In this document: positions 1 to 64,000 of the stretch, piece after piece
Position numbering within the stretch: position 1 is the stretch's first letter
How the letters are laid out: every line of letters begins with the position of its first letter
Assembly (NCBI GenBank): GCA_964291235.2
Contig: OZ219815.1
Coordinates: 544,001-608,000, forward strand
Source of the DNA: Vicinamibacteria bacterium
Lineage (GTDB): Bacteria > Acidobacteriota > Vicinamibacteria > Marinacidobacterales > Marinacidobacteraceae
Direction: 5' to 3'
DNA: 64,000 nucleotides
The notes under the pieces: model-generated
Seen by the model: the letters and a program-made list of their open reading frames with translations, nothing else
Databases searched by the model: none
Told to the model about the DNA's origin: nothing
Position numbers and translations under genes: made by a program

Positions 1-219
1 CATTGCCCGGAGATCCGCGCCGGCGCAGAAGACCTTTCCTTCACCGCGCAGGACAACCACGCGGCAGCGCTCGGCGGGAAGCGCCGCAAGTTCGTCCAGG
101 AGTTGCGGGATTCCCTCGACCATCTCCGGAGTGAGCGCATTTCTCGCCTCCGGCCGCTGGAGGGTGAGACGGACAACGCCGTCCGCGGCGCGATCAACGT
201 GCAGATGGGGAGAACTCAT
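1..219 (-). CDS. Enoyl-CoA hydratase/isomerase family protein (methylglutaconyl-CoA hydratase-like), N-terminal part; continues off the left edge
   Basis: Not in the ORF track. Manual translation MSSPHLHVDRAADGVVRLTLQRPEARNALT...VVVLRGEGKVFCAGADL has the crotonase RNAL and FCAGADL motifs. The ATG (217-219) overlaps the stop of the AtuA-like gene. Confidence 0.88.
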   Translation of the reverse strand, partial: MSSPHLHVDRAADGVVRLTLQRPEARNALTPEMVEGIPQLLDELAALPAERCRVVVLRGEGKVFCAGADLRAM

Positions 220-2108
220 GGGGCGGAAAAGGGTGCGGCGAACGCCGGCGAGAGCGGGCGGTTCTCGGCGGGAATGGTGGCGAGGAGGGCGGCCGGGATC
301 CGGACCCGCTGCCGGAGCAGACCCTGGGCGAGCGTCTTGCCCTGCGGGTCGAGCAGCAGGCTGCGGGTCCCGCCGCCGCCGAGCGCCCGCTCCAGGATGA
401 AGTTGAGCGCCCAGAGCCCCGGCACCTCGTAACGGACGATCGGGCCTTCGGAGACCTCCCGCACCCAGTCGGCGACCAGCGCGGTCGTCAGGTTCTCGGT
501 GAGCCACGCGTAGCAGGCGGCGCTCCGGCCGATGACCCCGATGTTGGCGGCGTCCCCCTTGTCCCCGCTGCGGGCGTGAGCCACCGCGCCGAGGGGCGCC
601 TCGATCGTGGGAGTGGCCGGCGGGACGTCGCGCGCCGGGCTCGGGTGGACATCCGTCCGGGGCGTATCCGCCGACGCGGTCGGACCCCCGAACGGCACTT
701 CCTCTTCGGCCACCACCGCTTCGCTGCCGCCCGCGGACACCCGGATCACCCGGACGGTGGCGGAGACCCGGTCGCGGGGCACGAGGGCGGGCCAGTAGCC
801 GACCACTTCCGTGATCGCGGGCGCGCCGCCGGTGACCGCGAGGCCCGCCGGGCCACTCAGGATGAAGCTCGGGAGCAGCTTGCGGAAGACCGAAAGCGGC
901 TCCCGGGTCGGGCTCCAGGCCGCGAACCGCACGAGCCCCTCCGACGGATCGAGCCGCGCGGCGTCGGCGAGGCCCCGCTGGGCGGCATCGGCGCCCGCGA
1001 GATCCACCCGGAGTTCCGCCGGGAACCCGGTGCCCGCCGCCTCGCAGTCGGCCTTGAGCCGGTCCCGGAACGCGTCGCCGAGCGCCGTCGCCTTCTCCCG
1101 GACGTCGGGCCCGCCGACCACCAGGCTGCCGCGGGCGCTGAACCCCCCGCGGACGGAAGCGCTCACCTTGAGATCCGGCGGCGGGGGCCCGCCCCGCGCA
1201 CCCCGGACGAGCACCCGGTCGTTCCCGGCATCGGCCACGCTCAGTCCCGAAAAATCCACCGTGGCGTCCGGGCACAGATAGCGCTCCGGATCTCCCATTT
1301 CGTAGAGGAGCTGCTCGCGGGTCACGGCGGGCGAGACCAGTCCTCCGGTTCCGGATTGCCTGGTCAGGAAGAAGCTGCCGTCCGGCTCGACCTCGACGAC
1401 CGGGAAACCCTCCCGGCCGAGTCCCGGCACGCGCTGCCAGTCGGTGAAGTTCCCCCCGGTGGCCTGCACTCCGCACTCGATCAGGTGCCCGGCCACGATG
1501 CCGCCCGCGATCCGGTCCCAGTCCTCGGGATCCCACCCGAAGGCGTGGCGGATGGGGGCGAGGGTGATGCCGGTATCGGTGACCCGGCCGGTGACCACCA
1601 CGTCCGGGCGGTGGGCCAGCGCCCGGACGATCGGCTCGGCGCCGAAGTAGGCGTTCGCGGAAAGGACGGCGAGCCGCTGGGGCGCGAACGGTGCGCCGGT
1701 CTCCAGGTTGTCGAAGGGGACGCCGCCGGCCATCAGGCCGTCGAGGCGGTCCATCAGGTCGTCCCCCTCGACCACCGCGACCGTCAATCCGATTCCGGCA
1801 TCCATCGCCGCCCCGAACACCGCGCGCGCGCAGGCGGTCGGATTCACTCCCCCGGCGTTCGTGATCACCGTGATCCCGCGTTCCCGGATGGCGCCGAGCA
1901 GGGGCGCGATCTGGGTTACGAAGTCGCGCGCATAACCGGCGGATGGATCGCGGGCGCGCTGCTTTTGCAGGATGCTCATCGTGATTTCCGCCAGGAAGTC
2001 CGCGGTCACGAACTCGGGAGGCTCCGGCCCGAGCACCTGCGAGCGAAGCGCCCGGGGATCGTCTCCCCAGTAGCCGCCGGCGTTTCCCACCCGTACGGTC
2101 TTCTTCAC
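216..2108 (-). CDS. Acyclic terpene utilization AtuA-family protein (DUF1446) with fused C-terminal AtuA-like domain
   Basis: VGNAGGYWGD, DFLAEITM, NAGGVNP, VTGRVTD, GHLIECG, EQLLYE; C-terminal HARSGDKGD...NIGV and DPQGK motifs. Confidence 0.88.
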   Translation of the reverse strand: MKKTVRVGNAGGYWGDDPRALRSQVLGPEPPEFVTADFLAEITMSILQKQRARDPSAGYARDFVTQIAPLLGAIRERGITVITNAGGVNPTACARAVFGAAMDAGIGLTVAVVEGDDLMDRLDGLMAGGVPFDNLETGAPFAPQRLAVLSANAYFGAEPIVRALAHRPDVVVTGRVTDTGITLAPIRHAFGWDPEDWDRIAGGIVAGHLIECGVQATGGNFTDWQRVPGLGREGFPVVEVEPDGSFFLTRQSGTGGLVSPAVTREQLLYEMGDPERYLCPDATVDFSGLSVADAGNDRVLVRGARGGPPPPDLKVSASVRGGFSARGSLVVGGPDVREKATALGDAFRDRLKADCEAAGTGFPAELRVDLAGADAAQRGLADAARLDPSEGLVRFAAWSPTREPLSVFRKLLPSFILSGPAGLAVTGGAPAITEVVGYWPALVPRDRVSATVRVIRVSAGGSEAVVAEEEVPFGGPTASADTPRTDVHPSPARDVPPATPTIEAPLGAVAHARSGDKGDAANIGVIGRSAACYAWLTENLTTALVADWVREVSEGPIVRYEVPGLWALNFILERALGGGGTRSLLLDPQGKTLAQGLLRQRVRIPAALLATIPAENRPLSPAFAAPFSAP

Positions 2109-2137
2109 GACGCCGGCGCCTGTCTCAGTTCGGATCC

Positions 2138-3745
<1,608 letters not shown>

Positions 3746-3857
3746 TCAGTGTTTTCCTTGAGGAACTCGAATTCTAGTGAGGGGCGATGCCTGCACGGGA
3801 GCCCCGGAGCCGCACGGCCATTCCACCCGTACACTCGCCCGCCCTGGAGGATTGCCC

Positions 3858-5027
3858 ATGACCGCACTCCGCTCGTTCACGCTCAGCTTCGGAGCGTGCC
3901 TGCTGGCCGGGACGCTGACCGCCTGCGGCGGCGGCGCCGGCGCCGGCGATCTGGAAGGAGACGCCACCGATCCCATGACCGTCTTCGATCAAGCCATCGC
4001 TCGCTTCGAACAGGCGCCGCTCGCCCACCTCCCGACCCCCTTCGAGGAGATGCCGACCCTCGCCGCCGAACTCGGCGGCCCCCGCCTGTTCGTCAAGCGC
4101 GACGACCAGACCGGCCTCGCCCTCGGGGGCAACAAGGCGCGGAAGCTCGATTTCATCCTCGCCGACGCGGTCGCCAAGGGGAGCGACAGCGTCGTTACCT
4201 GGGCGGGAGTGCAGTCCAACTGGGCGCGGATGACGGCCGCCGGTTCGAGGCGGCTGGGCATGGATCCGATCCTGGTGCTCCAGCGCCGGAAGGACCAGGC
4301 GATCGCGCCCGCCGACGGCAACCTGCTCCTCGACCGGATCCTGGGCGCCGACGTGCGGATCATCGGCCCGGACGAGGACCGGCAAGCGAAGGTCGCGGAG
4401 ATCGCGGCCGCCGAGCGGGCGGCCGGCCGGAATCCCTACGTCGTCTCGGTCGGCGGTTCCCTGACGGGAGGCGGCATGGAGCTGCCGCTCGGGTCGGTGG
4501 CCTACGCGAACGGATTCCGGGAGCTGCTCGGGCAGGCGCGGGAAGCCGGCGTGACCATCACCCACGTTGTCCACGCCTCGGGCTCCGGCAGCACCCAGTC
4601 CGGGCTCGTGGTCGGGGCGAAGATGCTCGCTCCTGACGTCCGGGTCATCGGCATCAGCACCGGCGGCAGCAAGGCCGCGGGCGAGGCCAACGTGCTCGCC
4701 ATCGCGCGGGAGACGGTGGAGGCGATGGAACTCGACGTGGAGATCGGGCCCGCGGACGTGGTGGTCCACGACGAGTACGTCGGCGAGGGCTACGGCGTCC
4801 TGAACCAGGGGGTCGTGGAGGCCATCGCCCAGACCGCCCGCACCGAGGGCATCCTGCTCGACCCGGTCTATACCGGCAAGGCGATGACCGGGCTCTTCGA
4901 CCTCGTCCAGCGCGGACAGTTCAGCGAGACCGACGTGGTCGTCTTCCTGCACACCGGCGGCAGCCCGGCGCTCTTCCCGTACCGGGAAGGCTTGCTGGAG
5001 GATTTACCGGCGCCAACAGGCGAATGA
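3858..5027 (+). CDS. PLP-dependent D-cysteine desulfhydrase/cysteate sulfo-lyase family enzyme with N-terminal lipoprotein signal
   Basis: KRDD...GGNKARKL (PLP Lys), [35 protein letters not shown] at 3846-3850 precedes ATG 3858. Signal peptide ends in lipobox LTAC. Confidence 0.88.
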
Positions 5028-5053
5028 CGCGGAAGGAAGGGAAGGAACTGGCG

Positions 5054-5365
5054 ATGATGAAGAACCTGCACCATCCAGGCGCGATCGTCCTCCACGAGTG
5101 CATGGAGCCTCTGGGACTCAATGTCACCGAGGCCGCAGCGAAGCTGGGAGTCAGCCGCAAACAGCTTTCCGCTCTCGTCAACGGCCGTTCCGGAATCTCC
5201 GCGGAAATGGCCATCCGGCTCAGCAAGGCGTTCGGAGCGAGCGCCGGAATGTGGGTTCGGTTGCAGGCGAACTACAACCTCGCGCAGGCAATGGAACGAG
5301 CAGACGAAATCCAGGTGGAGCGCCTGTGGCCGGCTCCTCCCGCGGCCGAGCCGGCTCCCGCCTAA
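5054..5365 (+). CDS. higA: HigA-family antitoxin (XRE HTH)
   Basis: HPGAIV...[53 protein letters not shown]. An alternative start at 5024 overlaps the upstream stop. Confidence 0.9.
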
Positions 5366-5440
5366 ACCACTCCCCGGCGCATATCTGTTGTGGCTGAACG
5401 GGAATGTAATTCCCATTCAGCCTGCAAAAACGGGACTTGG

Positions 5441-5610
5441 TATCCCAGACTTCTGGATGCTCCCGCGCGGAGCGATCAGAGTTTTTCCTCTTCGGCCCTC
5501 GCGGCACCGGTAAGACGACCTGGCTCAAGGAACGCTTTCCGAAGCCGCTCTAGCTGGACCTCCTCGACCACCGCCGGTATTTCGATCTGCTGAGCCGGCC
5601 CGGATCCTGG
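5441..5610 (+). pseudogene. Remnant of an AAA_14/DUF4143-type ATPase N-terminus
   Basis: YPRLLDAPARSDQSF-(frameshift in T5 run 5482-5486)-FLFGPRGTGKTTWLKERFPKPL*LDLLD: Walker A motif, in-frame TAG at 5551, truncated after ~55 codons. Confidence 0.75.
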
Positions 5611-5774
5611 CGCAGCGACCGGACGGCGAGAGTCCGCCGGTCGGGCGGCTGTGGGGCCTGGGCGCCTTCGAAACCCGGCGGGTATCCAGCTACGCGGACC
5701 GGTCGCGCCGTCCGGGAACACCAAGGGTCCGGGACCGAGGTTGGCCGAGCGCAGCGCTGGTTTCGCGCTCCCGC

Positions 5775-5801
5775 GCGATGCCGGCCAGAGGCCGGCGCTC
5801 C
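5775..5801. repeat. REP-like palindrome
   Basis: GCGATGCCGGCCAGAGGCCGGCGCTCC is the exact reverse complement of 26368-26394. Confidence 0.85.
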
Positions 5802-5856
5802 GAGCCGATGCGCGCTTCTTCTCCGTCGGCTATGTCCGGCGGCGATCGGCTATCGA

Positions 5857-8800
5857 TCAGGAGGACGGCGCGACGAGTACCGCTCCCGTGATGCCGGCCT
5901 CCTGAAGCGCGCGGTTGAGGTCTTCGACCCCGGACCCAAGCAGCGACTCCGCCCGCTCCAGAATCGGCGCCGCTTCCGCTTCCAGATCGCGGAACCGCTC
6001 GAAGGAGCCGCCGGTCGGGCGGCCGTAGTTCTGGGCAACGTGACCGTAGAGATAGGCGATCTGGTTGTCGATTCGGGGCGTGAAGTTGATGGGGTCCTGA
6101 CTGGACTCGTTCTTCGTCTGGATCATTTCGTCTTCGACGTCAGTCAAACCCTTGCCGAGGGTCTCGGCCTGCTCCTCCAGCACATCGGTCCAGCGGTCCG
6201 CCTCGCGCGCCCGCTTTGCGACCGCTTCGAGCTGGCCGCGGGCGTCCCGGATCGCGCCGATCCGCTCGTGCATCCGTTCGAGGAGCGCCTGCGCCTGCCG
6301 CACCAGGTTGTGCTGCTGGCGGAGGTCGTCCTCCGTGGCGGCGACCCGGGGATCCTTGACCACCTCGAACCGGACGGGTTCGCCTCGGACTTCGTCGCCG
6401 CTGTTCTTCCGGAAGGACAGCGACGCGCCGTAGGTCCCTGGCACGACGAACGCCCCGCCGGTGTACGAAATGGACATCACCGCGCCCTTCAGCAGTTCCA
6501 GACGCCGGTACTTGAGATCCCAGGCGATCCGGTGGAGTCCGGCCTCCGTTTCCAGCACCGCATCGGGATTCGGACGCTCGCCCGCGGACTCGTCCGGCTT
6601 CTCGCCGGGGGCCGGCTTCCCGACGAACTCCCGGATCGACGCGCCGGCCGCGTCGGTGACCACGAGGCGGAGCTCGTCTCCCTCCTCGAGGTCCTCGGGC
6701 AGGAAATAGTGGAAGAGGGCGCCGGATGCACGGTTCTCAGGCGCCCCCGGACCGCGGAATGGCCGGCCGCCGCCGGTGGCCAGCCGCACCGCCGTCCCCG
6801 CCGGCAGGAGCGCCGGGGCGTCCCACGACCTCCCCGCCAGCGCCCGCAGCGGCGTGAGGTCGTCGAGCACCCAGAAGGAGCGGCCTTGGGTGGCGACCAG
6901 CAACTCCTGGCCGGCGGCCTGGAGATCGGTAATGGGACTTGCCGGCAGGTTCCCGAGCGGCGCGAAGCGGGCGCCACCGTCGAGACTCACGAAGAGACCG
7001 AATTCCGTCCCGATATAGAGAACGCTCTCGCTCTCCGGATCCTCCCGTACGACGCGCACCGGGTGGCCGGCCGGGATCCCGCCGTCCCCACCCAGGGTCG
7101 CCCACGTCGCTCCAAAATCCGTGGTGCGAAACACGTAGGGCTCAAAGTCGTTCTCGCGGTACCGCTGGACGGCGAGGAGCACGCCCCCGTCGTGATGCCG
7201 GGAGACGTCGAGACTGTTCACGGTGCCGCCGGCGGGCATCTCGGCCGGCGTCACCTCGGTCCAGGACTCGCCTCCGTTCCTGGAGACGTGGACCCGGCCG
7301 TCGTCGGTGCCCGCCCAGAGCAGGCCCTCGACCCGGGGTGATTCCCCCAGCGCGAAGATCGTCCCGTACACCTCGACGCCGGTGTGGTCATGCTGCACCG
7401 GGCCGCCGGGGCGAGCGCCTTTTTCAGGATCGCCCACCGTCAGGTCGGGTGAGATGGTCGTCCAGGAGAGGCCGCCGTCGGTCGTCCGGTGGACGTAGTT
7501 CGAGGTGTGGAAGACGACCTCGGGGTCGTGCTTGGAAACCACGATGGGCGCGTTCCACTGGAAGCGGTAGTTCAGGTCCCGCGGGGCCACCCCGTCCGCC
7601 ATCTCCGGATACACGATCACGTTGCGGGCGCCCGCTTCGTCCCGGTCGTAGCGGTCGATCTGGCCGATGTAGTTCCCCGCATAGGTGAGTTCGGGCCGGC
7701 CCGGGGTCACCGCGATGTGCCCGCTCTCGCCGCCGGCGACGTCCCACCAGTGGGCCTCCGGGGAAAGACCGCTGTCGGTCCAGGAGGGAACGCTGATGGT
7801 CGAGTTGTCCTGCTGCGCCCCGTAGAGCCGCCTCGGGAACTCCTCGTCCACCGTGAGCCGGTAGAACTCGGCGGTGGGCTGGTTGTGGATGGAGGACCAG
7901 TTCTCGCCCCCGTCAAGCGTCACGGCGGCGCCGCCGTCGTTCGCTTCCGCCATGATCCGGGCGTCGTTCGGATTGATCCAGAGGTCGTGGTTGTCCCCGT
8001 GCGGGACCCGAACCGTCTGGAAGGACTTGCCGCCGTCCACCGACTTGAAGAACGGGGCGTTCAGGACATAGACGGTGTCCGGATCGGTGGGATCGGCGAC
8101 CACGTGGCTGTAGTACCAGCCCCGGGCCCGCAGACGGCGTTCGCCGTTCACCCGCGCCCAGGTGTCGCCGCCGTCCTCACTCCGGTAGAGCCCGCCCCGC
8201 TCCTCGGCGGCAGTGACCATCGCGTACACCCGGCGCGGATCGGAAGCGGCGATGGACACCCCGATGCGGCCGACCGGCTGTTCCTCGGACGCCTGTGGAA
8301 GCCCGCCAGCCAGCCGCTCCCACGATGCGCCGCCGTCGCGCGTCCGGTAGAGCCCGCCCTCGGGGCCGCCCTCAATGAGGGTCCACGGCTTCCGCTCGGC
8401 CTGCCACATGGCCGCGAACAGCTCCCGCGGGTTCGCCGGGTTCATGGCGAGTTCCACGGCTCCGGTCGCGTCCGAAATCTGGAGCGACGCCGTCCAGGTC
8501 TCACCGCCGTCTTCGGTCAGGTACACGCCCCGTTCCGGCGAGCGGCCGAAGATCTGGCCGAGCACGGCGACGAACGCGCGGTCGGGGTCGTCCGGGTCCA
8601 CGATGATCCGGCCGATCAGCCCGGCGGCCGCGAGCCCCGCATGGGTCCACGACCGGCCGCCATCGGTGCTGCGATACACCCCGTTGCCGACGGAGATGTT
8701 GCCCCGCGGACAAGCGGAACCCGTTCCCACGTAGATGACGTTGGGATCCGAGGGCGCGACCGCCACCGCCCCGATGGAGCCGACCGCGAAATCGTCGTCC

Positions 8801-9084
8801 GAAAGGTTCGTCCAGGACACTCCGGCGTTGACGGTCTTCCAGACCCCGCCGCCCGTCGAACCCATGTAGAACACGTGGGGCTGGTCCGGAATCCCGGTCA
8901 CGGTGGTCACTCGCCCGCCGCGCGAAGGCCCCACCATCCGGAAATCGAGACCTTCGAGCACCTCGGCGGGAACGGGGAATCCCTCGGGAACCGCCGCCCG
9001 CTCGATCGGCCCCTGTCCGGCGACGGGCGCGGCCAGGAGGACCAGCGGCAGCGCGCCGCTCCTCAGCAAGGTGGAGATCTTCAT
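5857..9084 (-). CDS. Secreted BNR/Asp-box repeat (VPS10/sortilin-like) glycosyl-hydrolase-like beta-propeller protein
   Basis: Signal peptide, GPSRGGRV, many S/T-x-D-G-G-x-S/T-W Asp boxes, YRFQWNAP, helical C-terminus. Confidence 0.88.
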   Translation of the reverse strand: MKISTLLRSGALPLVLLAAPVAGQGPIERAAVPEGFPVPAEVLEGLDFRMVGPSRGGRVTTVTGIPDQPHVFYMGSTGGGVWKTVNAGVSWTNLSDDDFAVGSIGAVAVAPSDPNVIYVGTGSACPRGNISVGNGVYRSTDGGRSWTHAGLAAAGLIGRIIVDPDDPDRAFVAVLGQIFGRSPERGVYLTEDGGETWTASLQISDATGAVELAMNPANPRELFAAMWQAERKPWTLIEGGPEGGLYRTRDGGASWERLAGGLPQASEEQPVGRIGVSIAASDPRRVYAMVTAAEERGGLYRSEDGGDTWARVNGERRLRARGWYYSHVVADPTDPDTVYVLNAPFFKSVDGGKSFQTVRVPHGDNHDLWINPNDARIMAEANDGGAAVTLDGGENWSSIHNQPTAEFYRLTVDEEFPRRLYGAQQDNSTISVPSWTDSGLSPEAHWWDVAGGESGHIAVTPGRPELTYAGNYIGQIDRYDRDEAGARNVIVYPEMADGVAPRDLNYRFQWNAPIVVSKHDPEVVFHTSNYVHRTTDGGLSWTTISPDLTVGDPEKGARPGGPVQHDHTGVEVYGTIFALGESPRVEGLLWAGTDDGRVHVSRNGGESWTEVTPAEMPAGGTVNSLDVSRHHDGGVLLAVQRYRENDFEPYVFRTTDFGATWATLGGDGGIPAGHPVRVVREDPESESVLYIGTEFGLFVSLDGGARFAPLGNLPASPITDLQAAGQELLVATQGRSFWVLDDLTPLRALAGRSWDAPALLPAGTAVRLATGGGRPFRGPGAPENRASGALFHYFLPEDLEEGDELRLVVTDAAGASIREFVGKPAPGEKPDESAGERPNPDAVLETEAGLHRIAWDLKYRRLELLKGAVMSISYTGGAFVVPGTYGASLSFRKNSGDEVRGEPVRFEVVKDPRVAATEDDLRQQHNLVRQAQALLERMHERIGAIRDARGQLEAVAKRAREADRWTDVLEEQAETLGKGLTDVEDEMIQTKNESSQDPINFTPRIDNQIAYLYGHVAQNYGRPTGGSFERFRDLEAEAAPILERAESLLGSGVEDLNRALQEAGITGAVLVAPSS

Positions 9085-9482
9085 GCGTCGTCCGCGGCGG
9101 AGGAACCGACAACGGCCTCGACCTCGATTTCGACGAGGTACTCCTCGCCGATCAGATCCGCGTAGGTGAGCGTGCAGGCGGGCCGGACCGCGGAGAAGAA
9201 CTCGCCGTGAACCGCCGCCACGGCCTTCCAGTCGGCCCCCGGCTTGACATGGATCCGGGTGCGCACCACGTCGGCGAGCACTCCTCCGAGCGCCTCGATC
9301 GCGGTCCGGATCTTCCCGAGCGCGTAGCGGGTCTGCTCGTGCACGTCCCCGATCGCGACCGGGCCGCCCGGACCCGTCGCGGTCGTCCCCGAGACGAGGA
9401 TACGGTCCCCAACCCTGGTTGCGCGGGAGTAGCCGAATTCGGACTCCCAGGAAACTCCGCTGTCGATGCTCTGCCGGTTCAT
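9081..9482 (-). CDS. RidA/YjgF/UK114 family protein
   Basis: WE..FGYSRA.RVG...VSGTTA, DVVRTRI, F..VRPACT, VEIEVEA. Confidence 0.9.
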   Translation of the reverse strand: MNRQSIDSGVSWESEFGYSRATRVGDRILVSGTTATGPGGPVAIGDVHEQTRYALGKIRTAIEALGGVLADVVRTRIHVKPGADWKAVAAVHGEFFSAVRPACTLTYADLIGEEYLVEIEVEAVVGSSAADDA

Positions 9483-10571
9483 GGGTGGCGCATTGTAGGA
9501 GCGCCGGCCGGCGCCGCCGGCGCCCGTTCCACGAACATGGCGTCGCCGTAGGAGTAGAAGCGGTACCGCTCCCGAACCGCCTCGCGGTAGGCCGCCAGCA
9601 CCTGCTGTGTCCCGCCGAGCGCCGCGACCAGCATCAGCAGCGAACTCTCGGGCAGGTGGAAGTTGGTCACCATCGCGGACACCACCCGGAAGCGGTGACC
9701 CGGAAGAATCAGCAAGGAGGTCTCACCGCTCGCCACGTCGGCGTCGAGCACTCCGGGCGTCTCCAGCACCCGGACCGTCGTGGTTCCCACCGCGACGACC
9801 CGCCGCCCCCGGGCCAGTTGGGACGAGACCGCCTCCCGAGTCTCCGGAGGAATCGAAAAACGTTCGGCGTCCAGGGTGTGCTCCCGGGGATCCTCCACGC
9901 GCACCGGGGCGAAGGTGCCGTAGCCGACGTGGAGCACGAGGTCGGCCACCGCGACGCCCCGCGCTTGCAACCGCTCGAACATGAGGGCATCGAAGTGGAG
10001 CCCGGCGGTCGGCGCCGCCACCGAGCCGGGCGTCCGCGCGTACACCGTCTGGTAACGCTCGCGGTCGCGGCCGGCGGCCGCTTCCGGGCTCTCCCGATCC
10101 CGCCGGATGTACGGAGGCAGCGGGGTCCGGCCCGCCGCTTCGGCGAGCCCGATCGGATCGGGCGCGCCCGAGAGAATCCGGACCCGGCGCGCCCCGCCGC
10201 CGAGATCGTCGCCCACTTCGAGACGCACGCTCCCCGACTCCCCGGCCCGCAGCCGGACGCCGGGGCGCAGAGCCGGCCGGGTGAGCGCCCGAAAAAGGTC
10301 CGGTGGCCCCGGTGCGCCGGGCAGCAAGAACACCTCGACGCGACCGCCGCCGGCCTCCTTGCGGGCCGGGATCCGGGCCGGAATCACCCGGGTGACGTTC
10401 CGCACCAGCAGGTCACCCGGCCGGAGCAGCCCCGGAAGATCCGGGAAAGCCGAGGTGCGTCGCCCGGCCGTCCCGGCCGAGGTGGAGCAGGCGCGCGTCG
10501 CTCCGCGCGGCGGGCGGGTGCTGGGCGATGAGGTCTTCAGGCAGCTCGAACCTGAAGTCGGAGGTCCTCAC
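9479..10571 (-). CDS. queA: S-adenosylmethionine:tRNA ribosyltransferase-isomerase; frameshifted near 10440-10450
   Basis: The N-terminus MRTSDFRFELPEDLIAQHP...RLL (GTG 10571) is in a different frame from DLPGLLRPGDLLVRN.TRV, PLPPYI, YQTVYA, GSVAAPTAGLHF, TNFHLP, YRFYSYGDAM. There is one extra base at TTTCCCGG. Confidence 0.9.
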
Positions 10572-10594
10572 CTCCCCACCCGGGCGCCGTCCGA

Positions 10595-11623
10595 TCAGCC
10601 GGACTGTCCGGCGGGGGAACCGGGAAACAGCGTCCCCGACGCCGCCCGGCCCAGATGCCGCGCACCCCGATCGGTGATCATCCGTCCCTTCGCCGTCCGC
10701 CTCAGGAAGCCGCGGTAGATGAGGTACGGCTCATGGACCTCCTCAAGGGTTCGGTTGTCCATCCCGAGCGTCGCGGCGAGATTGGCCACCCCCACCGGCC
10801 CGCCGGAAAAATTGTCGAGCAGGCTCTCCAGGATCTTGCGGTCGAAACGATCGAGTCCCTGCGCATCCACCTGGGCGATTTCGAGCAGCGCGAGCGCGGT
10901 GTCGCGCCGGATCGTGCCGTCGCCGCGCACCTGGGCGTAATCGCGTACCCGGCGCAGCAGGTTGTTGGCGACCCGCGGCGTCCCGCGCGCCCGAGTCGCG
11001 AGTTCCCGCCCGGCATCCGGCTCCAGCCGAACCCGCAGCACCCGGGCGGCGCGGGCCAGCACCCGCTCCACTTCCTCGATGGAATAGAACTCGAGCTGGT
11101 GGACGAGAGGAAATCGGTCCCGGAGGGGGCCGGTCAACAGGTCGGCGCGCGTGGTGGCGCCGACCAGCGTGAAGGGCGGCAGGTCGATGCGGAGGCTATG
11201 GGCTCCCAGCTTCTCGCCGACCATGATGTCCACGTAGTGGTCCTCCATGGCCGGATAGAGGACTTCGGCAACCGCGGGAGCGAGGCGATGGATCTCGTCA
11301 ATGAACAGGATCTCGTTGCGCGCCAGCGAATTCAGCAAGGCGACCATGTCTCCGGTGCGGGGGACGAGCGGACCCGCCGACGTGTGCATGGGAACCTCGA
11401 GTTCCCGGGCGAGCACCGCGGCGAGCGAGGTCTTGCCGAGGCCGGGAGGGCCGTGCAGGAGCACGTGATCGAGCGGTTCTCCCCGGGCGCTCGCGGCGCC
11501 AACGCTGATTTCGAGTTGTTCGAGGACGGCGCCCTGGCCGACGTATTCGCCGAAGTCCCGCGGCCGCAGACTCTGGTGGAACTCTTCGTCCCGGCGTCCG
11601 GGCGGAGCCTTCGGGGTGTCCAT
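10595..11623 (-). CDS. ruvB: Holliday junction branch migration helicase RuvB
   Basis: LRP..F.EYVGQ, GPPGLGKT, FIDEIHRL, LYPAMED, GATTR, RGTPRVAN, EPYL, RT.KGR. Confidence 0.97.
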   Translation of the reverse strand: MDTPKAPPGRRDEEFHQSLRPRDFGEYVGQGAVLEQLEISVGAASARGEPLDHVLLHGPPGLGKTSLAAVLARELEVPMHTSAGPLVPRTGDMVALLNSLARNEILFIDEIHRLAPAVAEVLYPAMEDHYVDIMVGEKLGAHSLRIDLPPFTLVGATTRADLLTGPLRDRFPLVHQLEFYSIEEVERVLARAARVLRVRLEPDAGRELATRARGTPRVANNLLRRVRDYAQVRGDGTIRRDTALALLEIAQVDAQGLDRFDRKILESLLDNFSGGPVGVANLAATLGMDNRTLEEVHEPYLIYRGFLRRTAKGRMITDRGARHLGRAASGTLFPGSPAGQSG

Positions 11624-11640
11624 TCCGGGTTCGGGGCCGG

Positions 11641-13641
11641 TCAGTGTTCCCGTTCGGGCCCGGGAGCGGGGAGCGAGGTGAACTCGGAGACTTCCCCCTC
11701 GGGCGCCGGCAGATTGAGGATGCGCATGAGGTCGAGCGCGTTGCCGCGAGCGAGGACGCCGTCCCGAAGCTGATAGTCGAACTCCATCGCTCCGTCCACC
11801 ACCCGCTCGGTGAAGTGCATGTTGCGCACCCGGCCGGGGAGTTCGTGGGCCAGCTCGGTGAGCGACAGGTCGTGCGTCGTCATCACCCCGACGGCGGACC
11901 GGCGGCCGAATTCACGCAGGAGAGCGGCAGCCGCGGCGCGGCGATCGTCGGAGTTCGTCCCCTGCAGCACCTCGTCCAGCAGGAAGAGCAGCGGCTCCCC
12001 GGCCGAGCCGGTGCCGAGCACCGCCTTGAGCGCCAGCAGTTCGGCGAGGAAACGGGAGACCCCGTCCTGAAGGGAGTCGTGGACGGCGATCGAGGCGCCG
12101 AGCGCGAGCGGCCCCAGCCGAAAGGTGGTCGCGGCGACCGGCGCACCGAGACGCGCCAGCAGGAAATTGACACCGATGGTTCTGAGCAGCGTGCTCTTGC
12201 CGGACATGTTGGAGCCGGTGACGATCAGCACATCCGCTTCGCCGCGGCCGAGACGCACGTCGTTGCGCTGCAACCGCGCCTCCGGGATCAAGGGATGACC
12301 GAGACCCTTCGCCTCGAGTCCGGCAACGTCATCGAACTCGGGAAACACGTGCCCCGGACGCTCGATGGAGTACTGGGCGAGCGCCAGCAGGGCATCGAAC
12401 TCGCCCGCGGCGCGGACCCACCCGCGCGCCTCCTCCTGGTGCCGCCGGCGCCAACGGTCGATGGCCCACATGTGATGCGTGCCCCAGAAGAGGAGTGCGG
12501 CCACGGGGGCGAAGAGGAGGTTGCGGCGCGCGCCGAGGCGAATCTGAAGCCGTTCGAGCTTCCCGAGCGCCACCTGGGCACGCTCCAGACGTTGGGCGAG
12601 CTCGGTCAGCAGTGGCGTCGAAAGGTCCTCGGCGGTCGCCGAGCGCGCGATCTGCCGGATGCCGGCGATCTCGGATTCCATCAGCCTGAGGACGGTTTCC
12701 TGCTCCCGCACCCGCAACCGGAGCCAGAGGCCGAAAGCCGCCGACAGAGACACCGCGGACAGGAAGAAGAGCCCGTCGCCGGCCGATGCCCAGCGGAAGA
12801 GCCCGAAGAGCATGGCGGCGCTGAGCGAAACCGCCATGGCTCCCAGCGCCAGTTCGGTCCTCCGGGGGGCGCCTCCGGCAGGCGTCTCCGCCCCTCCGGT
12901 CGGATCCGCGCCCGTCCCGCCATCCGTCCCGCCATCCGAGCTCAGCCAATCCACCACCACCGATGATCGGGTGCTCGGCCACGGCTCGAGACAACCGGCC
13001 GCCGCGAGCTGTTCCCGAATCTCGATCCGGGAGCCGAGTTCCCGCGCCGCGGCCTGGCGTGCCGTCACCTCCGCCGGCGGCGCGGCCTGGAGCAGCCACC
13101 CGGCGAGCGTTTCGCCGCCCGTGTCGGTCCGCCAGTCGGCAAGCCGCTCGAAGATGCCCCCGGATCCGAACAGGTCCAGATGGTCCCCGAGATGGCTTTC
13201 CCCGAGCGCGGCGACCCGGTGGCGCCGATTGGCGAGGCGGTGATCTTCGTCAACCGTATTCCGGTGGGCCGGGGTCCCGCCTCTCTGGATGGCCGCTGCC
13301 GGGGTGCCCGGACTGCCGGCCTCGCCCTCGGTGTCGCGGTCCACGCGGATGGCGGCGCGGTGGTGGAGTTGAGCGATGTGGTGCACCCCGCGCGCCCGGC
13401 TCAGCAGGCGCTCGTGAACGAAAGCCAGCCCGACAAAGGCCGCCACGGGAATGAAAACCCACCAGGGGGACCAGAGAACCGCGTCACCGGCCCCGAGCGC
13501 CAGGACGAGCGCCACCGCGACCACCGCCAGGCGCGCCGTCGAGATGCGGCGGACCCGACCGAGCAGCGCCGATGCCTCCGACAGGCTTTTCTGGGCCCGG
13601 CTCCAGAACTCGTTGGTGTCGGCGGGTGAGGGAGCGGTCAT
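11641..13641 (-). CDS. Membrane-anchored MutS-related ATPase (MutS domain V; no mismatch-binding domain)
   Basis: N-terminal and central hydrophobic segments, DLDLFG..., HPLI, TGSNMSGKST, S.F.AEL, LLDEVLQGTNS, TTHDL, FDY.L..G. Confidence 0.87.
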   Translation of the reverse strand: MTAPSPADTNEFWSRAQKSLSEASALLGRVRRISTARLAVVAVALVLALGAGDAVLWSPWWVFIPVAAFVGLAFVHERLLSRARGVHHIAQLHHRAAIRVDRDTEGEAGSPGTPAAAIQRGGTPAHRNTVDEDHRLANRRHRVAALGESHLGDHLDLFGSGGIFERLADWRTDTGGETLAGWLLQAAPPAEVTARQAAARELGSRIEIREQLAAAGCLEPWPSTRSSVVVDWLSSDGGTDGGTGADPTGGAETPAGGAPRRTELALGAMAVSLSAAMLFGLFRWASAGDGLFFLSAVSLSAAFGLWLRLRVREQETVLRLMESEIAGIRQIARSATAEDLSTPLLTELAQRLERAQVALGKLERLQIRLGARRNLLFAPVAALLFWGTHHMWAIDRWRRRHQEEARGWVRAAGEFDALLALAQYSIERPGHVFPEFDDVAGLEAKGLGHPLIPEARLQRNDVRLGRGEADVLIVTGSNMSGKSTLLRTIGVNFLLARLGAPVAATTFRLGPLALGASIAVHDSLQDGVSRFLAELLALKAVLGTGSAGEPLLFLLDEVLQGTNSDDRRAAAAALLREFGRRSAVGVMTTHDLSLTELAHELPGRVRNMHFTERVVDGAMEFDYQLRDGVLARGNALDLMRILNLPAPEGEVSEFTSLPAPGPEREH

Positions 13642-14243
13642 CCGGAGATCCGAGCGGACAGGCGGCCGAGGGCCGCCTTGAAGAGAACCTGCAGGTCGGC
13701 GTCGGGCATTTCGGTCCGCACGGCGGTCACGACCTCTTCGACGCGGCGCCGGTCCGTGAACTGAAGGTTCGCGAAGGCGGTGATCAGTTGGTCATGCACC
13801 GGATCGCGAGGGGCCGCCGCCGGCGCCGGGGTGGCCGGTTCCTCCGGGAGCGCCTCGGCGAGCTCCGTAATGAGACGCCGCGCCAGCTTCGCCCCCACTC
13901 CCGGAGCCGTCTGGAGCAGCTTCACTTCCTTGTCCCGGATCGCCTGGCGAAGCCGGGGAACGGACAGCGACAGGATGTTCAGGGCCACCGCGGGACCGAC
14001 ACCACTCACTCCCCGGAGCTGATCGAAGAACGCGGCTTCCTCGCTCTCCGCGAAGCCGAAGAGCTGAACCGCCTCGTCGCGATGGAGCAACATCCGGACG
14101 GTCAGCGACACCGCGTCCCCCGGCCCTCCCAGACGCGAGGCGGTTCCCGTGGAAACCTGGAGCCGGAAGCCGATTCCCTGGACGTCCACCAGGACACACC
14201 CGTCGCCGGTCTCGAGGAGCCTGCCCGCGAGGCGCTCGATCAC
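13638..14243 (-). CDS. ruvA: Holliday junction branch migration protein RuvA
   Basis: MIERLAG.L, VDVQGIGF, LFGF, VSGVGP..AL, PGVGAKLA.R...EL. Confidence 0.95.
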   Translation of the reverse strand: MIERLAGRLLETGDGCVLVDVQGIGFRLQVSTGTASRLGGPGDAVSLTVRMLLHRDEAVQLFGFAESEEAAFFDQLRGVSGVGPAVALNILSLSVPRLRQAIRDKEVKLLQTAPGVGAKLARRLITELAEALPEEPATPAPAAAPRDPVHDQLITAFANLQFTDRRRVEEVVTAVRTEMPDADLQVLFKAALGRLSARISG

Positions 14244-14791
14244 CGGGGACCTCCCTGGGTGGCGCGGGCCAGCCGGGCCTTGGCGCGCCGGGCGTCCAGA
14301 TGGCAGATTGCGACGGCAAGCGCGTCCGCCGCGTCGTCCGAGGCCGGGGGCTCGGCCATCCCCAGCCGCCGGGCCACCATGGTGGCCACCGCGCCCTTGT
14401 CGGCGGCTCCGTAGCCGGTGAGCGCCTGTTTGACGCTCCGCGGGCTGTATTCGGTCACGGGGACCTCCCCAGCCGCGACCAGCACAGCGCCGCGGGCGTG
14501 GCCGAGAGTGAGGGCGGCGCCGGCGTTCGCCGCGCTGAAAACCGACTCCACCGCCAGCTCATCGGGCCGAAGCCGCTGGATGACCGCGCCCATTTCCCGG
14601 TGAAGCCGCCTCAGGCGCTCCACCAGCGGGTCCCTGGGCGGGCACCGGACGATCCCGAAGTCCACGACCCGCAGCCTACCCGCCGTTTCCTCCACCGCGC
14701 CCCAGCCGCTGATCCGCGAACCGGGATCGAGTCCGACGACCCGAGTCGTGGACTGGGAATCGGTCTGATTGGCGGCAGGGGACGAATGCAA
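14240..14791 (-). CDS. ruvC: Crossover junction endodeoxyribonuclease RuvC
   Basis: VGLDPGS, AVESVF, LGHARG, EYSP..VK..LTGYG.A.K, DDAADALAVAICH. Start codon uncertain. Confidence 0.95.
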   Translation of the reverse strand: MHSSPAANQTDSQSTTRVVGLDPGSRISGWGAVEETAGRLRVVDFGIVRCPPRDPLVERLRRLHREMGAVIQRLRPDELAVESVFSAANAGAALTLGHARGAVLVAAGEVPVTEYSPRSVKQALTGYGAADKGAVATMVARRLGMAEPPASDDAADALAVAICHLDARRAKARLARATQGGPR

Positions 14792-14805
14792 GAGAAGAAA
14801 CGGCG

Positions 14806-15555
14806 TCAGGACCGAGCGACGTCCAGCTCTTCGTCGTCCATGTCGAAGTTCGCCCAGACGCCGATCACGTCCTCGTGATCCTCAAGCGCCTCCATGAGCT
14901 TCAGAACCCGCTGCGCCTCGCCGCCGGCGACCCGAACATGCTGGGTCGCGAGCATGGCGATCTCCTCGCTGTCGCAGGGGATTCCGTTCGATCCCAGCGC
15001 ATCCCTCACGGCGGCGAATGCTTCGGGCGGGCACCGCAGGTCCCAATGCTCGCCGTCCTCGAGTACGTCGCTGCCTCCGCTCGACAGGACGAGATCGATC
15101 AGATCGTCTTCGGAAGCCTGCTCCTTGGGGACCAGGAATTGGCCGGCCTTTTCGAACATCCAGTTGACGGAGCCGCTTTCGCCGAGGTTCCCGCCGTACT
15201 TGGAGAACAGGTGGCGCACGTCGCTCACCGTCCGGTTCCGGTTGTCCGTCGCCGCCTGGACGAAGACGGCCACCCCGCCGGCCCCGTAGCCTTCGTAGCT
15301 CGTCTCTTCCATCCGAAAACCGGGAAGGTCGCCGGTTCCCTTCTTGATGGCGCGAGCGATGTTGTCGCGGGGGACGTTGCCCGCCTTCGCCTTTTCCACC
15401 GCGAGGCGCAGCCGCGGATTGAACTGCAGGTCGCCGCCACCGATGCGCGCCGCCATCGTGACTTCCTTGAGCAGCCGCGTGAACGCTTTTCCGCGCTTCG
15501 CATCCACGATCGCCTTCTTGTGGCGAATCGAGTGCCATTTGCTGTGTCCCGACAA
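14806..15555 (-). CDS. yebC: YebC/PmpR family protein
   Basis: TTG start at 15555 gives (M)SGHSKWHSIRHKK; YEGYG.GG, TDNRNRT, GSV.WMF, LED.EDV. Confidence 0.96.
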   Translation of the reverse strand: MSGHSKWHSIRHKKAIVDAKRGKAFTRLLKEVTMAARIGGGDLQFNPRLRLAVEKAKAGNVPRDNIARAIKKGTGDLPGFRMEETSYEGYGAGGVAVFVQAATDNRNRTVSDVRHLFSKYGGNLGESGSVNWMFEKAGQFLVPKEQASEDDLIDLVLSSGGSDVLEDGEHWDLRCPPEAFAAVRDALGSNGIPCDSEEIAMLATQHVRVAGGEAQRVLKLMEALEDHEDVIGVWANFDMDDEELDVARS

Positions 15556-15695
15556 CGACCGAGTTCTCCCATTGGCCCGTTCCGGTCCGACCCTTGCTCC
15601 CGAATGTCCATCACCGAGAGACTCCGGCGAGCGCTGCCGCCGGGGCAGGCCGCCGAAAATCGTAACCCAATCGGCGGCGATTCTCCCGCCGGCCA

Positions 15696-15725
15696 GGGAA
15701 CGCCGGCCTCCCGGCCGGCACAGCG
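15696..15725. repeat. REP-like palindrome
   Basis: GGGAACGCCGGCCTCCCGGCCGGCACAGCG matches 26230-26259 at 29/30 nt. Confidence 0.85.
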
Positions 15726-15851
15726 GGCCGCAGGGCCGGGTCAGCATGGACCCCACCCGTCGGTATGGCTCCCCTCCCGGCGGAACCCCAGTGGAAACAG
15801 TGGCCTGTTGGAGACTCCCTCTGCCGGTACAACTTGCAGCTGACCAAAGGG

Positions 15852-16691
15852 CTAATCGTCGAACACGAAGGCCGGTTCCGCGTAGTAGCGGACCCGGCCG
15901 GACTCGAAGCGATCGGCAACGAGGTCCTCGAGACGGCGTCGCTTCTCCTCGAGCGGGAGCTTCACTTCGAGAAACGAGAGCGGCAGGTTGAAACCCAGCA
16001 CGCGCCGGGGAACCAGGAACCGCGTGATCCCGGACGGCAGCCGCTCGCCGGCTTCGGTGGTCGCCAGCACCTGCTCCTTGGAGATGCCGGTGTACTCGAG
16101 CAGTCCTCCAAACTCGGGGTACGCGGACCGGACCTGATCGAGATCGCGATGGGCAATCCGGGCCAGCCGCGCTCGCCGGTGCGTATAGCGGGTGCAGAGT
16201 TCCCGGAGCGCTCTGGCCCGCTCCGCCGGTTCCCGCGGACCGACCAGCACCGTCTCATCGCCGTCCGGCAGCCAGAGCTTGCAGAGGGGATACCCGTCCG
16301 GCGGGTCGGGCAATGTCTCCCGACCCTGAATCCGGGTTCCCGCCGGCGGGTCGTCAACGATGGCGGCGGCCTCCCGGGTGCGGATCACGTGGTTCCAGTG
16401 CGACAGGTCCAGCACCGGGTCCGCGAACGTTTCGGTCTGCACCAGGGCGTGGCGGACACCCATGCGCGCCAGGGCTTCGATCCGATTCGCCCCGTCGAGC
16501 AGCAGTCTCCGCCCGGTCTCCAGGCGCGCGACGATGGGCGGATTTCGCAGGATGCCATCGGTGCTCAGGCGTTCGATCAGGGCCGCCACCCGGGCGAGAT
16601 CCACTTCTTCGTGCAGGCGGATCTCGCGGATCGCCACCACTTCCATGACCGGAATCCCGGGTTCGGGGTGCTGCTCGCCGGTACTGGACAC
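15852..16691 (-). CDS. ParB/Srx-fold protein similar to SbnI/SerK free-serine kinases
   Basis: I.LHE..D..R, ILRNPPIV, LLDGANR, W.H, LPSGITRF...RVL, RYY.EP.F.FD follow SbnI along its length. Start is GTG 16691 or ATG 16646. Confidence 0.72.
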   Translation of the reverse strand: MSSTGEQHPEPGIPVMEVVAIREIRLHEEVDLARVAALIERLSTDGILRNPPIVARLETGRRLLLDGANRIEALARMGVRHALVQTETFADPVLDLSHWNHVIRTREAAAIVDDPPAGTRIQGRETLPDPPDGYPLCKLWLPDGDETVLVGPREPAERARALRELCTRYTHRRARLARIAHRDLDQVRSAYPEFGGLLEYTGISKEQVLATTEAGERLPSGITRFLVPRRVLGFNLPLSFLEVKLPLEEKRRRLEDLVADRFESGRVRYYAEPAFVFDD

Positions 16692-16769
16692 AGGGCCGCG
16701 ATTGTAGAGTCCGGGTTCCGGACCGGGGGCCAGACTCCGACAAGTCGCCGCTCTGCGGCGCCGCGGTAT

Positions 16770-16778
16770 TGGTAGAAT
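16770..16778 (+). promoter_or_regulatory. Extended -10 element (TGnTAGAAT) for the ABC transporter operon
   Basis: TGGTAGAAT lies 28 nt before ATG 16807. A divergent TACAAT is on the minus strand at 16701-16706. Confidence 0.55.
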
Positions 16779-16806
16779 TTCGGGTTCGTTCGTCCGGCTT
16801 CTCCCT

Positions 16807-18033
16807 ATGTCTGCTGATTTCCGCTCCCGCGGGCTCTTGGTCCTGGGGCTTGGACTGCTCATCGGGCTTCCGGCGTGCTCCGGTGGCGGCGGGGATTCCA
16901 TCCGGATCGGAGCCGCGCTTCCCCTGAGCGGGAAACACGCGAATGTCGGCGGGTTCCTGAGAGACGGGTACCAGCTCGCCGTTCAGGAGGCGAACGCCCA
17001 GGGAGGCGTGGAGATCGACGGAGTCCAGCGGACGATCGAGCTGCGCGTTTACGACGACAAGAGCGACGCATCCATCTCTCCCAGTTTGCTGGAGCGCCTG
17101 ATCGCCGTTGACGGCGCCGTCGCTCTGCTGTCGGGTTACTCGACTCCGTTGGTTCAGGCGCAGGTCATCGTGCCCATGCGTCGGGGAATCCCCTTCGTGA
17201 ACGCCGGGGGAGCGTCGAAGTCGATCTTCCGCGAGGGGAACCAGTGGGTCTTTGGCGCGCTCAGCCCCGTCGAGTCGCTCGCCAGCACGACGCTCGAATG
17301 GCTCATGTGGGAACAGGATCAGGACCGGCTGCCCCGGCCTTTGCGGATCGCCATGGTGTGGCAAAACACCGACCACGGACGGGAATACCGGACGGGGGTG
17401 TTGAGCGTCGTGGAGGAGAATCCCGACAGCTTCGAACTGGTGCTCGACGAATCCTTCGAACATCTCTCAAGCGACCACACCTCGCTGATCGTCAAGGTCC
17501 GTTCCGTCGCCGCGGATGTCTTCCTCTCCGACGCGCACGAGCCGGATTTCCTCCTGCAGCATCGCGCCTACGTGGAACAGGGACTCGGGCACATCGCGGT
17601 GAGCTACGGAGCCCGCGGCCCGGAGCGCTCGGTGCGCGAGGGTCTCGGCGAAGCGGTCTCCCACCTGGTGTCGGCGCAGTGGTGGACGCGGGCGCTGCCC
17701 TACCCGAGATCCCAGCACTTCATCGAGGAATACGAAAGCCGGTTCGGGGGCCCGGTGACCGAGTATTACCCCGCGGTCGCCTACGAAGCCGCGAGAGCCC
17801 TCATCGCCGCGATCGGGAATGCCGGTTCGACGGAGCCCGAGGCGATTCGCGACGCTCTCCGGGAACTTGAACTCACCGACTCTCTCCTCCCGGGCGAACG
17901 CCTGTATTTCCCCGAGGAGAGCCGGTACCAGATCGAGAACCGCTGCGTCATCGTGCAGAACGAGCCGGACGGAGGAGTTCGCGTCATTTATCCGCCCGAA
18001 GCGGCGGAGGGACCCGCCTTTTTGGGAAGCTGA
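16807..18033 (+). CDS. Branched-chain amino acid (Liv/HAAT) ABC transporter substrate-binding lipoprotein
   Basis: Lipobox LPAC, IRIGA.LPLSG, GYQLAV..AN..GG, YDDKSD. Confidence 0.9.
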   Translation: MSADFRSRGLLVLGLGLLIGLPACSGGGGDSIRIGAALPLSGKHANVGGFLRDGYQLAVQEANAQGGVEIDGVQRTIELRVYDDKSDASISPSLLERLIAVDGAVALLSGYSTPLVQAQVIVPMRRGIPFVNAGGASKSIFREGNQWVFGALSPVESLASTTLEWLMWEQDQDRLPRPLRIAMVWQNTDHGREYRTGVLSVVEENPDSFELVLDESFEHLSSDHTSLIVKVRSVAADVFLSDAHEPDFLLQHRAYVEQGLGHIAVSYGARGPERSVREGLGEAVSHLVSAQWWTRALPYPRSQHFIEEYESRFGGPVTEYYPAVAYEAARALIAAIGNAGSTEPEAIRDALRELELTDSLLPGERLYFPEESRYQIENRCVIVQNEPDGGVRVIYPPEAAEGPAFLGS

Positions 18034-18193
18034 GGCCCAGACGCCCTAACACCCATGCGAAGGACCTTGCATCGAGGTCTCCGCCCCGAGTCCGGGGTGT
18101 AAATCGCTCCGCGTGGCGCTCCGAGGCGACGTGCGATGGGGCGGCACTGCTCTCCCGCCGTCCCGGACTTAACAGCGCAGGACGGGCCGCCAT

Positions 18194-19048
18194 TTGGTTG
18201 ACCTCCTCTCGGTCCTGGCCTCCGGGATTCTGGTGGGCACGGTGTACGCGTACATGGCGTACGGGCTGGGTCTGATCTACGGTGTCCTGCGGGTCGTCAA
18301 TCTCGCCCACGGAGCCTTCCTGACCCTCGGCGTGTATGTGACCTGGTGGCTCAACACGACCTTCGGCATCGACCCGCTTGTCTCGCTCCTGATCACGGTT
18401 CCCCTCGGCTTTGCGCTCGGGGCCACGGTCGAGCGGACTCTGGTGTTCCGCCTCCGGGACAGCCCGCCGGTCACCACCCTGCTCTTGCTGTTCGGGGTGT
18501 GGCTCATCGTCCGCAACGTGCTGTATCTCGTGTTCGGCGGGGCCGACCGGTCGCTCCTGACGTCGTATTCGCTCGAGTCGCTGGCGGTGGGACCGCTGAC
18601 CCTGAGCATCCCGCGGCTCATCGTCTCCGGCTTTTCGTTGCTCGGCTTCGTGGTGCTCGCCGTCATGCTGAAGCGCACCTGGGCCGGTCTGTCGCTTCGC
18701 GCCGTCGCTCAGGACCGTGAGGCCGCGGCCCTTTCGGGCGTCCCGGTGAACCGGGTGTGGGCGATCGCGTTCGGAATCGGCTCGGCGCTCGCGATGTCGG
18801 CGGGCAGCTTGATGTCGCTGTTCTACTCCGTTACTCCGGAATTTGGCGCCCGGTTCCTTCTGAAGAGCTTTTGCGTCGTCGTGCTCGGAGGACTCACCAA
18901 CATCGGCGGCATCCTCATCGCCGGCATCGGGCTCGGGATCGCCGAGGACCTGACCGCCTTCTATGTGCACACCGGCTACCGGGACGTGGTGAGCTTCCTG
19001 GTCCTGACCGCCGCTCTCGTCCTGCGCAGCGCCGACGCCGATAGCTAA
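18194..19048 (+). CDS. livH: Liv-type ABC transporter permease (LivH-like)
   Basis: GL.LIYGVLRVVNLAHG, LRAVAQDREAA.L.GV, VVLGGL. Confidence 0.9.
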   Translation: MVDLLSVLASGILVGTVYAYMAYGLGLIYGVLRVVNLAHGAFLTLGVYVTWWLNTTFGIDPLVSLLITVPLGFALGATVERTLVFRLRDSPPVTTLLLLFGVWLIVRNVLYLVFGGADRSLLTSYSLESLAVGPLTLSIPRLIVSGFSLLGFVVLAVMLKRTWAGLSLRAVAQDREAAALSGVPVNRVWAIAFGIGSALAMSAGSLMSLFYSVTPEFGARFLLKSFCVVVLGGLTNIGGILIAGIGLGIAEDLTAFYVHTGYRDVVSFLVLTAALVLRSADADS

Positions 19049-19105
19049 GCAACCCGTGGCCAGAGCATTCCGCATGACGTCCACCCGGGCAACGTTCGCG
19101 AGAGG

Positions 19106-20056
19106 TTGCTGACCGTGCAGCCTGCTTCCCGGCGCAGCCTCGCTCTCGGCCTCGTAGCCCTCGCCGCGCTCGCTGCGGTCGGTCCGTTGCTGATCGCCAA
19201 CCCCTACGCCTCGCGGCTCGCGCAGCTCCTCTTCCTGAACGTGGTGCTGGCCAGCGCCTGGAACCTGGTCGGAGGCTTCGCGGGGCAGATCTCGTTCGGC
19301 AACGCGTCGCTCTTCGGAGTGGGCGCCTACGCAACCTCGATGTTGTGGGTGGCCGGCTTTCATCCCTTCCTCACCATGCCGGTTGCGGCCCTGCTTGCGG
19401 CCTTTTACGGAGTGGTGTGGGGGTGGCCGTGCCTCCGCCTCCGCGGACCGTATTTCGCCATCGCCACCATCGGCGTGGCGGAAGCGACGCGGATCGTGGC
19501 AAACCACATCGAGGCGGCGGGCGGGGCCTCGGGATTGACCCTTCCCCTGGAGGAGGACCTGGGGCCCGTGCTCCTCTACGCAGTGGGCGCCGTCCTCGCC
19601 GTCGCGGCAGTTCTGGTAAGCGCCGCCGTCCGCCGTTCCCGCCTGGGCCTCGGTCTGATCGCGCTCCGGGAGGACGCGCAGGCGGCCGCGGCGTCCGGGG
19701 TCAACGTGGCCCGCCAACAGGTCACCGTCTTCGCCATTACCGCTGCTCTCACCGGGCTCGCGGGCAGCTACTACGCGCTCTTCACCCTCTACGTGGTGCC
19801 GGAGAAGGTGTTCGGCTTCGATCTCTCGATCAGCCTCGTTCTCATGGTGCTGGTGGGGGGAATCGGGACCGTGATCGGACCCGTCCTGGGTGCGACGATC
19901 TTCCTCGTCCTCGAACAGTTCGTGCTCGCCAGCCTCGCGGACATTCACCTCGCCGCGTTCGGCGCGCTGCTGATCTTCATCATCTTGTGGGAACCGAGGG
20001 GAGTCGCGCCGCGTCTCGCCCAGGTCGTGGGGCTGATCCGAAGGAGGAAGGGATGA
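19106..20056 (+). CDS. livM: Liv-type ABC transporter permease (LivM-like)
   Basis: WNLVGGFAGQISFG, LRLRGPYFAIAT, ALRED..AA...GVN, GGIGTVIGPVLG. Confidence 0.9.
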   Translation: MLTVQPASRRSLALGLVALAALAAVGPLLIANPYASRLAQLLFLNVVLASAWNLVGGFAGQISFGNASLFGVGAYATSMLWVAGFHPFLTMPVAALLAAFYGVVWGWPCLRLRGPYFAIATIGVAEATRIVANHIEAAGGASGLTLPLEEDLGPVLLYAVGAVLAVAAVLVSAAVRRSRLGLGLIALREDAQAAAASGVNVARQQVTVFAITAALTGLAGSYYALFTLYVVPEKVFGFDLSISLVLMVLVGGIGTVIGPVLGATIFLVLEQFVLASLADIHLAAFGALLIFIILWEPRGVAPRLAQVVGLIRRRKG

Positions 20057-20799
20057 GCAGCCCGCAGGCCGGATCCCTCCTCGTCGAAGCCAAGGGAGTC
20101 GTGAAGCGCTTTGGCGGCCTCACGGCCGTCCACCGCCTCGATCTCTTCCTCGAGGAGGGAGAGATCCTGGGCCTCATCGGCCCGAACGGCGCCGGCAAGA
20201 CCACCCTGTTCAACCTGCTGAGCGGTCAGCTTGCTCCTGACGCGGGGGAGATTCGCTTGCTGGGGCGCGAAATCCAGCATCTCCCGTCGCACCGGATCTG
20301 CCGCCTGGGACTCGCCCGCACCTTTCAGGTCCCGCGCCCGTTCCTGGCGATGACGGCGTTCGAAAGCGTTCTCGTGGGCGCGCAGTTCGGCCGGCGCGTC
20401 TCCGGCGCGTCTGCCCCGGGTACCGCGGAAGCCTGCCTGACGTTGACCCGGCTCGAAGGCCGGCGTGACGCACCGGTGCATTCCCTGAACCTGGCCGAAC
20501 GGAAACGGCTCGACCTGGCGAGGGCCCTCGCTACCAGACCGCGGGTCTTGCTGGTGGACGAGGTGGCGGCTGGGCTGAATCCGACGGAAGTGCGCGAGAC
20601 CGTCGGCATCCTGAGAGAGGTCCACGCGAGCGGCATCGGCATCATCTACGTGGAACACGTGATGGAAGCGGTGATGGACATTTCCGATCGGATCCATGTG
20701 CTCGACCACGGCGCCACCATCGCCATCGGAACCCCTGAGGAAGTAACCCGGAATCCCGACGTGATCGAGGCCTATCTGGGCCGGTCCGCGGGATCCTGA
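20053..20799 (+). CDS. livG: Liv-type ABC transporter ATP-binding protein (LivG-like)
   Basis: KRFGGL.AV, GPNGAGKTT, ARTFQ, VDEVAAGLN, VEH.M, EAYLG. ATG 20053 overlaps the livM stop. Confidence 0.93.
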   Translation: MSSPQAGSLLVEAKGVVKRFGGLTAVHRLDLFLEEGEILGLIGPNGAGKTTLFNLLSGQLAPDAGEIRLLGREIQHLPSHRICRLGLARTFQVPRPFLAMTAFESVLVGAQFGRRVSGASAPGTAEACLTLTRLEGRRDAPVHSLNLAERKRLDLARALATRPRVLLVDEVAAGLNPTEVRETVGILREVHASGIGIIYVEHVMEAVMDISDRIHVLDHGATIAIGTPEEVTRNPDVIEAYLGRSAGS

Positions 20800-20811
20800 G
20801 GACGTGGATCG

Positions 20812-21549
20812 ATGAGCCTTCTCGAGATTCGGAATCTGAAGGTCCGCCGCGGCGGGGTCCCGGCGCTGCGCGGGGTGACCCTGGAAGTGGACAGCCGGGA
20901 GGTGGTGGCGCTCCTGGGCGCGAACGGCGCCGGCAAGACCACGACCCTCCGCGCGATCAGCGACCTGTCCAGACCCGACTCGGGCGAGGTCCGCTTCGAG
21001 GGGCGTTCCCTGGTGGGCGCCGGTTCAGCGCGGGTAGTCGAAGCCGGAATTGCGCATGTGCCCGAGGGGAGCCGAATCTGGCCCGACATGACGGTTCTCG
21101 AGAATCTGAGACTGGGCGCCTACGCAGTCCGGCGCCGGGGCTCCACGGCCCGGCGGCTGGACGCCATTCTTGAACTCCTGCCGCGGCTCGCCGAACGGTC
21201 CTCCCAGTTGGCGGGGACCCTCTCCGGGGGGGAGCGGCAGATGGCGGCCATCGGCAGGGCCTTGATGGCCTCACCGAAGCTCCTGCTCATGGATGAACCG
21301 TCGCTCGGGCTTTCCCCCCGGGTCGTGGACACCGTGTTCGACACCATCCAGGCGATCCGCAAGGACGGAGTCGCGGTTCTGCTCGTCGAGCAGAACGTGG
21401 TGCGAGCGCTCGAGATTGCGGAGCGCGGCTACGTACTCGAAGGCGGGAAGATCGTCCGCCGGGGAAGCGGGGAGGAGCTCCTCGACGATCCCGAAGTGCG
21501 CCAGGCGTACCTCGGGAGAACTGCGGGTAGCAAGAACTCCGGAGCCTGA
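20812..21549 (+). CDS. livF: Liv-type ABC transporter ATP-binding protein (LivF-like)
   Basis: GANGAGKTT, VPEG, LSGGERQM, MDEPSLGL, VEQN. Confidence 0.94.
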   Translation: MSLLEIRNLKVRRGGVPALRGVTLEVDSREVVALLGANGAGKTTTLRAISDLSRPDSGEVRFEGRSLVGAGSARVVEAGIAHVPEGSRIWPDMTVLENLRLGAYAVRRRGSTARRLDAILELLPRLAERSSQLAGTLSGGERQMAAIGRALMASPKLLLMDEPSLGLSPRVVDTVFDTIQAIRKDGVAVLLVEQNVVRALEIAERGYVLEGGKIVRRGSGEELLDDPEVRQAYLGRTAGSKNSGA

Positions 21550-21566
21550 GGCCCGGTTCCCCGGGC

Positions 21567-21595
21567 GCCGTCAGCCGGCCATGCCGGCCGACGGC
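21567..21595. terminator. Hairpin between convergent genes
   Basis: GCCGTCAGCCGGC-CAT-GCCGGCCGACGGC; no U tract. Confidence 0.45.
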
Positions 21596-21610
21596 ACCCG
21601 TGGCGTCCGA

Positions 21611-22999
21611 TTACTCCGAGAGCCAGCCGGTAATCGCGACGAAGTTACCGTCCTCGACGCGCTTCAGCGTCACCGCGTCGAAACCAAGGTGGCTCTGGTC
21701 GGAGAAGGTCACGGGGTGACCCATGAGACCTTGCCAGTTGTCGATGGTTTCGAGCCCGCGAATGAGGTTGATCCGCCGGAGATCGTCTCCCGCGCGCTCC
21801 ATCCCCTCGGCAGCGAGTTGAGCCCAGGCCATTCCCAGCATCGCGTAGTCCCCGAACGGAACCTCGGGCGCGTATTCGCTCAGAATCTGTTTCACCAGGC
21901 GGGTGTTGTCCGAGTCCACGGAAAGGTCCGGAGTTGTGGAGGCCACGATCAGGCCTTCAGCGGATTCACCCGCCAGGTCGATCATGAGCGTATCCGCCAT
22001 CGCGAACCCGCCCAGCAGGATCGGATTCCAGTCCGGATCGGCCGCAATCGCCTTCACCACCTCGGCTCCGTATTCGGCAACTCCCCAGATGAGAACCGCA
22101 CCCGCCTGCTTCTCCTTGAACTCGGCGAGGGCGGCTTCCATGCCACCGCCGTCCTTGGGCGTGCGCCGCATTCCGACGTCTTCGGGAGCAGCCTCCGGCC
22201 GGCCCCAACGGCCGCCGTCGGCCCTTTGGACCCGCCACAGCACCCCCTCGCCTCCGGAGGGATACTCGTGCCAGCCTTCGCTGGTGGGATCGTCGGTTCG
22301 CGGGCGCCGCGGACGGCTGGAAATCCGCGCGTAACGCACTTCCACGCCTTCCGGAAGAGCGGCCGCGACCTGCTCGTAGAAGCCCCGGACGCCGAGCCGG
22401 TAGCCCTCCTGCCCCTGGATCCCGAAGGGGGTGTCCTCCGCGATCGAGGCGATTCGATTCACCCCGAGTTCGGTCATCGCATAGCGGGCCAGAACCTGCG
22501 CCGCGGTGATGGAAGTGGGAAGAATGGAGAAGATGTAGGCGTCCAGCGGTTCTGTCCAGACGCGCGCGCTGGAGCCGGGATTCACCCAGGGCACCAGTCG
22601 CAAACCCACCGCGTCGCGGACCGCCAGGGTGTTGGCGCTGCTCATGCCGCCCACCATGGCGAAGACCTGCTCCTCGCGCAGGAGCTGATCAACCAGGGCG
22701 GGAGTCTGCTCAGGATCTCCCTGATCGTCCTTGAGAATCAAATTGACCCTGCGGCCGTGAATGCCGCCCTGATCGTTGAGCCACTCAAAGTACGCCGCCA
22801 TCGAGCGGCCGACATTGCCAAGCGCCGCATAGGGACCCGTCAGCGGAGCAAAACTCCCCAATTTGATCTCTTCCCCGGTGACCCCGATATCCGGTCCGCC
22901 GCAGGCGCCACCGAGAAGAGCCAGGCAGAGTCCGGTTGCGAGGATGCTGCGGCGCCAGCGGCTGGCGCCCTTTGCGGTTGGCGGACAATCAAAACGCAC
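21611..22999 (-). CDS. Second Liv-type substrate-binding lipoprotein, with an internal insertion
   Basis: Lipobox GGAC, GVT.EEIKLG..APLTGP, N.QGGIHGR.V.LI..DD. Confidence 0.85.
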   Translation of the reverse strand: MRFDCPPTAKGASRWRRSILATGLCLALLGGACGGPDIGVTGEEIKLGSFAPLTGPYAALGNVGRSMAAYFEWLNDQGGIHGRRVNLILKDDQGDPEQTPALVDQLLREEQVFAMVGGMSSANTLAVRDAVGLRLVPWVNPGSSARVWTEPLDAYIFSILPTSITAAQVLARYAMTELGVNRIASIAEDTPFGIQGQEGYRLGVRGFYEQVAAALPEGVEVRYARISSRPRRPRTDDPTSEGWHEYPSGGEGVLWRVQRADGGRWGRPEAAPEDVGMRRTPKDGGGMEAALAEFKEKQAGAVLIWGVAEYGAEVVKAIAADPDWNPILLGGFAMADTLMIDLAGESAEGLIVASTTPDLSVDSDNTRLVKQILSEYAPEVPFGDYAMLGMAWAQLAAEGMERAGDDLRRINLIRGLETIDNWQGLMGHPVTFSDQSHLGFDAVTLKRVEDGNFVAITGWLSE

Positions 23000-23231
23000 G
23001 GCGGAAGTCTCCTCCCCGAAGCAGTGGAAGTTATGGGAATCGCTTGTAGCGGGCCGGAGAATTTAGCATAGGCGGCGCCCTCGAAACGAACCGCGGAGCG
23101 AGGTCATTTCGGGGTCGCACGCCGCGATTCGCCGCACGCCGGATTCCCCCGCCCAAGCCGGCAGGAACGGCGCAACCGGCGGGGGAACGACAACCGCAGG
23201 GGGTGTCGCGAGTGCCCGATCGCGGGATGGG

Positions 23232-24590
23232 TCAGGGCGTGGCGACCGGCCCGGGCTCGGTGGAGGGCGTCTCCGGTGCGGGCGGAGAAGGCGGAGCGGC
23301 CGCTTGAGTCGCCTTCTTCCGGGTCGCCTTCTTACGGGTCACCTTCTTCCGCGTCGCCTTCTTCCGGGTCGCCTTCTTCCGCGTCACCTTCTTGCGGGTC
23401 GCCTTCTTCCGGGTCGCCTTCTTCCGGGTGGCTTTCTTCCGGGTCGCCTTCTTCCGGGACGCCTTCTTCCGCGTCACCTTCTTCCGGGTGGCCTTCTTCC
23501 GGGTCGTCTTCTTCCGCGTCGCCTTCTTCCGGGTGGCCTTCTTCCGCGTCGCCTTCTTCCGCGTCGTCTTTTTGCGGGTGGCCTTCTTCCGGGTCGCCTT
23601 CTTCCGCGTCGCCTTCTTCCGAGTCGTCTTCTTCCGGGTCGTCTTCTTCCGGGACGCCTTCTTACGGGTCACCTTCTTGCGGGACGTCTTCTTACGGGTC
23701 GTCTTCTTCCGGGACGCCTTCTTACGGGTCACCTTCTTCCGGGACGCCTTCTTCCGCGTCGTCTTCTTGCGGGACGCCTTCTTCCGAGTCGTCTTCTTCC
23801 GGGTCGTCTTCTTCCGGGACGCCTTCTTACGGGTCACCTTCTTGCGGGACGTCTTCTTACGGGTCGTCTTCTTCCGGGACGCCTTCTTACGGGTCACCTT
23901 CTTCCGGGACGCCTTCTTCCGCGTCGTCTTCTTGCGGGACGCCTTCTTCCGAGTCGTCTTCTTACGGGTCGTCTTCTTGCGGGACGCCTTCTTACGGGTC
24001 ACCTTCTTGCGGGACGTCTTCTTACGGGTCACCTTCTTGCGGGACGCCTTCTTACGGGTCACCTTCTTCCGGGACGCCTTCTTCCGGGTCGTCTTCTTGC
24101 GGGACGCCTTCTTACGGGTCGTCTTCTTGCGGGACGTCTTCTTACGGGTCGTCTTCTTCCGGGACGCCTTCTTACGGGTCACCTTCTTGCGGGACGCCTT
24201 CTTACGGGTCACCTTCTTGCGGGACGCCTTCTTACGGGTCACCTTCTTGCGGGACGCCTTCTTACGGGTCACCTTCTTGCGGGACGCCTTCTTACGGGTC
24301 ACCTTCTTCCGGGACGCCTTCTTCCGCGTCATCTTCTTCCGGGACGTCTTCTTCCGGGTCGTCTTCTTGCGGGACGCCTTCTTACGGGACACCTTCTTGC
24401 GCGTCATCTTCTTTCGCGTGACTTTCTTGCGCACCAGTTTCTTCCGCGCCGTCGCCTTACGAGTCAAACGCTTGCGTGTCACTTTCTTGCGCGCGGCGCC
24501 GCTCCGCGACGCCCTCCGCGCCACGGCCTTCTTCCGGGAGGTTTTCTTCGCCGACCGCTTGGCCTTTTTCTTCATTACAGTTTTGTTCAC
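23232..24590 (-). CDS. Histone H1-like / Hc2-like very basic repeat protein, (RKK[AVT][TS])n with a Pro-rich tail
   Basis: About 75-80 pentapeptide repeats. The N-terminus is a degenerate version of the same K/R motif, variation includes many synonymous Arg codon changes in this frame, and a sigma70-like promoter lies upstream. Start is GTG 24590 or ATG 24575. Confidence 0.8.
   Translation of the reverse strand: MNKTVMKKKAKRSAKKTSRKKAVARRASRSGAARKKVTRKRLTRKATARKKLVRKKVTRKKMTRKKVSRKKASRKKTTRKKTSRKKMTRKKASRKKVTRKKASRKKVTRKKASRKKVTRKKASRKKVTRKKASRKKVTRKKASRKKTTRKKTSRKKTTRKKASRKKTTRKKASRKKVTRKKASRKKVTRKKTSRKKVTRKKASRKKTTRKKTTRKKASRKKTTRKKASRKKVTRKKASRKKTTRKKTSRKKVTRKKASRKKTTRKKTTRKKASRKKTTRKKASRKKVTRKKASRKKTTRKKTSRKKVTRKKASRKKTTRKKTTRKKATRKKATRKKATRKKTTRKKATRKKATRKKATRKKTTRKKATRKKVTRKKASRKKATRKKATRKKATRKKATRKKVTRKKATRKKATRKKVTRKKATRKKATQAAAPPSPPAPETPSTEPGPVATP
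23305..24490. repeat. 15-bp tandem repeat array with 165-bp higher-order repeat
   Basis: Unit ~ CGGGWCRYCTTCTTM. The rare variant CGAGTC recurs at 23620, 23785 and 23950 (165-bp period). Confidence 0.95.
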
Positions 24591-24643
24591 CCCGAGCGGG
24601 AATCACCAGCACGACCACAATCTGCTGCGAGCCCCACAGCCGC

Positions 24644-24673
24644 AGCGTAGCATCGCCTTCGAATCGGGGTCAA
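24644..24673 (-). promoter_or_regulatory. Sigma70-like promoter of the H1-like gene
   Basis: Minus strand: TTGACC (24673-24668), 18 nt, then TACGCT (24649-24644) preceded by TGC (extended -10). Confidence 0.55.
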
Positions 24674-24780
24674 CCCTTTGTCAGTTCATCGCCCATCGAA
24701 ACCGGAGCAAGTTTCTTGTGCCGCCTGTTAGCAGCCTGTGGGTAGAGTGACGTGGGCACCGAGAACCCTTACGGAACACC

Positions 24781-25632
24781 ATGAGCAACCGCCTTAAGGT
24801 TTGGGCCGAATACCTCAAGATCGAACACACGCTGTTCTCCGTCCCCCTCATCTATGCGGGCGCCCTGTTGGCGGAACCGCCTCTGACGTTGCGTACGGCG
24901 GTATTGATCCTGGTAGCTGCCACCGGCGCGCGGACTACCGCTATGGGACTCAATCGGATCCTGGACCGTCACCTCGATGCGCAAAACCCCCGCACCGCAA
25001 ACCGCGCGCTGCCAGCCGGAAAGATCACGTTGCGGGGCGCGGCAGCCGTCGCCGTCGTCGCGTTCCTCATTTCCCTGACCGCTGCCTGGGCCATCTCGCC
25101 GCGCTGCCTCATCATCAGTCCCATTCCGCTGGCGGCCTTCTTCGCTTACCCACTCCTGAAGCGCTATACCAGATGGGCACACCTGGGTCTCGGCATGACA
25201 CTGGCTCTCGGTCCGATCTGTGGCTTCTACGCGGTGGCTCTGGAATGGCGCGGCCTGATCCCGATCGGACTGCTGGCTGCCTTTACCGCGCTGTGGTCCG
25301 CCGGCTTCGACATCTTGTATGCAACCCTTGACGAAGAGTCGGACCGAAGAACCGGAGTCTTCTCCTTGCCGTCGGCGATTGGAAGTCATCGCGCACTACA
25401 GGTCGCTGCCGGATTGCACTTTCTTGCCTATTGTGCGCTCGTTGCCCTCTTCTCGACTTCGCTTCATGGCATCTGGTCAGGTATGTTCTTCGCCTTGGCT
25501 GGTGTTTTGTTCGTCGTGCAGCACAAGCTCCGACACCACGTCGAGTTCGCGTTTTTCCAGGTGAATTCGGTTCTCGGCGGCGTCGTCTTTCTCGGCGTCC
25601 TGCTCTCCCATTCCCCGATGCCCATCCCATGA
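24781..25632 (+). CDS. mqnP: UbiA-family prenyltransferase of the futalosine pathway (MqnP-like)
   Basis: KIEHTLFS.P, ARTTAMGLNRILDRHLDA.NPRT..R.LP.G, GFDILYA.LD...D; adjacent to mqn genes. Confidence 0.87.
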   Translation: MSNRLKVWAEYLKIEHTLFSVPLIYAGALLAEPPLTLRTAVLILVAATGARTTAMGLNRILDRHLDAQNPRTANRALPAGKITLRGAAAVAVVAFLISLTAAWAISPRCLIISPIPLAAFFAYPLLKRYTRWAHLGLGMTLALGPICGFYAVALEWRGLIPIGLLAAFTALWSAGFDILYATLDEESDRRTGVFSLPSAIGSHRALQVAAGLHFLAYCALVALFSTSLHGIWSGMFFALAGVLFVVQHKLRHHVEFAFFQVNSVLGGVVFLGVLLSHSPMPIP

Positions 25633-26179
25633 AAATTGTCGTCGGAATGTCGGGCTCTTCGGGGGCGGTTTACGGTGTTCAGTTCCTGAAGCGTTGCCCG
25701 GGCGAAAAACACCTGATCGTTTCCCGGTGGGGAGAAGAAGTGCTGCGACTGGAGACGGGTCTGGCACTCGACGATCTGAAGGGCCACGTACGGCGCGTTC
25801 ATCGCGACTCCGACCTGGCAGCCCCCTGGTCATCGGGTTCGAACCGTTATGACGCGCTCGTTCTGATCCCTGCAGTCTCTCGACCCTCGGCAAGGTCGCC
25901 AACGGGATCGCCGATACCCTCATAACCCGGGCAGCCCAGGTCGCTCTCAAGGAACGCATGCGCCTCGTTCTCTGCGTACGCGAGACACCGTGGTCCACCA
26001 TCACCTTGCGCAATGCCCTCGCTATTTCGGAGGCGGGCGGAATCGTGATGCCGGTAGCGCCGCCCTGGTATCGAAATCCCGGCACGATGTCGGAGGTCGT
26101 GGACGGCTTTTGCGACAAGGTGCTCGGCGTGCTTGGAATCGGCGACGCACCCGGCTGGCGGGAAGAAGAAACCCGGTAA
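25629..26179 (+). CDS. ubiX: Flavin prenyltransferase UbiX; frameshifted at 25868-25870
   Basis: MKIVVGMSGSSGAVYG...SSGS, then (adding one C) IPCSLSTLGKVANGIADTLITRAAQVALKER..LVL..RETP...P.WY..P. Confidence 0.9.
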
Positions 26180-26189
26180 CCGGACAGAG

Positions 26190-26890
26190 GCGGGAACGCC
26201 CCCGAGCAGCCCTGGTGGCGCGCAGGCACGGGAACGCCGGCCTCCAGGCCGGCACAGCGGCGCGTAGCGCCGCGGCGGGACGGACTCCCCAGCGTCAAAA
26301 TGGCTCCCCTCTCGGCCCAGACCCCCGCAGCCCTGGTGGCGCAACCGCGTTACGTCGACATAGAGTCGGAGCGCCGGCCTCTGGCCGGCATCGCTCCCCA
26401 CCGGGGAGCGAAACCGCACATCGAGGCTCAACCCCACGGCGCAATGGCACAGGGCCGTTACATCGTCCCCGTCTGGCCAATTACCGCGCGGCCGATGAAC
26501 GACGGGAGTTCCGCGGCCTGTGGCCGCGATGCCGGCCGGAGGCCGCCGCTCCTGGGGAGCGAAACCGCACATCGCTGCTCACCCGGACGGCGCAGTGGCA
26601 CAGGGCCGTTACATCGTCCCCGCCAGGCCAATTACCGTGCGGCCGATGAACTACGGGAGTTTCGCGGCCAGGAGCGCCAGCCTCCAGGCTGGCATCGCCC
26701 GCGCAGCGGGCGAAACTCCCAAACCTGATCCCCCCGGATGGTGCCGCCGCCGACCAGCACGGCGCAGCGCCACTCACCCGCTCGTACGGCGTTGCGCCGT
26801 CCCCGCTTGGGTGGGCGCTTTCAAGGACGATTAAGTCTGGGAGTTTCGCGGCCTGCGGCCGCGATGCCGGTCTGGAGACCGGCGCTCCAG
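26190..26890. repeat. REP/REPIN (BIME-like) cluster with a 116-bp direct repeat
   Basis: REP copies at 26230-26259, 26368-26394, 26526-26552 (inverted), 26671-26698 and 26861-26888 (inverted). Direct repeat 26403-26518 / 26554-26669. Confidence 0.88.
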
Positions 26891-26906
26891 GACCGCCCGA
26901 CCCGCA

Positions 26907-26915
26907 TGCTACGAT
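26907..26915 (+). promoter_or_regulatory. Extended -10 element upstream of mqnE
   Basis: TGCTACGAT about 80 nt before the start. Confidence 0.4.
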
Positions 26916-26996
26916 TTTCAGCCCGCAATTGAGCTGTCCTGGAGCCCGGGATTCCGCAACGCCCGGCCTCTCCAGCGTCCCCTCCGGAGATCCCCT

Positions 26997-28109
26997 GTGC
27001 TGCTTGCCGAAGGCGTCGCGTTTCGCGACCGAAACCTGGTCCCGGTCTGGGAGAAGGTTCTGGCGGGGGATCGCCTTGGTTTCGACGACGGAATCGCTCT
27101 CCTCCAGACAGTCGATCTGCCGGCGTTGGGCCGGATGGCCGACCACGCCGCCAGGCGGCGTAACGGCGACCGGGTGCAGTTCGTCGTAAACCGGCAGATC
27201 AATCCCACGAACCTGTGCGTGCTCTCCTGCGTCTTCTGCGATTTCGCCGCCAAACCGGGAGATGACCACGCCTACGAGCAGTCCCTCGAAGAGGTTCTCG
27301 CTCAGGTGTCCGAGGACCTGTCGGAAGTCCACATCGTCGGCGGCCTGCACCCCAAGTGGCCCTTCGCCCGCTATCTGGAGATCGTTCGCGAGATTCACCG
27401 GCAGTTCCCGAAGGTCCAGATCAAGGCGTGGACGGCCGTGGAGATCGACTGGTTCGCCCGACTGGAAAAAACCACCATCGAGGACATCCTGGTGCAACTC
27501 CAGGAGGCCGGCCTCAACTCCCTGCCGGGTGGTGGCGCGGAGGTGTTCTCCGACCGCGTGCGCAAGGAAACGTTCAAGACCAAGATCGGCCGGGCACGGT
27601 GGTTCGAGGTGCACCGGGCCGCGCATCGCCTGGGAATCATGACGAACGCGACCCTGCTCTACGGACACATCGAGACACTCGGCGAGCGCGTCGATCACAT
27701 GATCCAGCTCCGGGAAGCGCAGGACGGCTGCGGCTCGTCCGAGGCAGGGTTTCAGTCGTTCATTCCGCTCGCGCTCCAACCCGGAAACACCGGACTCGCC
27801 GAGCGTCAGGCGTCGGTGCTGGAGGATCTCCGGACCGTTGCCTGCGGGCGCCTGCTCCTCGACAACTTTCCCCACATCAAGGCTTACTGGGTGATGTTGG
27901 GCGAGGACTCGGCGGGCATGGCGCTGAACTTCGGCGCCAGTGATCTCGATGGGACGATCGGCGAAGAGAAGATCGCCCACTTCGCACAGGCAAAGAGCCC
28001 GATTGGCCTGGCCCGCGAGCGACTGGTCCGCATGATCCGGGACGCCGGCAAGATCCCCGTGGAGCGCGACGCGCTCTACAACGTGGTGCAAGTCTGGGAG
28101 GCTGCCTGA
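26997..28109 (+). CDS. mqnE: Aminofutalosine synthase MqnE (radical SAM)
   Basis: NPTNLCVLSCVFC, EVHIVGGLHP, KAWTAVEI, LPGGGAEVF, NATLLYGHIE, HIKAYWVM, DLDGTI.EEKI.H. Confidence 0.93.
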   Translation: MLLAEGVAFRDRNLVPVWEKVLAGDRLGFDDGIALLQTVDLPALGRMADHAARRRNGDRVQFVVNRQINPTNLCVLSCVFCDFAAKPGDDHAYEQSLEEVLAQVSEDLSEVHIVGGLHPKWPFARYLEIVREIHRQFPKVQIKAWTAVEIDWFARLEKTTIEDILVQLQEAGLNSLPGGGAEVFSDRVRKETFKTKIGRARWFEVHRAAHRLGIMTNATLLYGHIETLGERVDHMIQLREAQDGCGSSEAGFQSFIPLALQPGNTGLAERQASVLEDLRTVACGRLLLDNFPHIKAYWVMLGEDSAGMALNFGASDLDGTIGEEKIAHFAQAKSPIGLARERLVRMIRDAGKIPVERDALYNVVQVWEAA

Positions 28110-28119
28110 CCGCTCCGTA

Positions 28120-28923
28120 GTGCGCCTGCTGCTCGGGCAACTCGCCTACCTCAATACCCAGCCGTTCGAGCCCTTTCCGGGCCTGCGCGTCTTCCGGGCA
28201 TCTCCGTCCGAGATCGGCCGTCTGGCGGCGGCCTCCGAACTGGACGCCGGGCTTCTCTCGGTCGGAGATCTGCTGCGTTGCGAACGAGAGTACTCGCCGC
28301 TCGGTGACGCGCGGGGCGCCTTCGGAATCGCCTGCCGCAAGCGGGCGGGAAGCGTCTTCCTCCTTTCGCGGCACCCGCCGGAACAACTCGGGGGCAAGGT
28401 TGTCGAAATCACCAGGGAGACGTCGACCTCGGTGCTGCTCCTGCGCCTCTGGCTGGAACACAAGCTCGGTCTCGAGCTCCCGCGGTACCGCTCGGGGGTT
28501 ACCCGGGAGCACGACGCGTTGCTACTCATCGGGGACGAAGCGCTTCGGGAGCGGGAACGGCCCGACTCACGGTTTGCCTTCCGTATCGATCTCGCCGCCT
28601 GCTGGCGGGAATGGACCGGACTTCCGTTCGTCTTCGCGATCTGGAGCGCCCGGAGGTCGTTGACTTCCGCGAAGCGGTCGAAACTCCACGAAACCATCGC
28701 CACTTCGCTCGAGCGCGGGGTTGCGAGGATCCCCGAGATAGCGGCCGAGGCGCCAGGGCCGCTCGGCGACCGTTCGGCCATCACGCACTACCTCTCGGAT
28801 TTCACGTACCGTTTCGGAGAAATGGAGCGCCGGGGCTTCGGGATGTTCCGGCAACTGGCGATGGAAGCAAATCTGATTTCCTCTGCGGACGAGATGCAGG
28901 AGACCAACGGCGCGTCATGTTGA
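28120..28923 (+). CDS. mqnA: Chorismate dehydratase MqnA
   Basis: G.L.YLNT.P, SPS, S.TSV.LL, LLIGDEAL, DLA..W..WTGLPFVFAIW. Confidence 0.9.
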   Translation: MRLLLGQLAYLNTQPFEPFPGLRVFRASPSEIGRLAAASELDAGLLSVGDLLRCEREYSPLGDARGAFGIACRKRAGSVFLLSRHPPEQLGGKVVEITRETSTSVLLLRLWLEHKLGLELPRYRSGVTREHDALLLIGDEALRERERPDSRFAFRIDLAACWREWTGLPFVFAIWSARRSLTSAKRSKLHETIATSLERGVARIPEIAAEAPGPLGDRSAITHYLSDFTYRFGEMERRGFGMFRQLAMEANLISSADEMQETNGASC

Positions 28924-30023
28924 ACAAAGCGATGGACCGGATCCGGCGCAAGGTGGAAACCCGGGTGCGCCTCTCGGAGGCCGATGCCAGGTGGCTGATG
29001 GATGAGGCTCCGCTTCTGTTTCTCGGCGAGCTCGCCAACCACGACCGCTTTCGCCGGCATCCCGACCGGGAAGTCACATTCGTGGTGGACACGAATCCCA
29101 ACTACACGAACGTCTGTGAGGTGGACTGCACTTTCTGCGCCTTCTACCGACCTCCGGGACACGCGGAGGCCTATACCCATTCGGTCGAGGAGATGCTGGA
29201 GCGAATCGGCGGGGCGGTCGAGCAGGGAGCCACCACCGTGCTCCTCCAGGGCGGGGTGAACGAATCGCTACCGCTCGACTACTACCTGGATCTGGTGCGC
29301 GGAACGCGCGAGCGTTTTCCGGAGGTAACGCCGCACTATTGGTCGGCCGTCGAAGTGGAAGGGATGGCCAAGGTGAGCGGGCTCAGTATTCGCGAGGTGC
29401 TCACCAGGCTCAAGGAAGCGGGTCAGGACACGCTCCCCGGAGGCGGCGCCGAAATCCTCAGCGATCGCGTCCGACGCAAGGTCTCCCACAAGAAGGGAGG
29501 AGCGGCTGCCTGGCTCGACGTCCATCGGGATGCTCATGCCGTCGGATTCGTGAGTACGGCAACCATGATGTACGGCCACGTGGAAACCAGTCAGGACGTG
29601 GTCACGCACCTGCTGAGCGTGCGCGACCTGCAGGACGAGTTCCATGGTTTCACGGCATTCGTGCCGTGGAGCTTCAAGCCGGGAAACACTCCCCTCGTCC
29701 GGAAAATTCCCCACTACGCGGGGCCGAACGATTACCTCCGCATCCTCGGCGTTTCGCGCCTCGTGCTGGACAACTTCGATCACATCCAGGCGTCGTGGTT
29801 CAGCGAGGGCAAGAAGGCCGGCCAGGTAGGACTGCACTGGGGCGCCGACGACTTCGGAGGCACTCTGCTCGAAGAAAACGTCCACGCGTGTACCGGTTTC
29901 ATCAACCGGACAAGCATCGACGAAGTGCAGATCCTGATCCGGGAGGCCGGATTCACTCCGGTCCAAAGGGACACCAAGTACCGCGTGCTGCGGCCGGGAG
30001 AGGCAGCCGCGACTTCGGCCTGA
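28917..30023 (+). CDS. mqnC: Cyclic dehypoxanthine futalosine synthase MqnC (radical SAM)
   Basis: TFVVDTNPNYTNVCEVDCTFCAFY, LLQGG, PGGGAEIL, TATMMYGH, FTAFVPW, HIQASW, EENV. Confidence 0.93.
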   Translation: MLNKAMDRIRRKVETRVRLSEADARWLMDEAPLLFLGELANHDRFRRHPDREVTFVVDTNPNYTNVCEVDCTFCAFYRPPGHAEAYTHSVEEMLERIGGAVEQGATTVLLQGGVNESLPLDYYLDLVRGTRERFPEVTPHYWSAVEVEGMAKVSGLSIREVLTRLKEAGQDTLPGGGAEILSDRVRRKVSHKKGGAAAWLDVHRDAHAVGFVSTATMMYGHVETSQDVVTHLLSVRDLQDEFHGFTAFVPWSFKPGNTPLVRKIPHYAGPNDYLRILGVSRLVLDNFDHIQASWFSEGKKAGQVGLHWGADDFGGTLLEENVHACTGFINRTSIDEVQILIREAGFTPVQRDTKYRVLRPGEAAATSA

Positions 30024-30045
30024 GCGACCCGGTCGGTCGGGAATC

Positions 30046-31362
30046 GTGACCTGGGCGTTCGGGGCGGCACTCCTCGGCGTACTGGCGCTTTCGGCCTTCT
30101 TCTCGGGCTCGGAAACCGCCTTCATGGCGGTGCGGCTCCACCGGTTGCGCGCCCGGGCACCCCGAAGCCGGAAGGCCGCCGCCGTCCTTCGCGTCGCGGA
30201 GCATCCGGAGCGCTTTCTGGGCGCAATCCTGACCGGAAACGTCTTCGCCAACGTACTCGCGGGGGTGCTGGCCACGGTGGTCTTGTCCGCGGGGGCCGAA
30301 ACGGGCGAGGAGCGGGCTCGCGCGGCGACCCTCGCGACGCTCCTCGTCGGAGCTGCCCTGCTCGTCTTCGGCGAGATGGTTCCCAAGAGCATCGCCTCCC
30401 GCCACTCGGAGAGATGGTCCCTGAGCATGGTGCGTCCCGTGCAGGGACTGCTGTGGCTCCTCGGGCCCATCGCCGCCGCACTTTCCTGGCTGGTGACCAA
30501 CCTCTTGAGAGTCTTCGGCATCTCGCGCCCGGCGCGGGAAGCGGCCATCAGCGCCGCCGAGATGCGGGAAAGCCTCCGCTTCGGACCTCCGGACACCGAC
30601 GTGGTGGAAAAGCAGGTTCTGGTGCAGCTCGCCGACGCCACCGGACGGCGGCTCACCGAGGTCATGACTCCGAGACGCGCCATCGTGTCGGTTCCCTTCG
30701 GTGCGGGAGTTGCCGAAACGATGCGGCTTTTTCGCCAGCACGGGCATACCCGGCTTCCGGTGGTGGGCAGCACTCTCGACGATGTCCGGGGCGTCATGGA
30801 TCTCCGGGAGGTCCTTCCCGTGGTCGAATCCGGGGGTGAATTCCGCCCGGAGAACCACGTGACGCCGGCCCGGTTCTCTCCCGGCACCGCCACCCTGGCG
30901 CAGGCGCTCGTCCAGATGCGCGACGGATCCTGCCGGATGCTCATCGTGGTGGACGAACATGGAGGGGTCGAAGGCCTGGTTACTTCCAGTTCGCTCCTCG
31001 GGGCCATTCGCGGCCCCTGGCCCGGCGACCGGCCTCCCGGGCCCGGAGGCAGCCTGGTGCTCGATGGAACGCTGACCGTGTCCGAGGCGAACGACGAACT
31101 CGCGCAGTACGGGACCGGCGCGCACGCTTCGGACGAGCGGATCGAGATCCCGCCGGGAGACGACTACGACACCGTGGCCGGGTTTGTGCTGGCCCGGACC
31201 GGCAGAATTCCCGACGAGGGAGAAACCGTTCCGGTCCCAGGTGCGGTCCTCCGGGTGATCGCCGTGGATCGGCACCGGATCACTCGGCTGCGCGTCGAAC
31301 CCGTGCCCCGGGAGCCGGGTGATACCGGGAAGAGCAAGGATGGCGGTTCGGGCGACGTCTGA
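30046..31362 (+). CDS. CNNM/DUF21-CBS-CorC (HlyC/CorC family) transporter
   Basis: SAFFSGSETA, FGEMVPKSIA, VMTPR, TRLPV, VVDEHGG.EGLVT, YDTVAGF. Confidence 0.92.
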   Translation: MTWAFGAALLGVLALSAFFSGSETAFMAVRLHRLRARAPRSRKAAAVLRVAEHPERFLGAILTGNVFANVLAGVLATVVLSAGAETGEERARAATLATLLVGAALLVFGEMVPKSIASRHSERWSLSMVRPVQGLLWLLGPIAAALSWLVTNLLRVFGISRPAREAAISAAEMRESLRFGPPDTDVVEKQVLVQLADATGRRLTEVMTPRRAIVSVPFGAGVAETMRLFRQHGHTRLPVVGSTLDDVRGVMDLREVLPVVESGGEFRPENHVTPARFSPGTATLAQALVQMRDGSCRMLIVVDEHGGVEGLVTSSSLLGAIRGPWPGDRPPGPGGSLVLDGTLTVSEANDELAQYGTGAHASDERIEIPPGDDYDTVAGFVLARTGRIPDEGETVPVPGAVLRVIAVDRHRITRLRVEPVPREPGDTGKSKDGGSGDV

Positions 31363-32458
31363 TTCCGAACTCCCCGTGAAGCCCCGGAGCCTTCGGCACG
31401 CGGTGCTGCGGACTCTCAAGGAGGCGCTCGCGGCCGCGCTGGAGTGGTTTCCGGGCGACGCCGGGAACCGGTCGGTGCTTGTCGGGTTTTCCGGGGGTGT
31501 GGACTCCACAGCCCTCCTCCACCTGCTCACGGCGCCCGGCGGCCTCGCCGAGAGAGCCGGCGGACCCGTCGTGGTGGCGGCGCATCTCGACCATCGGCTG
31601 CGGCCCGACTCCGGCGAGCAGGCCCGGTTCGCAGGCGCCGTCGCGGCCTCCCTCAAAATTGAATGTGTCAGCGCCCGGCGGGACGTGAGCGCCCGCGCCC
31701 GCCGGGAGCGACGTTCGCTAGAGGAAGCCGGCCGGCGCGCGCGGCTTGATTTCTTCGCGGACGTCGCTCGGGAAAAGGGCGCCAGCGCCGTTTTGCTCGG
31801 ACACACGCTGACCGACCAGTCCGAAACCCTGCTCCTTCAGTTGGTCCGGGGCGCCGGAACTCTGGGGCTCGGCGCCATGGCTCCCGTCCGCACCGACGAA
31901 AGAGGATTCGTGATCGTCCGGCCGCTGCTCTCCGTCTCGCGGACCGAGATCGCTCGACTCGTCGGGGAAGAGGGGTGGCCGTCCTACCGCGACCCGTCGA
32001 ACGAGCTCGAGGAGTTCACCCGAAACCGGATCCGGCGCCGCGTTCTTCCCCTGCTCAGGGACTCCGTGAACCCACGGGCGGAAGCCGCCCTGGGCCGGGC
32101 AGCCTCGCTTCTCCGGGACGATGAGGACCTGTTGAGCGAGGTCACGTCCCGGCGTTTCTCCGAAATCGCGGATGTCGGGAAGCGCGAGAACGGCGCCGAA
32201 GTCCGGTTTGGGGTCGCCGAACTGGAGGCGGCTCATCCGGCGCTCGCGCGCCGCCTGCTGCGGGAAGCCCTGCGGGTGGCCCGGGGACACCTGCGGCGGA
32301 TCGGGGCAGTCCACATCGAGGCGGTCCGCCGCCTGGTCAAGGCCGGCCGCGGCGGCTCTTCGCTGAATCTTCCCGGCGCGACGGTGCGTCTCGAACGACG
32401 GGTGCTGACGTTTTCTCCCTCCGAGAACACGGGTGGCGATCACGACGATGAAGCCTGA
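31340..32458 (+). CDS. tilS: tRNA(Ile)-lysidine synthetase
   Basis: SGGVDS, HLDHRLR, GH...DQSET.L, IVRPLL, DPSN, RNRIR. Start uncertain. Confidence 0.94.
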   Translation: MAVRATSDSELPVKPRSLRHAVLRTLKEALAAALEWFPGDAGNRSVLVGFSGGVDSTALLHLLTAPGGLAERAGGPVVVAAHLDHRLRPDSGEQARFAGAVAASLKIECVSARRDVSARARRERRSLEEAGRRARLDFFADVAREKGASAVLLGHTLTDQSETLLLQLVRGAGTLGLGAMAPVRTDERGFVIVRPLLSVSRTEIARLVGEEGWPSYRDPSNELEEFTRNRIRRRVLPLLRDSVNPRAEAALGRAASLLRDDEDLLSEVTSRRFSEIADVGKRENGAEVRFGVAELEAAHPALARRLLREALRVARGHLRRIGAVHIEAVRRLVKAGRGGSSLNLPGATVRLERRVLTFSPSENTGGDHDDEA

Positions 32459-32578
32459 GCCACCCCGAGCAGCGAGGCCTCGCGAGTCCGGAACCGGTTC
32501 TGGGGCCGGGTCGAGCGGGGGAAACGGAGCGCAACCTATAATTTGCCCGGACTATCTTCGTATGACACACGGTTACGG

Positions 32579-32646
32579 AACAGCCTGCGTTGAGATCCAG
32601 GCGGCCTTCGAACAGCGCTCACGCGGGTTCCACCACAAGTCTGCTG
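32579..32646. mobile_element. Internally deleted copy of the MITE at 45427-45627
   Basis: AACAGCCTGCG ... GCGCTCACGCGGGTTCCACCACAAGTCTGCT resembles both ends of that element. Confidence 0.5.
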
Positions 32647-32667
32647 CAGCCCGGGCGATGAGTTGAG

Positions 32668-34590
32668 ATGAGTTCCACGATGAAGAACCTCATGTTCTGG
32701 CTGACGGCCTCGCTCGTGCTGATCCTTTTCTGGAACGTCTCGAGCCGCATTTCCGATCAAGAGAACGAACTCTCCTTCACGCAGTTCATGCAGCGGGTGG
32801 AGGAGGACAAGATCGCCGACGTGCGGATCAGCGGGACCGGCGCGGGTAGCGAGATCACCGGAACTCTCGTCGACGGCAATTCGTTTCGGACCTTCGCTCC
32901 GGAGATGGAAGGCCTGGTGCCCACCCTCCTCGAACGCGGAATCAATGTGGAAGCCGACGACGCCAGTCGCACTCCGTGGATCGTCACCCTCCTGAGTTGG
33001 CTGCCGATCCTCCTGATCGTCGGCCTTTTCTTCTTCCTCATCCGGCAGATGCAGGCGCCGGGGAACCGCGCCATGTCGTTCGGGCGCAGCCGGGCCAAGC
33101 TGACCTCCAACCAACAGAAGAAGGTCACCTTCAAGGATGTGGCCGGCGTTGACGAGCCGAAAGAAGAGCTTCAGGAGATCATCGATTTTCTGAAGGAACC
33201 CCAGAAGTTCCAGCGCCTCGGCGGAAGAATTCCGAAGGGGGTGCTGCTCATGGGTCCCCCGGGAACGGGCAAGACGCTGTTGGCCCGCGCCATTTCCGGC
33301 GAGGCCAGCGTCCCCTTCTTCACCATCAGCGGCTCGGACTTCGTCGAGATGTTCGTGGGTGTCGGGGCCAGCCGGGTCCGCGACCTCTTCGAACAGGGCA
33401 AGAAAAACGCGCCGTGCATCGTCTTCATCGACGAAATCGACGCGGTGGGCCGGCAGCGGGGAGCCGGGCTCGGAGGCGGGCACGACGAAAGGGAACAGAC
33501 CCTGAACCAGTTGCTCGTCGAGATGGACGGTTTCGAGTCCAACGACGGGGTCATCCTCATCGCCTCCACCAACCGGCCGGATGTCCTCGATCCGGCGCTT
33601 CTGCGTCCGGGGCGGTTTGACCGCCGGGTGGTGGTCTCCCTGCCCGACATCAAGGGCCGCGAGGGAGTCCTCAAGGTCCACAGCGCCCGCATCCCCTTCG
33701 AGTCCGACGTGGACCTCAGCATCATCGCCCGCGGCACGCCCGGTTTTTCCGGCGCGGACCTCGCCAACCTGGTGAACGAGGCGGCCCTGAACGCCGCCCG
33801 CTATTCCCAGAAGAACGTGCGCATGAACGACTTCGAGCAGGCGAAGGACAAGGTGATGATGGGGGCGGAGCGCCGGTCGGTCATCATGACGCCGGACGAG
33901 AAGCGGACCACGGCCTACCACGAGGCCGGACACGCAGTGGTGGCGGCGCTGCTCGAGGAGGCCGACCCCCTGCACAAGGTCAGCATCATTCCACGCGGGA
34001 TGGCGATGGGAGTGACGATGCTGCTGCCCGAGAATGACCGGCGCACCCATGACCGGAACTACGTCGAAGCCATGATCGCGGTGAAAATGGGCGGGCGCCT
34101 CGCGGAGGAGATCTTCCTCGGACAAGTGACTACGGGGGCCTCCGACGACATCCAGAAGGCGACGGACCTGGCGCGGAGCATGGTCTGCGAATGGGGCATG
34201 AGCGAGACGCTCGGACCGCTCTCGTTTGACCGATCGGGTAACGAAGTCTTCCTCGGACGCGACCTGGCGGCGCGCAAGGACTACAGCGAGAGCACGGCCA
34301 AGCAGATCGACGCAGAAGTGCATCGCATTGTGGACGATGCCTACCGCCGGGCCAAGAAACTGCTCGAGACGAACCGCGAGCGGTTGGCAGCCGTCGCGGA
34401 AGCGCTCCTCGAGCGCGAAGTGCTGAATTCCGAGGAAGTCCAGCTCGTCCTCGAAGGAAAAACACTTCCCGAACCCGCGCCCGCTCCGGTCGAGCCCGAC
34501 GCGGAATCTCCCGACCCGGCCCCCCAGAAAGTGCCCGGGCGTGTCGCTATCACTCCTCCCCTGGTGCCCGAACCCGGCGGCGCAACCTAA
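32668..34590 (+). CDS. ftsH: ATP-dependent zinc metalloprotease FtsH
   Basis: Two TM segments, [38 protein letters not shown]. Confidence 0.98.
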
Positions 34591-34680
34591 GCAGTCCGTG
34601 GACTCAGTTGCGTGCCCCAGTTCTCCCGTCATTCCGCCTGAACGACTCCGCTGTGGCGGCAGGGTTTCCCGCATAACAGA

Positions 34681-35529
34681 TTGACCGACACGATCCGCGA
34701 ACTGGCTCAGACCCTCGCGGCTCGCATGTCCTGGACCGATGTCCTGGACATCATCCTGGTGGCCGGGGCGATCTACGTCCTGCTCAAGCTCATCGAAGGC
34801 CGGCGAGCCTCCCAGATGGCCTTCGGCACCGTCATCGTGGGAGGTCTGTTGCTGCTTACCGGGTCCAGTCAGCTCGGTCTCACCACGGTCCAGTGGATCG
34901 TGCGCAACACGCTCCCCTATCTCGGGATAGCAATCATCGTTCTCTATCAGGCGGAAATCCGGACCGGACTTGCCCGGGTCGGCGGCGGCGGGTTCCTGCG
35001 CGGACGCCGCCGGGATCTGGATCCGCAACGCGCCACGATCGCGACGCTCGTGGAAGCCGCCACCGAGCTGTCCCGCCATCGCGTCGGGGCCATCGTGGTC
35101 TGGCAGGGAAACATCGGCCTCAAGAGCTACGCCGATTCCGGCATGCAGCTCGATGCGCAACTGAGTTCCGAGTTGCTGGTGTCGCTGTTCCAGCCCACCT
35201 CCCCGCTCCATGACGGAGCCGCCATCGTGAGTGGCGATCGGATTGTGGCGGCCCGCTGTGTGCTGCCGCTTTCGCGACACGACGCGGCAGACACCGTCGG
35301 GGGTACCCGCCATCGCGCGGCGCTCGGCCTTACCGAGGAGACGGACGCGACGGTGCTGGTTCTTTCCGAGGAGACCGGACAGGCCAGCGTGGTTTCCGCT
35401 GGTCGGATCGTGCCCGTTGCCGACCGTGCCGACCTGGAGGGAGAACTCGCCAGGTCGCGACCCACCCCGTCGAGCGCTTCCGAACCAGCGCCAGCCCGGC
35501 GCCTCTCGAATCCGGAGATCGTGCGGTGA
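34681..35529 (+). CDS. cdaA: Diadenylate cyclase CdaA/DacA
   Basis: Three N-terminal TM segments, Q.EIR, SPLHDGA, GTRHRAALG, SEETG. Confidence 0.94.
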   Translation: MTDTIRELAQTLAARMSWTDVLDIILVAGAIYVLLKLIEGRRASQMAFGTVIVGGLLLLTGSSQLGLTTVQWIVRNTLPYLGIAIIVLYQAEIRTGLARVGGGGFLRGRRRDLDPQRATIATLVEAATELSRHRVGAIVVWQGNIGLKSYADSGMQLDAQLSSELLVSLFQPTSPLHDGAAIVSGDRIVAARCVLPLSRHDAADTVGGTRHRAALGLTEETDATVLVLSEETGQASVVSAGRIVPVADRADLEGELARSRPTPSSASEPAPARRLSNPEIVR

Positions 35530-36497
35530 GGAAGTTCGTCGCCGGATCCGAGTCGTTTCGCGCCGCCGGGATGTTGCGGGCGTTCGTGGCGCTCGGGCTC
35601 GCGTTCGGCCTTTGGTTCTTCGTGGCGGACGACCGGGGAGCCGAAGTCCTGGTTTCCGCACCCCTGGAACTCGTCAATGTTCCACCCGGACTCGAAGTCG
35701 TGGACCAGTCGGTGCAGGAGGTGGACCTGAGGCTGCGCGGCGCCTCCGGACTGCTGCGCGACGCACCCCTCCAGGGGCTCCGCGCCCGGTTGGATCTGAC
35801 GGGCGAGGCGCCAGGCGAACGTACCTGGTTTCTCGGCACCGAGGCGGTCGAAGCCCCTTCCGGCGTCCTGGTCATGCGGGTGGATCCTTCCCAGGTCGTC
35901 CTGCGCCTCGACCGCACCCTGACCAGCACCGTCCGCGTGAGTCCGCGGGTGCTCGGCCAACCGGCGACGGGTTTCGAAATCCACAACGTCGTGATCGACC
36001 CGGTCGAACTCGTCCTCGAGGGCCCGGAGTCGTTGCTGCGCGACACGGCACAGATCACCACCGAACCGATTTCCGCGCAGGGGCTCCGGGAGACCTTTGC
36101 GCAGCGTCTGCAAATCGAGCTCGATCCCGCCCTTCGTCCCTCCGTTCGGCATGTGGACGTGCGCCTCGATATCGGCGAGGCCCGGGAAGCCCGCGAATTG
36201 CGACTGGCTGTCTGGCTGACCCCCGGCGAGGCCGACGAGCCGGCCTGCGCACCCGGGATCAGCGAAATCGCCGCCACGGTGCGCATCCCGATGAGCATGT
36301 TGAACGAGGTCAACGAATCGAATCTCTTCGCCGTCGTTTCCTGCGCGGGACTCGAGTCCGGCGTCTACGAGATCGTTCCGCGGCTCCTGTTCCCCGAAGC
36401 GCCCGACGCTCCGATCGGCGCCGTTGCCTTCGATCCCGAAACCGTCACCACCGTGGTTGGCTCCCCGCCTGCATCGCCGACCCCGGACTGGGACTGA
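35526..36497 (+). CDS. cdaR: CdaR/YbbR-domain protein
   Basis: Single TM segment ending LWFFV, YbbR-like repeats (N.P.GL...V.LRLRG; P..V...GP.S); GTGA-coupled to cdaA. Confidence 0.85.
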   Translation: MRKFVAGSESFRAAGMLRAFVALGLAFGLWFFVADDRGAEVLVSAPLELVNVPPGLEVVDQSVQEVDLRLRGASGLLRDAPLQGLRARLDLTGEAPGERTWFLGTEAVEAPSGVLVMRVDPSQVVLRLDRTLTSTVRVSPRVLGQPATGFEIHNVVIDPVELVLEGPESLLRDTAQITTEPISAQGLRETFAQRLQIELDPALRPSVRHVDVRLDIGEAREARELRLAVWLTPGEADEPACAPGISEIAATVRIPMSMLNEVNESNLFAVVSCAGLESGVYEIVPRLLFPEAPDAPIGAVAFDPETVTTVVGSPPASPTPDWD

Positions 36498-36507
36498 TCG
36501 GGCGGTC

Positions 36508-37167
36508 ATGACCAGCACCGCAACGCCGCGTCCGCGCTCCTCGACCCGCGAGTACTTCGAGTCGATCTGCGCCGCGGTGATCCTCGCGCTGTTCGTGCGC
36601 ACGTTCGTCTTCCAGGCGTTCAAGATTCCGACCGGTTCCATGCAGGACAACCTCCTGATCGGTGATCACCTGATGGTGAACAAGATGCTGTTCCACGATG
36701 GGGGAGGCGTTCTCCTGCCGTCGCGCGACGTGGAGCGCGGCGATGTGGTGGTCTTCAAGTTCCCCGAGGAACCGGATCGGGACTTCATCAAGCGCATCGT
36801 GGGACTGCCGGGCGAGACGCTCCAGATCGGGCGGAGGCAGGTTCTCATCGACGGGGATCCCCTGCCCGAGGACTACACCCGCTTCGTGCACGGTGGCCAG
36901 CCCGCCATGCGCGAGTACCGCGTTCCCGACGGACACTATTTCGTCATGGGGGACAACCGGGACAACAGCGATGACAGCCGTTACTGGGGCCCGCTTCCGG
37001 CCGAGAACATCAAGGGGAAGGGCCTGTTCATCTACTGGTCGTACGGAGCGCCGCGCGAGGAATACCTCGAGACCAGACTTTCCCAGCGGCTCGTGGATCT
37101 GCTCCTGCTGCCGGTGCGCTTTTTCTCGCGCACCCGCTGGGATCGTTTCTTCATCCCGGTCCAGTAG
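36508..37167 (+). CDS. lepB: Signal peptidase I
   Basis: IPTGSM, GD.L.VNK, DFIKRIVGLPG, MGDNRDNSDDSRYWG. Confidence 0.96.
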   Translation: MTSTATPRPRSSTREYFESICAAVILALFVRTFVFQAFKIPTGSMQDNLLIGDHLMVNKMLFHDGGGVLLPSRDVERGDVVVFKFPEEPDRDFIKRIVGLPGETLQIGRRQVLIDGDPLPEDYTRFVHGGQPAMREYRVPDGHYFVMGDNRDNSDDSRYWGPLPAENIKGKGLFIYWSYGAPREEYLETRLSQRLVDLLLLPVRFFSRTRWDRFFIPVQ

Positions 37168-37211
37168 GGCGCCGGTCCAGTAGGGAAGCGCCGCCCGGCG
37201 GCGCCGGCGAG

Positions 37212-37919
37212 TCAGGCGCCCCGCCGGCCGAAAATCGCGGTTCCGACGCGGATCGTGGTGGCCCCCTCGGCGATCGCGACTTCGAAGTCGTGGCTCATCC
37301 CCATCGACAGCTCGGGCTCGCGCGGCAGCAGCCCGCCATCGGCACACCGGTCCCCGAGTTCCCGGAGCCGAACGAACCACGGGCGGACCGTTTCCGGGTC
37401 GGGATCGAACGGCGGAATCAACATGAGCCCGGAAAGCTTGAGACCGGGCAGTCGCGCGATCGCCTCCAGCGCGCCCGGCAGCTCCGGCTCCGGAATCCCG
37501 AATTTCGAGGACTCGCCGGCAAGGTCCACTTGCGCCAGAACCCGGATCGGCGCCCCCCCGGGCGGAAGGACTCCCTGTGCCACCATGCCGCTCAGCCGGG
37601 TAGCCAGCGAGACGCTGTCCACGGACTGAATCACCGGAAACAACCCCACCGCCTGCCGGGCCTTGTTGCGCTGGAGATGCCCGATCAGGTGCGGGGTGAT
37701 CGAAACCCGGAGCGCCGGCAGCTTCGAGGCCGCCTCCTGAATCCGGTTCTCGCCGAAATCGCTGATCCCCAGCGCGGCCGCCGCCTCGATATCCGCCACC
37801 GGCCGCGTCTTGGAAACCGCGACCAGCCGAACCCCTGCCGGGTCTCGACCAGCCCGGCGGCAGCTCTCACCAATGCGGTCCCGCACGGCGGCGATACGTT
37901 CGGACAACGAAGAACTCAC
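37212..37919 (-). CDS. yggS: PLP homeostasis protein YggS
   Basis: [50 protein letters not shown]. Confidence 0.96.
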
Positions 37920-39922
37920 GGCAGGGACTCCAGAAAGGTGGTGGCTTCTTCCAGACTGGTGGTCAGGGGAAACGGAGGGAGGCTGCGGACGAGGCGCCGG
38001 CCGTAACCCATCCGCACCAGACGGGAGTCCAGGACCGCGGCGAGCCCGACATCCTGCTGCGTCCGGATCAGCCGGCCCAGGCCCTGTTTCAGCGTGAGGG
38101 CCGCCTGCGGCACCGAATAGTTGGCGAAGCCGTCGCCGGTCGCCTCCTCGGCGCGCTCGGCGCGCGCCTGGTGGAGAGGGTCCGACGGCACCGGGAACGG
38201 CAGCTTGTCGATCACCAGCAACGTGAGCGCCTCTCCGGGGATGTCCACCCCTTCCCAGAAGGAACGAACCCCCAGGAGGACCGCGTTGGGAGTCTTGCGG
38301 AAGGAACCCACCAAGGCGGCGTTTCCGCCGCCCCGGTGCTGCCGCAACACCGGGAAGGGACAGGCCTCACCGAGCACGCGCCCCACGCGTTCGAGGTTTC
38401 CCCAGCTCGTGAAAAGGATGAGGGCTCGGCCCCGGCTGGCGTGGACCAGGTGGAGAACCTGTTCGGCGACGGCGTCCTGAAATCCCGGATGGCGCGGGCT
38501 CACCAGGTCGCGCGGGACGTAGAGCCTTGTCTGATCCTCGAACCGGAAGGGGGAAGAGACGACGCTCCCTGCCGTGGCGGCCACTCCGAGGCTGTCCGCC
38601 GCGTAGTCGAAGCCGCCGTCCAGCGCCAGGGTCGCGGACGTCAGCACGCACGACTTCAGTGGGTCGAACAGCCCCTGCCGCAGCTCGCCGCCGGGATGCA
38701 CGGGAGCGGCGCTCGCATAGCACGTGCGTCCGCCCCGGGACGCCGCTCTCGCCTTTCCTGCCTCCGCCCGACCGTTTTCCCTGCGGAAGACGCTCCAGTG
38801 GACGTAGTCGGGACGCGGCGTCATCAAGGCCCGCAGCTCGACCCGGAACTCGCTCACCCGCTTCAAAAAGCGCTCCGCGCCGGTCTCGGCGTCGCTTTCG
38901 TCGGGGGGTGGACTCTCCCTCAGAGCCTCGCGGACCTTCAGAAGATGCTTCTCGAGCGCCTCGAGCTGCCAACCGGCCGCCTCCTCGTGCTCCTTCGCCT
39001 CCGCGCCAAGGGTGTCCGGGACGAAAAGACGCGGGCCGTCATCGCGTTCGGGAGCAAGGATCTCAAAGAGATCGCGATAGGCGCGTTTCAACTTCCGGAG
39101 GGCTGGAAGCGCAGTGAGACCGGGAGCCGCACGCTTCAGAAAACGTGTCAGGTCGGTCGCCAGGCGGTCGGCCGCCGCCCCCGAGAGGGTGCTCGAGAAC
39201 CCGTGGGTGGCGGCGTCCTCGAGCCGGTGTGCTTCGTCCACGATCAGGTGGTCGTACTCGGGAAGCACCTCGCCGAAATCGGTCTGACGCACGATCAGGT
39301 CGGCAACGAGCAAATGGTGGTTCACGATCAGAATCTGGCTCGTATGCGCCCGCTTCCGAAGGGTGGTCAGGTGGCACTCCTCGTGGTGCGGGCAGCGGCG
39401 GCCGATGCAGTTCTCGGAAATGGTGGATATTCCGCGCCAGAAATCGAGGGAACCGCGAAGTCCACGGATTTCGTCCCGGTCTCCGGTCCTGGTCTTCTCC
39501 GCCCAGGACGCGATGCGCCGGAGATCGGCGCCTCGCCGGGGATCGAGCTTCAGATTCCGGGCCGTCTGAAACTTCTGCCACTCCAGCCGGCAGAGATAGT
39601 TCTCGCGTCCCTTCATGCGCGCCGCGGGAACCCGGCTCCCCAAGATGCTCTGAAGCTGGGGCAGATCCTTCTCGAAGAGCTGGTCCTGGAGGTTCTTGGT
39701 CGCCGTGGAGATGACGACCCTCTCGCCGCAAAGAAGCGCCGGAATGAGATAGGCGAACGACTTGCCGATCCCCGTTCCGGCCTCGATCATCAGCGTGGCG
39801 TTGAGGTTCAGCGTCTCCTCCACCCGCGCGGCCATCTCCACCTGTCCGGCGCGATATTCGAAGTCCGGCAGCGCCTCGGACAGGGCCCCGTGGGGACCGA
39901 GAAAATCGGCCGCCCGGCTCAT
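37916..39922 (-). CDS. DinG/YoaA-family Fe-S DNA helicase
   Basis: [20 protein letters not shown], Cys cluster (CIGRRCP...C), [24 protein letters not shown]. Confidence 0.94.
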
Positions 39923-40093
39923 CTAGGGACTCTCCCGCACGAGTCGGCGCTCGGGTGGCCGGCTCTGGCGCAATCCACCGGTTGGGGCGCGGCGGCGGCG
40001 ATCAGGGCGCCGGGTTTTCGCCGCCGCCGGCGGCGGTGCGGGTCGGCAGGCTCCCACCGGGCGGACGGGCGGCGCTCCTCGCACCCGGCCGGT

Positions 40094-41374
40094 TCACGCC
40101 GCCGGCGACACGTAGAGCGGAAATCCCGAGGCAAGTTCGGCCACCTCGTCGGCTATCCGGGCCAGGCCTGACTCGTCGTCCGCCGCGCGAAGGGCGGCAT
40201 CCATCAGACGGGCCACCTCGACCATCTCGTTCTCCCGCATGCCACGCGTGGTGAGCGCCGCCGTGCCCAGCCGGATACCGCTCGCGATCATCGGCTTTTC
40301 GGGATCAAAGGGAATCGTGTTCTTGTTCGCGGTAATTCCCGCGGCCTCCATCGCCACCTCGGCGTCCCGACCCGTAACTCCCCGGGCGCCCACGTCCACC
40401 AGCACGAGGTGGTTGTCCGTTCCCCCGGAAACCAGCCGGAATCCCTGGGCAACGAGCGCCTCGGCCAGCGCCTTGGCGTTCTTCACGATCTGGCGCGCGT
40501 ACTCGGCGAACGACGGATCGAGCGCCTCCCGGAAACACACCGCCTTCGCGGCGATCGTGTGCATCATCGGCCCACCCTGGATCCCCGGGAAGGTGATTCG
40601 GTTGAGAGCCTTCCCGTAGCCCTTCTCGTTCCAGAGAATGAGCCCGCCCCGCGGGCCGCGAAGCGTCTTGTGGGTCGTGGTGGTGACGACGTCCGAATGG
40701 GGGACCGGACTCGGAATTGCGCCCCCGGCGACCAATCCGGCGACGTGAGCGATATCGGTGACCACTTTCGCGCCGACATCGTCCGCGATCTGGCGGATTT
40801 CCTCACTGGGGTAGAGACGCGGATAGGCGCTCGCCCCCACGATGATCATCTTGGGCCGGTGCTCCCGCGCGAGCCGCTGCAACGCGTCGAGATCGATGCG
40901 CTCGTCCTCCCGGCGCACCCCGTAGGCAATCGGCCGATAGAACTGCCCCGAAAAGTTGAGCGGGTGGCCGTGGGTCAGGTGCCCTCCCTGATCGAGGGCC
41001 ATTCCCAGGAAAGCGTCTCCGGGCTCCAGAATCGCCTGGAAGGCGACCATGTTCGCCTGGGAGCCGCTGTGGGGCTGGACGTTCGCATACCGGGAGCCGA
41101 AGAGTTCCTTGGCCCGGTTCCGGGCCAGCCTTTCCGCTTCGTCCACGTGGACGCAGCCGCCGTAGTACCGCCGCCCCGGGTAACCCTCGGCGTACTTGTT
41201 GGTCATCACCGAACCGGTGGCCTCCATCACCGCGTCGCTCGCGAAATTCTCGGACGCAATCAGTTCGAGGCCCTGCGACTGGCGTATCTCTTCGGCCTCG
41301 ATGGCGGCGGCGATCTCGGGGTCCCGCTCAGAGAGGCTGGGACCGAGGCGGCGACGGGAAAAGGAACTGCTCAC
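40094..41374 (-). CDS. glyA: Serine hydroxymethyltransferase
   Basis: [46 protein letters not shown]. Start is GTG 41374 or TTG 41434. Confidence 0.97.
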
Positions 41375-41430
41375 GGGAGCGCCAGTATAGGACCGCCCGG
41401 GGGGACTCCGGTCAGGTGGAACCCGGTGAC

Positions 41431-42342
41431 TCAAAGAACGTAGGCCACCGCAAACCCCAGTTGGGCCACCATCATCATGAGGTACATGTGGCGCCAGGAC
41501 ACGTGGTTGCTGTCCGTCGCCAATTCATCCGGACGGCGCAGCATCAGCCACGCCGTGAAGATCCCGTAGAGCATCAGGATGGCGCCCAGCGCGTCCAGCA
41601 GCAGAGGATTGCCGGTCAGCAGATTCATCCGCACCCCAAGCGGGATGAGCGCGAAGGGCAGGACGAAGAAAGGCGCGATCCGCCATGCCGCGCCCCGGGG
41701 GCCGTACTCGATCGGAAGGGTCCGGCAGCCACCCGCACGGTCCCCCGCGACGTCCGAAAAATCCTTGGTCGTGGTGGCTCCCAGCAGGAACAGCCCGAAG
41801 ATGAGCCCGATGAACCAGGGTTCGGGATCGAACACGGTCTTGAGCGCGGACCAGCCCGCTACCTTGAGCAACAGCCCCCGGGGAATGGCGACCGTGAGAT
41901 TGGCCAGCATCCCGAGCCGTTTTGTCCGCAGCGGCGGCGCCGAGTACATCCACACGAAGACGCTCGCCACCAGCACGATCACGAAGCACTCCCGCCGGCC
42001 GTCGGGATTCACGAACCAGGCGGCGGCAAGCGCGAGCAGCCAGCAGACCGCCGTGAACCACCAGGCCTCGGCGAGTCCGAGCCGCCCGGAAGGAAGGGGC
42101 CGGTCCGGTTTCGTGATGCGGTCGATGCCGAGGTCGTAGATCTGGTTGAGGGCGTTGCTGGCCGCGTTGAGGGTTGCAGCCATCACCGCGCCCAGGACGG
42201 GATAGATCCAGGGGACGTTCTCGAGCGCCGGAGGGGCCCCCAGTGCGGTGACGCTGCCGCTCAGGAAACCGATCAGGGGTGGCAGGAGGGTGAACGGGCG
42301 CGAGAACTCGCGATAGAGGGCGAGGCGCGCTCCGAGGCTCAC
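41431..42342 (-). CDS. UbiA-superfamily prenyltransferase, homogentisate phytyltransferase/chlorophyll-synthase-like
   Basis: [48 protein letters not shown]...TLP. GTG overlaps the DUF92 stop. Confidence 0.85.
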
Positions 42343-43061
42343 CCGGCGCCTCCGCCGCTGGCGATCCACCCCCAGCCGAACGCCAGGAGTCCGCCAGCCG
42401 ACACGGAAACGGCATTCACCCCGTTGTTGTCAAGCACTCCGCGGGCCTCGAGCGGGGAAAGCAGACCTTCCAGCAGGGCGGCGAGGAAGCCGGCCCCCGA
42501 CACCGGCAGGAGCCACGCCAGGGGAATGAGATCGCCGCCGGTGGCCGCGGCGCCGACAGAAAAAGCGGCCAACAACCCGGCGAGCGAGCCCCCGAGGCTG
42601 ACGCCGCCCGGCGTGCCGGCCGTCGCCCGGGAGAGATCCGGAAGGCGCCTGACTGGTCCGCCAAAGGACTTCCCAACCTCGGACGACACCGTGTCGGCGG
42701 CGCCAGTGGCGAGCGAACCGACGAACGCGGCCGCGGCCGGCGCCGCCCAACCACCGGGGAGCACCCCCGCGAGCGCGCCGAAGACGACCGCCGGTCCCCC
42801 GTTCGCGAGCACCTGCCGCGGTTCCCGGGCGCCGCCCCGGGCTTCGGCGATCCCGAGCGCCCGCTTGCGGCTCCAACCGATCCGCGTTGCCAGGGCGCCC
42901 AATGCGAAGTAGAGGAGCAACACCAGATACCCCGGCCAGCCCAGACCCAGGATCACCGCGCCGCCCACGAAGAACCCGGCGAAAGCACCCCGGCCGGTCA
43001 CGGTCCTGAGACGCCAGCCGCAAAACGCGAGGGATCCGTTCAGCAGGAGAAGAAGAGTCAC
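42339..43061 (-). CDS. DUF92/COG1836 (TMEM19, VTE6-like) membrane protein
   Basis: K...GIAE..GG.R...QVLANGG, ADTVSSEVG, GT.GGVS..GS.AG, NN.VN. Confidence 0.87.
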   Translation of the reverse strand: MTLLLLLNGSLAFCGWRLRTVTGRGAFAGFFVGGAVILGLGWPGYLVLLLYFALGALATRIGWSRKRALGIAEARGGAREPRQVLANGGPAVVFGALAGVLPGGWAAPAAAAFVGSLATGAADTVSSEVGKSFGGPVRRLPDLSRATAGTPGGVSLGGSLAGLLAAFSVGAAATGGDLIPLAWLLPVSGAGFLAALLEGLLSPLEARGVLDNNGVNAVSVSAGGLLAFGWGWIASGGGAG

Positions 43062-43122
43062 GCTTCGAGACGAATCGATGCACCGGGGTATGGCGGGAAG
43101 TCGGGGGGTCGGGCTCCAGGCA

Positions 43123-45354
43123 TCAGTAGTAGCTGTCGCGGCCTCCTCCGGCGCCGAAGCCGAAACTCGTGATCCCTCCCAGGGTGATGCCGAAGTGGAA
43201 AATGTTCTCGTTACGGCTCGTCAGGTTGTAACGGATCCATTCGACGTTGAGCCCGCAGCACTGGAAGAGGAAATCGGCGCGCAGGCGGATGTTGGAGAGC
43301 CGGCGCTCGCTGATGTCGTAGTTGACGTCAACCCCGGTGCGGATCACTTCGGTGGGAAAGAAATCGGTTCCCGCCCGGAGATAGCTTTTGACGCTCACCT
43401 CGTCGCTGTCATCGCCGCCAATCCGGCGGGCGCGGCGCGACCAGTTGAAGTTGAACCGCCGGTTCGACAGTCGGTCTCCAATCCGGACACCAGTCCGGAT
43501 CGAGGTGAACAGCCGCTCGTCCGGATCCCATTCCATGGTCCAGTCGCCGTTCACGCTCTGGTCCGGCGTAAAACGGAAATCCGATCGGATCGGAGACTTC
43601 CGAATCTCCACTTCGCTGTCCTCAAACGAGGAAGAGACGTACTGGGAGTCATACGCCCCCGCCGTCGGATCGAAATACCAGCTCTGCTGGATGCGCCAGG
43701 TAATGACGTCCGTCGCGGAGGACTCCTCCACGCCGTCGCGGTACCGTTTCGCCAGCACCCGGTTCACGAGTCCGAAACTGATCTGGTTGGCCTGGGACGA
43801 GCTGTCGTAGCGGTCGAAGCGATTCACCAGGTCGAACTTGTCGTCACTCTTGCGGTAGTCCCACGATGCCTCGGGCTCGATGAGGTGCTTGTAGCGAGCG
43901 GCGTAGAAGCCTCCCGGGGTGTCAAAGATCCGCTCCAGCTTGGGTCCCGACATCTGGACCGAGGTTCCGTAAAACCGCCGGCTCAACTGCAGATCGGGCG
44001 TGAACTCGTCGGTCTCGGGATCAATGGAGCCGCCGTACCGCAGGTACCCCGCATCGATTTCAGCCCGCAATTGCAGGAAGGGAACCTCCGGCATCGAGAT
44101 CCCGAGCGTCGGCCCCACGAAGAGCCGGTTCCATTCCTGGAAGTCGTCCCGGCGCGAGCGGCCCACCCGCACGTAGTTCGTCTCGTAGCTGAGTTGCACG
44201 AACTGACTCAGCAGGTTGAGGTTGCGCCGGGAAATCGAGAACTGCGGCAGCGTCTGCCGGACACTGCTCCTGGACGTGTACTGCGTGTCCTTGCGATCGA
44301 TCTTGAACTTGATCCGGTGGCGGAAGAGTTGGCCGCTCAGGTCCACCTTGGTCCGCTTGTACCTCCGGGTGGAACGCGAAAAAGAGTCCTGGAAGCGCCG
44401 GCTGAAATCGAAACTGGAGAAGATGTCGCCAGCGGCGCTCAGTCGGAATCGCGCGGGCAGCCGCTGCGCCACGTTGAAACTGAGGGAGTACTCACGATTC
44501 TCGGTGGTCTTGTCATTGATGAGGAAGCCTTCGGCTTCGCCACGGGAACCGCTGGGGCCGCGATAGCGGTACTCCATCCCGAGACCGGTTCCCGACACCG
44601 TGAAATGGTCCACGCTCAGCGTCGTGTCCATCGAGCGGTTGATGGCCCAGTAGAAGCCCTGGCTGAAGAGGTGGCCCCGGAGGTCGGAACGGCTGTAGCG
44701 CGGAATGAGGAAGCCGGTCTGCCGGCCATCCTCCTCAAGCGGGTAGTAGAGCGCCGGGAAATAGGTCACCGGGACGTTCTTGACGCGGAACGACACGTTG
44801 CGCAACCAGACGTGTTTCTCCGGCCGGACGACGGCGCGACTGGCGGTGAAGTTCCAGCGGGGATTCGGCTGCGCGCAGGTCGTGAACGCGCCCTGTTCGA
44901 TGGCGAACGCTCCGTCTTCCAGTTCCTCGAGGGTCTCGGCCACGAAGTGGAAGTCCTGCCCGAGAACGCCCCTCGCATTCCGAAAGATGGCGGTGCCGCC
45001 CTCAAGACTTCCCTCCATGGACTCGGCGACCACCTTCTCGTCGCGCCGTTCAAAAACGACGTTGCCCGTCGCCCGCACCCGGAGGGCTTCTTCGTCGATT
45101 TCGATGCGGTCGGCCTGTATCCGAAGTCCGCCGTAGGCCACTTGTGCGTAGCCGTCGAGGACGACCTGCGAACCCTCGCGACTGACGCGTTCCGCACGCG
45201 TGATCATGGTGCCCGCGGGCGGCGGGTCGTGGCTCCAGGCGACCGGTGGGTGTTCTCTGTCTCCCTGGTTCCGCCGCTGGCCTCTTTGGGAGCCCTGGAC
45301 GAGCACCGGAAGGGCAACGGCAAACCCCAGGAGCACGACCGCGGAAAGACGCAT
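43123..45354 (-). CDS. lptD: LPS-assembly outer-membrane protein LptD
   Basis: Signal peptide, OstA-like A-D-R-I jellyroll, FTTC....P.W, RQTGFLIP, FYWAINRSMD.T, C-terminal QCC. Confidence 0.87.
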   Translation of the reverse strand: MRLSAVVLLGFAVALPVLVQGSQRGQRRNQGDREHPPVAWSHDPPPAGTMITRAERVSREGSQVVLDGYAQVAYGGLRIQADRIEIDEEALRVRATGNVVFERRDEKVVAESMEGSLEGGTAIFRNARGVLGQDFHFVAETLEELEDGAFAIEQGAFTTCAQPNPRWNFTASRAVVRPEKHVWLRNVSFRVKNVPVTYFPALYYPLEEDGRQTGFLIPRYSRSDLRGHLFSQGFYWAINRSMDTTLSVDHFTVSGTGLGMEYRYRGPSGSRGEAEGFLINDKTTENREYSLSFNVAQRLPARFRLSAAGDIFSSFDFSRRFQDSFSRSTRRYKRTKVDLSGQLFRHRIKFKIDRKDTQYTSRSSVRQTLPQFSISRRNLNLLSQFVQLSYETNYVRVGRSRRDDFQEWNRLFVGPTLGISMPEVPFLQLRAEIDAGYLRYGGSIDPETDEFTPDLQLSRRFYGTSVQMSGPKLERIFDTPGGFYAARYKHLIEPEASWDYRKSDDKFDLVNRFDRYDSSSQANQISFGLVNRVLAKRYRDGVEESSATDVITWRIQQSWYFDPTAGAYDSQYVSSSFEDSEVEIRKSPIRSDFRFTPDQSVNGDWTMEWDPDERLFTSIRTGVRIGDRLSNRRFNFNWSRRARRIGGDDSDEVSVKSYLRAGTDFFPTEVIRTGVDVNYDISERRLSNIRLRADFLFQCCGLNVEWIRYNLTSRNENIFHFGITLGGITSFGFGAGGGRDSYY

Positions 45355-45426
45355 CCGGCGACGATCCGCGCAATCCGCGGGCCGCCGTGAAGGAATCACG
45401 GTGGGATTCCAGTCCCGCCGTCGTTC

Positions 45427-45627
45427 AACAGCCTGTGGCAAAACCCCCAAGGCCCAGTTCTCCCGGTGGGGGCTCGAGCGGCGATGCATCCCGTCTGAAC
45501 CGCGCCTCTACGAGGCGCTCATCGTTGCGTTTCGGTCGAAATACACTCGGTATTCCTCCCTCACGCGCCTTGTCAGCCGGGCGCCTCGCCACTCTCGGCG
45601 CTCACGGGGGTTTCACCACAGGCTGTT
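45427..45627. mobile_element. ~200-bp MITE with 22-bp terminal inverted repeats
   Basis: AACAGCCTGTGGCAAAACCCCC (45427-45448) and GGGGGTTTCACCACAGGCTGTT (45606-45627) match at 20/22. The core is shared with 46248-46395. Confidence 0.78.
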
Positions 45628-46237
45628 AGCGCGCCGGCTCGTAGTACGGGTTCGTTCCGGCGGCGTGGTCGGTGGTGTCCAGGATGGCGCCGATCTCCGG
45701 AACCGCCCGGCGCAGGATCTTCTCGACTCCCTGGCGGAGAGTGGCGGTGGCCATGCCGCACCCCTGACATCCCCCTCCCATGCGAATGAAGACCTGGTTG
45801 CGCTCAACTCCCACGAGGTCGATGTACCCACCGTGGGAGGCGACCGCCGGGTTGATTTCGTCCCGCAGGACGGCCTGGACACGATCCCGGATGTCTTCCG
45901 GCGCCGGGAGGCCCTCGAGCAGCGCGGGGTCCACCGCCGGCTCCGCTCCCTCGAGGACGGATCGGATTCGCTGGCCCGCCTCGCGTCCGATCGGCATCCA
46001 GTTGGCCTGGTTCTCTGCCGCGGTGACCGTGATCAGGTTGTCCTGGATGAGGACCCCTGCAACCCCGGGAATGCCCAGGAGTTCGCGCGCCAGCGCGGAA
46101 CCTCCGGCCGGTCCGGCGGAGTCGAAATAGGCCGATCCCCCGGGGAACACGGGACGGTCAATCACAAACCGGCAGGTCGAGGCGTCGCGCGGCTCGGCCC
46201 GAATGCGGATCGCGGGAGCGGGCGGCGGAAGAGACAT
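45626..46237 (-). CDS. NfuA/NifU-like Fe-S carrier (Nfu_N + NifU_C domains)
   Basis: S.LA..L..IPGV..V.I....ITV; EINPAVASHGG.I, GGGCQGC, TLRQGVE, D.TDH..G.NPYY. ATG at 46237. Confidence 0.9.
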   Translation of the reverse strand: MSLPPPAPAIRIRAEPRDASTCRFVIDRPVFPGGSAYFDSAGPAGGSALARELLGIPGVAGVLIQDNLITVTAAENQANWMPIGREAGQRIRSVLEGAEPAVDPALLEGLPAPEDIRDRVQAVLRDEINPAVASHGGYIDLVGVERNQVFIRMGGGCQGCGMATATLRQGVEKILRRAVPEIGAILDTTDHAAGTNPYYEPAR

Positions 46238-46247
46238 GAAAGAAGCG

Positions 46248-46395
46248 TAGCAGTCTGCGGAGAAAATGACGTGAGCACGGAGAACGGTGAGACGCCCGGC
46301 TGACGAGGCGTGTGAGGGAGGAATACCGGGTGTATTCCGACCGAAACGCAACGATGGGGGCCGCATGGCGGCCCGTTCAGACGGGATGCATCGCA
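46248..46395. mobile_element. Second, inverted and diverged MITE copy
   Basis: The reverse complement GCGATGCATCCCGTCTGAAC...CATCGTTGCGTTTCGGTCGGAATACACCCGGTATTCCTCCCTCACACGCC... aligns with 45481-45627. The distal end is unclear. Confidence 0.78.
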
Positions 46396-46808
46396 GCCAC
46401 CGGTTGCCGGCAACGCACAGGCAAGGCGGAGGCCAGTGATATCGGGTGACAGCGTCGGGCATCCGGGAGTTCAGGAAACCGGCACGCTCCGCTTCCGGAC
46501 AATGAATCGCCGCGGGGATTTCTGAATCGCACCGGCGCGCCGGATACGGGATACGGATCGGTGGAGCGCTGAAATCGGCGCATTCCCCCGGGATGCGGCG
46601 CCGGATCGCCGGAATTCCCGCGCCGAACCGTCCGTCCCCGGCCACCGCCGCCCCGGGCGCATCCCTTGCGCCTCTTGAAGGACATGCACGGCAACGCGCC
46701 CAAGCCGCCCCGGGTCCCGGAAACCACTCGAATTCAAAGAACACCGGTTCTGCCCCGGGCGAAGCGCCGAAGCCGGCTTTCCAAACCCCCAAGGAGAACA
46801 ACTTCCCC

Positions 46809-49682
46809 ATGAAACACATCACTTTCCTGGCGCTCGCTCTCGCGGTGCTGGCCGGCGCCCCGGCGTTCGGCCAGACCGCGGGAGAAATCGAGGGCCGGGT
46901 CACCGACTCCCAGGGTCTCGCCATCCCCGGAGCGACCGTCACGCTCTCCGGCGAAGCCCTGATCACCGAACAGCGGACCGTCACCCTGAGTGACGGCTCC
47001 TACCGGTTCCGATCGCTCCGTCGCGGCGCGTACGACCTTCGGTTCGAGATCTCCGGATTCCAGATCCTCCTGCGCGAAGGCATCATCGTCGAGGGGAACC
47101 GGACCATCACCGTCCCGGTGACCCTCGAAGTCGCCACGGTCGCGGAAACGGTCACGGTCACCGGCGAAGCGCCGGTGGTGGACGTCCGCACCACGGCGCT
47201 ATCCACGGACTTCGGGACCGAGGCCCTCCATGAGGTGCCCTCCGCAACCGATGTCTGGGCGGTGCTCGCCCAGACGCCGGGCGTACGGATGCGCGGCTAC
47301 GACGTCGGCGGCAGCCACAAGAGCCAGCAGACGGGCTACGAGAGCTTCGGGATCCGCCGCCAGAACCGGATCCTCGCCGACGGCGTGGACACCACCGAAG
47401 GGGAAAGCGGCACCGGCTTCTACTTCGACTACTACTCCATCGAGGAGTTCACCACCTCGGCCGCCGGCGCCGACGTCGAGATGACCGGACCCGGCTCGAT
47501 GGTCGTCATGACGATGAAGAGCGGCGGCAACGAGTTCAGCGGGCTCCTGCACGCCGACTACGAGCATGAGTCGTTCGTCGGCAACAACGTGGACAGCGAG
47601 CTGGAGTCCCGCAACTTCACGGGCAATCCGAACATCCTGTTCTGGGAAGGCCACGCCGACCTCGGCGGGCCGATCGTGGAGGATCGCGCCTGGTTCTACG
47701 GCTTCTACAACCACTTCCGCATCGACAAGCAGGTCTCGGGGGTGGATCCGAACCTGGCCACCGACCTCGGCGACTTCGACCAGTTCGGCGGCAAGGTCAC
47801 CGCGCAGTTGACCAGCCGGGACCAACTCATCGCCTACACCAACTACCAGTTGAAGCAGAAGCCGAAGCGCGGCCTCTCGAACACGGTGGGTCCCGACTCG
47901 GTCCTGGCCCAGGACAGTTGGAGTTGGGCGCACAAGGGCGAATGGCAGCGCGTCTGGGACGACCGGACCTTCTCGACCTTCGCCGTCAAGCACTTCGGAT
48001 TCGGTTGGCCGATGGTGCCGCAGGTCGATCCGGAGTCGAACCCGCCGCGGTTCGACCAGGCAACCGGCATCCACACCGGCGCCGGCTGGAACACCAACAT
48101 CACCGGGACGCCGCCGTTCACGTTTGAGCGCTGGAAGCCCCAGGTGACGGCCACCGTGAGCCACTACGTGCCCGACTTCCTCGGCAGCCATGACTTCAAG
48201 TTCGGCTACGACTTCCAGATCGACGCCCGGAAATTCGGCGCCAACTCGAACTCCGGTCACGTCCGCTACATCGACGACAGCTCCCAGGGCCGGCCGCTGG
48301 ACGTGGACCAGATCGCGCTGTTCAGCATGCCCGCCGACGGCCAGATCAACGCCGATTCGCGGAACACCCATCACGACGTGTTCGCCCAGGACACCTGGCG
48401 GCCGATCGCCCGGCTGACGCTGAACCTCGGCGTCCGTTTCGGGCAGCAGCGGACTCATTTCCTCGACTCGGAGTCGAACCCGCTGTTCGCCGACTTCTTC
48501 CCGACCGGGGTGACCCAGGGACAGACCCTCGTCACCTGGAACACCTGGGCGCCCCGGGTGGGAGCAACCTATGAGCTCGCGGCGGGAACGGTGCTGAAGG
48601 GTCACTACGGCCGCTACTACGTGAACCTCGCGGACGCGCACCGCCGCGCCGACCCGGCGAACGTGGCCTGGACCCGGTTCGATTTCCTCGATCAGAACGG
48701 GAACGGCCTCTACGACGGGGCGAGCGAGCTCGGCACGATTCGCGCAACGAGCGGCGCTACCGGTACGGCCCTGCGGACGCTGGGCACGCCGGTGAACCCG
48801 AATCTGCAAAAGGAATACGTGGATGAGTTCAGCGTCTCCTTCGAGCACGAACTGGTCGCGGACACCGCTCTGCGCGCGTCCTTTGTCCGCAAGCAGCTCA
48901 ACGCCGACAGCGGGCAGTGGAACGTTCCGCAGCAGACCGCGCTCCTCGAGGGACGCGGCATCCCCTGCGGCACAGACTTCGAGTGTCCGACCAACGCGCT
49001 CACCGGGGCGCCGATCAACGTACAGCGGGTCCCGGACGACGTCGCCAACGTAGTGGACATCCAGACCGACACGTTCCCCGACATGGCGGCCAGCTACGAC
49101 ACCTTCCAGATCGCGGCAAACCGTCGTTTCGCGGGTGGATTCTTCGTGCAGGCGAGTTTCGACTACCAGTGGCGGGACGAGTACCGCGCCGCTTCGGGAG
49201 AATCACGAAGCCCCCTGACGGCCGACCCGATCGACGTGGGCTCCGACGGACACGGCACGATCTGGCAAAACCACAGCCTCGACGTCCCCTTCCGCCAGGA
49301 AACCACGAACTGGAACGGGCGCCTGCTCGCCCGCTACACACTGCCCTACGGGGTCGCGGTGTCCGGAAACGTGCGCTACCAGAGCGGCTGGCCGTGGGCT
49401 CCGATCCAGCGGGTCTCGATTCCCGGTTCGGGCACCCAGCCGATCTTCCTCTCGAACCTCGATGAAAACCGCTCCGACGCGGTGACGCTCGCCGATTTCC
49501 GGATCGAGAAGAACTTCGAGGTCGGCAACGGCTCGCTCCTCACCGCGATGGTGGACGTGTACAACGCCCTGAACTCCAACGCGGTTAGCAACTTCAATCT
49601 GCGGACGGGCGCGAATTACAACAACGTGATCGCCGCCCTCGATCCCCGCGCCGCCAAGGTCGGCCTCCGCCTGACCTTCTGA
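46809..49682 (+). CDS. Oar-like (TonB-dependent receptor family) outer-membrane protein with N-terminal carboxypeptidase-regulatory-like domain
   Basis: AAGGAG RBS, signal peptide, G.V.D.QG..IPGATV, ETVTVTGE.P.VD, KSGGNEFSG, LGGPI..DRAWF, QD.W, PRVG, terminal LTF. Confidence 0.9.
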   Translation: MKHITFLALALAVLAGAPAFGQTAGEIEGRVTDSQGLAIPGATVTLSGEALITEQRTVTLSDGSYRFRSLRRGAYDLRFEISGFQILLREGIIVEGNRTITVPVTLEVATVAETVTVTGEAPVVDVRTTALSTDFGTEALHEVPSATDVWAVLAQTPGVRMRGYDVGGSHKSQQTGYESFGIRRQNRILADGVDTTEGESGTGFYFDYYSIEEFTTSAAGADVEMTGPGSMVVMTMKSGGNEFSGLLHADYEHESFVGNNVDSELESRNFTGNPNILFWEGHADLGGPIVEDRAWFYGFYNHFRIDKQVSGVDPNLATDLGDFDQFGGKVTAQLTSRDQLIAYTNYQLKQKPKRGLSNTVGPDSVLAQDSWSWAHKGEWQRVWDDRTFSTFAVKHFGFGWPMVPQVDPESNPPRFDQATGIHTGAGWNTNITGTPPFTFERWKPQVTATVSHYVPDFLGSHDFKFGYDFQIDARKFGANSNSGHVRYIDDSSQGRPLDVDQIALFSMPADGQINADSRNTHHDVFAQDTWRPIARLTLNLGVRFGQQRTHFLDSESNPLFADFFPTGVTQGQTLVTWNTWAPRVGATYELAAGTVLKGHYGRYYVNLADAHRRADPANVAWTRFDFLDQNGNGLYDGASELGTIRATSGATGTALRTLGTPVNPNLQKEYVDEFSVSFEHELVADTALRASFVRKQLNADSGQWNVPQQTALLEGRGIPCGTDFECPTNALTGAPINVQRVPDDVANVVDIQTDTFPDMAASYDTFQIAANRRFAGGFFVQASFDYQWRDEYRAASGESRSPLTADPIDVGSDGHGTIWQNHSLDVPFRQETTNWNGRLLARYTLPYGVAVSGNVRYQSGWPWAPIQRVSIPGSGTQPIFLSNLDENRSDAVTLADFRIEKNFEVGNGSLLTAMVDVYNALNSNAVSNFNLRTGANYNNVIAALDPRAAKVGLRLTF

Positions 49683-49694
49683 CGGCTCCGCCGC

Positions 49695-49720
49695 GGTGGC
49701 CGGCGCTCTCGCCGGCCACC
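49695..49720 (+). terminator. Perfect 11-bp hairpin after the receptor gene (terminator or mRNA stabiliser)
   Basis: GGTGGCCGGCG-CTCT-CGCCGGCCACC; no U tract. Confidence 0.5.
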
Positions 49721-49788
49721 CGGCCCCCCGGCGCCCGAATCGAGCGCCGATGTGGCACGATCCTTTCTTGCTCGTCGAGCGGAAAGGA

Positions 49789-50889
49789 ATGAGAAACGGC
49801 AAGCGCCTCCTGCGCGCCGCGCCCATCGCGATTCTGCTCGCCGTGCCGGCGCTCGCGTACCACTTCTACGGCGGCGGCAGGCTCGGCGTCGTTGCGTCCA
49901 CGGGTGCGTTCCGCTGGGAACCGGAGGACTTCCCCCTTCGGTTCCGGATCGTCGAGAACGACCATCTGCCATCGTTTCCCGGACTCACGGAAGCCACCTG
50001 GCGGGAACTCATCAACCGGGCCTTCGCGCATTGGACGGCCATTCCCACGGCTCGCATCACCATCGTCGTCGAAGACGAGACGGTAGCGGCTGAGCGCGCG
50101 GCGGACGACAGAATCAACACGGTCGGCTTCGGCGTTCCCGAGGAGGACGAGGACGAATTCCGGTTTGCCGCAACGGCCCGCTGGCGATACGACGGCGCCG
50201 ACTGGGTCGGCTGCGACATCGAATTCAATCCTTCGTACTACGCCGGTCTCCGTGAGCGTCTTCAGGAGAGGGAGTTGCCGGATGTGGCTTTCTGGTCTGC
50301 TCTCGAGAACACGATGATCCACGAGATGGGTCACTGCCTCGGCCTGGCGCATTCGGTCCTCAACCCGATGTTGCCGAGGACCACCGCACAGCCCGCGTGG
50401 ACCCGGGGGGACGGCTTCCTTCCGGAGGGGGTGGCGGCGTTCGCCGCCCATCCGAACATGTCCTACGGGAACGACTTCGGGTTCGTGGGACTCACCCCCG
50501 ACGACGAGATCGCGGTCTCTCTGCTCTATCCCGCCTCCGGATTCCTCGAATCCCGGAGGGCGCTCGCGGGAAGGGTGGTTTTCGATACCGGTGATCCCGC
50601 GCCTTTCGTCTACGTCCAGACCGTGAAGTCTTCATTTGCCGATGTATTCGGTCCCGGCACGCTGACGGACCAATCCGGACAGTTCCTTCTTGAGGGACTC
50701 CGACCCGGTCCCGTCATGCTTTGGGTTCATCCCGTAACCATTCCGGGCGCCCACACCTTCCGCGAGGCCGTGCAGGAAACGGGCACTCTCGACATCGTGG
50801 ACCGCTGGCGCTGGGCTCGGGTCCCGGCGGGCCAAGGACAGCTCAGCCTCGTTCCCGACATCATCGTCTCGAGCGGTCGTTCCCCATGA
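49789..50889 (+). CDS. Secreted matrixin-like (metzincin) metalloprotease with C-terminal carboxypeptidase-regulatory-like domain
   Basis: Signal peptide, AF..W, CDIEFN, HEMGHCLGLAHS, Met-turn (NMSY), L..DD; C-terminal GRV....G.P...TDQSGQF.LEGL.PG. Confidence 0.85.
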   Translation: MRNGKRLLRAAPIAILLAVPALAYHFYGGGRLGVVASTGAFRWEPEDFPLRFRIVENDHLPSFPGLTEATWRELINRAFAHWTAIPTARITIVVEDETVAAERAADDRINTVGFGVPEEDEDEFRFAATARWRYDGADWVGCDIEFNPSYYAGLRERLQERELPDVAFWSALENTMIHEMGHCLGLAHSVLNPMLPRTTAQPAWTRGDGFLPEGVAAFAAHPNMSYGNDFGFVGLTPDDEIAVSLLYPASGFLESRRALAGRVVFDTGDPAPFVYVQTVKSSFADVFGPGTLTDQSGQFLLEGLRPGPVMLWVHPVTIPGAHTFREAVQETGTLDIVDRWRWARVPAGQGQLSLVPDIIVSSGRSP

Positions 50890-51797
50890 GATACCTCGCG
50901 AAGCGCATCTTCCCCGCCGCAGCGCTCGCGCTGACTTTGGTCTTCTTTGGATGTCAGGCTGCGGATCGCTCGGGCACGTCCACCACTCCTCAGCGGACCC
51001 AGACCCCGCAAACCCAGATTTCGGCCGACAAGATCATTCCCATCCAGCTCGAGGGTCTCTTCGTTCGCCCCGACACCACGCTCCGGATAACCGAAGGAAC
51101 GCAGGTAGTGGTTCACGCCGCGACCGACGGGCTGGGCAGGGACTTCACGAATGGGGGGCAGGGGGAGGGCATTCCGGTGCGCGTGCGGCACGACGCTCCG
51201 CCAGATCAGGTCACGGCCGGGGGGGAGGTTCGGGTGGGAGGTTCGAGCGCCCCGGGCATCGTTCACATCCGGGCGTTGGCTGACGACGTGAAGGAACCCG
51301 AGGCGACGTTCTCGCTCTGGCTTGAGCCGGTTCCCGGACATCAACTCAGTGGAGGGTTCGTACTCGAGGTGGATTCGACACCGCTGCGGTTCAGGGTGGT
51401 GGATGCGCACCCGGCAGACTGCGGAAACGTCCGGATCGCGGCCCGACTCGACGGCGCTCGTCGGGCCGCCGGCTCATTCGCGGCAGGCCTCTTCGGAGAC
51501 GACATCGAGGACTACCAGGTCGCGCGACTCACAATCCAGACCGCCGATCCGCATCTGGGCGTCTCCCTCACGGCGCCCTATCGCGAGCGGTACGCGCACC
51601 TCGAGGAAGAGGAGAGGCCCAACCACAGCGCCTTTCCGGCCACATTCGCCCTGAGCGCGACACTCTGGGGAGTGGGCGACACGCTGCGCCAGACCTTCTC
51701 GCTGGCCTATTTCGCACCGCTCGAACTAACGGCCGAATCACCGGGATGCGAGCCGATTCGCGTTCAGTGCGAAACTAGTAGCTGCAATGTCCGCTGA
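50886..51797 (+). CDS. Hypothetical lipoprotein
   Basis: Lipobox FFGC. ATGA-coupled to the protease gene. Possible Calx-beta-like segment (ADDVKEPEATFSLWL). Confidence 0.7.
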   Translation: MRYLAKRIFPAAALALTLVFFGCQAADRSGTSTTPQRTQTPQTQISADKIIPIQLEGLFVRPDTTLRITEGTQVVVHAATDGLGRDFTNGGQGEGIPVRVRHDAPPDQVTAGGEVRVGGSSAPGIVHIRALADDVKEPEATFSLWLEPVPGHQLSGGFVLEVDSTPLRFRVVDAHPADCGNVRIAARLDGARRAAGSFAAGLFGDDIEDYQVARLTIQTADPHLGVSLTAPYRERYAHLEEEERPNHSAFPATFALSATLWGVGDTLRQTFSLAYFAPLELTAESPGCEPIRVQCETSSCNVR

Positions 51798-51806
51798 CGG
51801 GAATCC

Positions 51807-52403
51807 ATGAGACAACGAAACGCGGCGCCCGGACTGGACGCGCCGCCTTCGCCCCGCACCGGACTTGTGTCCGGATTGGCGCTGGCCGCCCTGCTCTTCC
51901 TTCCCACAAGTCTCGCCGCCCAGCGTCGCGAGCCCATTCCGTCGCCCTTCGCGCCACTCGGGATCGCGAAGATGTCCGAGTTGGCCACCCAGGTCGTGGC
52001 CGGCACCATCGAGAGGATGGAATCAACCTGGAACCACGACCATTCGCGCATCTACACGCGGGTCACCATGAGCGTCGAGCGGGTGTTGTCCGGTCAGGCC
52101 GGCAGCAGGATCGTGTTCCGCATCCCCGGCGGCACCGTCGGAGACACCACCGTCATGGTCTCCGAGATGCCGCACTTCCGGGTGGGCGAACAGACGGTGG
52201 TCTTCCTGCGCGGAAGCCGCGGGCGGCTACCGTCGGTCCTCGGGGGAACGGAGGGAAAGATGCCGCTCTCCCGCGCGGACGACGGAAACCTCAGCCTGCT
52301 CTTCCCGATCCGGGCCTCCGCTGGTAGCGGCGCTGGACAACCCACTCACGAACTCGACGCGCTGGAACGCCTGGTCCGCGGCAGCGCCGCCCTGCGGCGG
52401 TAG
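51807..52403 (+). CDS. Hypothetical secreted beta-rich (OB/NTR-like) protein
   Basis: Signal peptide; A..VV.GTI...ES.W...IYT.V...VERVL.G...PGGTVG....VS.MPHF.VGE..VVFL. Confidence 0.75.
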   Translation: MRQRNAAPGLDAPPSPRTGLVSGLALAALLFLPTSLAAQRREPIPSPFAPLGIAKMSELATQVVAGTIERMESTWNHDHSRIYTRVTMSVERVLSGQAGSRIVFRIPGGTVGDTTVMVSEMPHFRVGEQTVVFLRGSRGRLPSVLGGTEGKMPLSRADDGNLSLLFPIRASAGSGAGQPTHELDALERLVRGSAALRR

Positions 52404-52430
52404 CGACCTTCGGGAGCGACGGAGCCTTGG

Positions 52431-53339
52431 CTAACGCCGGCCCCGCCGGCCCCGCCGATCGGGGGGAAGGTCCACGGCGCCCCGCACATTGTCGTGGTGA
52501 ATCCGCGACCGGCGGACTCCGGTCACGGTCAGGCCGCCCTCCACGTCGCGGACCCGGACGCTCCCGGAGCCGGCATCGCTAACCCGCACTTCGCCGCCCA
52601 CACGCTCGATCTCGATGCTGCCGGAGCCGTCGTCCGTGACCACGACATTTTCCGTCACCTCATGGATCTTGGCCCCACCGGAGCCGTCCTCGAGCGTGAC
52701 GCTGCCGGCGACCTCGCGGATCGTAAGGCTCCCGGAGCCGTCCTCCACCGAGACGTCGCCGGTAACGTCCTCGATGGTCAGGCCGCCGGAGCCATCTTCC
52801 ACGAAAACGTCACCCCGCGCCCCGGAAATGCGCAGCCCTCCGGAGCGGTCGTTCACCCGGACCGATCCCGTGCGGCTCAGCCGCAGCGAACCCGACCCGT
52901 CCTCCACCGCCACCGGACCGACATCCGATACCGTGACGGATCCCGACCCGTCTTCCAGATCAATGGCGGTCGCGGCGGGAACGCGGACCACGAGATGGAT
53001 GCTCGCGTAGCGGTTCCGCCAGAAGCCCCAGCCACTGCCTTGCCGCTCCGGGTAGGTCGTCCGGAGCCGTCCTCCCTCGAGCGACACCGCCAATCCGGCG
53101 AGCAGCTCCTCATTCGCTGCGCAAAGGGTCGCGGTCACCCGGAACTCGTTGAGCTCCGGCTCGCCGGTGATCTCGACGGCGCCGGCGCCGCTCTTCACCT
53201 CGAGTGCAGCGGCGGAAGGGCCGCTCAACTCCACGGTGTCCCGGTGTTCGCAGTTTTCCCTGTCCGGTTGCGCGAAGGCCGCCGGCGCCACCAGGGCCGT
53301 GAGCAGCAGCGAGAGCGCGGTGCGTCCCATCTTGGTCAT
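52431..53339 (-). CDS. DUF4097/adhesin-like beta-solenoid secreted protein
   Basis: Signal peptide; repeated V.V.DGSG.L.I..V.G units of ~19 aa. Confidence 0.85.
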   Translation of the reverse strand: MTKMGRTALSLLLTALVAPAAFAQPDRENCEHRDTVELSGPSAAALEVKSGAGAVEITGEPELNEFRVTATLCAANEELLAGLAVSLEGGRLRTTYPERQGSGWGFWRNRYASIHLVVRVPAATAIDLEDGSGSVTVSDVGPVAVEDGSGSLRLSRTGSVRVNDRSGGLRISGARGDVFVEDGSGGLTIEDVTGDVSVEDGSGSLTIREVAGSVTLEDGSGGAKIHEVTENVVVTDDGSGSIEIERVGGEVRVSDAGSGSVRVRDVEGGLTVTGVRRSRIHHDNVRGAVDLPPDRRGRRGRR

Positions 53340-53454
53340 TGCGTGACTCCCTCGGGGGCACTGGAGACGGCGCGTTCCGTCCGTCGGCCCCGGATACCCC
53401 GACCTAACGCCGAATCAGCGGCTGCGGTTCCGTCCTCCCTATACTGAACGGGCT

Positions 53455-55161
53455 TTGAGCCGCCGCGCCCGGAAACACTTCGCGGCGGCGGTGTGTATCA
53501 CCGTTTCGGGTGCGGCCTCCGCTGCGGCCCAGGGGTTCACCGAAGTCACCGAAGCAGCGGGTCTTCGTTTCGTCCACGACGCGGGCGACGAGGGCAACTT
53601 CTCGCTCCCGGAGATCACCGGCGCCGGGGCGGGATTCTTCGATGCCGACGGAGATGGAGATCTCGACATCTATCTGCTCCAGGGCGGCCGGCCGGCCGAC
53701 CCCGCGGGCCCGCGTCCGGGAGCGCCCGGCAACGTCCTCTATCTCCAGGGACCGCCGGGAACTTTTGTGGATGCCAGCGACGCCTCGGGGACGGCCGACA
53801 CCGGCTACGGGATGGGACTCGCGGCGGGAGACTTCGACGGGGATGGGCGTACCGATCTCTTCGTCACGAACTACGGGCCGGATGTCCTCTACCGGAGTCT
53901 CGGCGACGGACGCTTCGAAGACGTGACCGCGGCGGCGGGCGTCGCCGGGGAGGGATGGTCCTCGTCCGCCACCTTCTGCGACTACGACGCCGACGGACGC
54001 CTCGACCTCTACGTCACCCGGTACGTCAGAAACGACCCGGCGAAGCTCTGCACCCAGCAGGACGGGAGCCGCGACTATTGCAGTCCCCAGGTGTTCCCCG
54101 GAGCCCATGACTACCTCTACCGGAACCTGGGCAGGGGCCGTTTCGAGGACGTTTCCCTCGCCTCGGGACTGCGGACGGTGCACGCGCCCGGCCTCGGGGT
54201 GGTCTGCCATGACTTCGACGGCGACCGGCGTCTCGACTTCTATGTGGCGAACGACGGAGAAGCGAACCAGCTCTGGCTGAACCAGGGGCCGGGCGGCTTC
54301 GCCGACGACGCCTTCCTCGCCGGCGTGGCCCTGAACGACGCCGGACGGCCCGAGGCGGGGATGGGGATCGCGCTGGGAGACGTGGACGCCGATCTCGATC
54401 TCGACCTCTTCATCACCCACGTCGCGGACGAGACGAACACCCTCTACCGGAGCGACGGTTCGGACCTTGGGTTGTCCTTCGCCGACCGCACCGGCCCTTC
54501 CGGCCTCGGCCCAGCGAGCATGGCGATGACGGGTTTCGGGACCGGGTTCGCAGACCTGGATCTCGACGGCGCGCTGGACCTCGTGGTCGCGAACGGCCGG
54601 GTCCAGCGGAAACCCGCGCTTCCGGGAGCTCTCGGTGACGCTTTCTGGAGGGTCTTCGGCGAGCCGAACCAGGTGTTCCGAAACGGCGGCACGCAGGGGA
54701 ACGACGCCCTCTTTGCCGGTTTCGAGAGTGCCGGGGACTTCGACGGGGTCATCGAAGTCAGCCGCGGGCTGGCGCTCGGGGACTATGACGAGGACGGCGA
54801 TCTCGACCTGCTGCTCGCGAACGCGGAAGGACCCGCCCGCCTCTATCGGAACGACTTCGAGCGGAGCGGATCGCCGCTCCGCGTGACCACCCTCGACGCC
54901 GCGGGAAGGCCTGCGTTTCCGGCCGTGGTGACCGCGGTCTTGGCGGACGGCGCCCGCTCGGTACGCCGCGCCGACCCGGGCGGAAGCTATCTGGCGACCG
55001 GCGATCCGCGCGCGTTCTTTGCAGTCCCGCCGAACGGCGAGGTGACCGAATTTGAGGTGATCTGGCCGGATGGGAATCGCGAAGCCTTTCCCGGAACCGG
55101 TAGCGCAACCGTCAGCCTGAGGCAGGGCGGCGGCGAGCCCCGCCAGGAAACTCGCCGGTAA
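53455..55161 (+). CDS. CRTAC1/ASPIC-UnbV family FG-GAP repeat protein
   Basis: F.EVT..AGL.F.H, several D.DGDG..DL repeats, AGMG, SRGLA.GD.D.DGD.DL, C-terminal GGSYL...D.R. Confidence 0.9.
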   Translation: MSRRARKHFAAAVCITVSGAASAAAQGFTEVTEAAGLRFVHDAGDEGNFSLPEITGAGAGFFDADGDGDLDIYLLQGGRPADPAGPRPGAPGNVLYLQGPPGTFVDASDASGTADTGYGMGLAAGDFDGDGRTDLFVTNYGPDVLYRSLGDGRFEDVTAAAGVAGEGWSSSATFCDYDADGRLDLYVTRYVRNDPAKLCTQQDGSRDYCSPQVFPGAHDYLYRNLGRGRFEDVSLASGLRTVHAPGLGVVCHDFDGDRRLDFYVANDGEANQLWLNQGPGGFADDAFLAGVALNDAGRPEAGMGIALGDVDADLDLDLFITHVADETNTLYRSDGSDLGLSFADRTGPSGLGPASMAMTGFGTGFADLDLDGALDLVVANGRVQRKPALPGALGDAFWRVFGEPNQVFRNGGTQGNDALFAGFESAGDFDGVIEVSRGLALGDYDEDGDLDLLLANAEGPARLYRNDFERSGSPLRVTTLDAAGRPAFPAVVTAVLADGARSVRRADPGGSYLATGDPRAFFAVPPNGEVTEFEVIWPDGNREAFPGTGSATVSLRQGGGEPRQETRR

Positions 55162-55164
55162 ACG

Positions 55165-56724
55165 ATGGCCCGATCCCGGCAACCTCGGAAAGGACGGCCG
55201 GAGAAGTCGCGACCCGGCCGACCAAGACCCGAGGCGGCTCGCAGCGGCACCCGCCGGACCGCCAGCCAGCCGATCGCGGCAAGCCCACCGAACGCGAAGA
55301 AGCCGCGTGCTCTCTGGCTCGGAGCCGGCGCGGTCGTCGTGGCCATCGTCCTCATGGTCGCCCTGCGCGCCGGCCCCGACCTTCCCGACCCTCCGGAACC
55401 CGATCTGTCCGGGGCGGAGCCGGAAGTCGCCGAGGTGATTCGGCGCACCAGAGCGGCAGTGCTCGACGAATCCGGTTCTCCCGACCGCTGGGCCACCCTG
55501 GGCGCCGCTTTCCTGGCCCACGAATTCCACCCCGAAGCTGCCGCCGCGTACGCCGCCGCCGGGACGCTGGCGCCGGACGACTACCGCTTTCGTTACCTGC
55601 GGGCCAGGTCGCTCTGGCGGGCGGACCCCGAAGCGGCGGAAGCCGCGATCCTCGAAGCGGTCCGCCTGAATCCGGGCTACGCCCCCGCCTACCTACTGGC
55701 GGGACAGCTCGCCGAGGACCGCACCGATCCCGAAGCCGCCAAGGAGCACTATCGGGCGGCGCTCGACCGGCTCGGCGGAACCCGGTCGGCGCCGGCCAAC
55801 ACCGCGGCGGCGAGTTTCCGCCTGGGGCGGCTGCTCGCCGGCGACGGAAACCTCGACGAGGCCCTCCCCCTGCTCGAAGAGGCCGAGGCGCTCGCTCCGG
55901 AATCCGGGGCGGTGGCCGCCGCGCTGGCCCGGGTGTACCGGCGGACCGGCGACGGCGAGAGAGCGCGCGCCGCCGCGGAGCGCGCCCGCAGTCTTGATCA
56001 CGACCTGCTGATCAGCGATCCGCTGATGGACGCCGTGAACAACGTGGCGGTCTCGGTCATCGGCAAGGAACGCCGCGCATTCGCCGCCGAGGGCGCGGGG
56101 CGTCCGGAAATCGCGGAACGCCTGCTGCGCGAAATGATCCGGTCGCGTCCGGAGGCCGCCGATCTCTTCTACAACCTCGGCAACAACCTCTCGCGACAGG
56201 GGAGGAACGACGAAGCGCTCGTCGCCTGGAGCACCGCCCTGGAGAAAAACCCCGACCACGTGGCGGCGCTGATCAACTCGAGCATCGTCCTCGCACAGTC
56301 GGGCAGTCTCGCCGAAGCGGAACGGCGCTGCCGGAGGGCGCTGGAAGTCCAGCCGAACCATCCGGGCGCCCTCTCCAGCCTGGGCAGCATCGCGGCGCTG
56401 GGCGGCCGGAGAACCGAGGCGCTCAGCTGGTTCCGGCGGGCGCTCGAACAGGAACCCGAGCGGGCGGGGACCCACGATTCGATCGCCCAGGTGCTGGCGG
56501 CGAGCCGCCAGTTCAACGAGGCCATCCGCCATTTCCGGATCGCGGTCGCCAAGGAGCCGTTCCGGGGGGACTTTCGGCTGGGACTCGCCGCCACCCTCGC
56601 CTCCACCGGCGATTTCGAGGGCGCCTGGGAGGTGGCCCACGACGCGCGCCGGCTCGGGGTCGAGCTTCCCCCGAACTTCCTGGGAATGCTGCGCCAGGCG
56701 ATGCCGGAACCCGCGTTCCGCTGA
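55165..56724 (+). CDS. Membrane-anchored tetratricopeptide-repeat protein
   Basis: Basic N-terminus, one TM segment, many TPR-like units (A...NP.YA.AY, YNLG, AL...P.H..A). Confidence 0.88.
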   Translation: MARSRQPRKGRPEKSRPGRPRPEAARSGTRRTASQPIAASPPNAKKPRALWLGAGAVVVAIVLMVALRAGPDLPDPPEPDLSGAEPEVAEVIRRTRAAVLDESGSPDRWATLGAAFLAHEFHPEAAAAYAAAGTLAPDDYRFRYLRARSLWRADPEAAEAAILEAVRLNPGYAPAYLLAGQLAEDRTDPEAAKEHYRAALDRLGGTRSAPANTAAASFRLGRLLAGDGNLDEALPLLEEAEALAPESGAVAAALARVYRRTGDGERARAAAERARSLDHDLLISDPLMDAVNNVAVSVIGKERRAFAAEGAGRPEIAERLLREMIRSRPEAADLFYNLGNNLSRQGRNDEALVAWSTALEKNPDHVAALINSSIVLAQSGSLAEAERRCRRALEVQPNHPGALSSLGSIAALGGRRTEALSWFRRALEQEPERAGTHDSIAQVLAASRQFNEAIRHFRIAVAKEPFRGDFRLGLAATLASTGDFEGAWEVAHDARRLGVELPPNFLGMLRQAMPEPAFR

Positions 56725-56764
56725 AGCGCGGGACTCCGGCAGGCGCCGGCCCACACCAGGGGGT

Positions 56765-56794
56765 TGGACATTCGGCGGCGTCCGGCCGTATCAT
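56765..56794 (+). promoter_or_regulatory. Sigma70-like promoter of the second receptor gene
   Basis: TGGACA-18 nt-TATCAT, about 170 nt upstream of ATG 56965. Confidence 0.4.
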
Positions 56795-56964
56795 CGCTCC
56801 ACGATTTTGAATTCACCGCGCCGTTTCTGGATCAACACAGCCACCCGGAATTCCAACCTATTGAAAAACCTGATAGATGCAGGACACCCGGCCAGAGTCT
56901 TCGGTGGCATGTCAGTTGCGAGTTGCGGTCATCAATCTTTGTCTTACCCGTTGAAGGAGGGACC

Positions 56965-59859
56965 ATGAGAAAGATTCTTCTCGCTCTTCTGTTCGTGACG
57001 ATTGCCGTCCCGGCACTCGCGCAGCAGCAGTACGGGCGCCTTGAAGGCGCGGCCCGTGACTCCCAGGGACTCTCTCTCCCCGGGGTGTCCGTCAACCTCT
57101 CCGGTGAGGCCATCATCGGAAGCCGGAACGCCACCACCGACGTGGACGGCTCCTACCGGTTCCAGGCGCTGCCTCCGGGCGACTACACCATCGTGTTCGA
57201 ACTCAGCGGTTTCCAGACCGTCGTGTTCGAGGACATTCGGGTGGTGACCGGCGCGACCTTCTCGGTGAATGCCGACATGCAGATCGCGACGGTGGCCGAG
57301 ACGGTCACGGTGACCGGCGAGTCGCCGGTGGTGGACGTGAAGTCCACCGGCGTGGCGGCGACCTTCGACAAGACGCAATTGGACGAGGTTCCCACCGCAA
57401 CCGACATGTGGGCGGTGCTGCACCAGAGCCCGGGAGTCCGGGTCCAGGGTTACGACGTGGGCGGCTCGCACAAGAGCCAGCAGTCCATGTACGAGACCTT
57501 CGGCGTGCGGAGCCAGAACCGGGTCCTCTACGAGGGTGTGAACACCACGGAAGGCACCGGCTCGGCTGGCGGTTACTACGACTACTACGCGATGGAGGAA
57601 ATGCAGGTTTCGGCGCAGGGCGCGGACGTGGAGATGTCCACCCCGGGCGCGCAGATCCAGACGACCGTCAAGAGCGGCGGTAACGACTTCTCCGGCCTCC
57701 AGAGCGGGGCCTGGAATCCCCCGGATCTGATCGCCGACAACTTCACCTCCGAATTGGGCGCGCGGGACGGCTCCCCGTCACCGGTGCTCTCGTTCTACGA
57801 GTTCCACCTCGACCTCGGCGGCCCCATCGTCCGGGACAAGGCCTGGTTCTACGCGGCCTACAACAACTTCTACATCGATACGGCGATCTCCGGCGTGGAC
57901 CAGAACCTGGCCACGGACATCGGCGACTTCGACATCTTCACCGCGAAGGTGAACTACCAGATCACCGAGCGCGACCAGTTCATCGGGTTCTCCACCTGGT
58001 CCTGGAAGCGGAAGCCCAACCGCGGCCTCTCCGCGACCCGTCCCGCCGAATCCATCCTCGCTCAGGACTACTGGATCTGGCTGCACAAGGCCGAGTGGCA
58101 GCGCGTCTGGAGCGACCGCTTCTTCTCCAACATCATGATCGGCCACATGGGAACGACCTGGCCCATGGTCCCCAAGGGGGATCCGATCAACGGGAACGAG
58201 CCGCGCTTCAACCTCGCCAGCAGCCATGTGTCGGGCGCCGGGTGGCAACCGTTTACCAGGAACCGCTGGAAGCCGCAGAGCACGGCCCAGTTCAACTACT
58301 ACGTCCCGATCGGCAACGGCAGCCACGACTTCAAGTTCGGCTGGGACTGGCAGATCGACAGCGAACTCCGCGGGTTCAACACGAACTCCGGCGCCTTCCG
58401 GTACCGCGACGATCCGGGCCAGGGCCGCCCGCACAACGTGCACCAGATCGACCTCGTGGGAGTTCCCAACCTGGTGGAAAACCCCAACATGCACGCGGAC
58501 TTCTTCGTGCAGGACGTGTGGACCGTCAACGACCGCCTGACCCTGATGGCCGGCATCCGGGTAGGCAGCCAGATCCTCACGTACCTCGAGGCGGACAACT
58601 CCCCTGGCAGCCCGTGTCAGGACGTCTTGCAGTGCCAGTTCGAACTCCCGGCCAATCAGAGCCAGATCCTCATGGACGTCTTTGGCACCGGCGGCATCAC
58701 CCCGGGTGACGATGTGTTCAGCCACTGGAACATCGCTCCCCGCGTCGGGCTGACCTACGACCTGACTGGTGAGGGTTCCACGGTCTTCAAGACCTACTTC
58801 GGGCGCTACTTCTCGAACATCGGGACCGGCCTCTTGTCCGCGAACCCGGGTGGCCAGCCTTCCGCCCGCTACGAATTCCTCGACCAGAACATGAACGGAA
58901 TCCTCGACGATTCTTCGGAACTCGGACAGCAGCTCTCGTTCACCGCGGGCGCCGGGTCCGGCTCCACAACGCCGATCGATCCGAACTGGACGCTCCCCTG
59001 GGCGGACGAGTTGAGCGCCTCGGTCGAGCACGAGCTCACCGCCGACCTCGGTGCGCGGGCGTCGTATGTGTACAAGCGGATGCGCAACACCTGGAGCAGC
59101 TACGACCAGGCCGACCTGGGCCGGAACACCCCGATCTCGATTCCGACCTGCGACGGGTGTCCCGCGGGTTACAACCGGTCGTTCAACCTGCTCCTCTACC
59201 CCGAGGAACTGGTCGGCACGACGGACAACCTCACCACGAACCACCCGGCCGGCGAGAGCGACATGGACTTCCACACCGTTTCGCTCGGACTGAACAAGCG
59301 GTTCCGGAGCAATTTCTTCTACAACGTGTACTTCGACTACCAGTGGCGCTCCGAGCCGCGGAGCCCGGGCGGGTCGTCCAGCGGCTGGGCAACCAGCTCG
59401 CCGCTGTCTTCCGACCCCACGTCGCAAGGCTGGTTCTTCAACTACGATCAGGACATTCCGACCGTTCAGGATACGACCACGTATCAGTTGAAGACTTCGG
59501 CGCGGTATGTCTTGCCGTTCGAGATCGGTTTGGCGGGAACGTATCGGTTCGTGAGTGGGTTCAACTTCGCGCCGACCCACCGCAACCTGGTGTATGACGG
59601 ACGGGTGACGGTCACCTCTTGGCTCGCCCCCATGAATGAGGACCGCTCCCCGAATGTGACGATCGTGGACTTCCGCCTCGACAAGGGCTTCGCCTTGAGC
59701 GATCGCATGAACGTGCAGGTCATTCTCGATGTCTTCAACGCGATGAATGCCAACACGGTCACGAACTTCCAGTTGCTCGATTCGGTGGTGCCCTATCAAC
59801 GAATCGTCGAGTACCTGAAAGGACGAACGATCGGCCTATCGGCGCGACTTACCTTCTGA
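56965..59859 (+). CDS. Second Oar-like outer-membrane receptor, paralog of 46809-49682
   Basis: AAGGAGG RBS, signal peptide; shares VP.ATD.WAVL..PGVR..GYDVGGSHKSQQ..YE.FG.R.QNR and HK.EWQRVW; terminal LTF. Confidence 0.9.
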   Translation: MRKILLALLFVTIAVPALAQQQYGRLEGAARDSQGLSLPGVSVNLSGEAIIGSRNATTDVDGSYRFQALPPGDYTIVFELSGFQTVVFEDIRVVTGATFSVNADMQIATVAETVTVTGESPVVDVKSTGVAATFDKTQLDEVPTATDMWAVLHQSPGVRVQGYDVGGSHKSQQSMYETFGVRSQNRVLYEGVNTTEGTGSAGGYYDYYAMEEMQVSAQGADVEMSTPGAQIQTTVKSGGNDFSGLQSGAWNPPDLIADNFTSELGARDGSPSPVLSFYEFHLDLGGPIVRDKAWFYAAYNNFYIDTAISGVDQNLATDIGDFDIFTAKVNYQITERDQFIGFSTWSWKRKPNRGLSATRPAESILAQDYWIWLHKAEWQRVWSDRFFSNIMIGHMGTTWPMVPKGDPINGNEPRFNLASSHVSGAGWQPFTRNRWKPQSTAQFNYYVPIGNGSHDFKFGWDWQIDSELRGFNTNSGAFRYRDDPGQGRPHNVHQIDLVGVPNLVENPNMHADFFVQDVWTVNDRLTLMAGIRVGSQILTYLEADNSPGSPCQDVLQCQFELPANQSQILMDVFGTGGITPGDDVFSHWNIAPRVGLTYDLTGEGSTVFKTYFGRYFSNIGTGLLSANPGGQPSARYEFLDQNMNGILDDSSELGQQLSFTAGAGSGSTTPIDPNWTLPWADELSASVEHELTADLGARASYVYKRMRNTWSSYDQADLGRNTPISIPTCDGCPAGYNRSFNLLLYPEELVGTTDNLTTNHPAGESDMDFHTVSLGLNKRFRSNFFYNVYFDYQWRSEPRSPGGSSSGWATSSPLSSDPTSQGWFFNYDQDIPTVQDTTTYQLKTSARYVLPFEIGLAGTYRFVSGFNFAPTHRNLVYDGRVTVTSWLAPMNEDRSPNVTIVDFRLDKGFALSDRMNVQVILDVFNAMNANTVTNFQLLDSVVPYQRIVEYLKGRTIGLSARLTF

Positions 59860-59882
59860 CCCTTCCGGGTCAACCCAAAACA

Positions 59883-59924
59883 AGGCCCGTCGGTCCCGCA
59901 AGGGGCCGGCGGGTCTTTCCTTTT
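59883..59924 (+). terminator. Rho-independent terminator
   Basis: AGGCCCGTCGGTCCC-GCAA-GGGGCCGGCGGGTCT followed by TTCCTTTT. Confidence 0.8.
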
Positions 59925-59951
59925 GGGCGCGACTTCGGCCAAGATCGCCTC

Positions 59952-61895
59952 GTGCCTTCGTCCCGATTCGCCGTGGTCGCGTTCCTGCTGGCGACGACTT
60001 GGGCCTGCGGCGCTGGCGGTGATCGCCAGGACGCGCAACGGGACACCGAACCCGTCGAGGCCCCCCGAAACCCGCTTCGAGATCCGGGGGAGGGGACAGG
60101 CGCGGAGGTCTGCGGAGCGTGCCACGCGGAGATCGCCGCCGTACAGGCGGACCACCCGATGGCCCAAACCGCCGGTGCGGTGACCGAAGACACGCGCGAC
60201 CGCTGGTTTTCGGACGAGATGCTCGCGCGAGCTGTCTCCTGGCAAGCGGGAATCGGTCCGCAACCAGCCTACGAACCGCTGACCGAAGGCACGGTCCGGT
60301 TGGCCGTTCCCGGTGCGGATTCGTCCGCGGTTCCCGTGGACGCGGTCTTCGGGTCCGGCCTCCGGGGGCTGACTCCCGTTTCCTTTGCACCCGGCGCCCG
60401 GCTTCGTGAGTTGCGACTCTCGTTCTCTCACGCTCGGAATGGGTGGATCCCGACTCCGGGCGGCGAGGACGACGAGGACCCGCTCGGCGACCTCGACACC
60501 GTAGAGGAGAGCGCGAGCTGCATCGGCTGCCACGCCACCGCGCTCGCCTGGGACGAAGAAGGTCGCTTCGATCCGCACCGGGCGGTGCTCGGTGTCTCCT
60601 GCGAGCGTTGCCACGGCTCGGGGATCACCCACGTGGAAGCCCAGTCCGCGGGAGGCGAACCCGGGCCCATCTTCCACCCGGGACGGCTGTCTCCGGCTGA
60701 CCAGGTCGCCTTCTGCGGGCAGTGCCACCGCCAGCCGACCGACTTCGAGCCGCGGGAGATCCTGGCCCGCGACCCGCTGCTCGCGCGCCACGCCGGAGCG
60801 AGCCTGATGATGAGCGCGTGTTTCCGGGAATCGCCCCCGGAGCAGACCATCACCTGCACCGAGTGTCACGACCCTCATCGCGCCGAGCCCGCCGGGCCGG
60901 ATCGAACCCGCGCCGTCTGCTCGCGTTGCCACGCGGACGCCGCCGCGTTGCACCTCCAGACTCCCGTGACGAGCGAGTCGGACTGCGCCGGGTGCCACCT
61001 GCCGTCCCAGAGCGAGGCGTTTGACGGCACCCCGTTCACCGACCACTGGATCCGGCGTCCCGGAGGGCCGCCGACCCGGGGCTCCGCCGCCGGCCGCCGC
61101 GAACTCACCTGGCTGGAAGAGCTCTATCAGCGGCGGATGCCCGAGGAGAACCCTCCCGCCAAGGCCGCCCGCCTGCGGGCGGGCCTCGCGGAGCTATTGC
61201 ATGTCCGCGGCGCCCGGAGCGAGGCGCAGATGCTGCTCCGGGAGGCGCTGGACCTCGGCCCGGACTATGAAACCCGGTTGAAGGCCGGCGCTTTGTTCCG
61301 GGACGGCGGGCAGACCCGAGAGGCGCTGGCCGTCTTTCGGGAAGCGGCGGCCGAGCGGCCCGGAAGGCCGCACGCGCACTACGAACTTGGCGACACACTG
61401 CTGCAATCCGGCGCCTACGCGAATGCAGTGGCGCCGCTCACCACCGCTGCCGAACTCAGCAGGGATTCCGCGGGGGTGTATGCCGCGCTCGGCGCGGCGC
61501 TCCTGGGGGCCGACCGTCCCGCAGACGCGGTCGCGGCGTTTCGGGAGGCGCTGGAGCAGGAACCCGGCCTGCCGGCGGCGCTCGGGCCCCTGGCCGGAAT
61601 CCTCGCCACGCATCCCCGGCGCGATCTCAGGAATCCAGCGGAAGCGCTTCGTCTGGCCGAGCGCCTCGCCGGGCAGTTCTCCTTCCAGGAACCTCGATCC
61701 CTGGATCTCTTCGGTGCCGCCTACGCGGCCACTGGTGACTTCCCGAATGCGATGCAGGCGGCGGAACGCGCCGCCACCCTGGCCGATCGATCTGGATCGG
61801 CCGACCTGGCAACAGCGATCCGCCAGCGACTCACCCTCTACCGCGCCGGTCGTTCCTACGTGGGCCCGCTGCCCACCGCTGCTATCAGGCCCTGA
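59952..61895 (+). CDS. Multiheme (7 CxxCH) cytochrome c lipoprotein fused to C-terminal TPRs
   Basis: Lipobox TWAC; CGACH, CIGCH, CERCH, CGQCH, CTECH, CSRCH, CAGCH; FTDHWI; TPR helices. Confidence 0.9.
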   Translation: MPSSRFAVVAFLLATTWACGAGGDRQDAQRDTEPVEAPRNPLRDPGEGTGAEVCGACHAEIAAVQADHPMAQTAGAVTEDTRDRWFSDEMLARAVSWQAGIGPQPAYEPLTEGTVRLAVPGADSSAVPVDAVFGSGLRGLTPVSFAPGARLRELRLSFSHARNGWIPTPGGEDDEDPLGDLDTVEESASCIGCHATALAWDEEGRFDPHRAVLGVSCERCHGSGITHVEAQSAGGEPGPIFHPGRLSPADQVAFCGQCHRQPTDFEPREILARDPLLARHAGASLMMSACFRESPPEQTITCTECHDPHRAEPAGPDRTRAVCSRCHADAAALHLQTPVTSESDCAGCHLPSQSEAFDGTPFTDHWIRRPGGPPTRGSAAGRRELTWLEELYQRRMPEENPPAKAARLRAGLAELLHVRGARSEAQMLLREALDLGPDYETRLKAGALFRDGGQTREALAVFREAAAERPGRPHAHYELGDTLLQSGAYANAVAPLTTAAELSRDSAGVYAALGAALLGADRPADAVAAFREALEQEPGLPAALGPLAGILATHPRRDLRNPAEALRLAERLAGQFSFQEPRSLDLFGAAYAATGDFPNAMQAAERAATLADRSGSADLATAIRQRLTLYRAGRSYVGPLPTAAIRP

Positions 61896-62004
61896 CATCC
61901 GCTTCCGCGGATCATCGAACGAGCCGGAGCCGCAACGCGCGGGTACACTGCGTGGCCCGGCCATGTCCGAAACGGTTGGCCTCAATTTCCCAAGGAGCGG
62001 CACC

Positions 62005-63123
62005 ATGCGCGACGTGAAGATCCTCTTGCTGGCGGGTGGCCTGGCGTTCGCCGTCTCTGGCTGTGGCGGCGACATGCCCTCCGAAATGGAGGAGCCGGCG
62101 GGGAACGCCGACCTCATCCAGCGGAACCTGCCAAACCCGAATCCGGTGGTGATCACCCAGTGGGCGGATCTCCCGGACGGACGGACGTGGGGCTCCACGG
62201 CGGGCGTGGACATCGACCCGGATGGCCATGTGTGGGTCTATGACCGCTGCGGCGCAAACGCGCTGGCCGGAGGCTGCGAGGAGAACCCCGACGTGAATCC
62301 GGTCCTGAAGTACGACCGCCACACCGGCGAGTTGCTCGCGGAGTTCGGCGCCGGACTCTTTGTCCTGCCCCATGGTCTCCATGTGGATAGCGACGGCAAC
62401 GTCTGGGTCACCGATTCGCAGGGCAACGAGGCGGGCACCAAGGGACACCAGGTCATCAAGTTCAGTCCCGAGGGCGAAGTGCTCCTGCGCCTCGGGGTCG
62501 CCGGGCAGCCGGGCACCGGCCCCGGCCAGCTCTACGAGCCCTGCGACGTCATCACCGCGCCGAATGGCGACATCTTCGTCTCGGACGGCCACAGTGGGCA
62601 GAATCCGGATCCCCCGGAAGGGCGCACCGGACGCATCCTCAAGTACGACTCCGAAGGCAACTTCATCAAGGAGTGGGGCATCATCGGCTTCCGGCCGGGG
62701 CAGCTCCGCACGCCGCACGCCCTCGAGTTCGACTCCCAGGGTCGGCTGTTCGTGGCCGACCGGGGCAACCACCGAATCCAGATCTTCGACCAGGACGGGA
62801 ACCTGCTGGACACCTACTACCAGTTCAGCCGGATCAGCGGGCTGTTCATCACCGATGACGACATGCTCTACGCGATCGACTCCGAGTCCACCGAGACGAA
62901 CCACTACGGGTGGCTGAACGGAGTCCGGATCGGCCACGCCAGCGAGGACAAGGTGACGGCGTTCATTCCGCCGCATTACCCAACCGAGGGCCGGGTGCTT
63001 CAGGGCGTCGCGGGCGAGGGCGTCGCGGTGGACGAGGACGGCAACGTATTCGTGGCCGAAGGGCCGGCCTCGCGTCCAACGGCCGGCGGCGGCCTTACCA
63101 AGTACGAACGCGCCCAGGAGTGA
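62005..63123 (+). CDS. NHL-repeat, peptidyl-alpha-hydroxyglycine amidating lyase (PAL)-like lipoprotein
   Basis: AAGGAG RBS, lipobox VSGC, FVLPHGL.VD.DGNVWVTD, GHQV.KFSP.G, TPHAL, VADRGNHRIQIFDQDG. Confidence 0.88.
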   Translation: MRDVKILLLAGGLAFAVSGCGGDMPSEMEEPAGNADLIQRNLPNPNPVVITQWADLPDGRTWGSTAGVDIDPDGHVWVYDRCGANALAGGCEENPDVNPVLKYDRHTGELLAEFGAGLFVLPHGLHVDSDGNVWVTDSQGNEAGTKGHQVIKFSPEGEVLLRLGVAGQPGTGPGQLYEPCDVITAPNGDIFVSDGHSGQNPDPPEGRTGRILKYDSEGNFIKEWGIIGFRPGQLRTPHALEFDSQGRLFVADRGNHRIQIFDQDGNLLDTYYQFSRISGLFITDDDMLYAIDSESTETNHYGWLNGVRIGHASEDKVTAFIPPHYPTEGRVLQGVAGEGVAVDEDGNVFVAEGPASRPTAGGGLTKYERAQE

Positions 63124-63148
63124 TTCCCGAGAATCATCCCGGCCAGCG

Positions 63149-63394
63149 ATGCGCACCGTTACCGAACGGCAGCTTCGCAACGATGTCACGGCCATCTTGC
63201 ATCGAGTAGAGGCAGGTGAGCATCGGACCGTTCCCTGCAACGGGAAGCCGGTGGCGGAACTGAGGCCGGTGGCGGTTCGCCGGTTTGTACCCAGGGCGGT
63301 AGTCAAGGCAGCGGCCGCGACGGGACCGCGCATCGATGCCGAGCGGTTTCACACTGACCTCGATGCGCTCGTAATTCAGGATATCGACGTCTGA
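63149..63394 (+). CDS. Phd/YefM-family antitoxin
   Basis: MRTV..RQLRN....IL.RVEAGE...V..NGKPVAELRP. Confidence 0.87.
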   Translation: MRTVTERQLRNDVTAILHRVEAGEHRTVPCNGKPVAELRPVAVRRFVPRAVVKAAAATGPRIDAERFHTDLDALVIQDIDV

Positions 63395-63407
63395 AGAAAA
63401 CCCTTCA

Positions 63408-63820
63408 TTGCCTTCCCGAGCGTTGGACAGTGTTCGCGGTCTCTTTGACAATTCCGTCGTCATTGACCTGGACTTGATCAACAGCGACGACCTTCCGGAC
63501 GACACCGCAATCTCCGCCGTCACGCTCGCCGAACTCGCCGCGGGTCCGCACGCCGCGTTGGACGAGCCGGAGCGCGGCCGCCGGCAAGACCGGTTGCAGT
63601 GGGCAGCCTCGAACTGGGGTCCGCTCCCACTCGATGCAGAGGTCGCCCGCGCCTACGGCCGTGTTTGCGCAACGATGCGCGGCAGCAGTCGTGCAAGCCG
63701 CCGCCGGCTGGCTGACCTGCTCATCGCGGCGACCGCTCTGGCTCACGGACTGCCGCTGCTTACGCGAAATCCGCCGATGTCTCCGGTCTGGAGGATCTCG
63801 TCCAGATCAAGGCCGTGTGA
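63408..63820 (+). CDS. vapC: VapC (PIN-domain) toxin; frameshifted near 63773
   Basis: GLFDNSVVID, ISAVTLAEL..G, ADLLIAATALAHGLPLLTRNP. Adding one base gives ADVSGLEDLVQIKAV* ending at 63820. Confidence 0.85.
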
Positions 63821-64000
63821 ATCGCGGGTCGGAGTTCTTGCGCCTGGTCGCGGCCGGCGGCCTCACCAAGTACGAACGCACCCAGGAGTAGCCTTCGGAG
63901 CGCGCGCTTCCTGAGGTGAGGAGCGCGTTCAACTTGCCCAGGACTTCGGCCACGACCTGGGGCGGCGCCGACACCGCCAACTTCAACCGGCGCGCACCCC
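63807..64000 (-). CDS. C-terminal fragment of a possible MazF/PemK-family toxin; begins beyond the right edge
   Basis: Manual translation GARRLKLAVSAPPQVVAEVLGKLNALLT resembles the MazF/ChpB C-terminal helix. The frame continues to a TGA at 63809-63807. Confidence 0.4.
   Translation of the reverse strand, partial: GARRLKLAVSAPPQVVAEVLGKLNALLTSGSARSEGYSWVRSYLVRPPAATRRKNSDPRFTRP

Follow-up and report, generated by a model that had tools for sequence, protein, structure and literature searches.

The question raised by this locus is what a marine, non-photosynthetic acidobacterium makes with two coupled genes of families known from phytol salvage. The genes lie on the minus strand of the window, the whole 64,000-nucleotide stretch of DNA that was analysed. 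The DUF92/COG1836 (VTE6-like) gene (42339..43061) encodes a stand-alone protein of 240 residues that is a candidate CTP-dependent prenyl-phosphate kinase, and the second gene (41431..42342) encodes a predicted UbiA-superfamily prenyltransferase of an orphan clade (P0001, 303 residues). With moderate confidence, the two proteins are assigned to a pathway of prenol activation and transfer, in which they would carry out the two final steps.

The gene lptD (43123..45489, minus strand; LptD_2, E 4.4e-15) is located directly upstream, separated from the DUF92 gene by a 61-nt gap, and is a conserved neighbour of the module. The lptD reading frame also matches the LptD model PRK03761 (E 6.9e-26), below its cut-off. 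Directly downstream lies glyA (40094..41434, minus strand; SHMT, 526.6 bits), which encodes serine hydroxymethyltransferase. It follows the UbiA gene immediately in the 15 closest loci only and was left out of the module count as a neighbour kept in none but the closest relatives. The dN/dS values against six close relatives are 0.08-0.19 for UbiA, 0.19-0.38 for DUF92 and 0.07-0.15 for glyA, and both genes of the pair are under purifying selection.

The translational coupling site (42339..42353, minus strand) was read directly from the sequence at the DUF92/UbiA junction, which on the minus strand is GGAGGCGCCGGGTGAGCC. The DUF92 stop codon TGA (42341-42339) and the UbiA start codon GTG (42342-42340) share the GTGA at 42342-42339, which bears out the overlap described in the original prediction and confirms the gene pair. 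A GGAGG at 42353-42349 is followed by a 6-nt spacer and then by the GTG. The longest open form of the UbiA gene is 41431..42369 (312 residues, minus strand), and the length of 303 residues was adopted because the coupled GTG start has this GGAGG 6 nt upstream. A scan of positions 37000-47200 returned no promoter-like sequences and four terminator-like sequences, compared with 7.2 of the latter expected from shuffles. A complex prediction for the UbiA and DUF92 proteins gave a score of 0.00 ('no answer') and carries no weight for or against an interaction.

P0001 scores 127.4 bits on PF01040 (cut-off 34.2), which places it in the UbiA superfamily. The five motifs named in advance are all found in the protein, namely FSRPFT (residues 12-17), the first Asp-rich motif NQxYDxxIDxIxKP (66-79), YSAPPLRTK (133-141), PRG (154-156) and KDFSDVAGD (193-201). 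The NxxxDxxxD, DxxDxxxD and Tyr-x5-(K/R) motifs are all present, and among 60 clade members each of the residues N66, D70, D74, Y133, R139, D194, D197 and D201 either reaches 90% conservation or does not vary at all. The catalytic residues of P0001 match motifs 1-3 as defined from MjDGGGPS in the available part of PMC9385802. An AF2 model of P0001 (pLDDT 97) is matched by Foldseek with probability 1.00 to 6m31, 4tq3, 4od4 and 8djk (TM 0.68-0.81), and the modelled structure has the nine-helix membrane fold of the superfamily.

Among family models, P0001 scores highest on ChlG (PRK07566, 128 bits), followed by BchG (107), DGGGPS (94), HPT (81) and MqnP (39), and it is thus nearer to ChlG and HPT than to MqnP, as had been predicted. 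The curated cut-offs are missed throughout, for ChlG/BchG (NF005742, 128.2 vs 313; TIGR01476, 106.7 vs 212.3; TIGR02056, 69.8 vs 436.45), HPT (NF009525, 81 vs 226), DGGGPS (NF009521 and NF009522, 93.7 vs 296 and 71 vs 353, respectively), MqnP (38.9 vs 430), UbiA (28.8 vs 275) and haem o synthase (46.3 vs 210). None of the 150 nearest cluster representatives matches an NCBIfam model at E <= 1e-45. By these curated cut-offs, the enzyme is placed outside every characterised quinone, haem, chlorophyll, tocopherol and archaeal-lipid family, and the orphan-clade assignment is based on HMM cut-offs and PDB ranks. The clade comprises 170 clusters at 50% identity (E <= 1e-30), and an ESM Atlas search with the UbiA protein returned acidobacterial UbiA clusters only.

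The separate UbiA gene predicted near 24.8 kb is real (ORF 24781-25632, plus strand; PF01040, 149.6 bits). Its product shares only 32% identity over 76 residues with P0001 and, among solved structures, is most similar to the quinone-type ApUbiA (109 bits). It adjoins MqnC/MqnD-like genes, and the genome also carries a third UbiA gene. The reported lack of photosynthesis and tocopherol genes in the window extends to the 90%-complete source genome, in which the reaction centre (Photo_RC, PF00124, E <= 0.01) and tocopherol cyclase (PF14249) had no match.

It is very improbable that P0001 has a known function in disguise, as a divergent chlorophyll synthase, a homogentisate phytyltransferase or a second quinone or haem prenyltransferase. 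The best curated model is that of ChlG, the YSAPPL(R/K)xK stretch aligns with ChlG/BchG (PDB 9sas), HPT also scores, and JGI lists close homologues under names such as '4-hydroxybenzoate polyprenyltransferase' or 'chlorophyll/bacteriochlorophyll a synthase'. However, these names conflict with each other, all scores fall far short of the curated cut-offs, the 150 nearest representatives match no NCBIfam model at E <= 1e-45, the photosynthesis and tocopherol-cyclase genes looked for were not found in the 90%-complete genome, and quinone-type and third UbiA genes are already present.

The closest solved protein to P0001 is MjDGGGPS, whether sequences (79 bits, E 3e-21) or folds (6m31, TM 0.73/0.79, 26% identity) are compared. 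Motifs 1 and 3, which are N/Asp-rich, and the Tyr-containing motif 2 are common to the two proteins (PMC9385802, available part), and DGGGPS-like genes are described as widespread in bacteria in the available part of PMC6431249. On an ether-lipid reading, P0001 would be a bacterial enzyme similar to DGGGPS and would form an ether bond with an acceptor based on glycerol phosphate, giving a mixed isoprenoid ether lipid of archaeal type; this is a special case of the proposed pathway with the acceptor named. ElbD-like ether-lipid genes might supply that acceptor in the form of an alkyl- or acyl-glycerol phosphate. The genome has a multidomain ElbD-like gene and, close to it, a gene for a CDP-alcohol phosphatidyltransferase, but this locus is 380 kb from the UbiA gene. 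Such an ether-lipid role is distinctly unlikely, as both DGGGPS cut-offs are missed, no GGGPS/PcrB partner (PF01884, E <= 0.01) was found in the 90%-complete genome, and the motif-2 region YSAPPLRxK aligns with ChlG and not with DGGGPS.

The DUF92 protein belongs to PF01940 (130.6 bits; cut-off 27.5) and lies under the TIGR00297 cut-off (127.6 vs 205.85), as do fused relatives (159 and 184.5). It retains all 12 invariant columns of a 27-row alignment, including D123, T124 and E128. In nearly all other lineages, DUF92 is fused with a dolichol/phytol-kinase-like (VTE5-like) domain, and the N-domain and DUF92 form one protein of ~450 residues with DUF92 as the C-terminal half. The profiles of the DUF92 and kinase-like N-domains match each other (hhalign probability 90.8%, E 1.2e-6), so that the homology between the two kinase halves known from archaea holds here.

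A separate VTE5/dolichol-kinase-like gene (G000:C1:47538-48248) is located 540 kb from the DUF92-UbiA pair. An HMM trained on the N-domains of 22 fusions, with the source lineage left out, had its sole match among 23,062 genome ORFs in this gene (C1:47169-48245, E 8.3e-13). The gene is 67-85% identical in five of five relatives searched, and its product has the invariant H, GD, E and DN positions of the N-domain alignment. These comparisons indicate that the separate protein is homologous to the N-domain of the fused kinases. It misses the PF01148 (CTP_transf_1) cut-off (21.7 vs 24 bits, E 2e-4), whereas a score of 25.7 bits was obtained for one of the fused relatives (G033). The top Foldseek match of its model (pLDDT 90) is CdsA (4q2g) and is weak (E 1.3e-2, TM 0.36); the VIA comparison with CdsA gave Z 8.3 and an rmsd of 5.7 over 163 residues, values that helical bundles without any relationship can also reach. 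A PDB sequence search with the N-domain profile returned nothing beyond one match at E 0.39. In a tree rooted at the midpoint only, eight stand-alone DUF92 rows form one group (100/99 support) among 22 fused rows, which indicates that the kinase fusion was split once, in the source lineage.

Co-occurrence was tallied by eye, and adjacency was counted by script, in a phylum sample of 201 Acidobacteriota genomes. Seventy of these, counting the source genome, carry this UbiA and span 33 families. DUF92 is present in 69 of the 70, and so is the kinase-like N-domain (67/68 without the unpublished genomes G024 and G152); these counts overstate the support because related genomes are not independent. 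DUF92 also occurs in 24 of the 131 genomes that lack this UbiA, and nine genomes have a fused kinase but no match to this UbiA at E <= 1e-20. The pair is conserved together, the two genes being adjacent in 43 of the 69 genomes with both (37 in tandem, two in tandem with a split UbiA hit, one with a 1.2-kb gap and three convergent) and on different contigs in the other 26. Among 80 Vicinamibacteria loci, 77 are tandem, one is convergent, one is cut by a contig end and one was not found. A search for related loci with a 16-row alignment gave loci of the Vicinamibacteria type only. Among the 14 of the 150 UbiA representatives that are longer than typical (342-953 residues), a Pfam scan revealed two DUF92-UbiA fusions (P0174 and P0236).

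It could be argued that two unrelated membrane-protein genes were kept beside lptD by chance, since relatedness is common among the syntenic genomes and the clearly unrelated genes glyA, dinG and yggS stand downstream in the same run. Adjacency of this kind, devoid of functional meaning, is extremely unlikely in view of the co-occurrence across the 33 families, the DUF92-UbiA fusions and the stop/start overlap with its ribosome-binding site; moreover, the pair stays together while its flanks change between orders.

The conserved block in relatives comprises lptD, dTDP-rhamnose genes (rmlA/B/C/D-like), an HpnA-like reductase gene, the fused kinase gene and the UbiA gene, and rmlA, rmlB and rmlD of this block pass curated cut-offs. 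Of 31 genomes, each from a different acidobacterial family, 18 keep the position after lptD to which the original prediction drew attention, with an LptD cluster close to the kinase/UbiA genes, and lptD is upstream of the pair in the Vicinamibacteria loci. Co-occurrence, fusion and phylum-wide synteny link DUF92 with a single orphan UbiA clade and with lptD, the gene for LPS export. The source lineage is a natural experiment, in which the fused kinase is split and the sugar genes are gone from the locus, with the DUF92-UbiA pair still coupled behind lptD. In several of the 26 genomes with the pair on different contigs (G005, G057, G027, G012, G061 and G143), the kinase gene lies beside lptD and the sugar genes and the UbiA gene lies elsewhere, so the kinase may also serve another pathway. 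The best match to the HpnA-like reductase in the source genome is an SDR with 34% identity; its gene is located in the ElbD-like ether-lipid locus, and it was therefore not taken for the reductase of the module. Overall, the original prediction stood as to the conservation of the pair, the orphan UbiA, the missing photosynthesis genes and the lptD position; its self-contained two-gene module did not, as the VTE5-like step is fused to DUF92 elsewhere and encoded at a distant site here.

The same synteny may be read as a carrier-lipid cycle, in which the kinases and a secreted phosphodiesterase would recycle polyprenol or polyprenyl phosphate as the glycan carrier in the synthesis of LPS or of an envelope polymer that contains rhamnose; polyprenyl phosphate would be the UbiA acceptor, and no prenyl group would be donated. 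The mycobacterial decaprenyl-phosphate phosphoribosyltransferase pathway likewise combines a UbiA-fold enzyme with phosphatase-type and SDR-type enzymes and envelope sugar genes. In that pathway, the UbiA-fold PRTase acts on polyprenyl phosphate as acceptor, a phosphatase and an epimerase act after it, and the chemistry does not call for a second kinase. However, the membrane PRTase of Rv3806c type (8j8j) matches the P0001 model less well (TM 0.62/0.64) than DGGGPS does. The 25 HMM matches listed for P0001 include no family model of Rv3806c type. The conserved order of lptD, the rml-like genes, reductase, kinase and UbiA agrees with a carrier cycle, as do the kinase genes that remain with lptD and the sugar genes where UbiA has moved, the signal peptide of the phosphodiesterase, which would act outside the cytoplasm, and uppS as the one conserved neighbour of archaeal COG1836 (PMC5898192, available part). 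The carrier cycle is nevertheless unlikely. P0001 scores far better on the ChlG, DGGGPS and HPT models than on all others, a second kinase forming a diphosphate has no obvious role because such a cycle needs the monophosphate, and the DUF92-UbiA fusions fit a diphosphate that is passed to UbiA as donor.

In the preferred prenol activation-and-transfer pathway, the VTE5/dolichol-kinase-like membrane protein would phosphorylate a free isoprenoid alcohol in the first step. The DUF92 protein, a putative paralogue of this kinase in the same CTP-dependent cytidylyltransferase/kinase superfamily, would add the second phosphate and convert prenyl-P to prenyl-PP, as VTE6 does with phytyl phosphate. In the third step, UbiA would prenylate a hydrophobic acceptor with the allylic diphosphate, Mg2+-bound on the two Asp-rich motifs. 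Chlorophyll synthase and DGGGPS are the characterised enzymes closest to it, and by analogy with them an oxygen is the probable site of prenylation; a lipid of the cell envelope is the probable product. Every enzymatic activity, including the prenyl-phosphate kinase activity of DUF92, is inferred, and so are the acceptor, the cellular role and, for the alcohol, both the chain length and the 'salvage' origin. The prenyl donor need not stem from salvage because the genome encodes a short-chain prenyl-diphosphate synthase, which is 45% identical to an FPP-synthase neighbour of UbiA in G005.

Phytol salvage in plants and cyanobacteria uses the same families in the same order (VTE5, VTE6 and then VTE2/HPT, ChlG or MenA), and VTE6 was reportedly assayed as a phytyl-phosphate kinase by vom Dorp et al. 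in 2015. In contrast, the acidobacterium is non-photosynthetic, its UbiA is in none of the phytyltransferase families by curated cut-offs, most acidobacterial relatives have the two kinases as one polypeptide, and the acidobacterial genes lie within an lptD/deoxysugar block. COG1836 has been predicted to act in phytyl-phosphate metabolism (PMC3223725; PMC9782597, available parts). It is homologous to cytidylyltransferases, and in some archaea (arCOG02245) it carries an N-terminal dolichol-kinase-like (COG0170) domain, the architecture seen in the acidobacterial relatives (Makarova et al. 2015, PMC5898192, available part). The window protein differs from the archaeal fusions as an unfused C-terminal half only, and the available part of the same source gives uppS, not UbiA or lptD, as the conserved archaeal neighbour.

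A literature search revealed no account of the module in non-phototrophic bacteria, with most subscription journals outside its coverage. To our knowledge, biochemistry is absent for bacterial DUF92 members outside phototrophs. Prenol and prenyl-phosphate kinase genes are known from few organisms, namely those for plant VTE5, FOLK and VTE6 and Plasmodium PolK (PMC10849223, available part). The gene pair offers a testable route to the function of DUF92 in ordinary bacteria and to the product of a large UbiA clade, and possibly leads to a new envelope lipid of Acidobacteriota. This phylum is dominant in soil and marine environments, and its membrane lipids serve as environmental proxies.

Two further genes, of the phosphodiesterase and desaturase families, are located elsewhere in the source genome and track the UbiA across the phylum. 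The desaturase orthologue is found in 35 other genomes, 34 of which carry the UbiA, the exception being a 73%-complete genome, and 45 of the 46 best non-self matches of the phosphodiesterase are in UbiA-bearing genomes. In six genomes of three families, no more than about 1.1 kb separates the phosphodiesterase gene from the kinase gene. The phosphodiesterase has a signal peptide (read by eye) and is predicted to act outside the cytoplasm. PDB sequence searches with the phosphodiesterase and with the desaturase returned no match, and no further pathway genes adjoin the three dispersed genes in the source genome.

The pathway product is possibly further worked on by these membrane desaturase-family and secreted phosphodiesterase-family enzymes. 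A wider proposal, which is doubtful, is that the lptD-linked block forms a closed cycle building an isoprenoid-anchored outer-membrane lipid or glycolipid of an undescribed class. UbiA would O-prenylate a lipid or sugar-lipid acceptor at the cytoplasmic face, the desaturase-family enzyme would modify the product before its export to the outer membrane, and the secreted phosphodiesterase would free the prenol in the periplasm for re-activation by the two kinases. If true, this cycle would account for the retention of a 'salvage' pair by bacteria that do not photosynthesise, and for its place beside lptD and rhamnose genes across the whole phylum. An ESM Atlas search with the desaturase returned generic 'fatty acid desaturase' clusters, one of which has Lipid_DES on 12% of its members and serves as a lead only. 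The Pfam scan of the longer UbiA representatives also identified three UbiA-Phosphodiest fusions (P0128, P0219 and P0251) and one FA_desaturase-UbiA fusion (P0139).

A tight minus-strand run of nfu-like, lptD (43123-45489), DUF92 (42339-43061), UbiA, glyA (40094-41434), DinG-like helicase and yggS genes, in this order, was identified in the window. The DUF92 gene encodes a protein of 240 aa (Pfam DUF92, 130.6 bits), and the UbiA gene, located between DUF92 and glyA, encodes a coupled product of 303 aa (P0001; Pfam UbiA, 127.4 bits); both are well over the Pfam gathering scores. The overlap of the DUF92 stop with the GTG of the UbiA frame is confirmed as GTGA at 42342-42339, and GGAGG is present 6 bases 5' of this GTG. 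The dN/dS values against six close relatives were 0.08-0.19 for UbiA, 0.19-0.38 for DUF92 and 0.07-0.15 for glyA; UbiA and DUF92 are under purifying selection.

P0001 contains all of the motifs listed for it in the original prediction. The top NCBIfam model was ChlG PRK07566 (128 bits, cut-off 313), followed by PRK12884, an unnamed archaeal-type prenyltransferase (117, cut-off 269), BchG (107, cut-off 212), DGGGPS (94, cut-off 296) and HPT (81, cut-off 226), so that none of the NCBIfam cut-offs was reached. The MqnP and haem o synthase models gave 39 and 46 bits, respectively. The placement of UbiA closer to ChlG and HPT than to MqnP thus holds, and grouping with a characterised quinone or haem family, named originally as the contrary outcome, was not found with these models. 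Among solved proteins, sequence comparison ranked MjDGGGPS (79 bits) before ChlG (66 bits) and ApUbiA (37 bits). MjDGGGPS was also the top Foldseek match (TM 0.73/0.79) of the AlphaFold model (pLDDT 97), for which 60 clade members were used as input. The catalytic residues N66, D70, D74, Y133, R139, D194, D197 and D201, whose roles are assigned from MjDGGGPS work reviewed in PMC9385802, are present and clade-conserved. A full HMMER search against 1.84 billion cluster representatives yielded 170 clusters at E <= 1e-30, and none of the best 150 of these matched any NCBIfam model at E <= 1e-45. By sequence, UbiA belongs to a large orphan clade within the ChlG/DGGGPS/HPT part of the superfamily.

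The pair is conserved together, as predicted. DUF92 lies immediately 5' of UbiA in 77 of the best 80 UbiA loci; in the other three the genes are convergent (L066), the locus is cut by a contig end (L084) or DUF92 was not found (L094). The records of L055, L073 and L094 are labelled Acidimicrobiia or Bifidobacteriaceae; their UbiA proteins are 63-64% identical to that of the window and stand in a Vicinamibacteria-type lptD context, and these are probably mis-binned or mislabelled contigs. Co-occurrence was determined in 201 genomes drawn evenly from the phylum, including G000, the genome containing the window. UbiA of the orphan clade (E <= 1e-20) was present in 70 genomes (UbiA+) and DUF92 in 93. 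DUF92 was found in 69/70 UbiA+ genomes vs 24/131 others (67/68 without the unpublished genomes G024 and G152), counts that describe a pattern and not a probability because related genomes are not independent. The two genes are in tandem in 37 of the 69 genomes with both, and in 2 more if UbiA hits that are split are taken into account; they are separated by a 1.2-kb gap in 1, convergent in 3 and on different contigs in 26.

In relatives, DUF92 makes up the C-terminal half of a larger, roughly 450-aa protein (median 465 aa, 29 genomes), the VTE5/dolichol-kinase-like N-terminal half of which (N-domain) is weakly CTP_transf_1-like (25.7 bits in G033). The N-domain and DUF92 profiles are themselves related (hhalign probability 90.8%, E 1.2e-6). 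This agrees with the archaeal findings of Makarova et al. (2015, PMC5898192), who describe COG1836 as homologous to cytidylyltransferases and, in some archaea, fused to a dolichol-kinase-like domain. Co-occurrence with VTE5/dolichol-kinase-like genes, a check suggested originally, was observed: strong N-domain matches (at least 129 bits) were present in 79/201 genomes, including 69/70 UbiA+ genomes, the match of G000 being there by construction. The DUF92 protein of the window is without the N-terminal half. An HMM built from 22 fusion N-domains, with the window's lineage excluded, matched exactly 1 of the 23,062 ORFs of G000 (contig C1:47169-48245, E 8.3e-13). The separate VTE5-like gene (C1:47538-48248, 236 aa) sits some 540 kb away from the window and closely follows a MobA-like NTP-transferase gene; it is 67-85% identical in 5/5 relatives searched, and the top fold match of its model (pLDDT 90) is CdsA, weakly. 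A self-contained two-gene module was therefore not borne out. DUF92 stands alone in each of the 15 closest loci (UbiA identity 77-91%), with lptD directly 5' in 13 and contig ends cutting the other 2. In a DUF92-domain tree, with a midpoint root only, 8 stand-alone rows form one group (support 100/99) among 22 fused rows, and by parsimony the kinase would have been split once, in the lineage of the window.

The best-supported reading of these sequences is a putative three-step pathway from prenol through prenyl-P and prenyl-PP to an acceptor. The VTE5-like protein would convert the alcohol to the monophosphate, DUF92 would convert the monophosphate to the diphosphate as VTE6 does, and UbiA would catalyze Mg2+-dependent prenyl transfer onto a hydrophobic acceptor. 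UbiA enzymes are reported to group by acceptor, not donor (Hemmi 2004, cited in PMC9385802), and the nearest characterised families are both O-prenylating; by this analogy an O-prenylated lipid may be guessed as the product.

Fusions were found by Pfam scan of 14 longer-than-typical UbiA representatives (342-953 aa). P0174 and P0236 are DUF92-UbiA fusions, P0128, P0219 and P0251 carry a C-terminal Phosphodiest domain (alkaline-phosphatase superfamily), and P0139 is an FA_desaturase-UbiA fusion. G000 encodes a 766-aa Phosphodiest protein (C2:633024-635324) and a 348-aa desaturase-family protein (C1:357642-358688) with 39% and 51% identity to the fused domains, respectively. Read by eye, the former has a signal-peptide-like start and a hydrophobic hairpin. 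The AlphaFold model and known family topology would place the UbiA C-terminus outside the cytoplasm, in which case the fused phosphodiesterase domain would be periplasmic too. Desaturase orthologues (E <= 1e-40) occur in 35 of the 201 genomes besides G000, 34 of them UbiA+; the sole UbiA-less genome is 73% complete. The phosphodiesterase family is widespread (127/201 genomes), yet 45 of the top 46 matches, self excluded, come from UbiA+ genomes. In G033, G088, G148, G170, G200 and G124 (three families), no more than about 1.1 kb separates it from the kinase gene.

Each of 31 families was represented by one genome in a survey of neighbourhoods, which covered 40 loci and clustered all ORFs of at least 100 aa. 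The clusters that recurred were UbiA and fused kinase (29 genomes each), SDR-type enzymes (22) and LptD (18). The common order is MEMO1-like, lptD, rmlA, rmlC-like, rmlB, two more dehydratase/epimerase-like genes, rmlD, HpnA/SdmB-like extended SDR, fused kinase and UbiA. The genes rmlA, rmlB and rmlD exceed NCBIfam cut-offs, and the SDR adjoining the kinase scores 126-228 bits vs HpnA (cut-off 368). UbiA is relocated in G005, G057, G027, G012, G061 and G143, and the kinase remains beside lptD and the sugar genes. In the lineage of the window, the sugar genes, reductase and N-domain are gone from the locus and lptD-DUF92-UbiA is kept. The envelope role hinted at by the lptD position gains support beyond this window. 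The sugar-gene context fits the main rival to the three-step pathway, a carrier-lipid cycle with polyprenyl phosphate as the acceptor; this rival agrees less well with the affinities of UbiA, the requirement for a second kinase and the DUF92-UbiA fusions. For the three-step pathway, the desaturase, secreted phosphodiesterase, HpnA-like reductase and lptD/rhamnose context point to a candidate cell-envelope lipid.

The component families are already known, as is the kinase fusion in archaea (PMC5898192). A role in the metabolism of phytyl phosphate has been predicted for COG1836 (PMC3223725; PMC9782597), and PMC10849223 gives genes for such kinases as known only from plants and Plasmodium as of 2024. 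In the literature searched, no description was found of a link between DUF92 and a single orphan UbiA clade in bacteria that do not photosynthesize, of the placement of DUF92 within an lptD-linked block, or of the desaturase and phosphodiesterase partners. The split kinase and stripped-down locus are particular to the window.

The absence of photosynthesis and tocopherol genes claimed for the window is in line with G000 as a whole (3.45 Mb, two contigs), in which, at 90% completeness, no reaction-centre, tocopherol cyclase or GGGPS gene was found. G000 contains two further UbiA genes. The separate MqnP predicted at 24.8 kb is a real second UbiA gene (24781-25632) that adjoins mqn genes, with MqnC-like (26997-28109) and MqnD-like (28120-28923) genes nearby; its identity is left as quinone-type. 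Within the window, G+C is at its lowest between 24 and 26 kb (0.605 vs about 0.67). An AtuA (acyclic terpene utilisation) gene adjoins a carboxyltransferase gene (216-3745, minus strand), which suggests acyclic isoprenoid catabolism in the same organism and could bear on the source of free prenols.

Several other loci were noted. At G005:C40 (L010/L146), where UbiA lies away from the kinase, an FPP-synthase gene is directly 5' (NF045485, 276.4 bits vs 275), with PagL lipid A deacylase and GT2 genes just upstream. An ICMT-family (isoprenylcysteine-carboxyl-methyltransferase) gene (L015:4276-4848, G176) is directly 3' of the UbiA orthologue, followed by an AMP-binding enzyme gene. The G000 cluster at C1:863169-874416 (L151) contains two cytochrome P450 genes and one gene each for a radical-SAM protein, an AMP-ligase, a steroid-5-alpha-reductase-family protein and a flavoprotein resembling geranylgeranyl reductase (132 bits against TIGR02032, under the 158.8 cut-off), and may serve in lipid or terpenoid tailoring. 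At C1:963793-971052 (L153), a 1398-aa protein with NAD_binding_4 reductase, AMP-binding, carrier and acyltransferase domains, which we take to resemble the myxobacterial ether-lipid enzyme ElbD, is followed by SDR, DAG-kinase-like and CDP-alcohol phosphatidyltransferase genes. Polyprenyl-synthase matches at C2:2357-3085 are spread across three reading frames, which could reflect a frameshift in the gene or misassembly close to the start of the contig. The first 147 residues of a 452-aa ORF in the window (23232-24590, minus strand) match histone H1-like HC2 (E 9e-13). Outer-membrane beta-barrel proteins with CarboxypepD_reg domains are typical of Acidobacteriota, and two of about 1030 aa are encoded in the window at 46593-49682 and 56764-59859 (plus strand).
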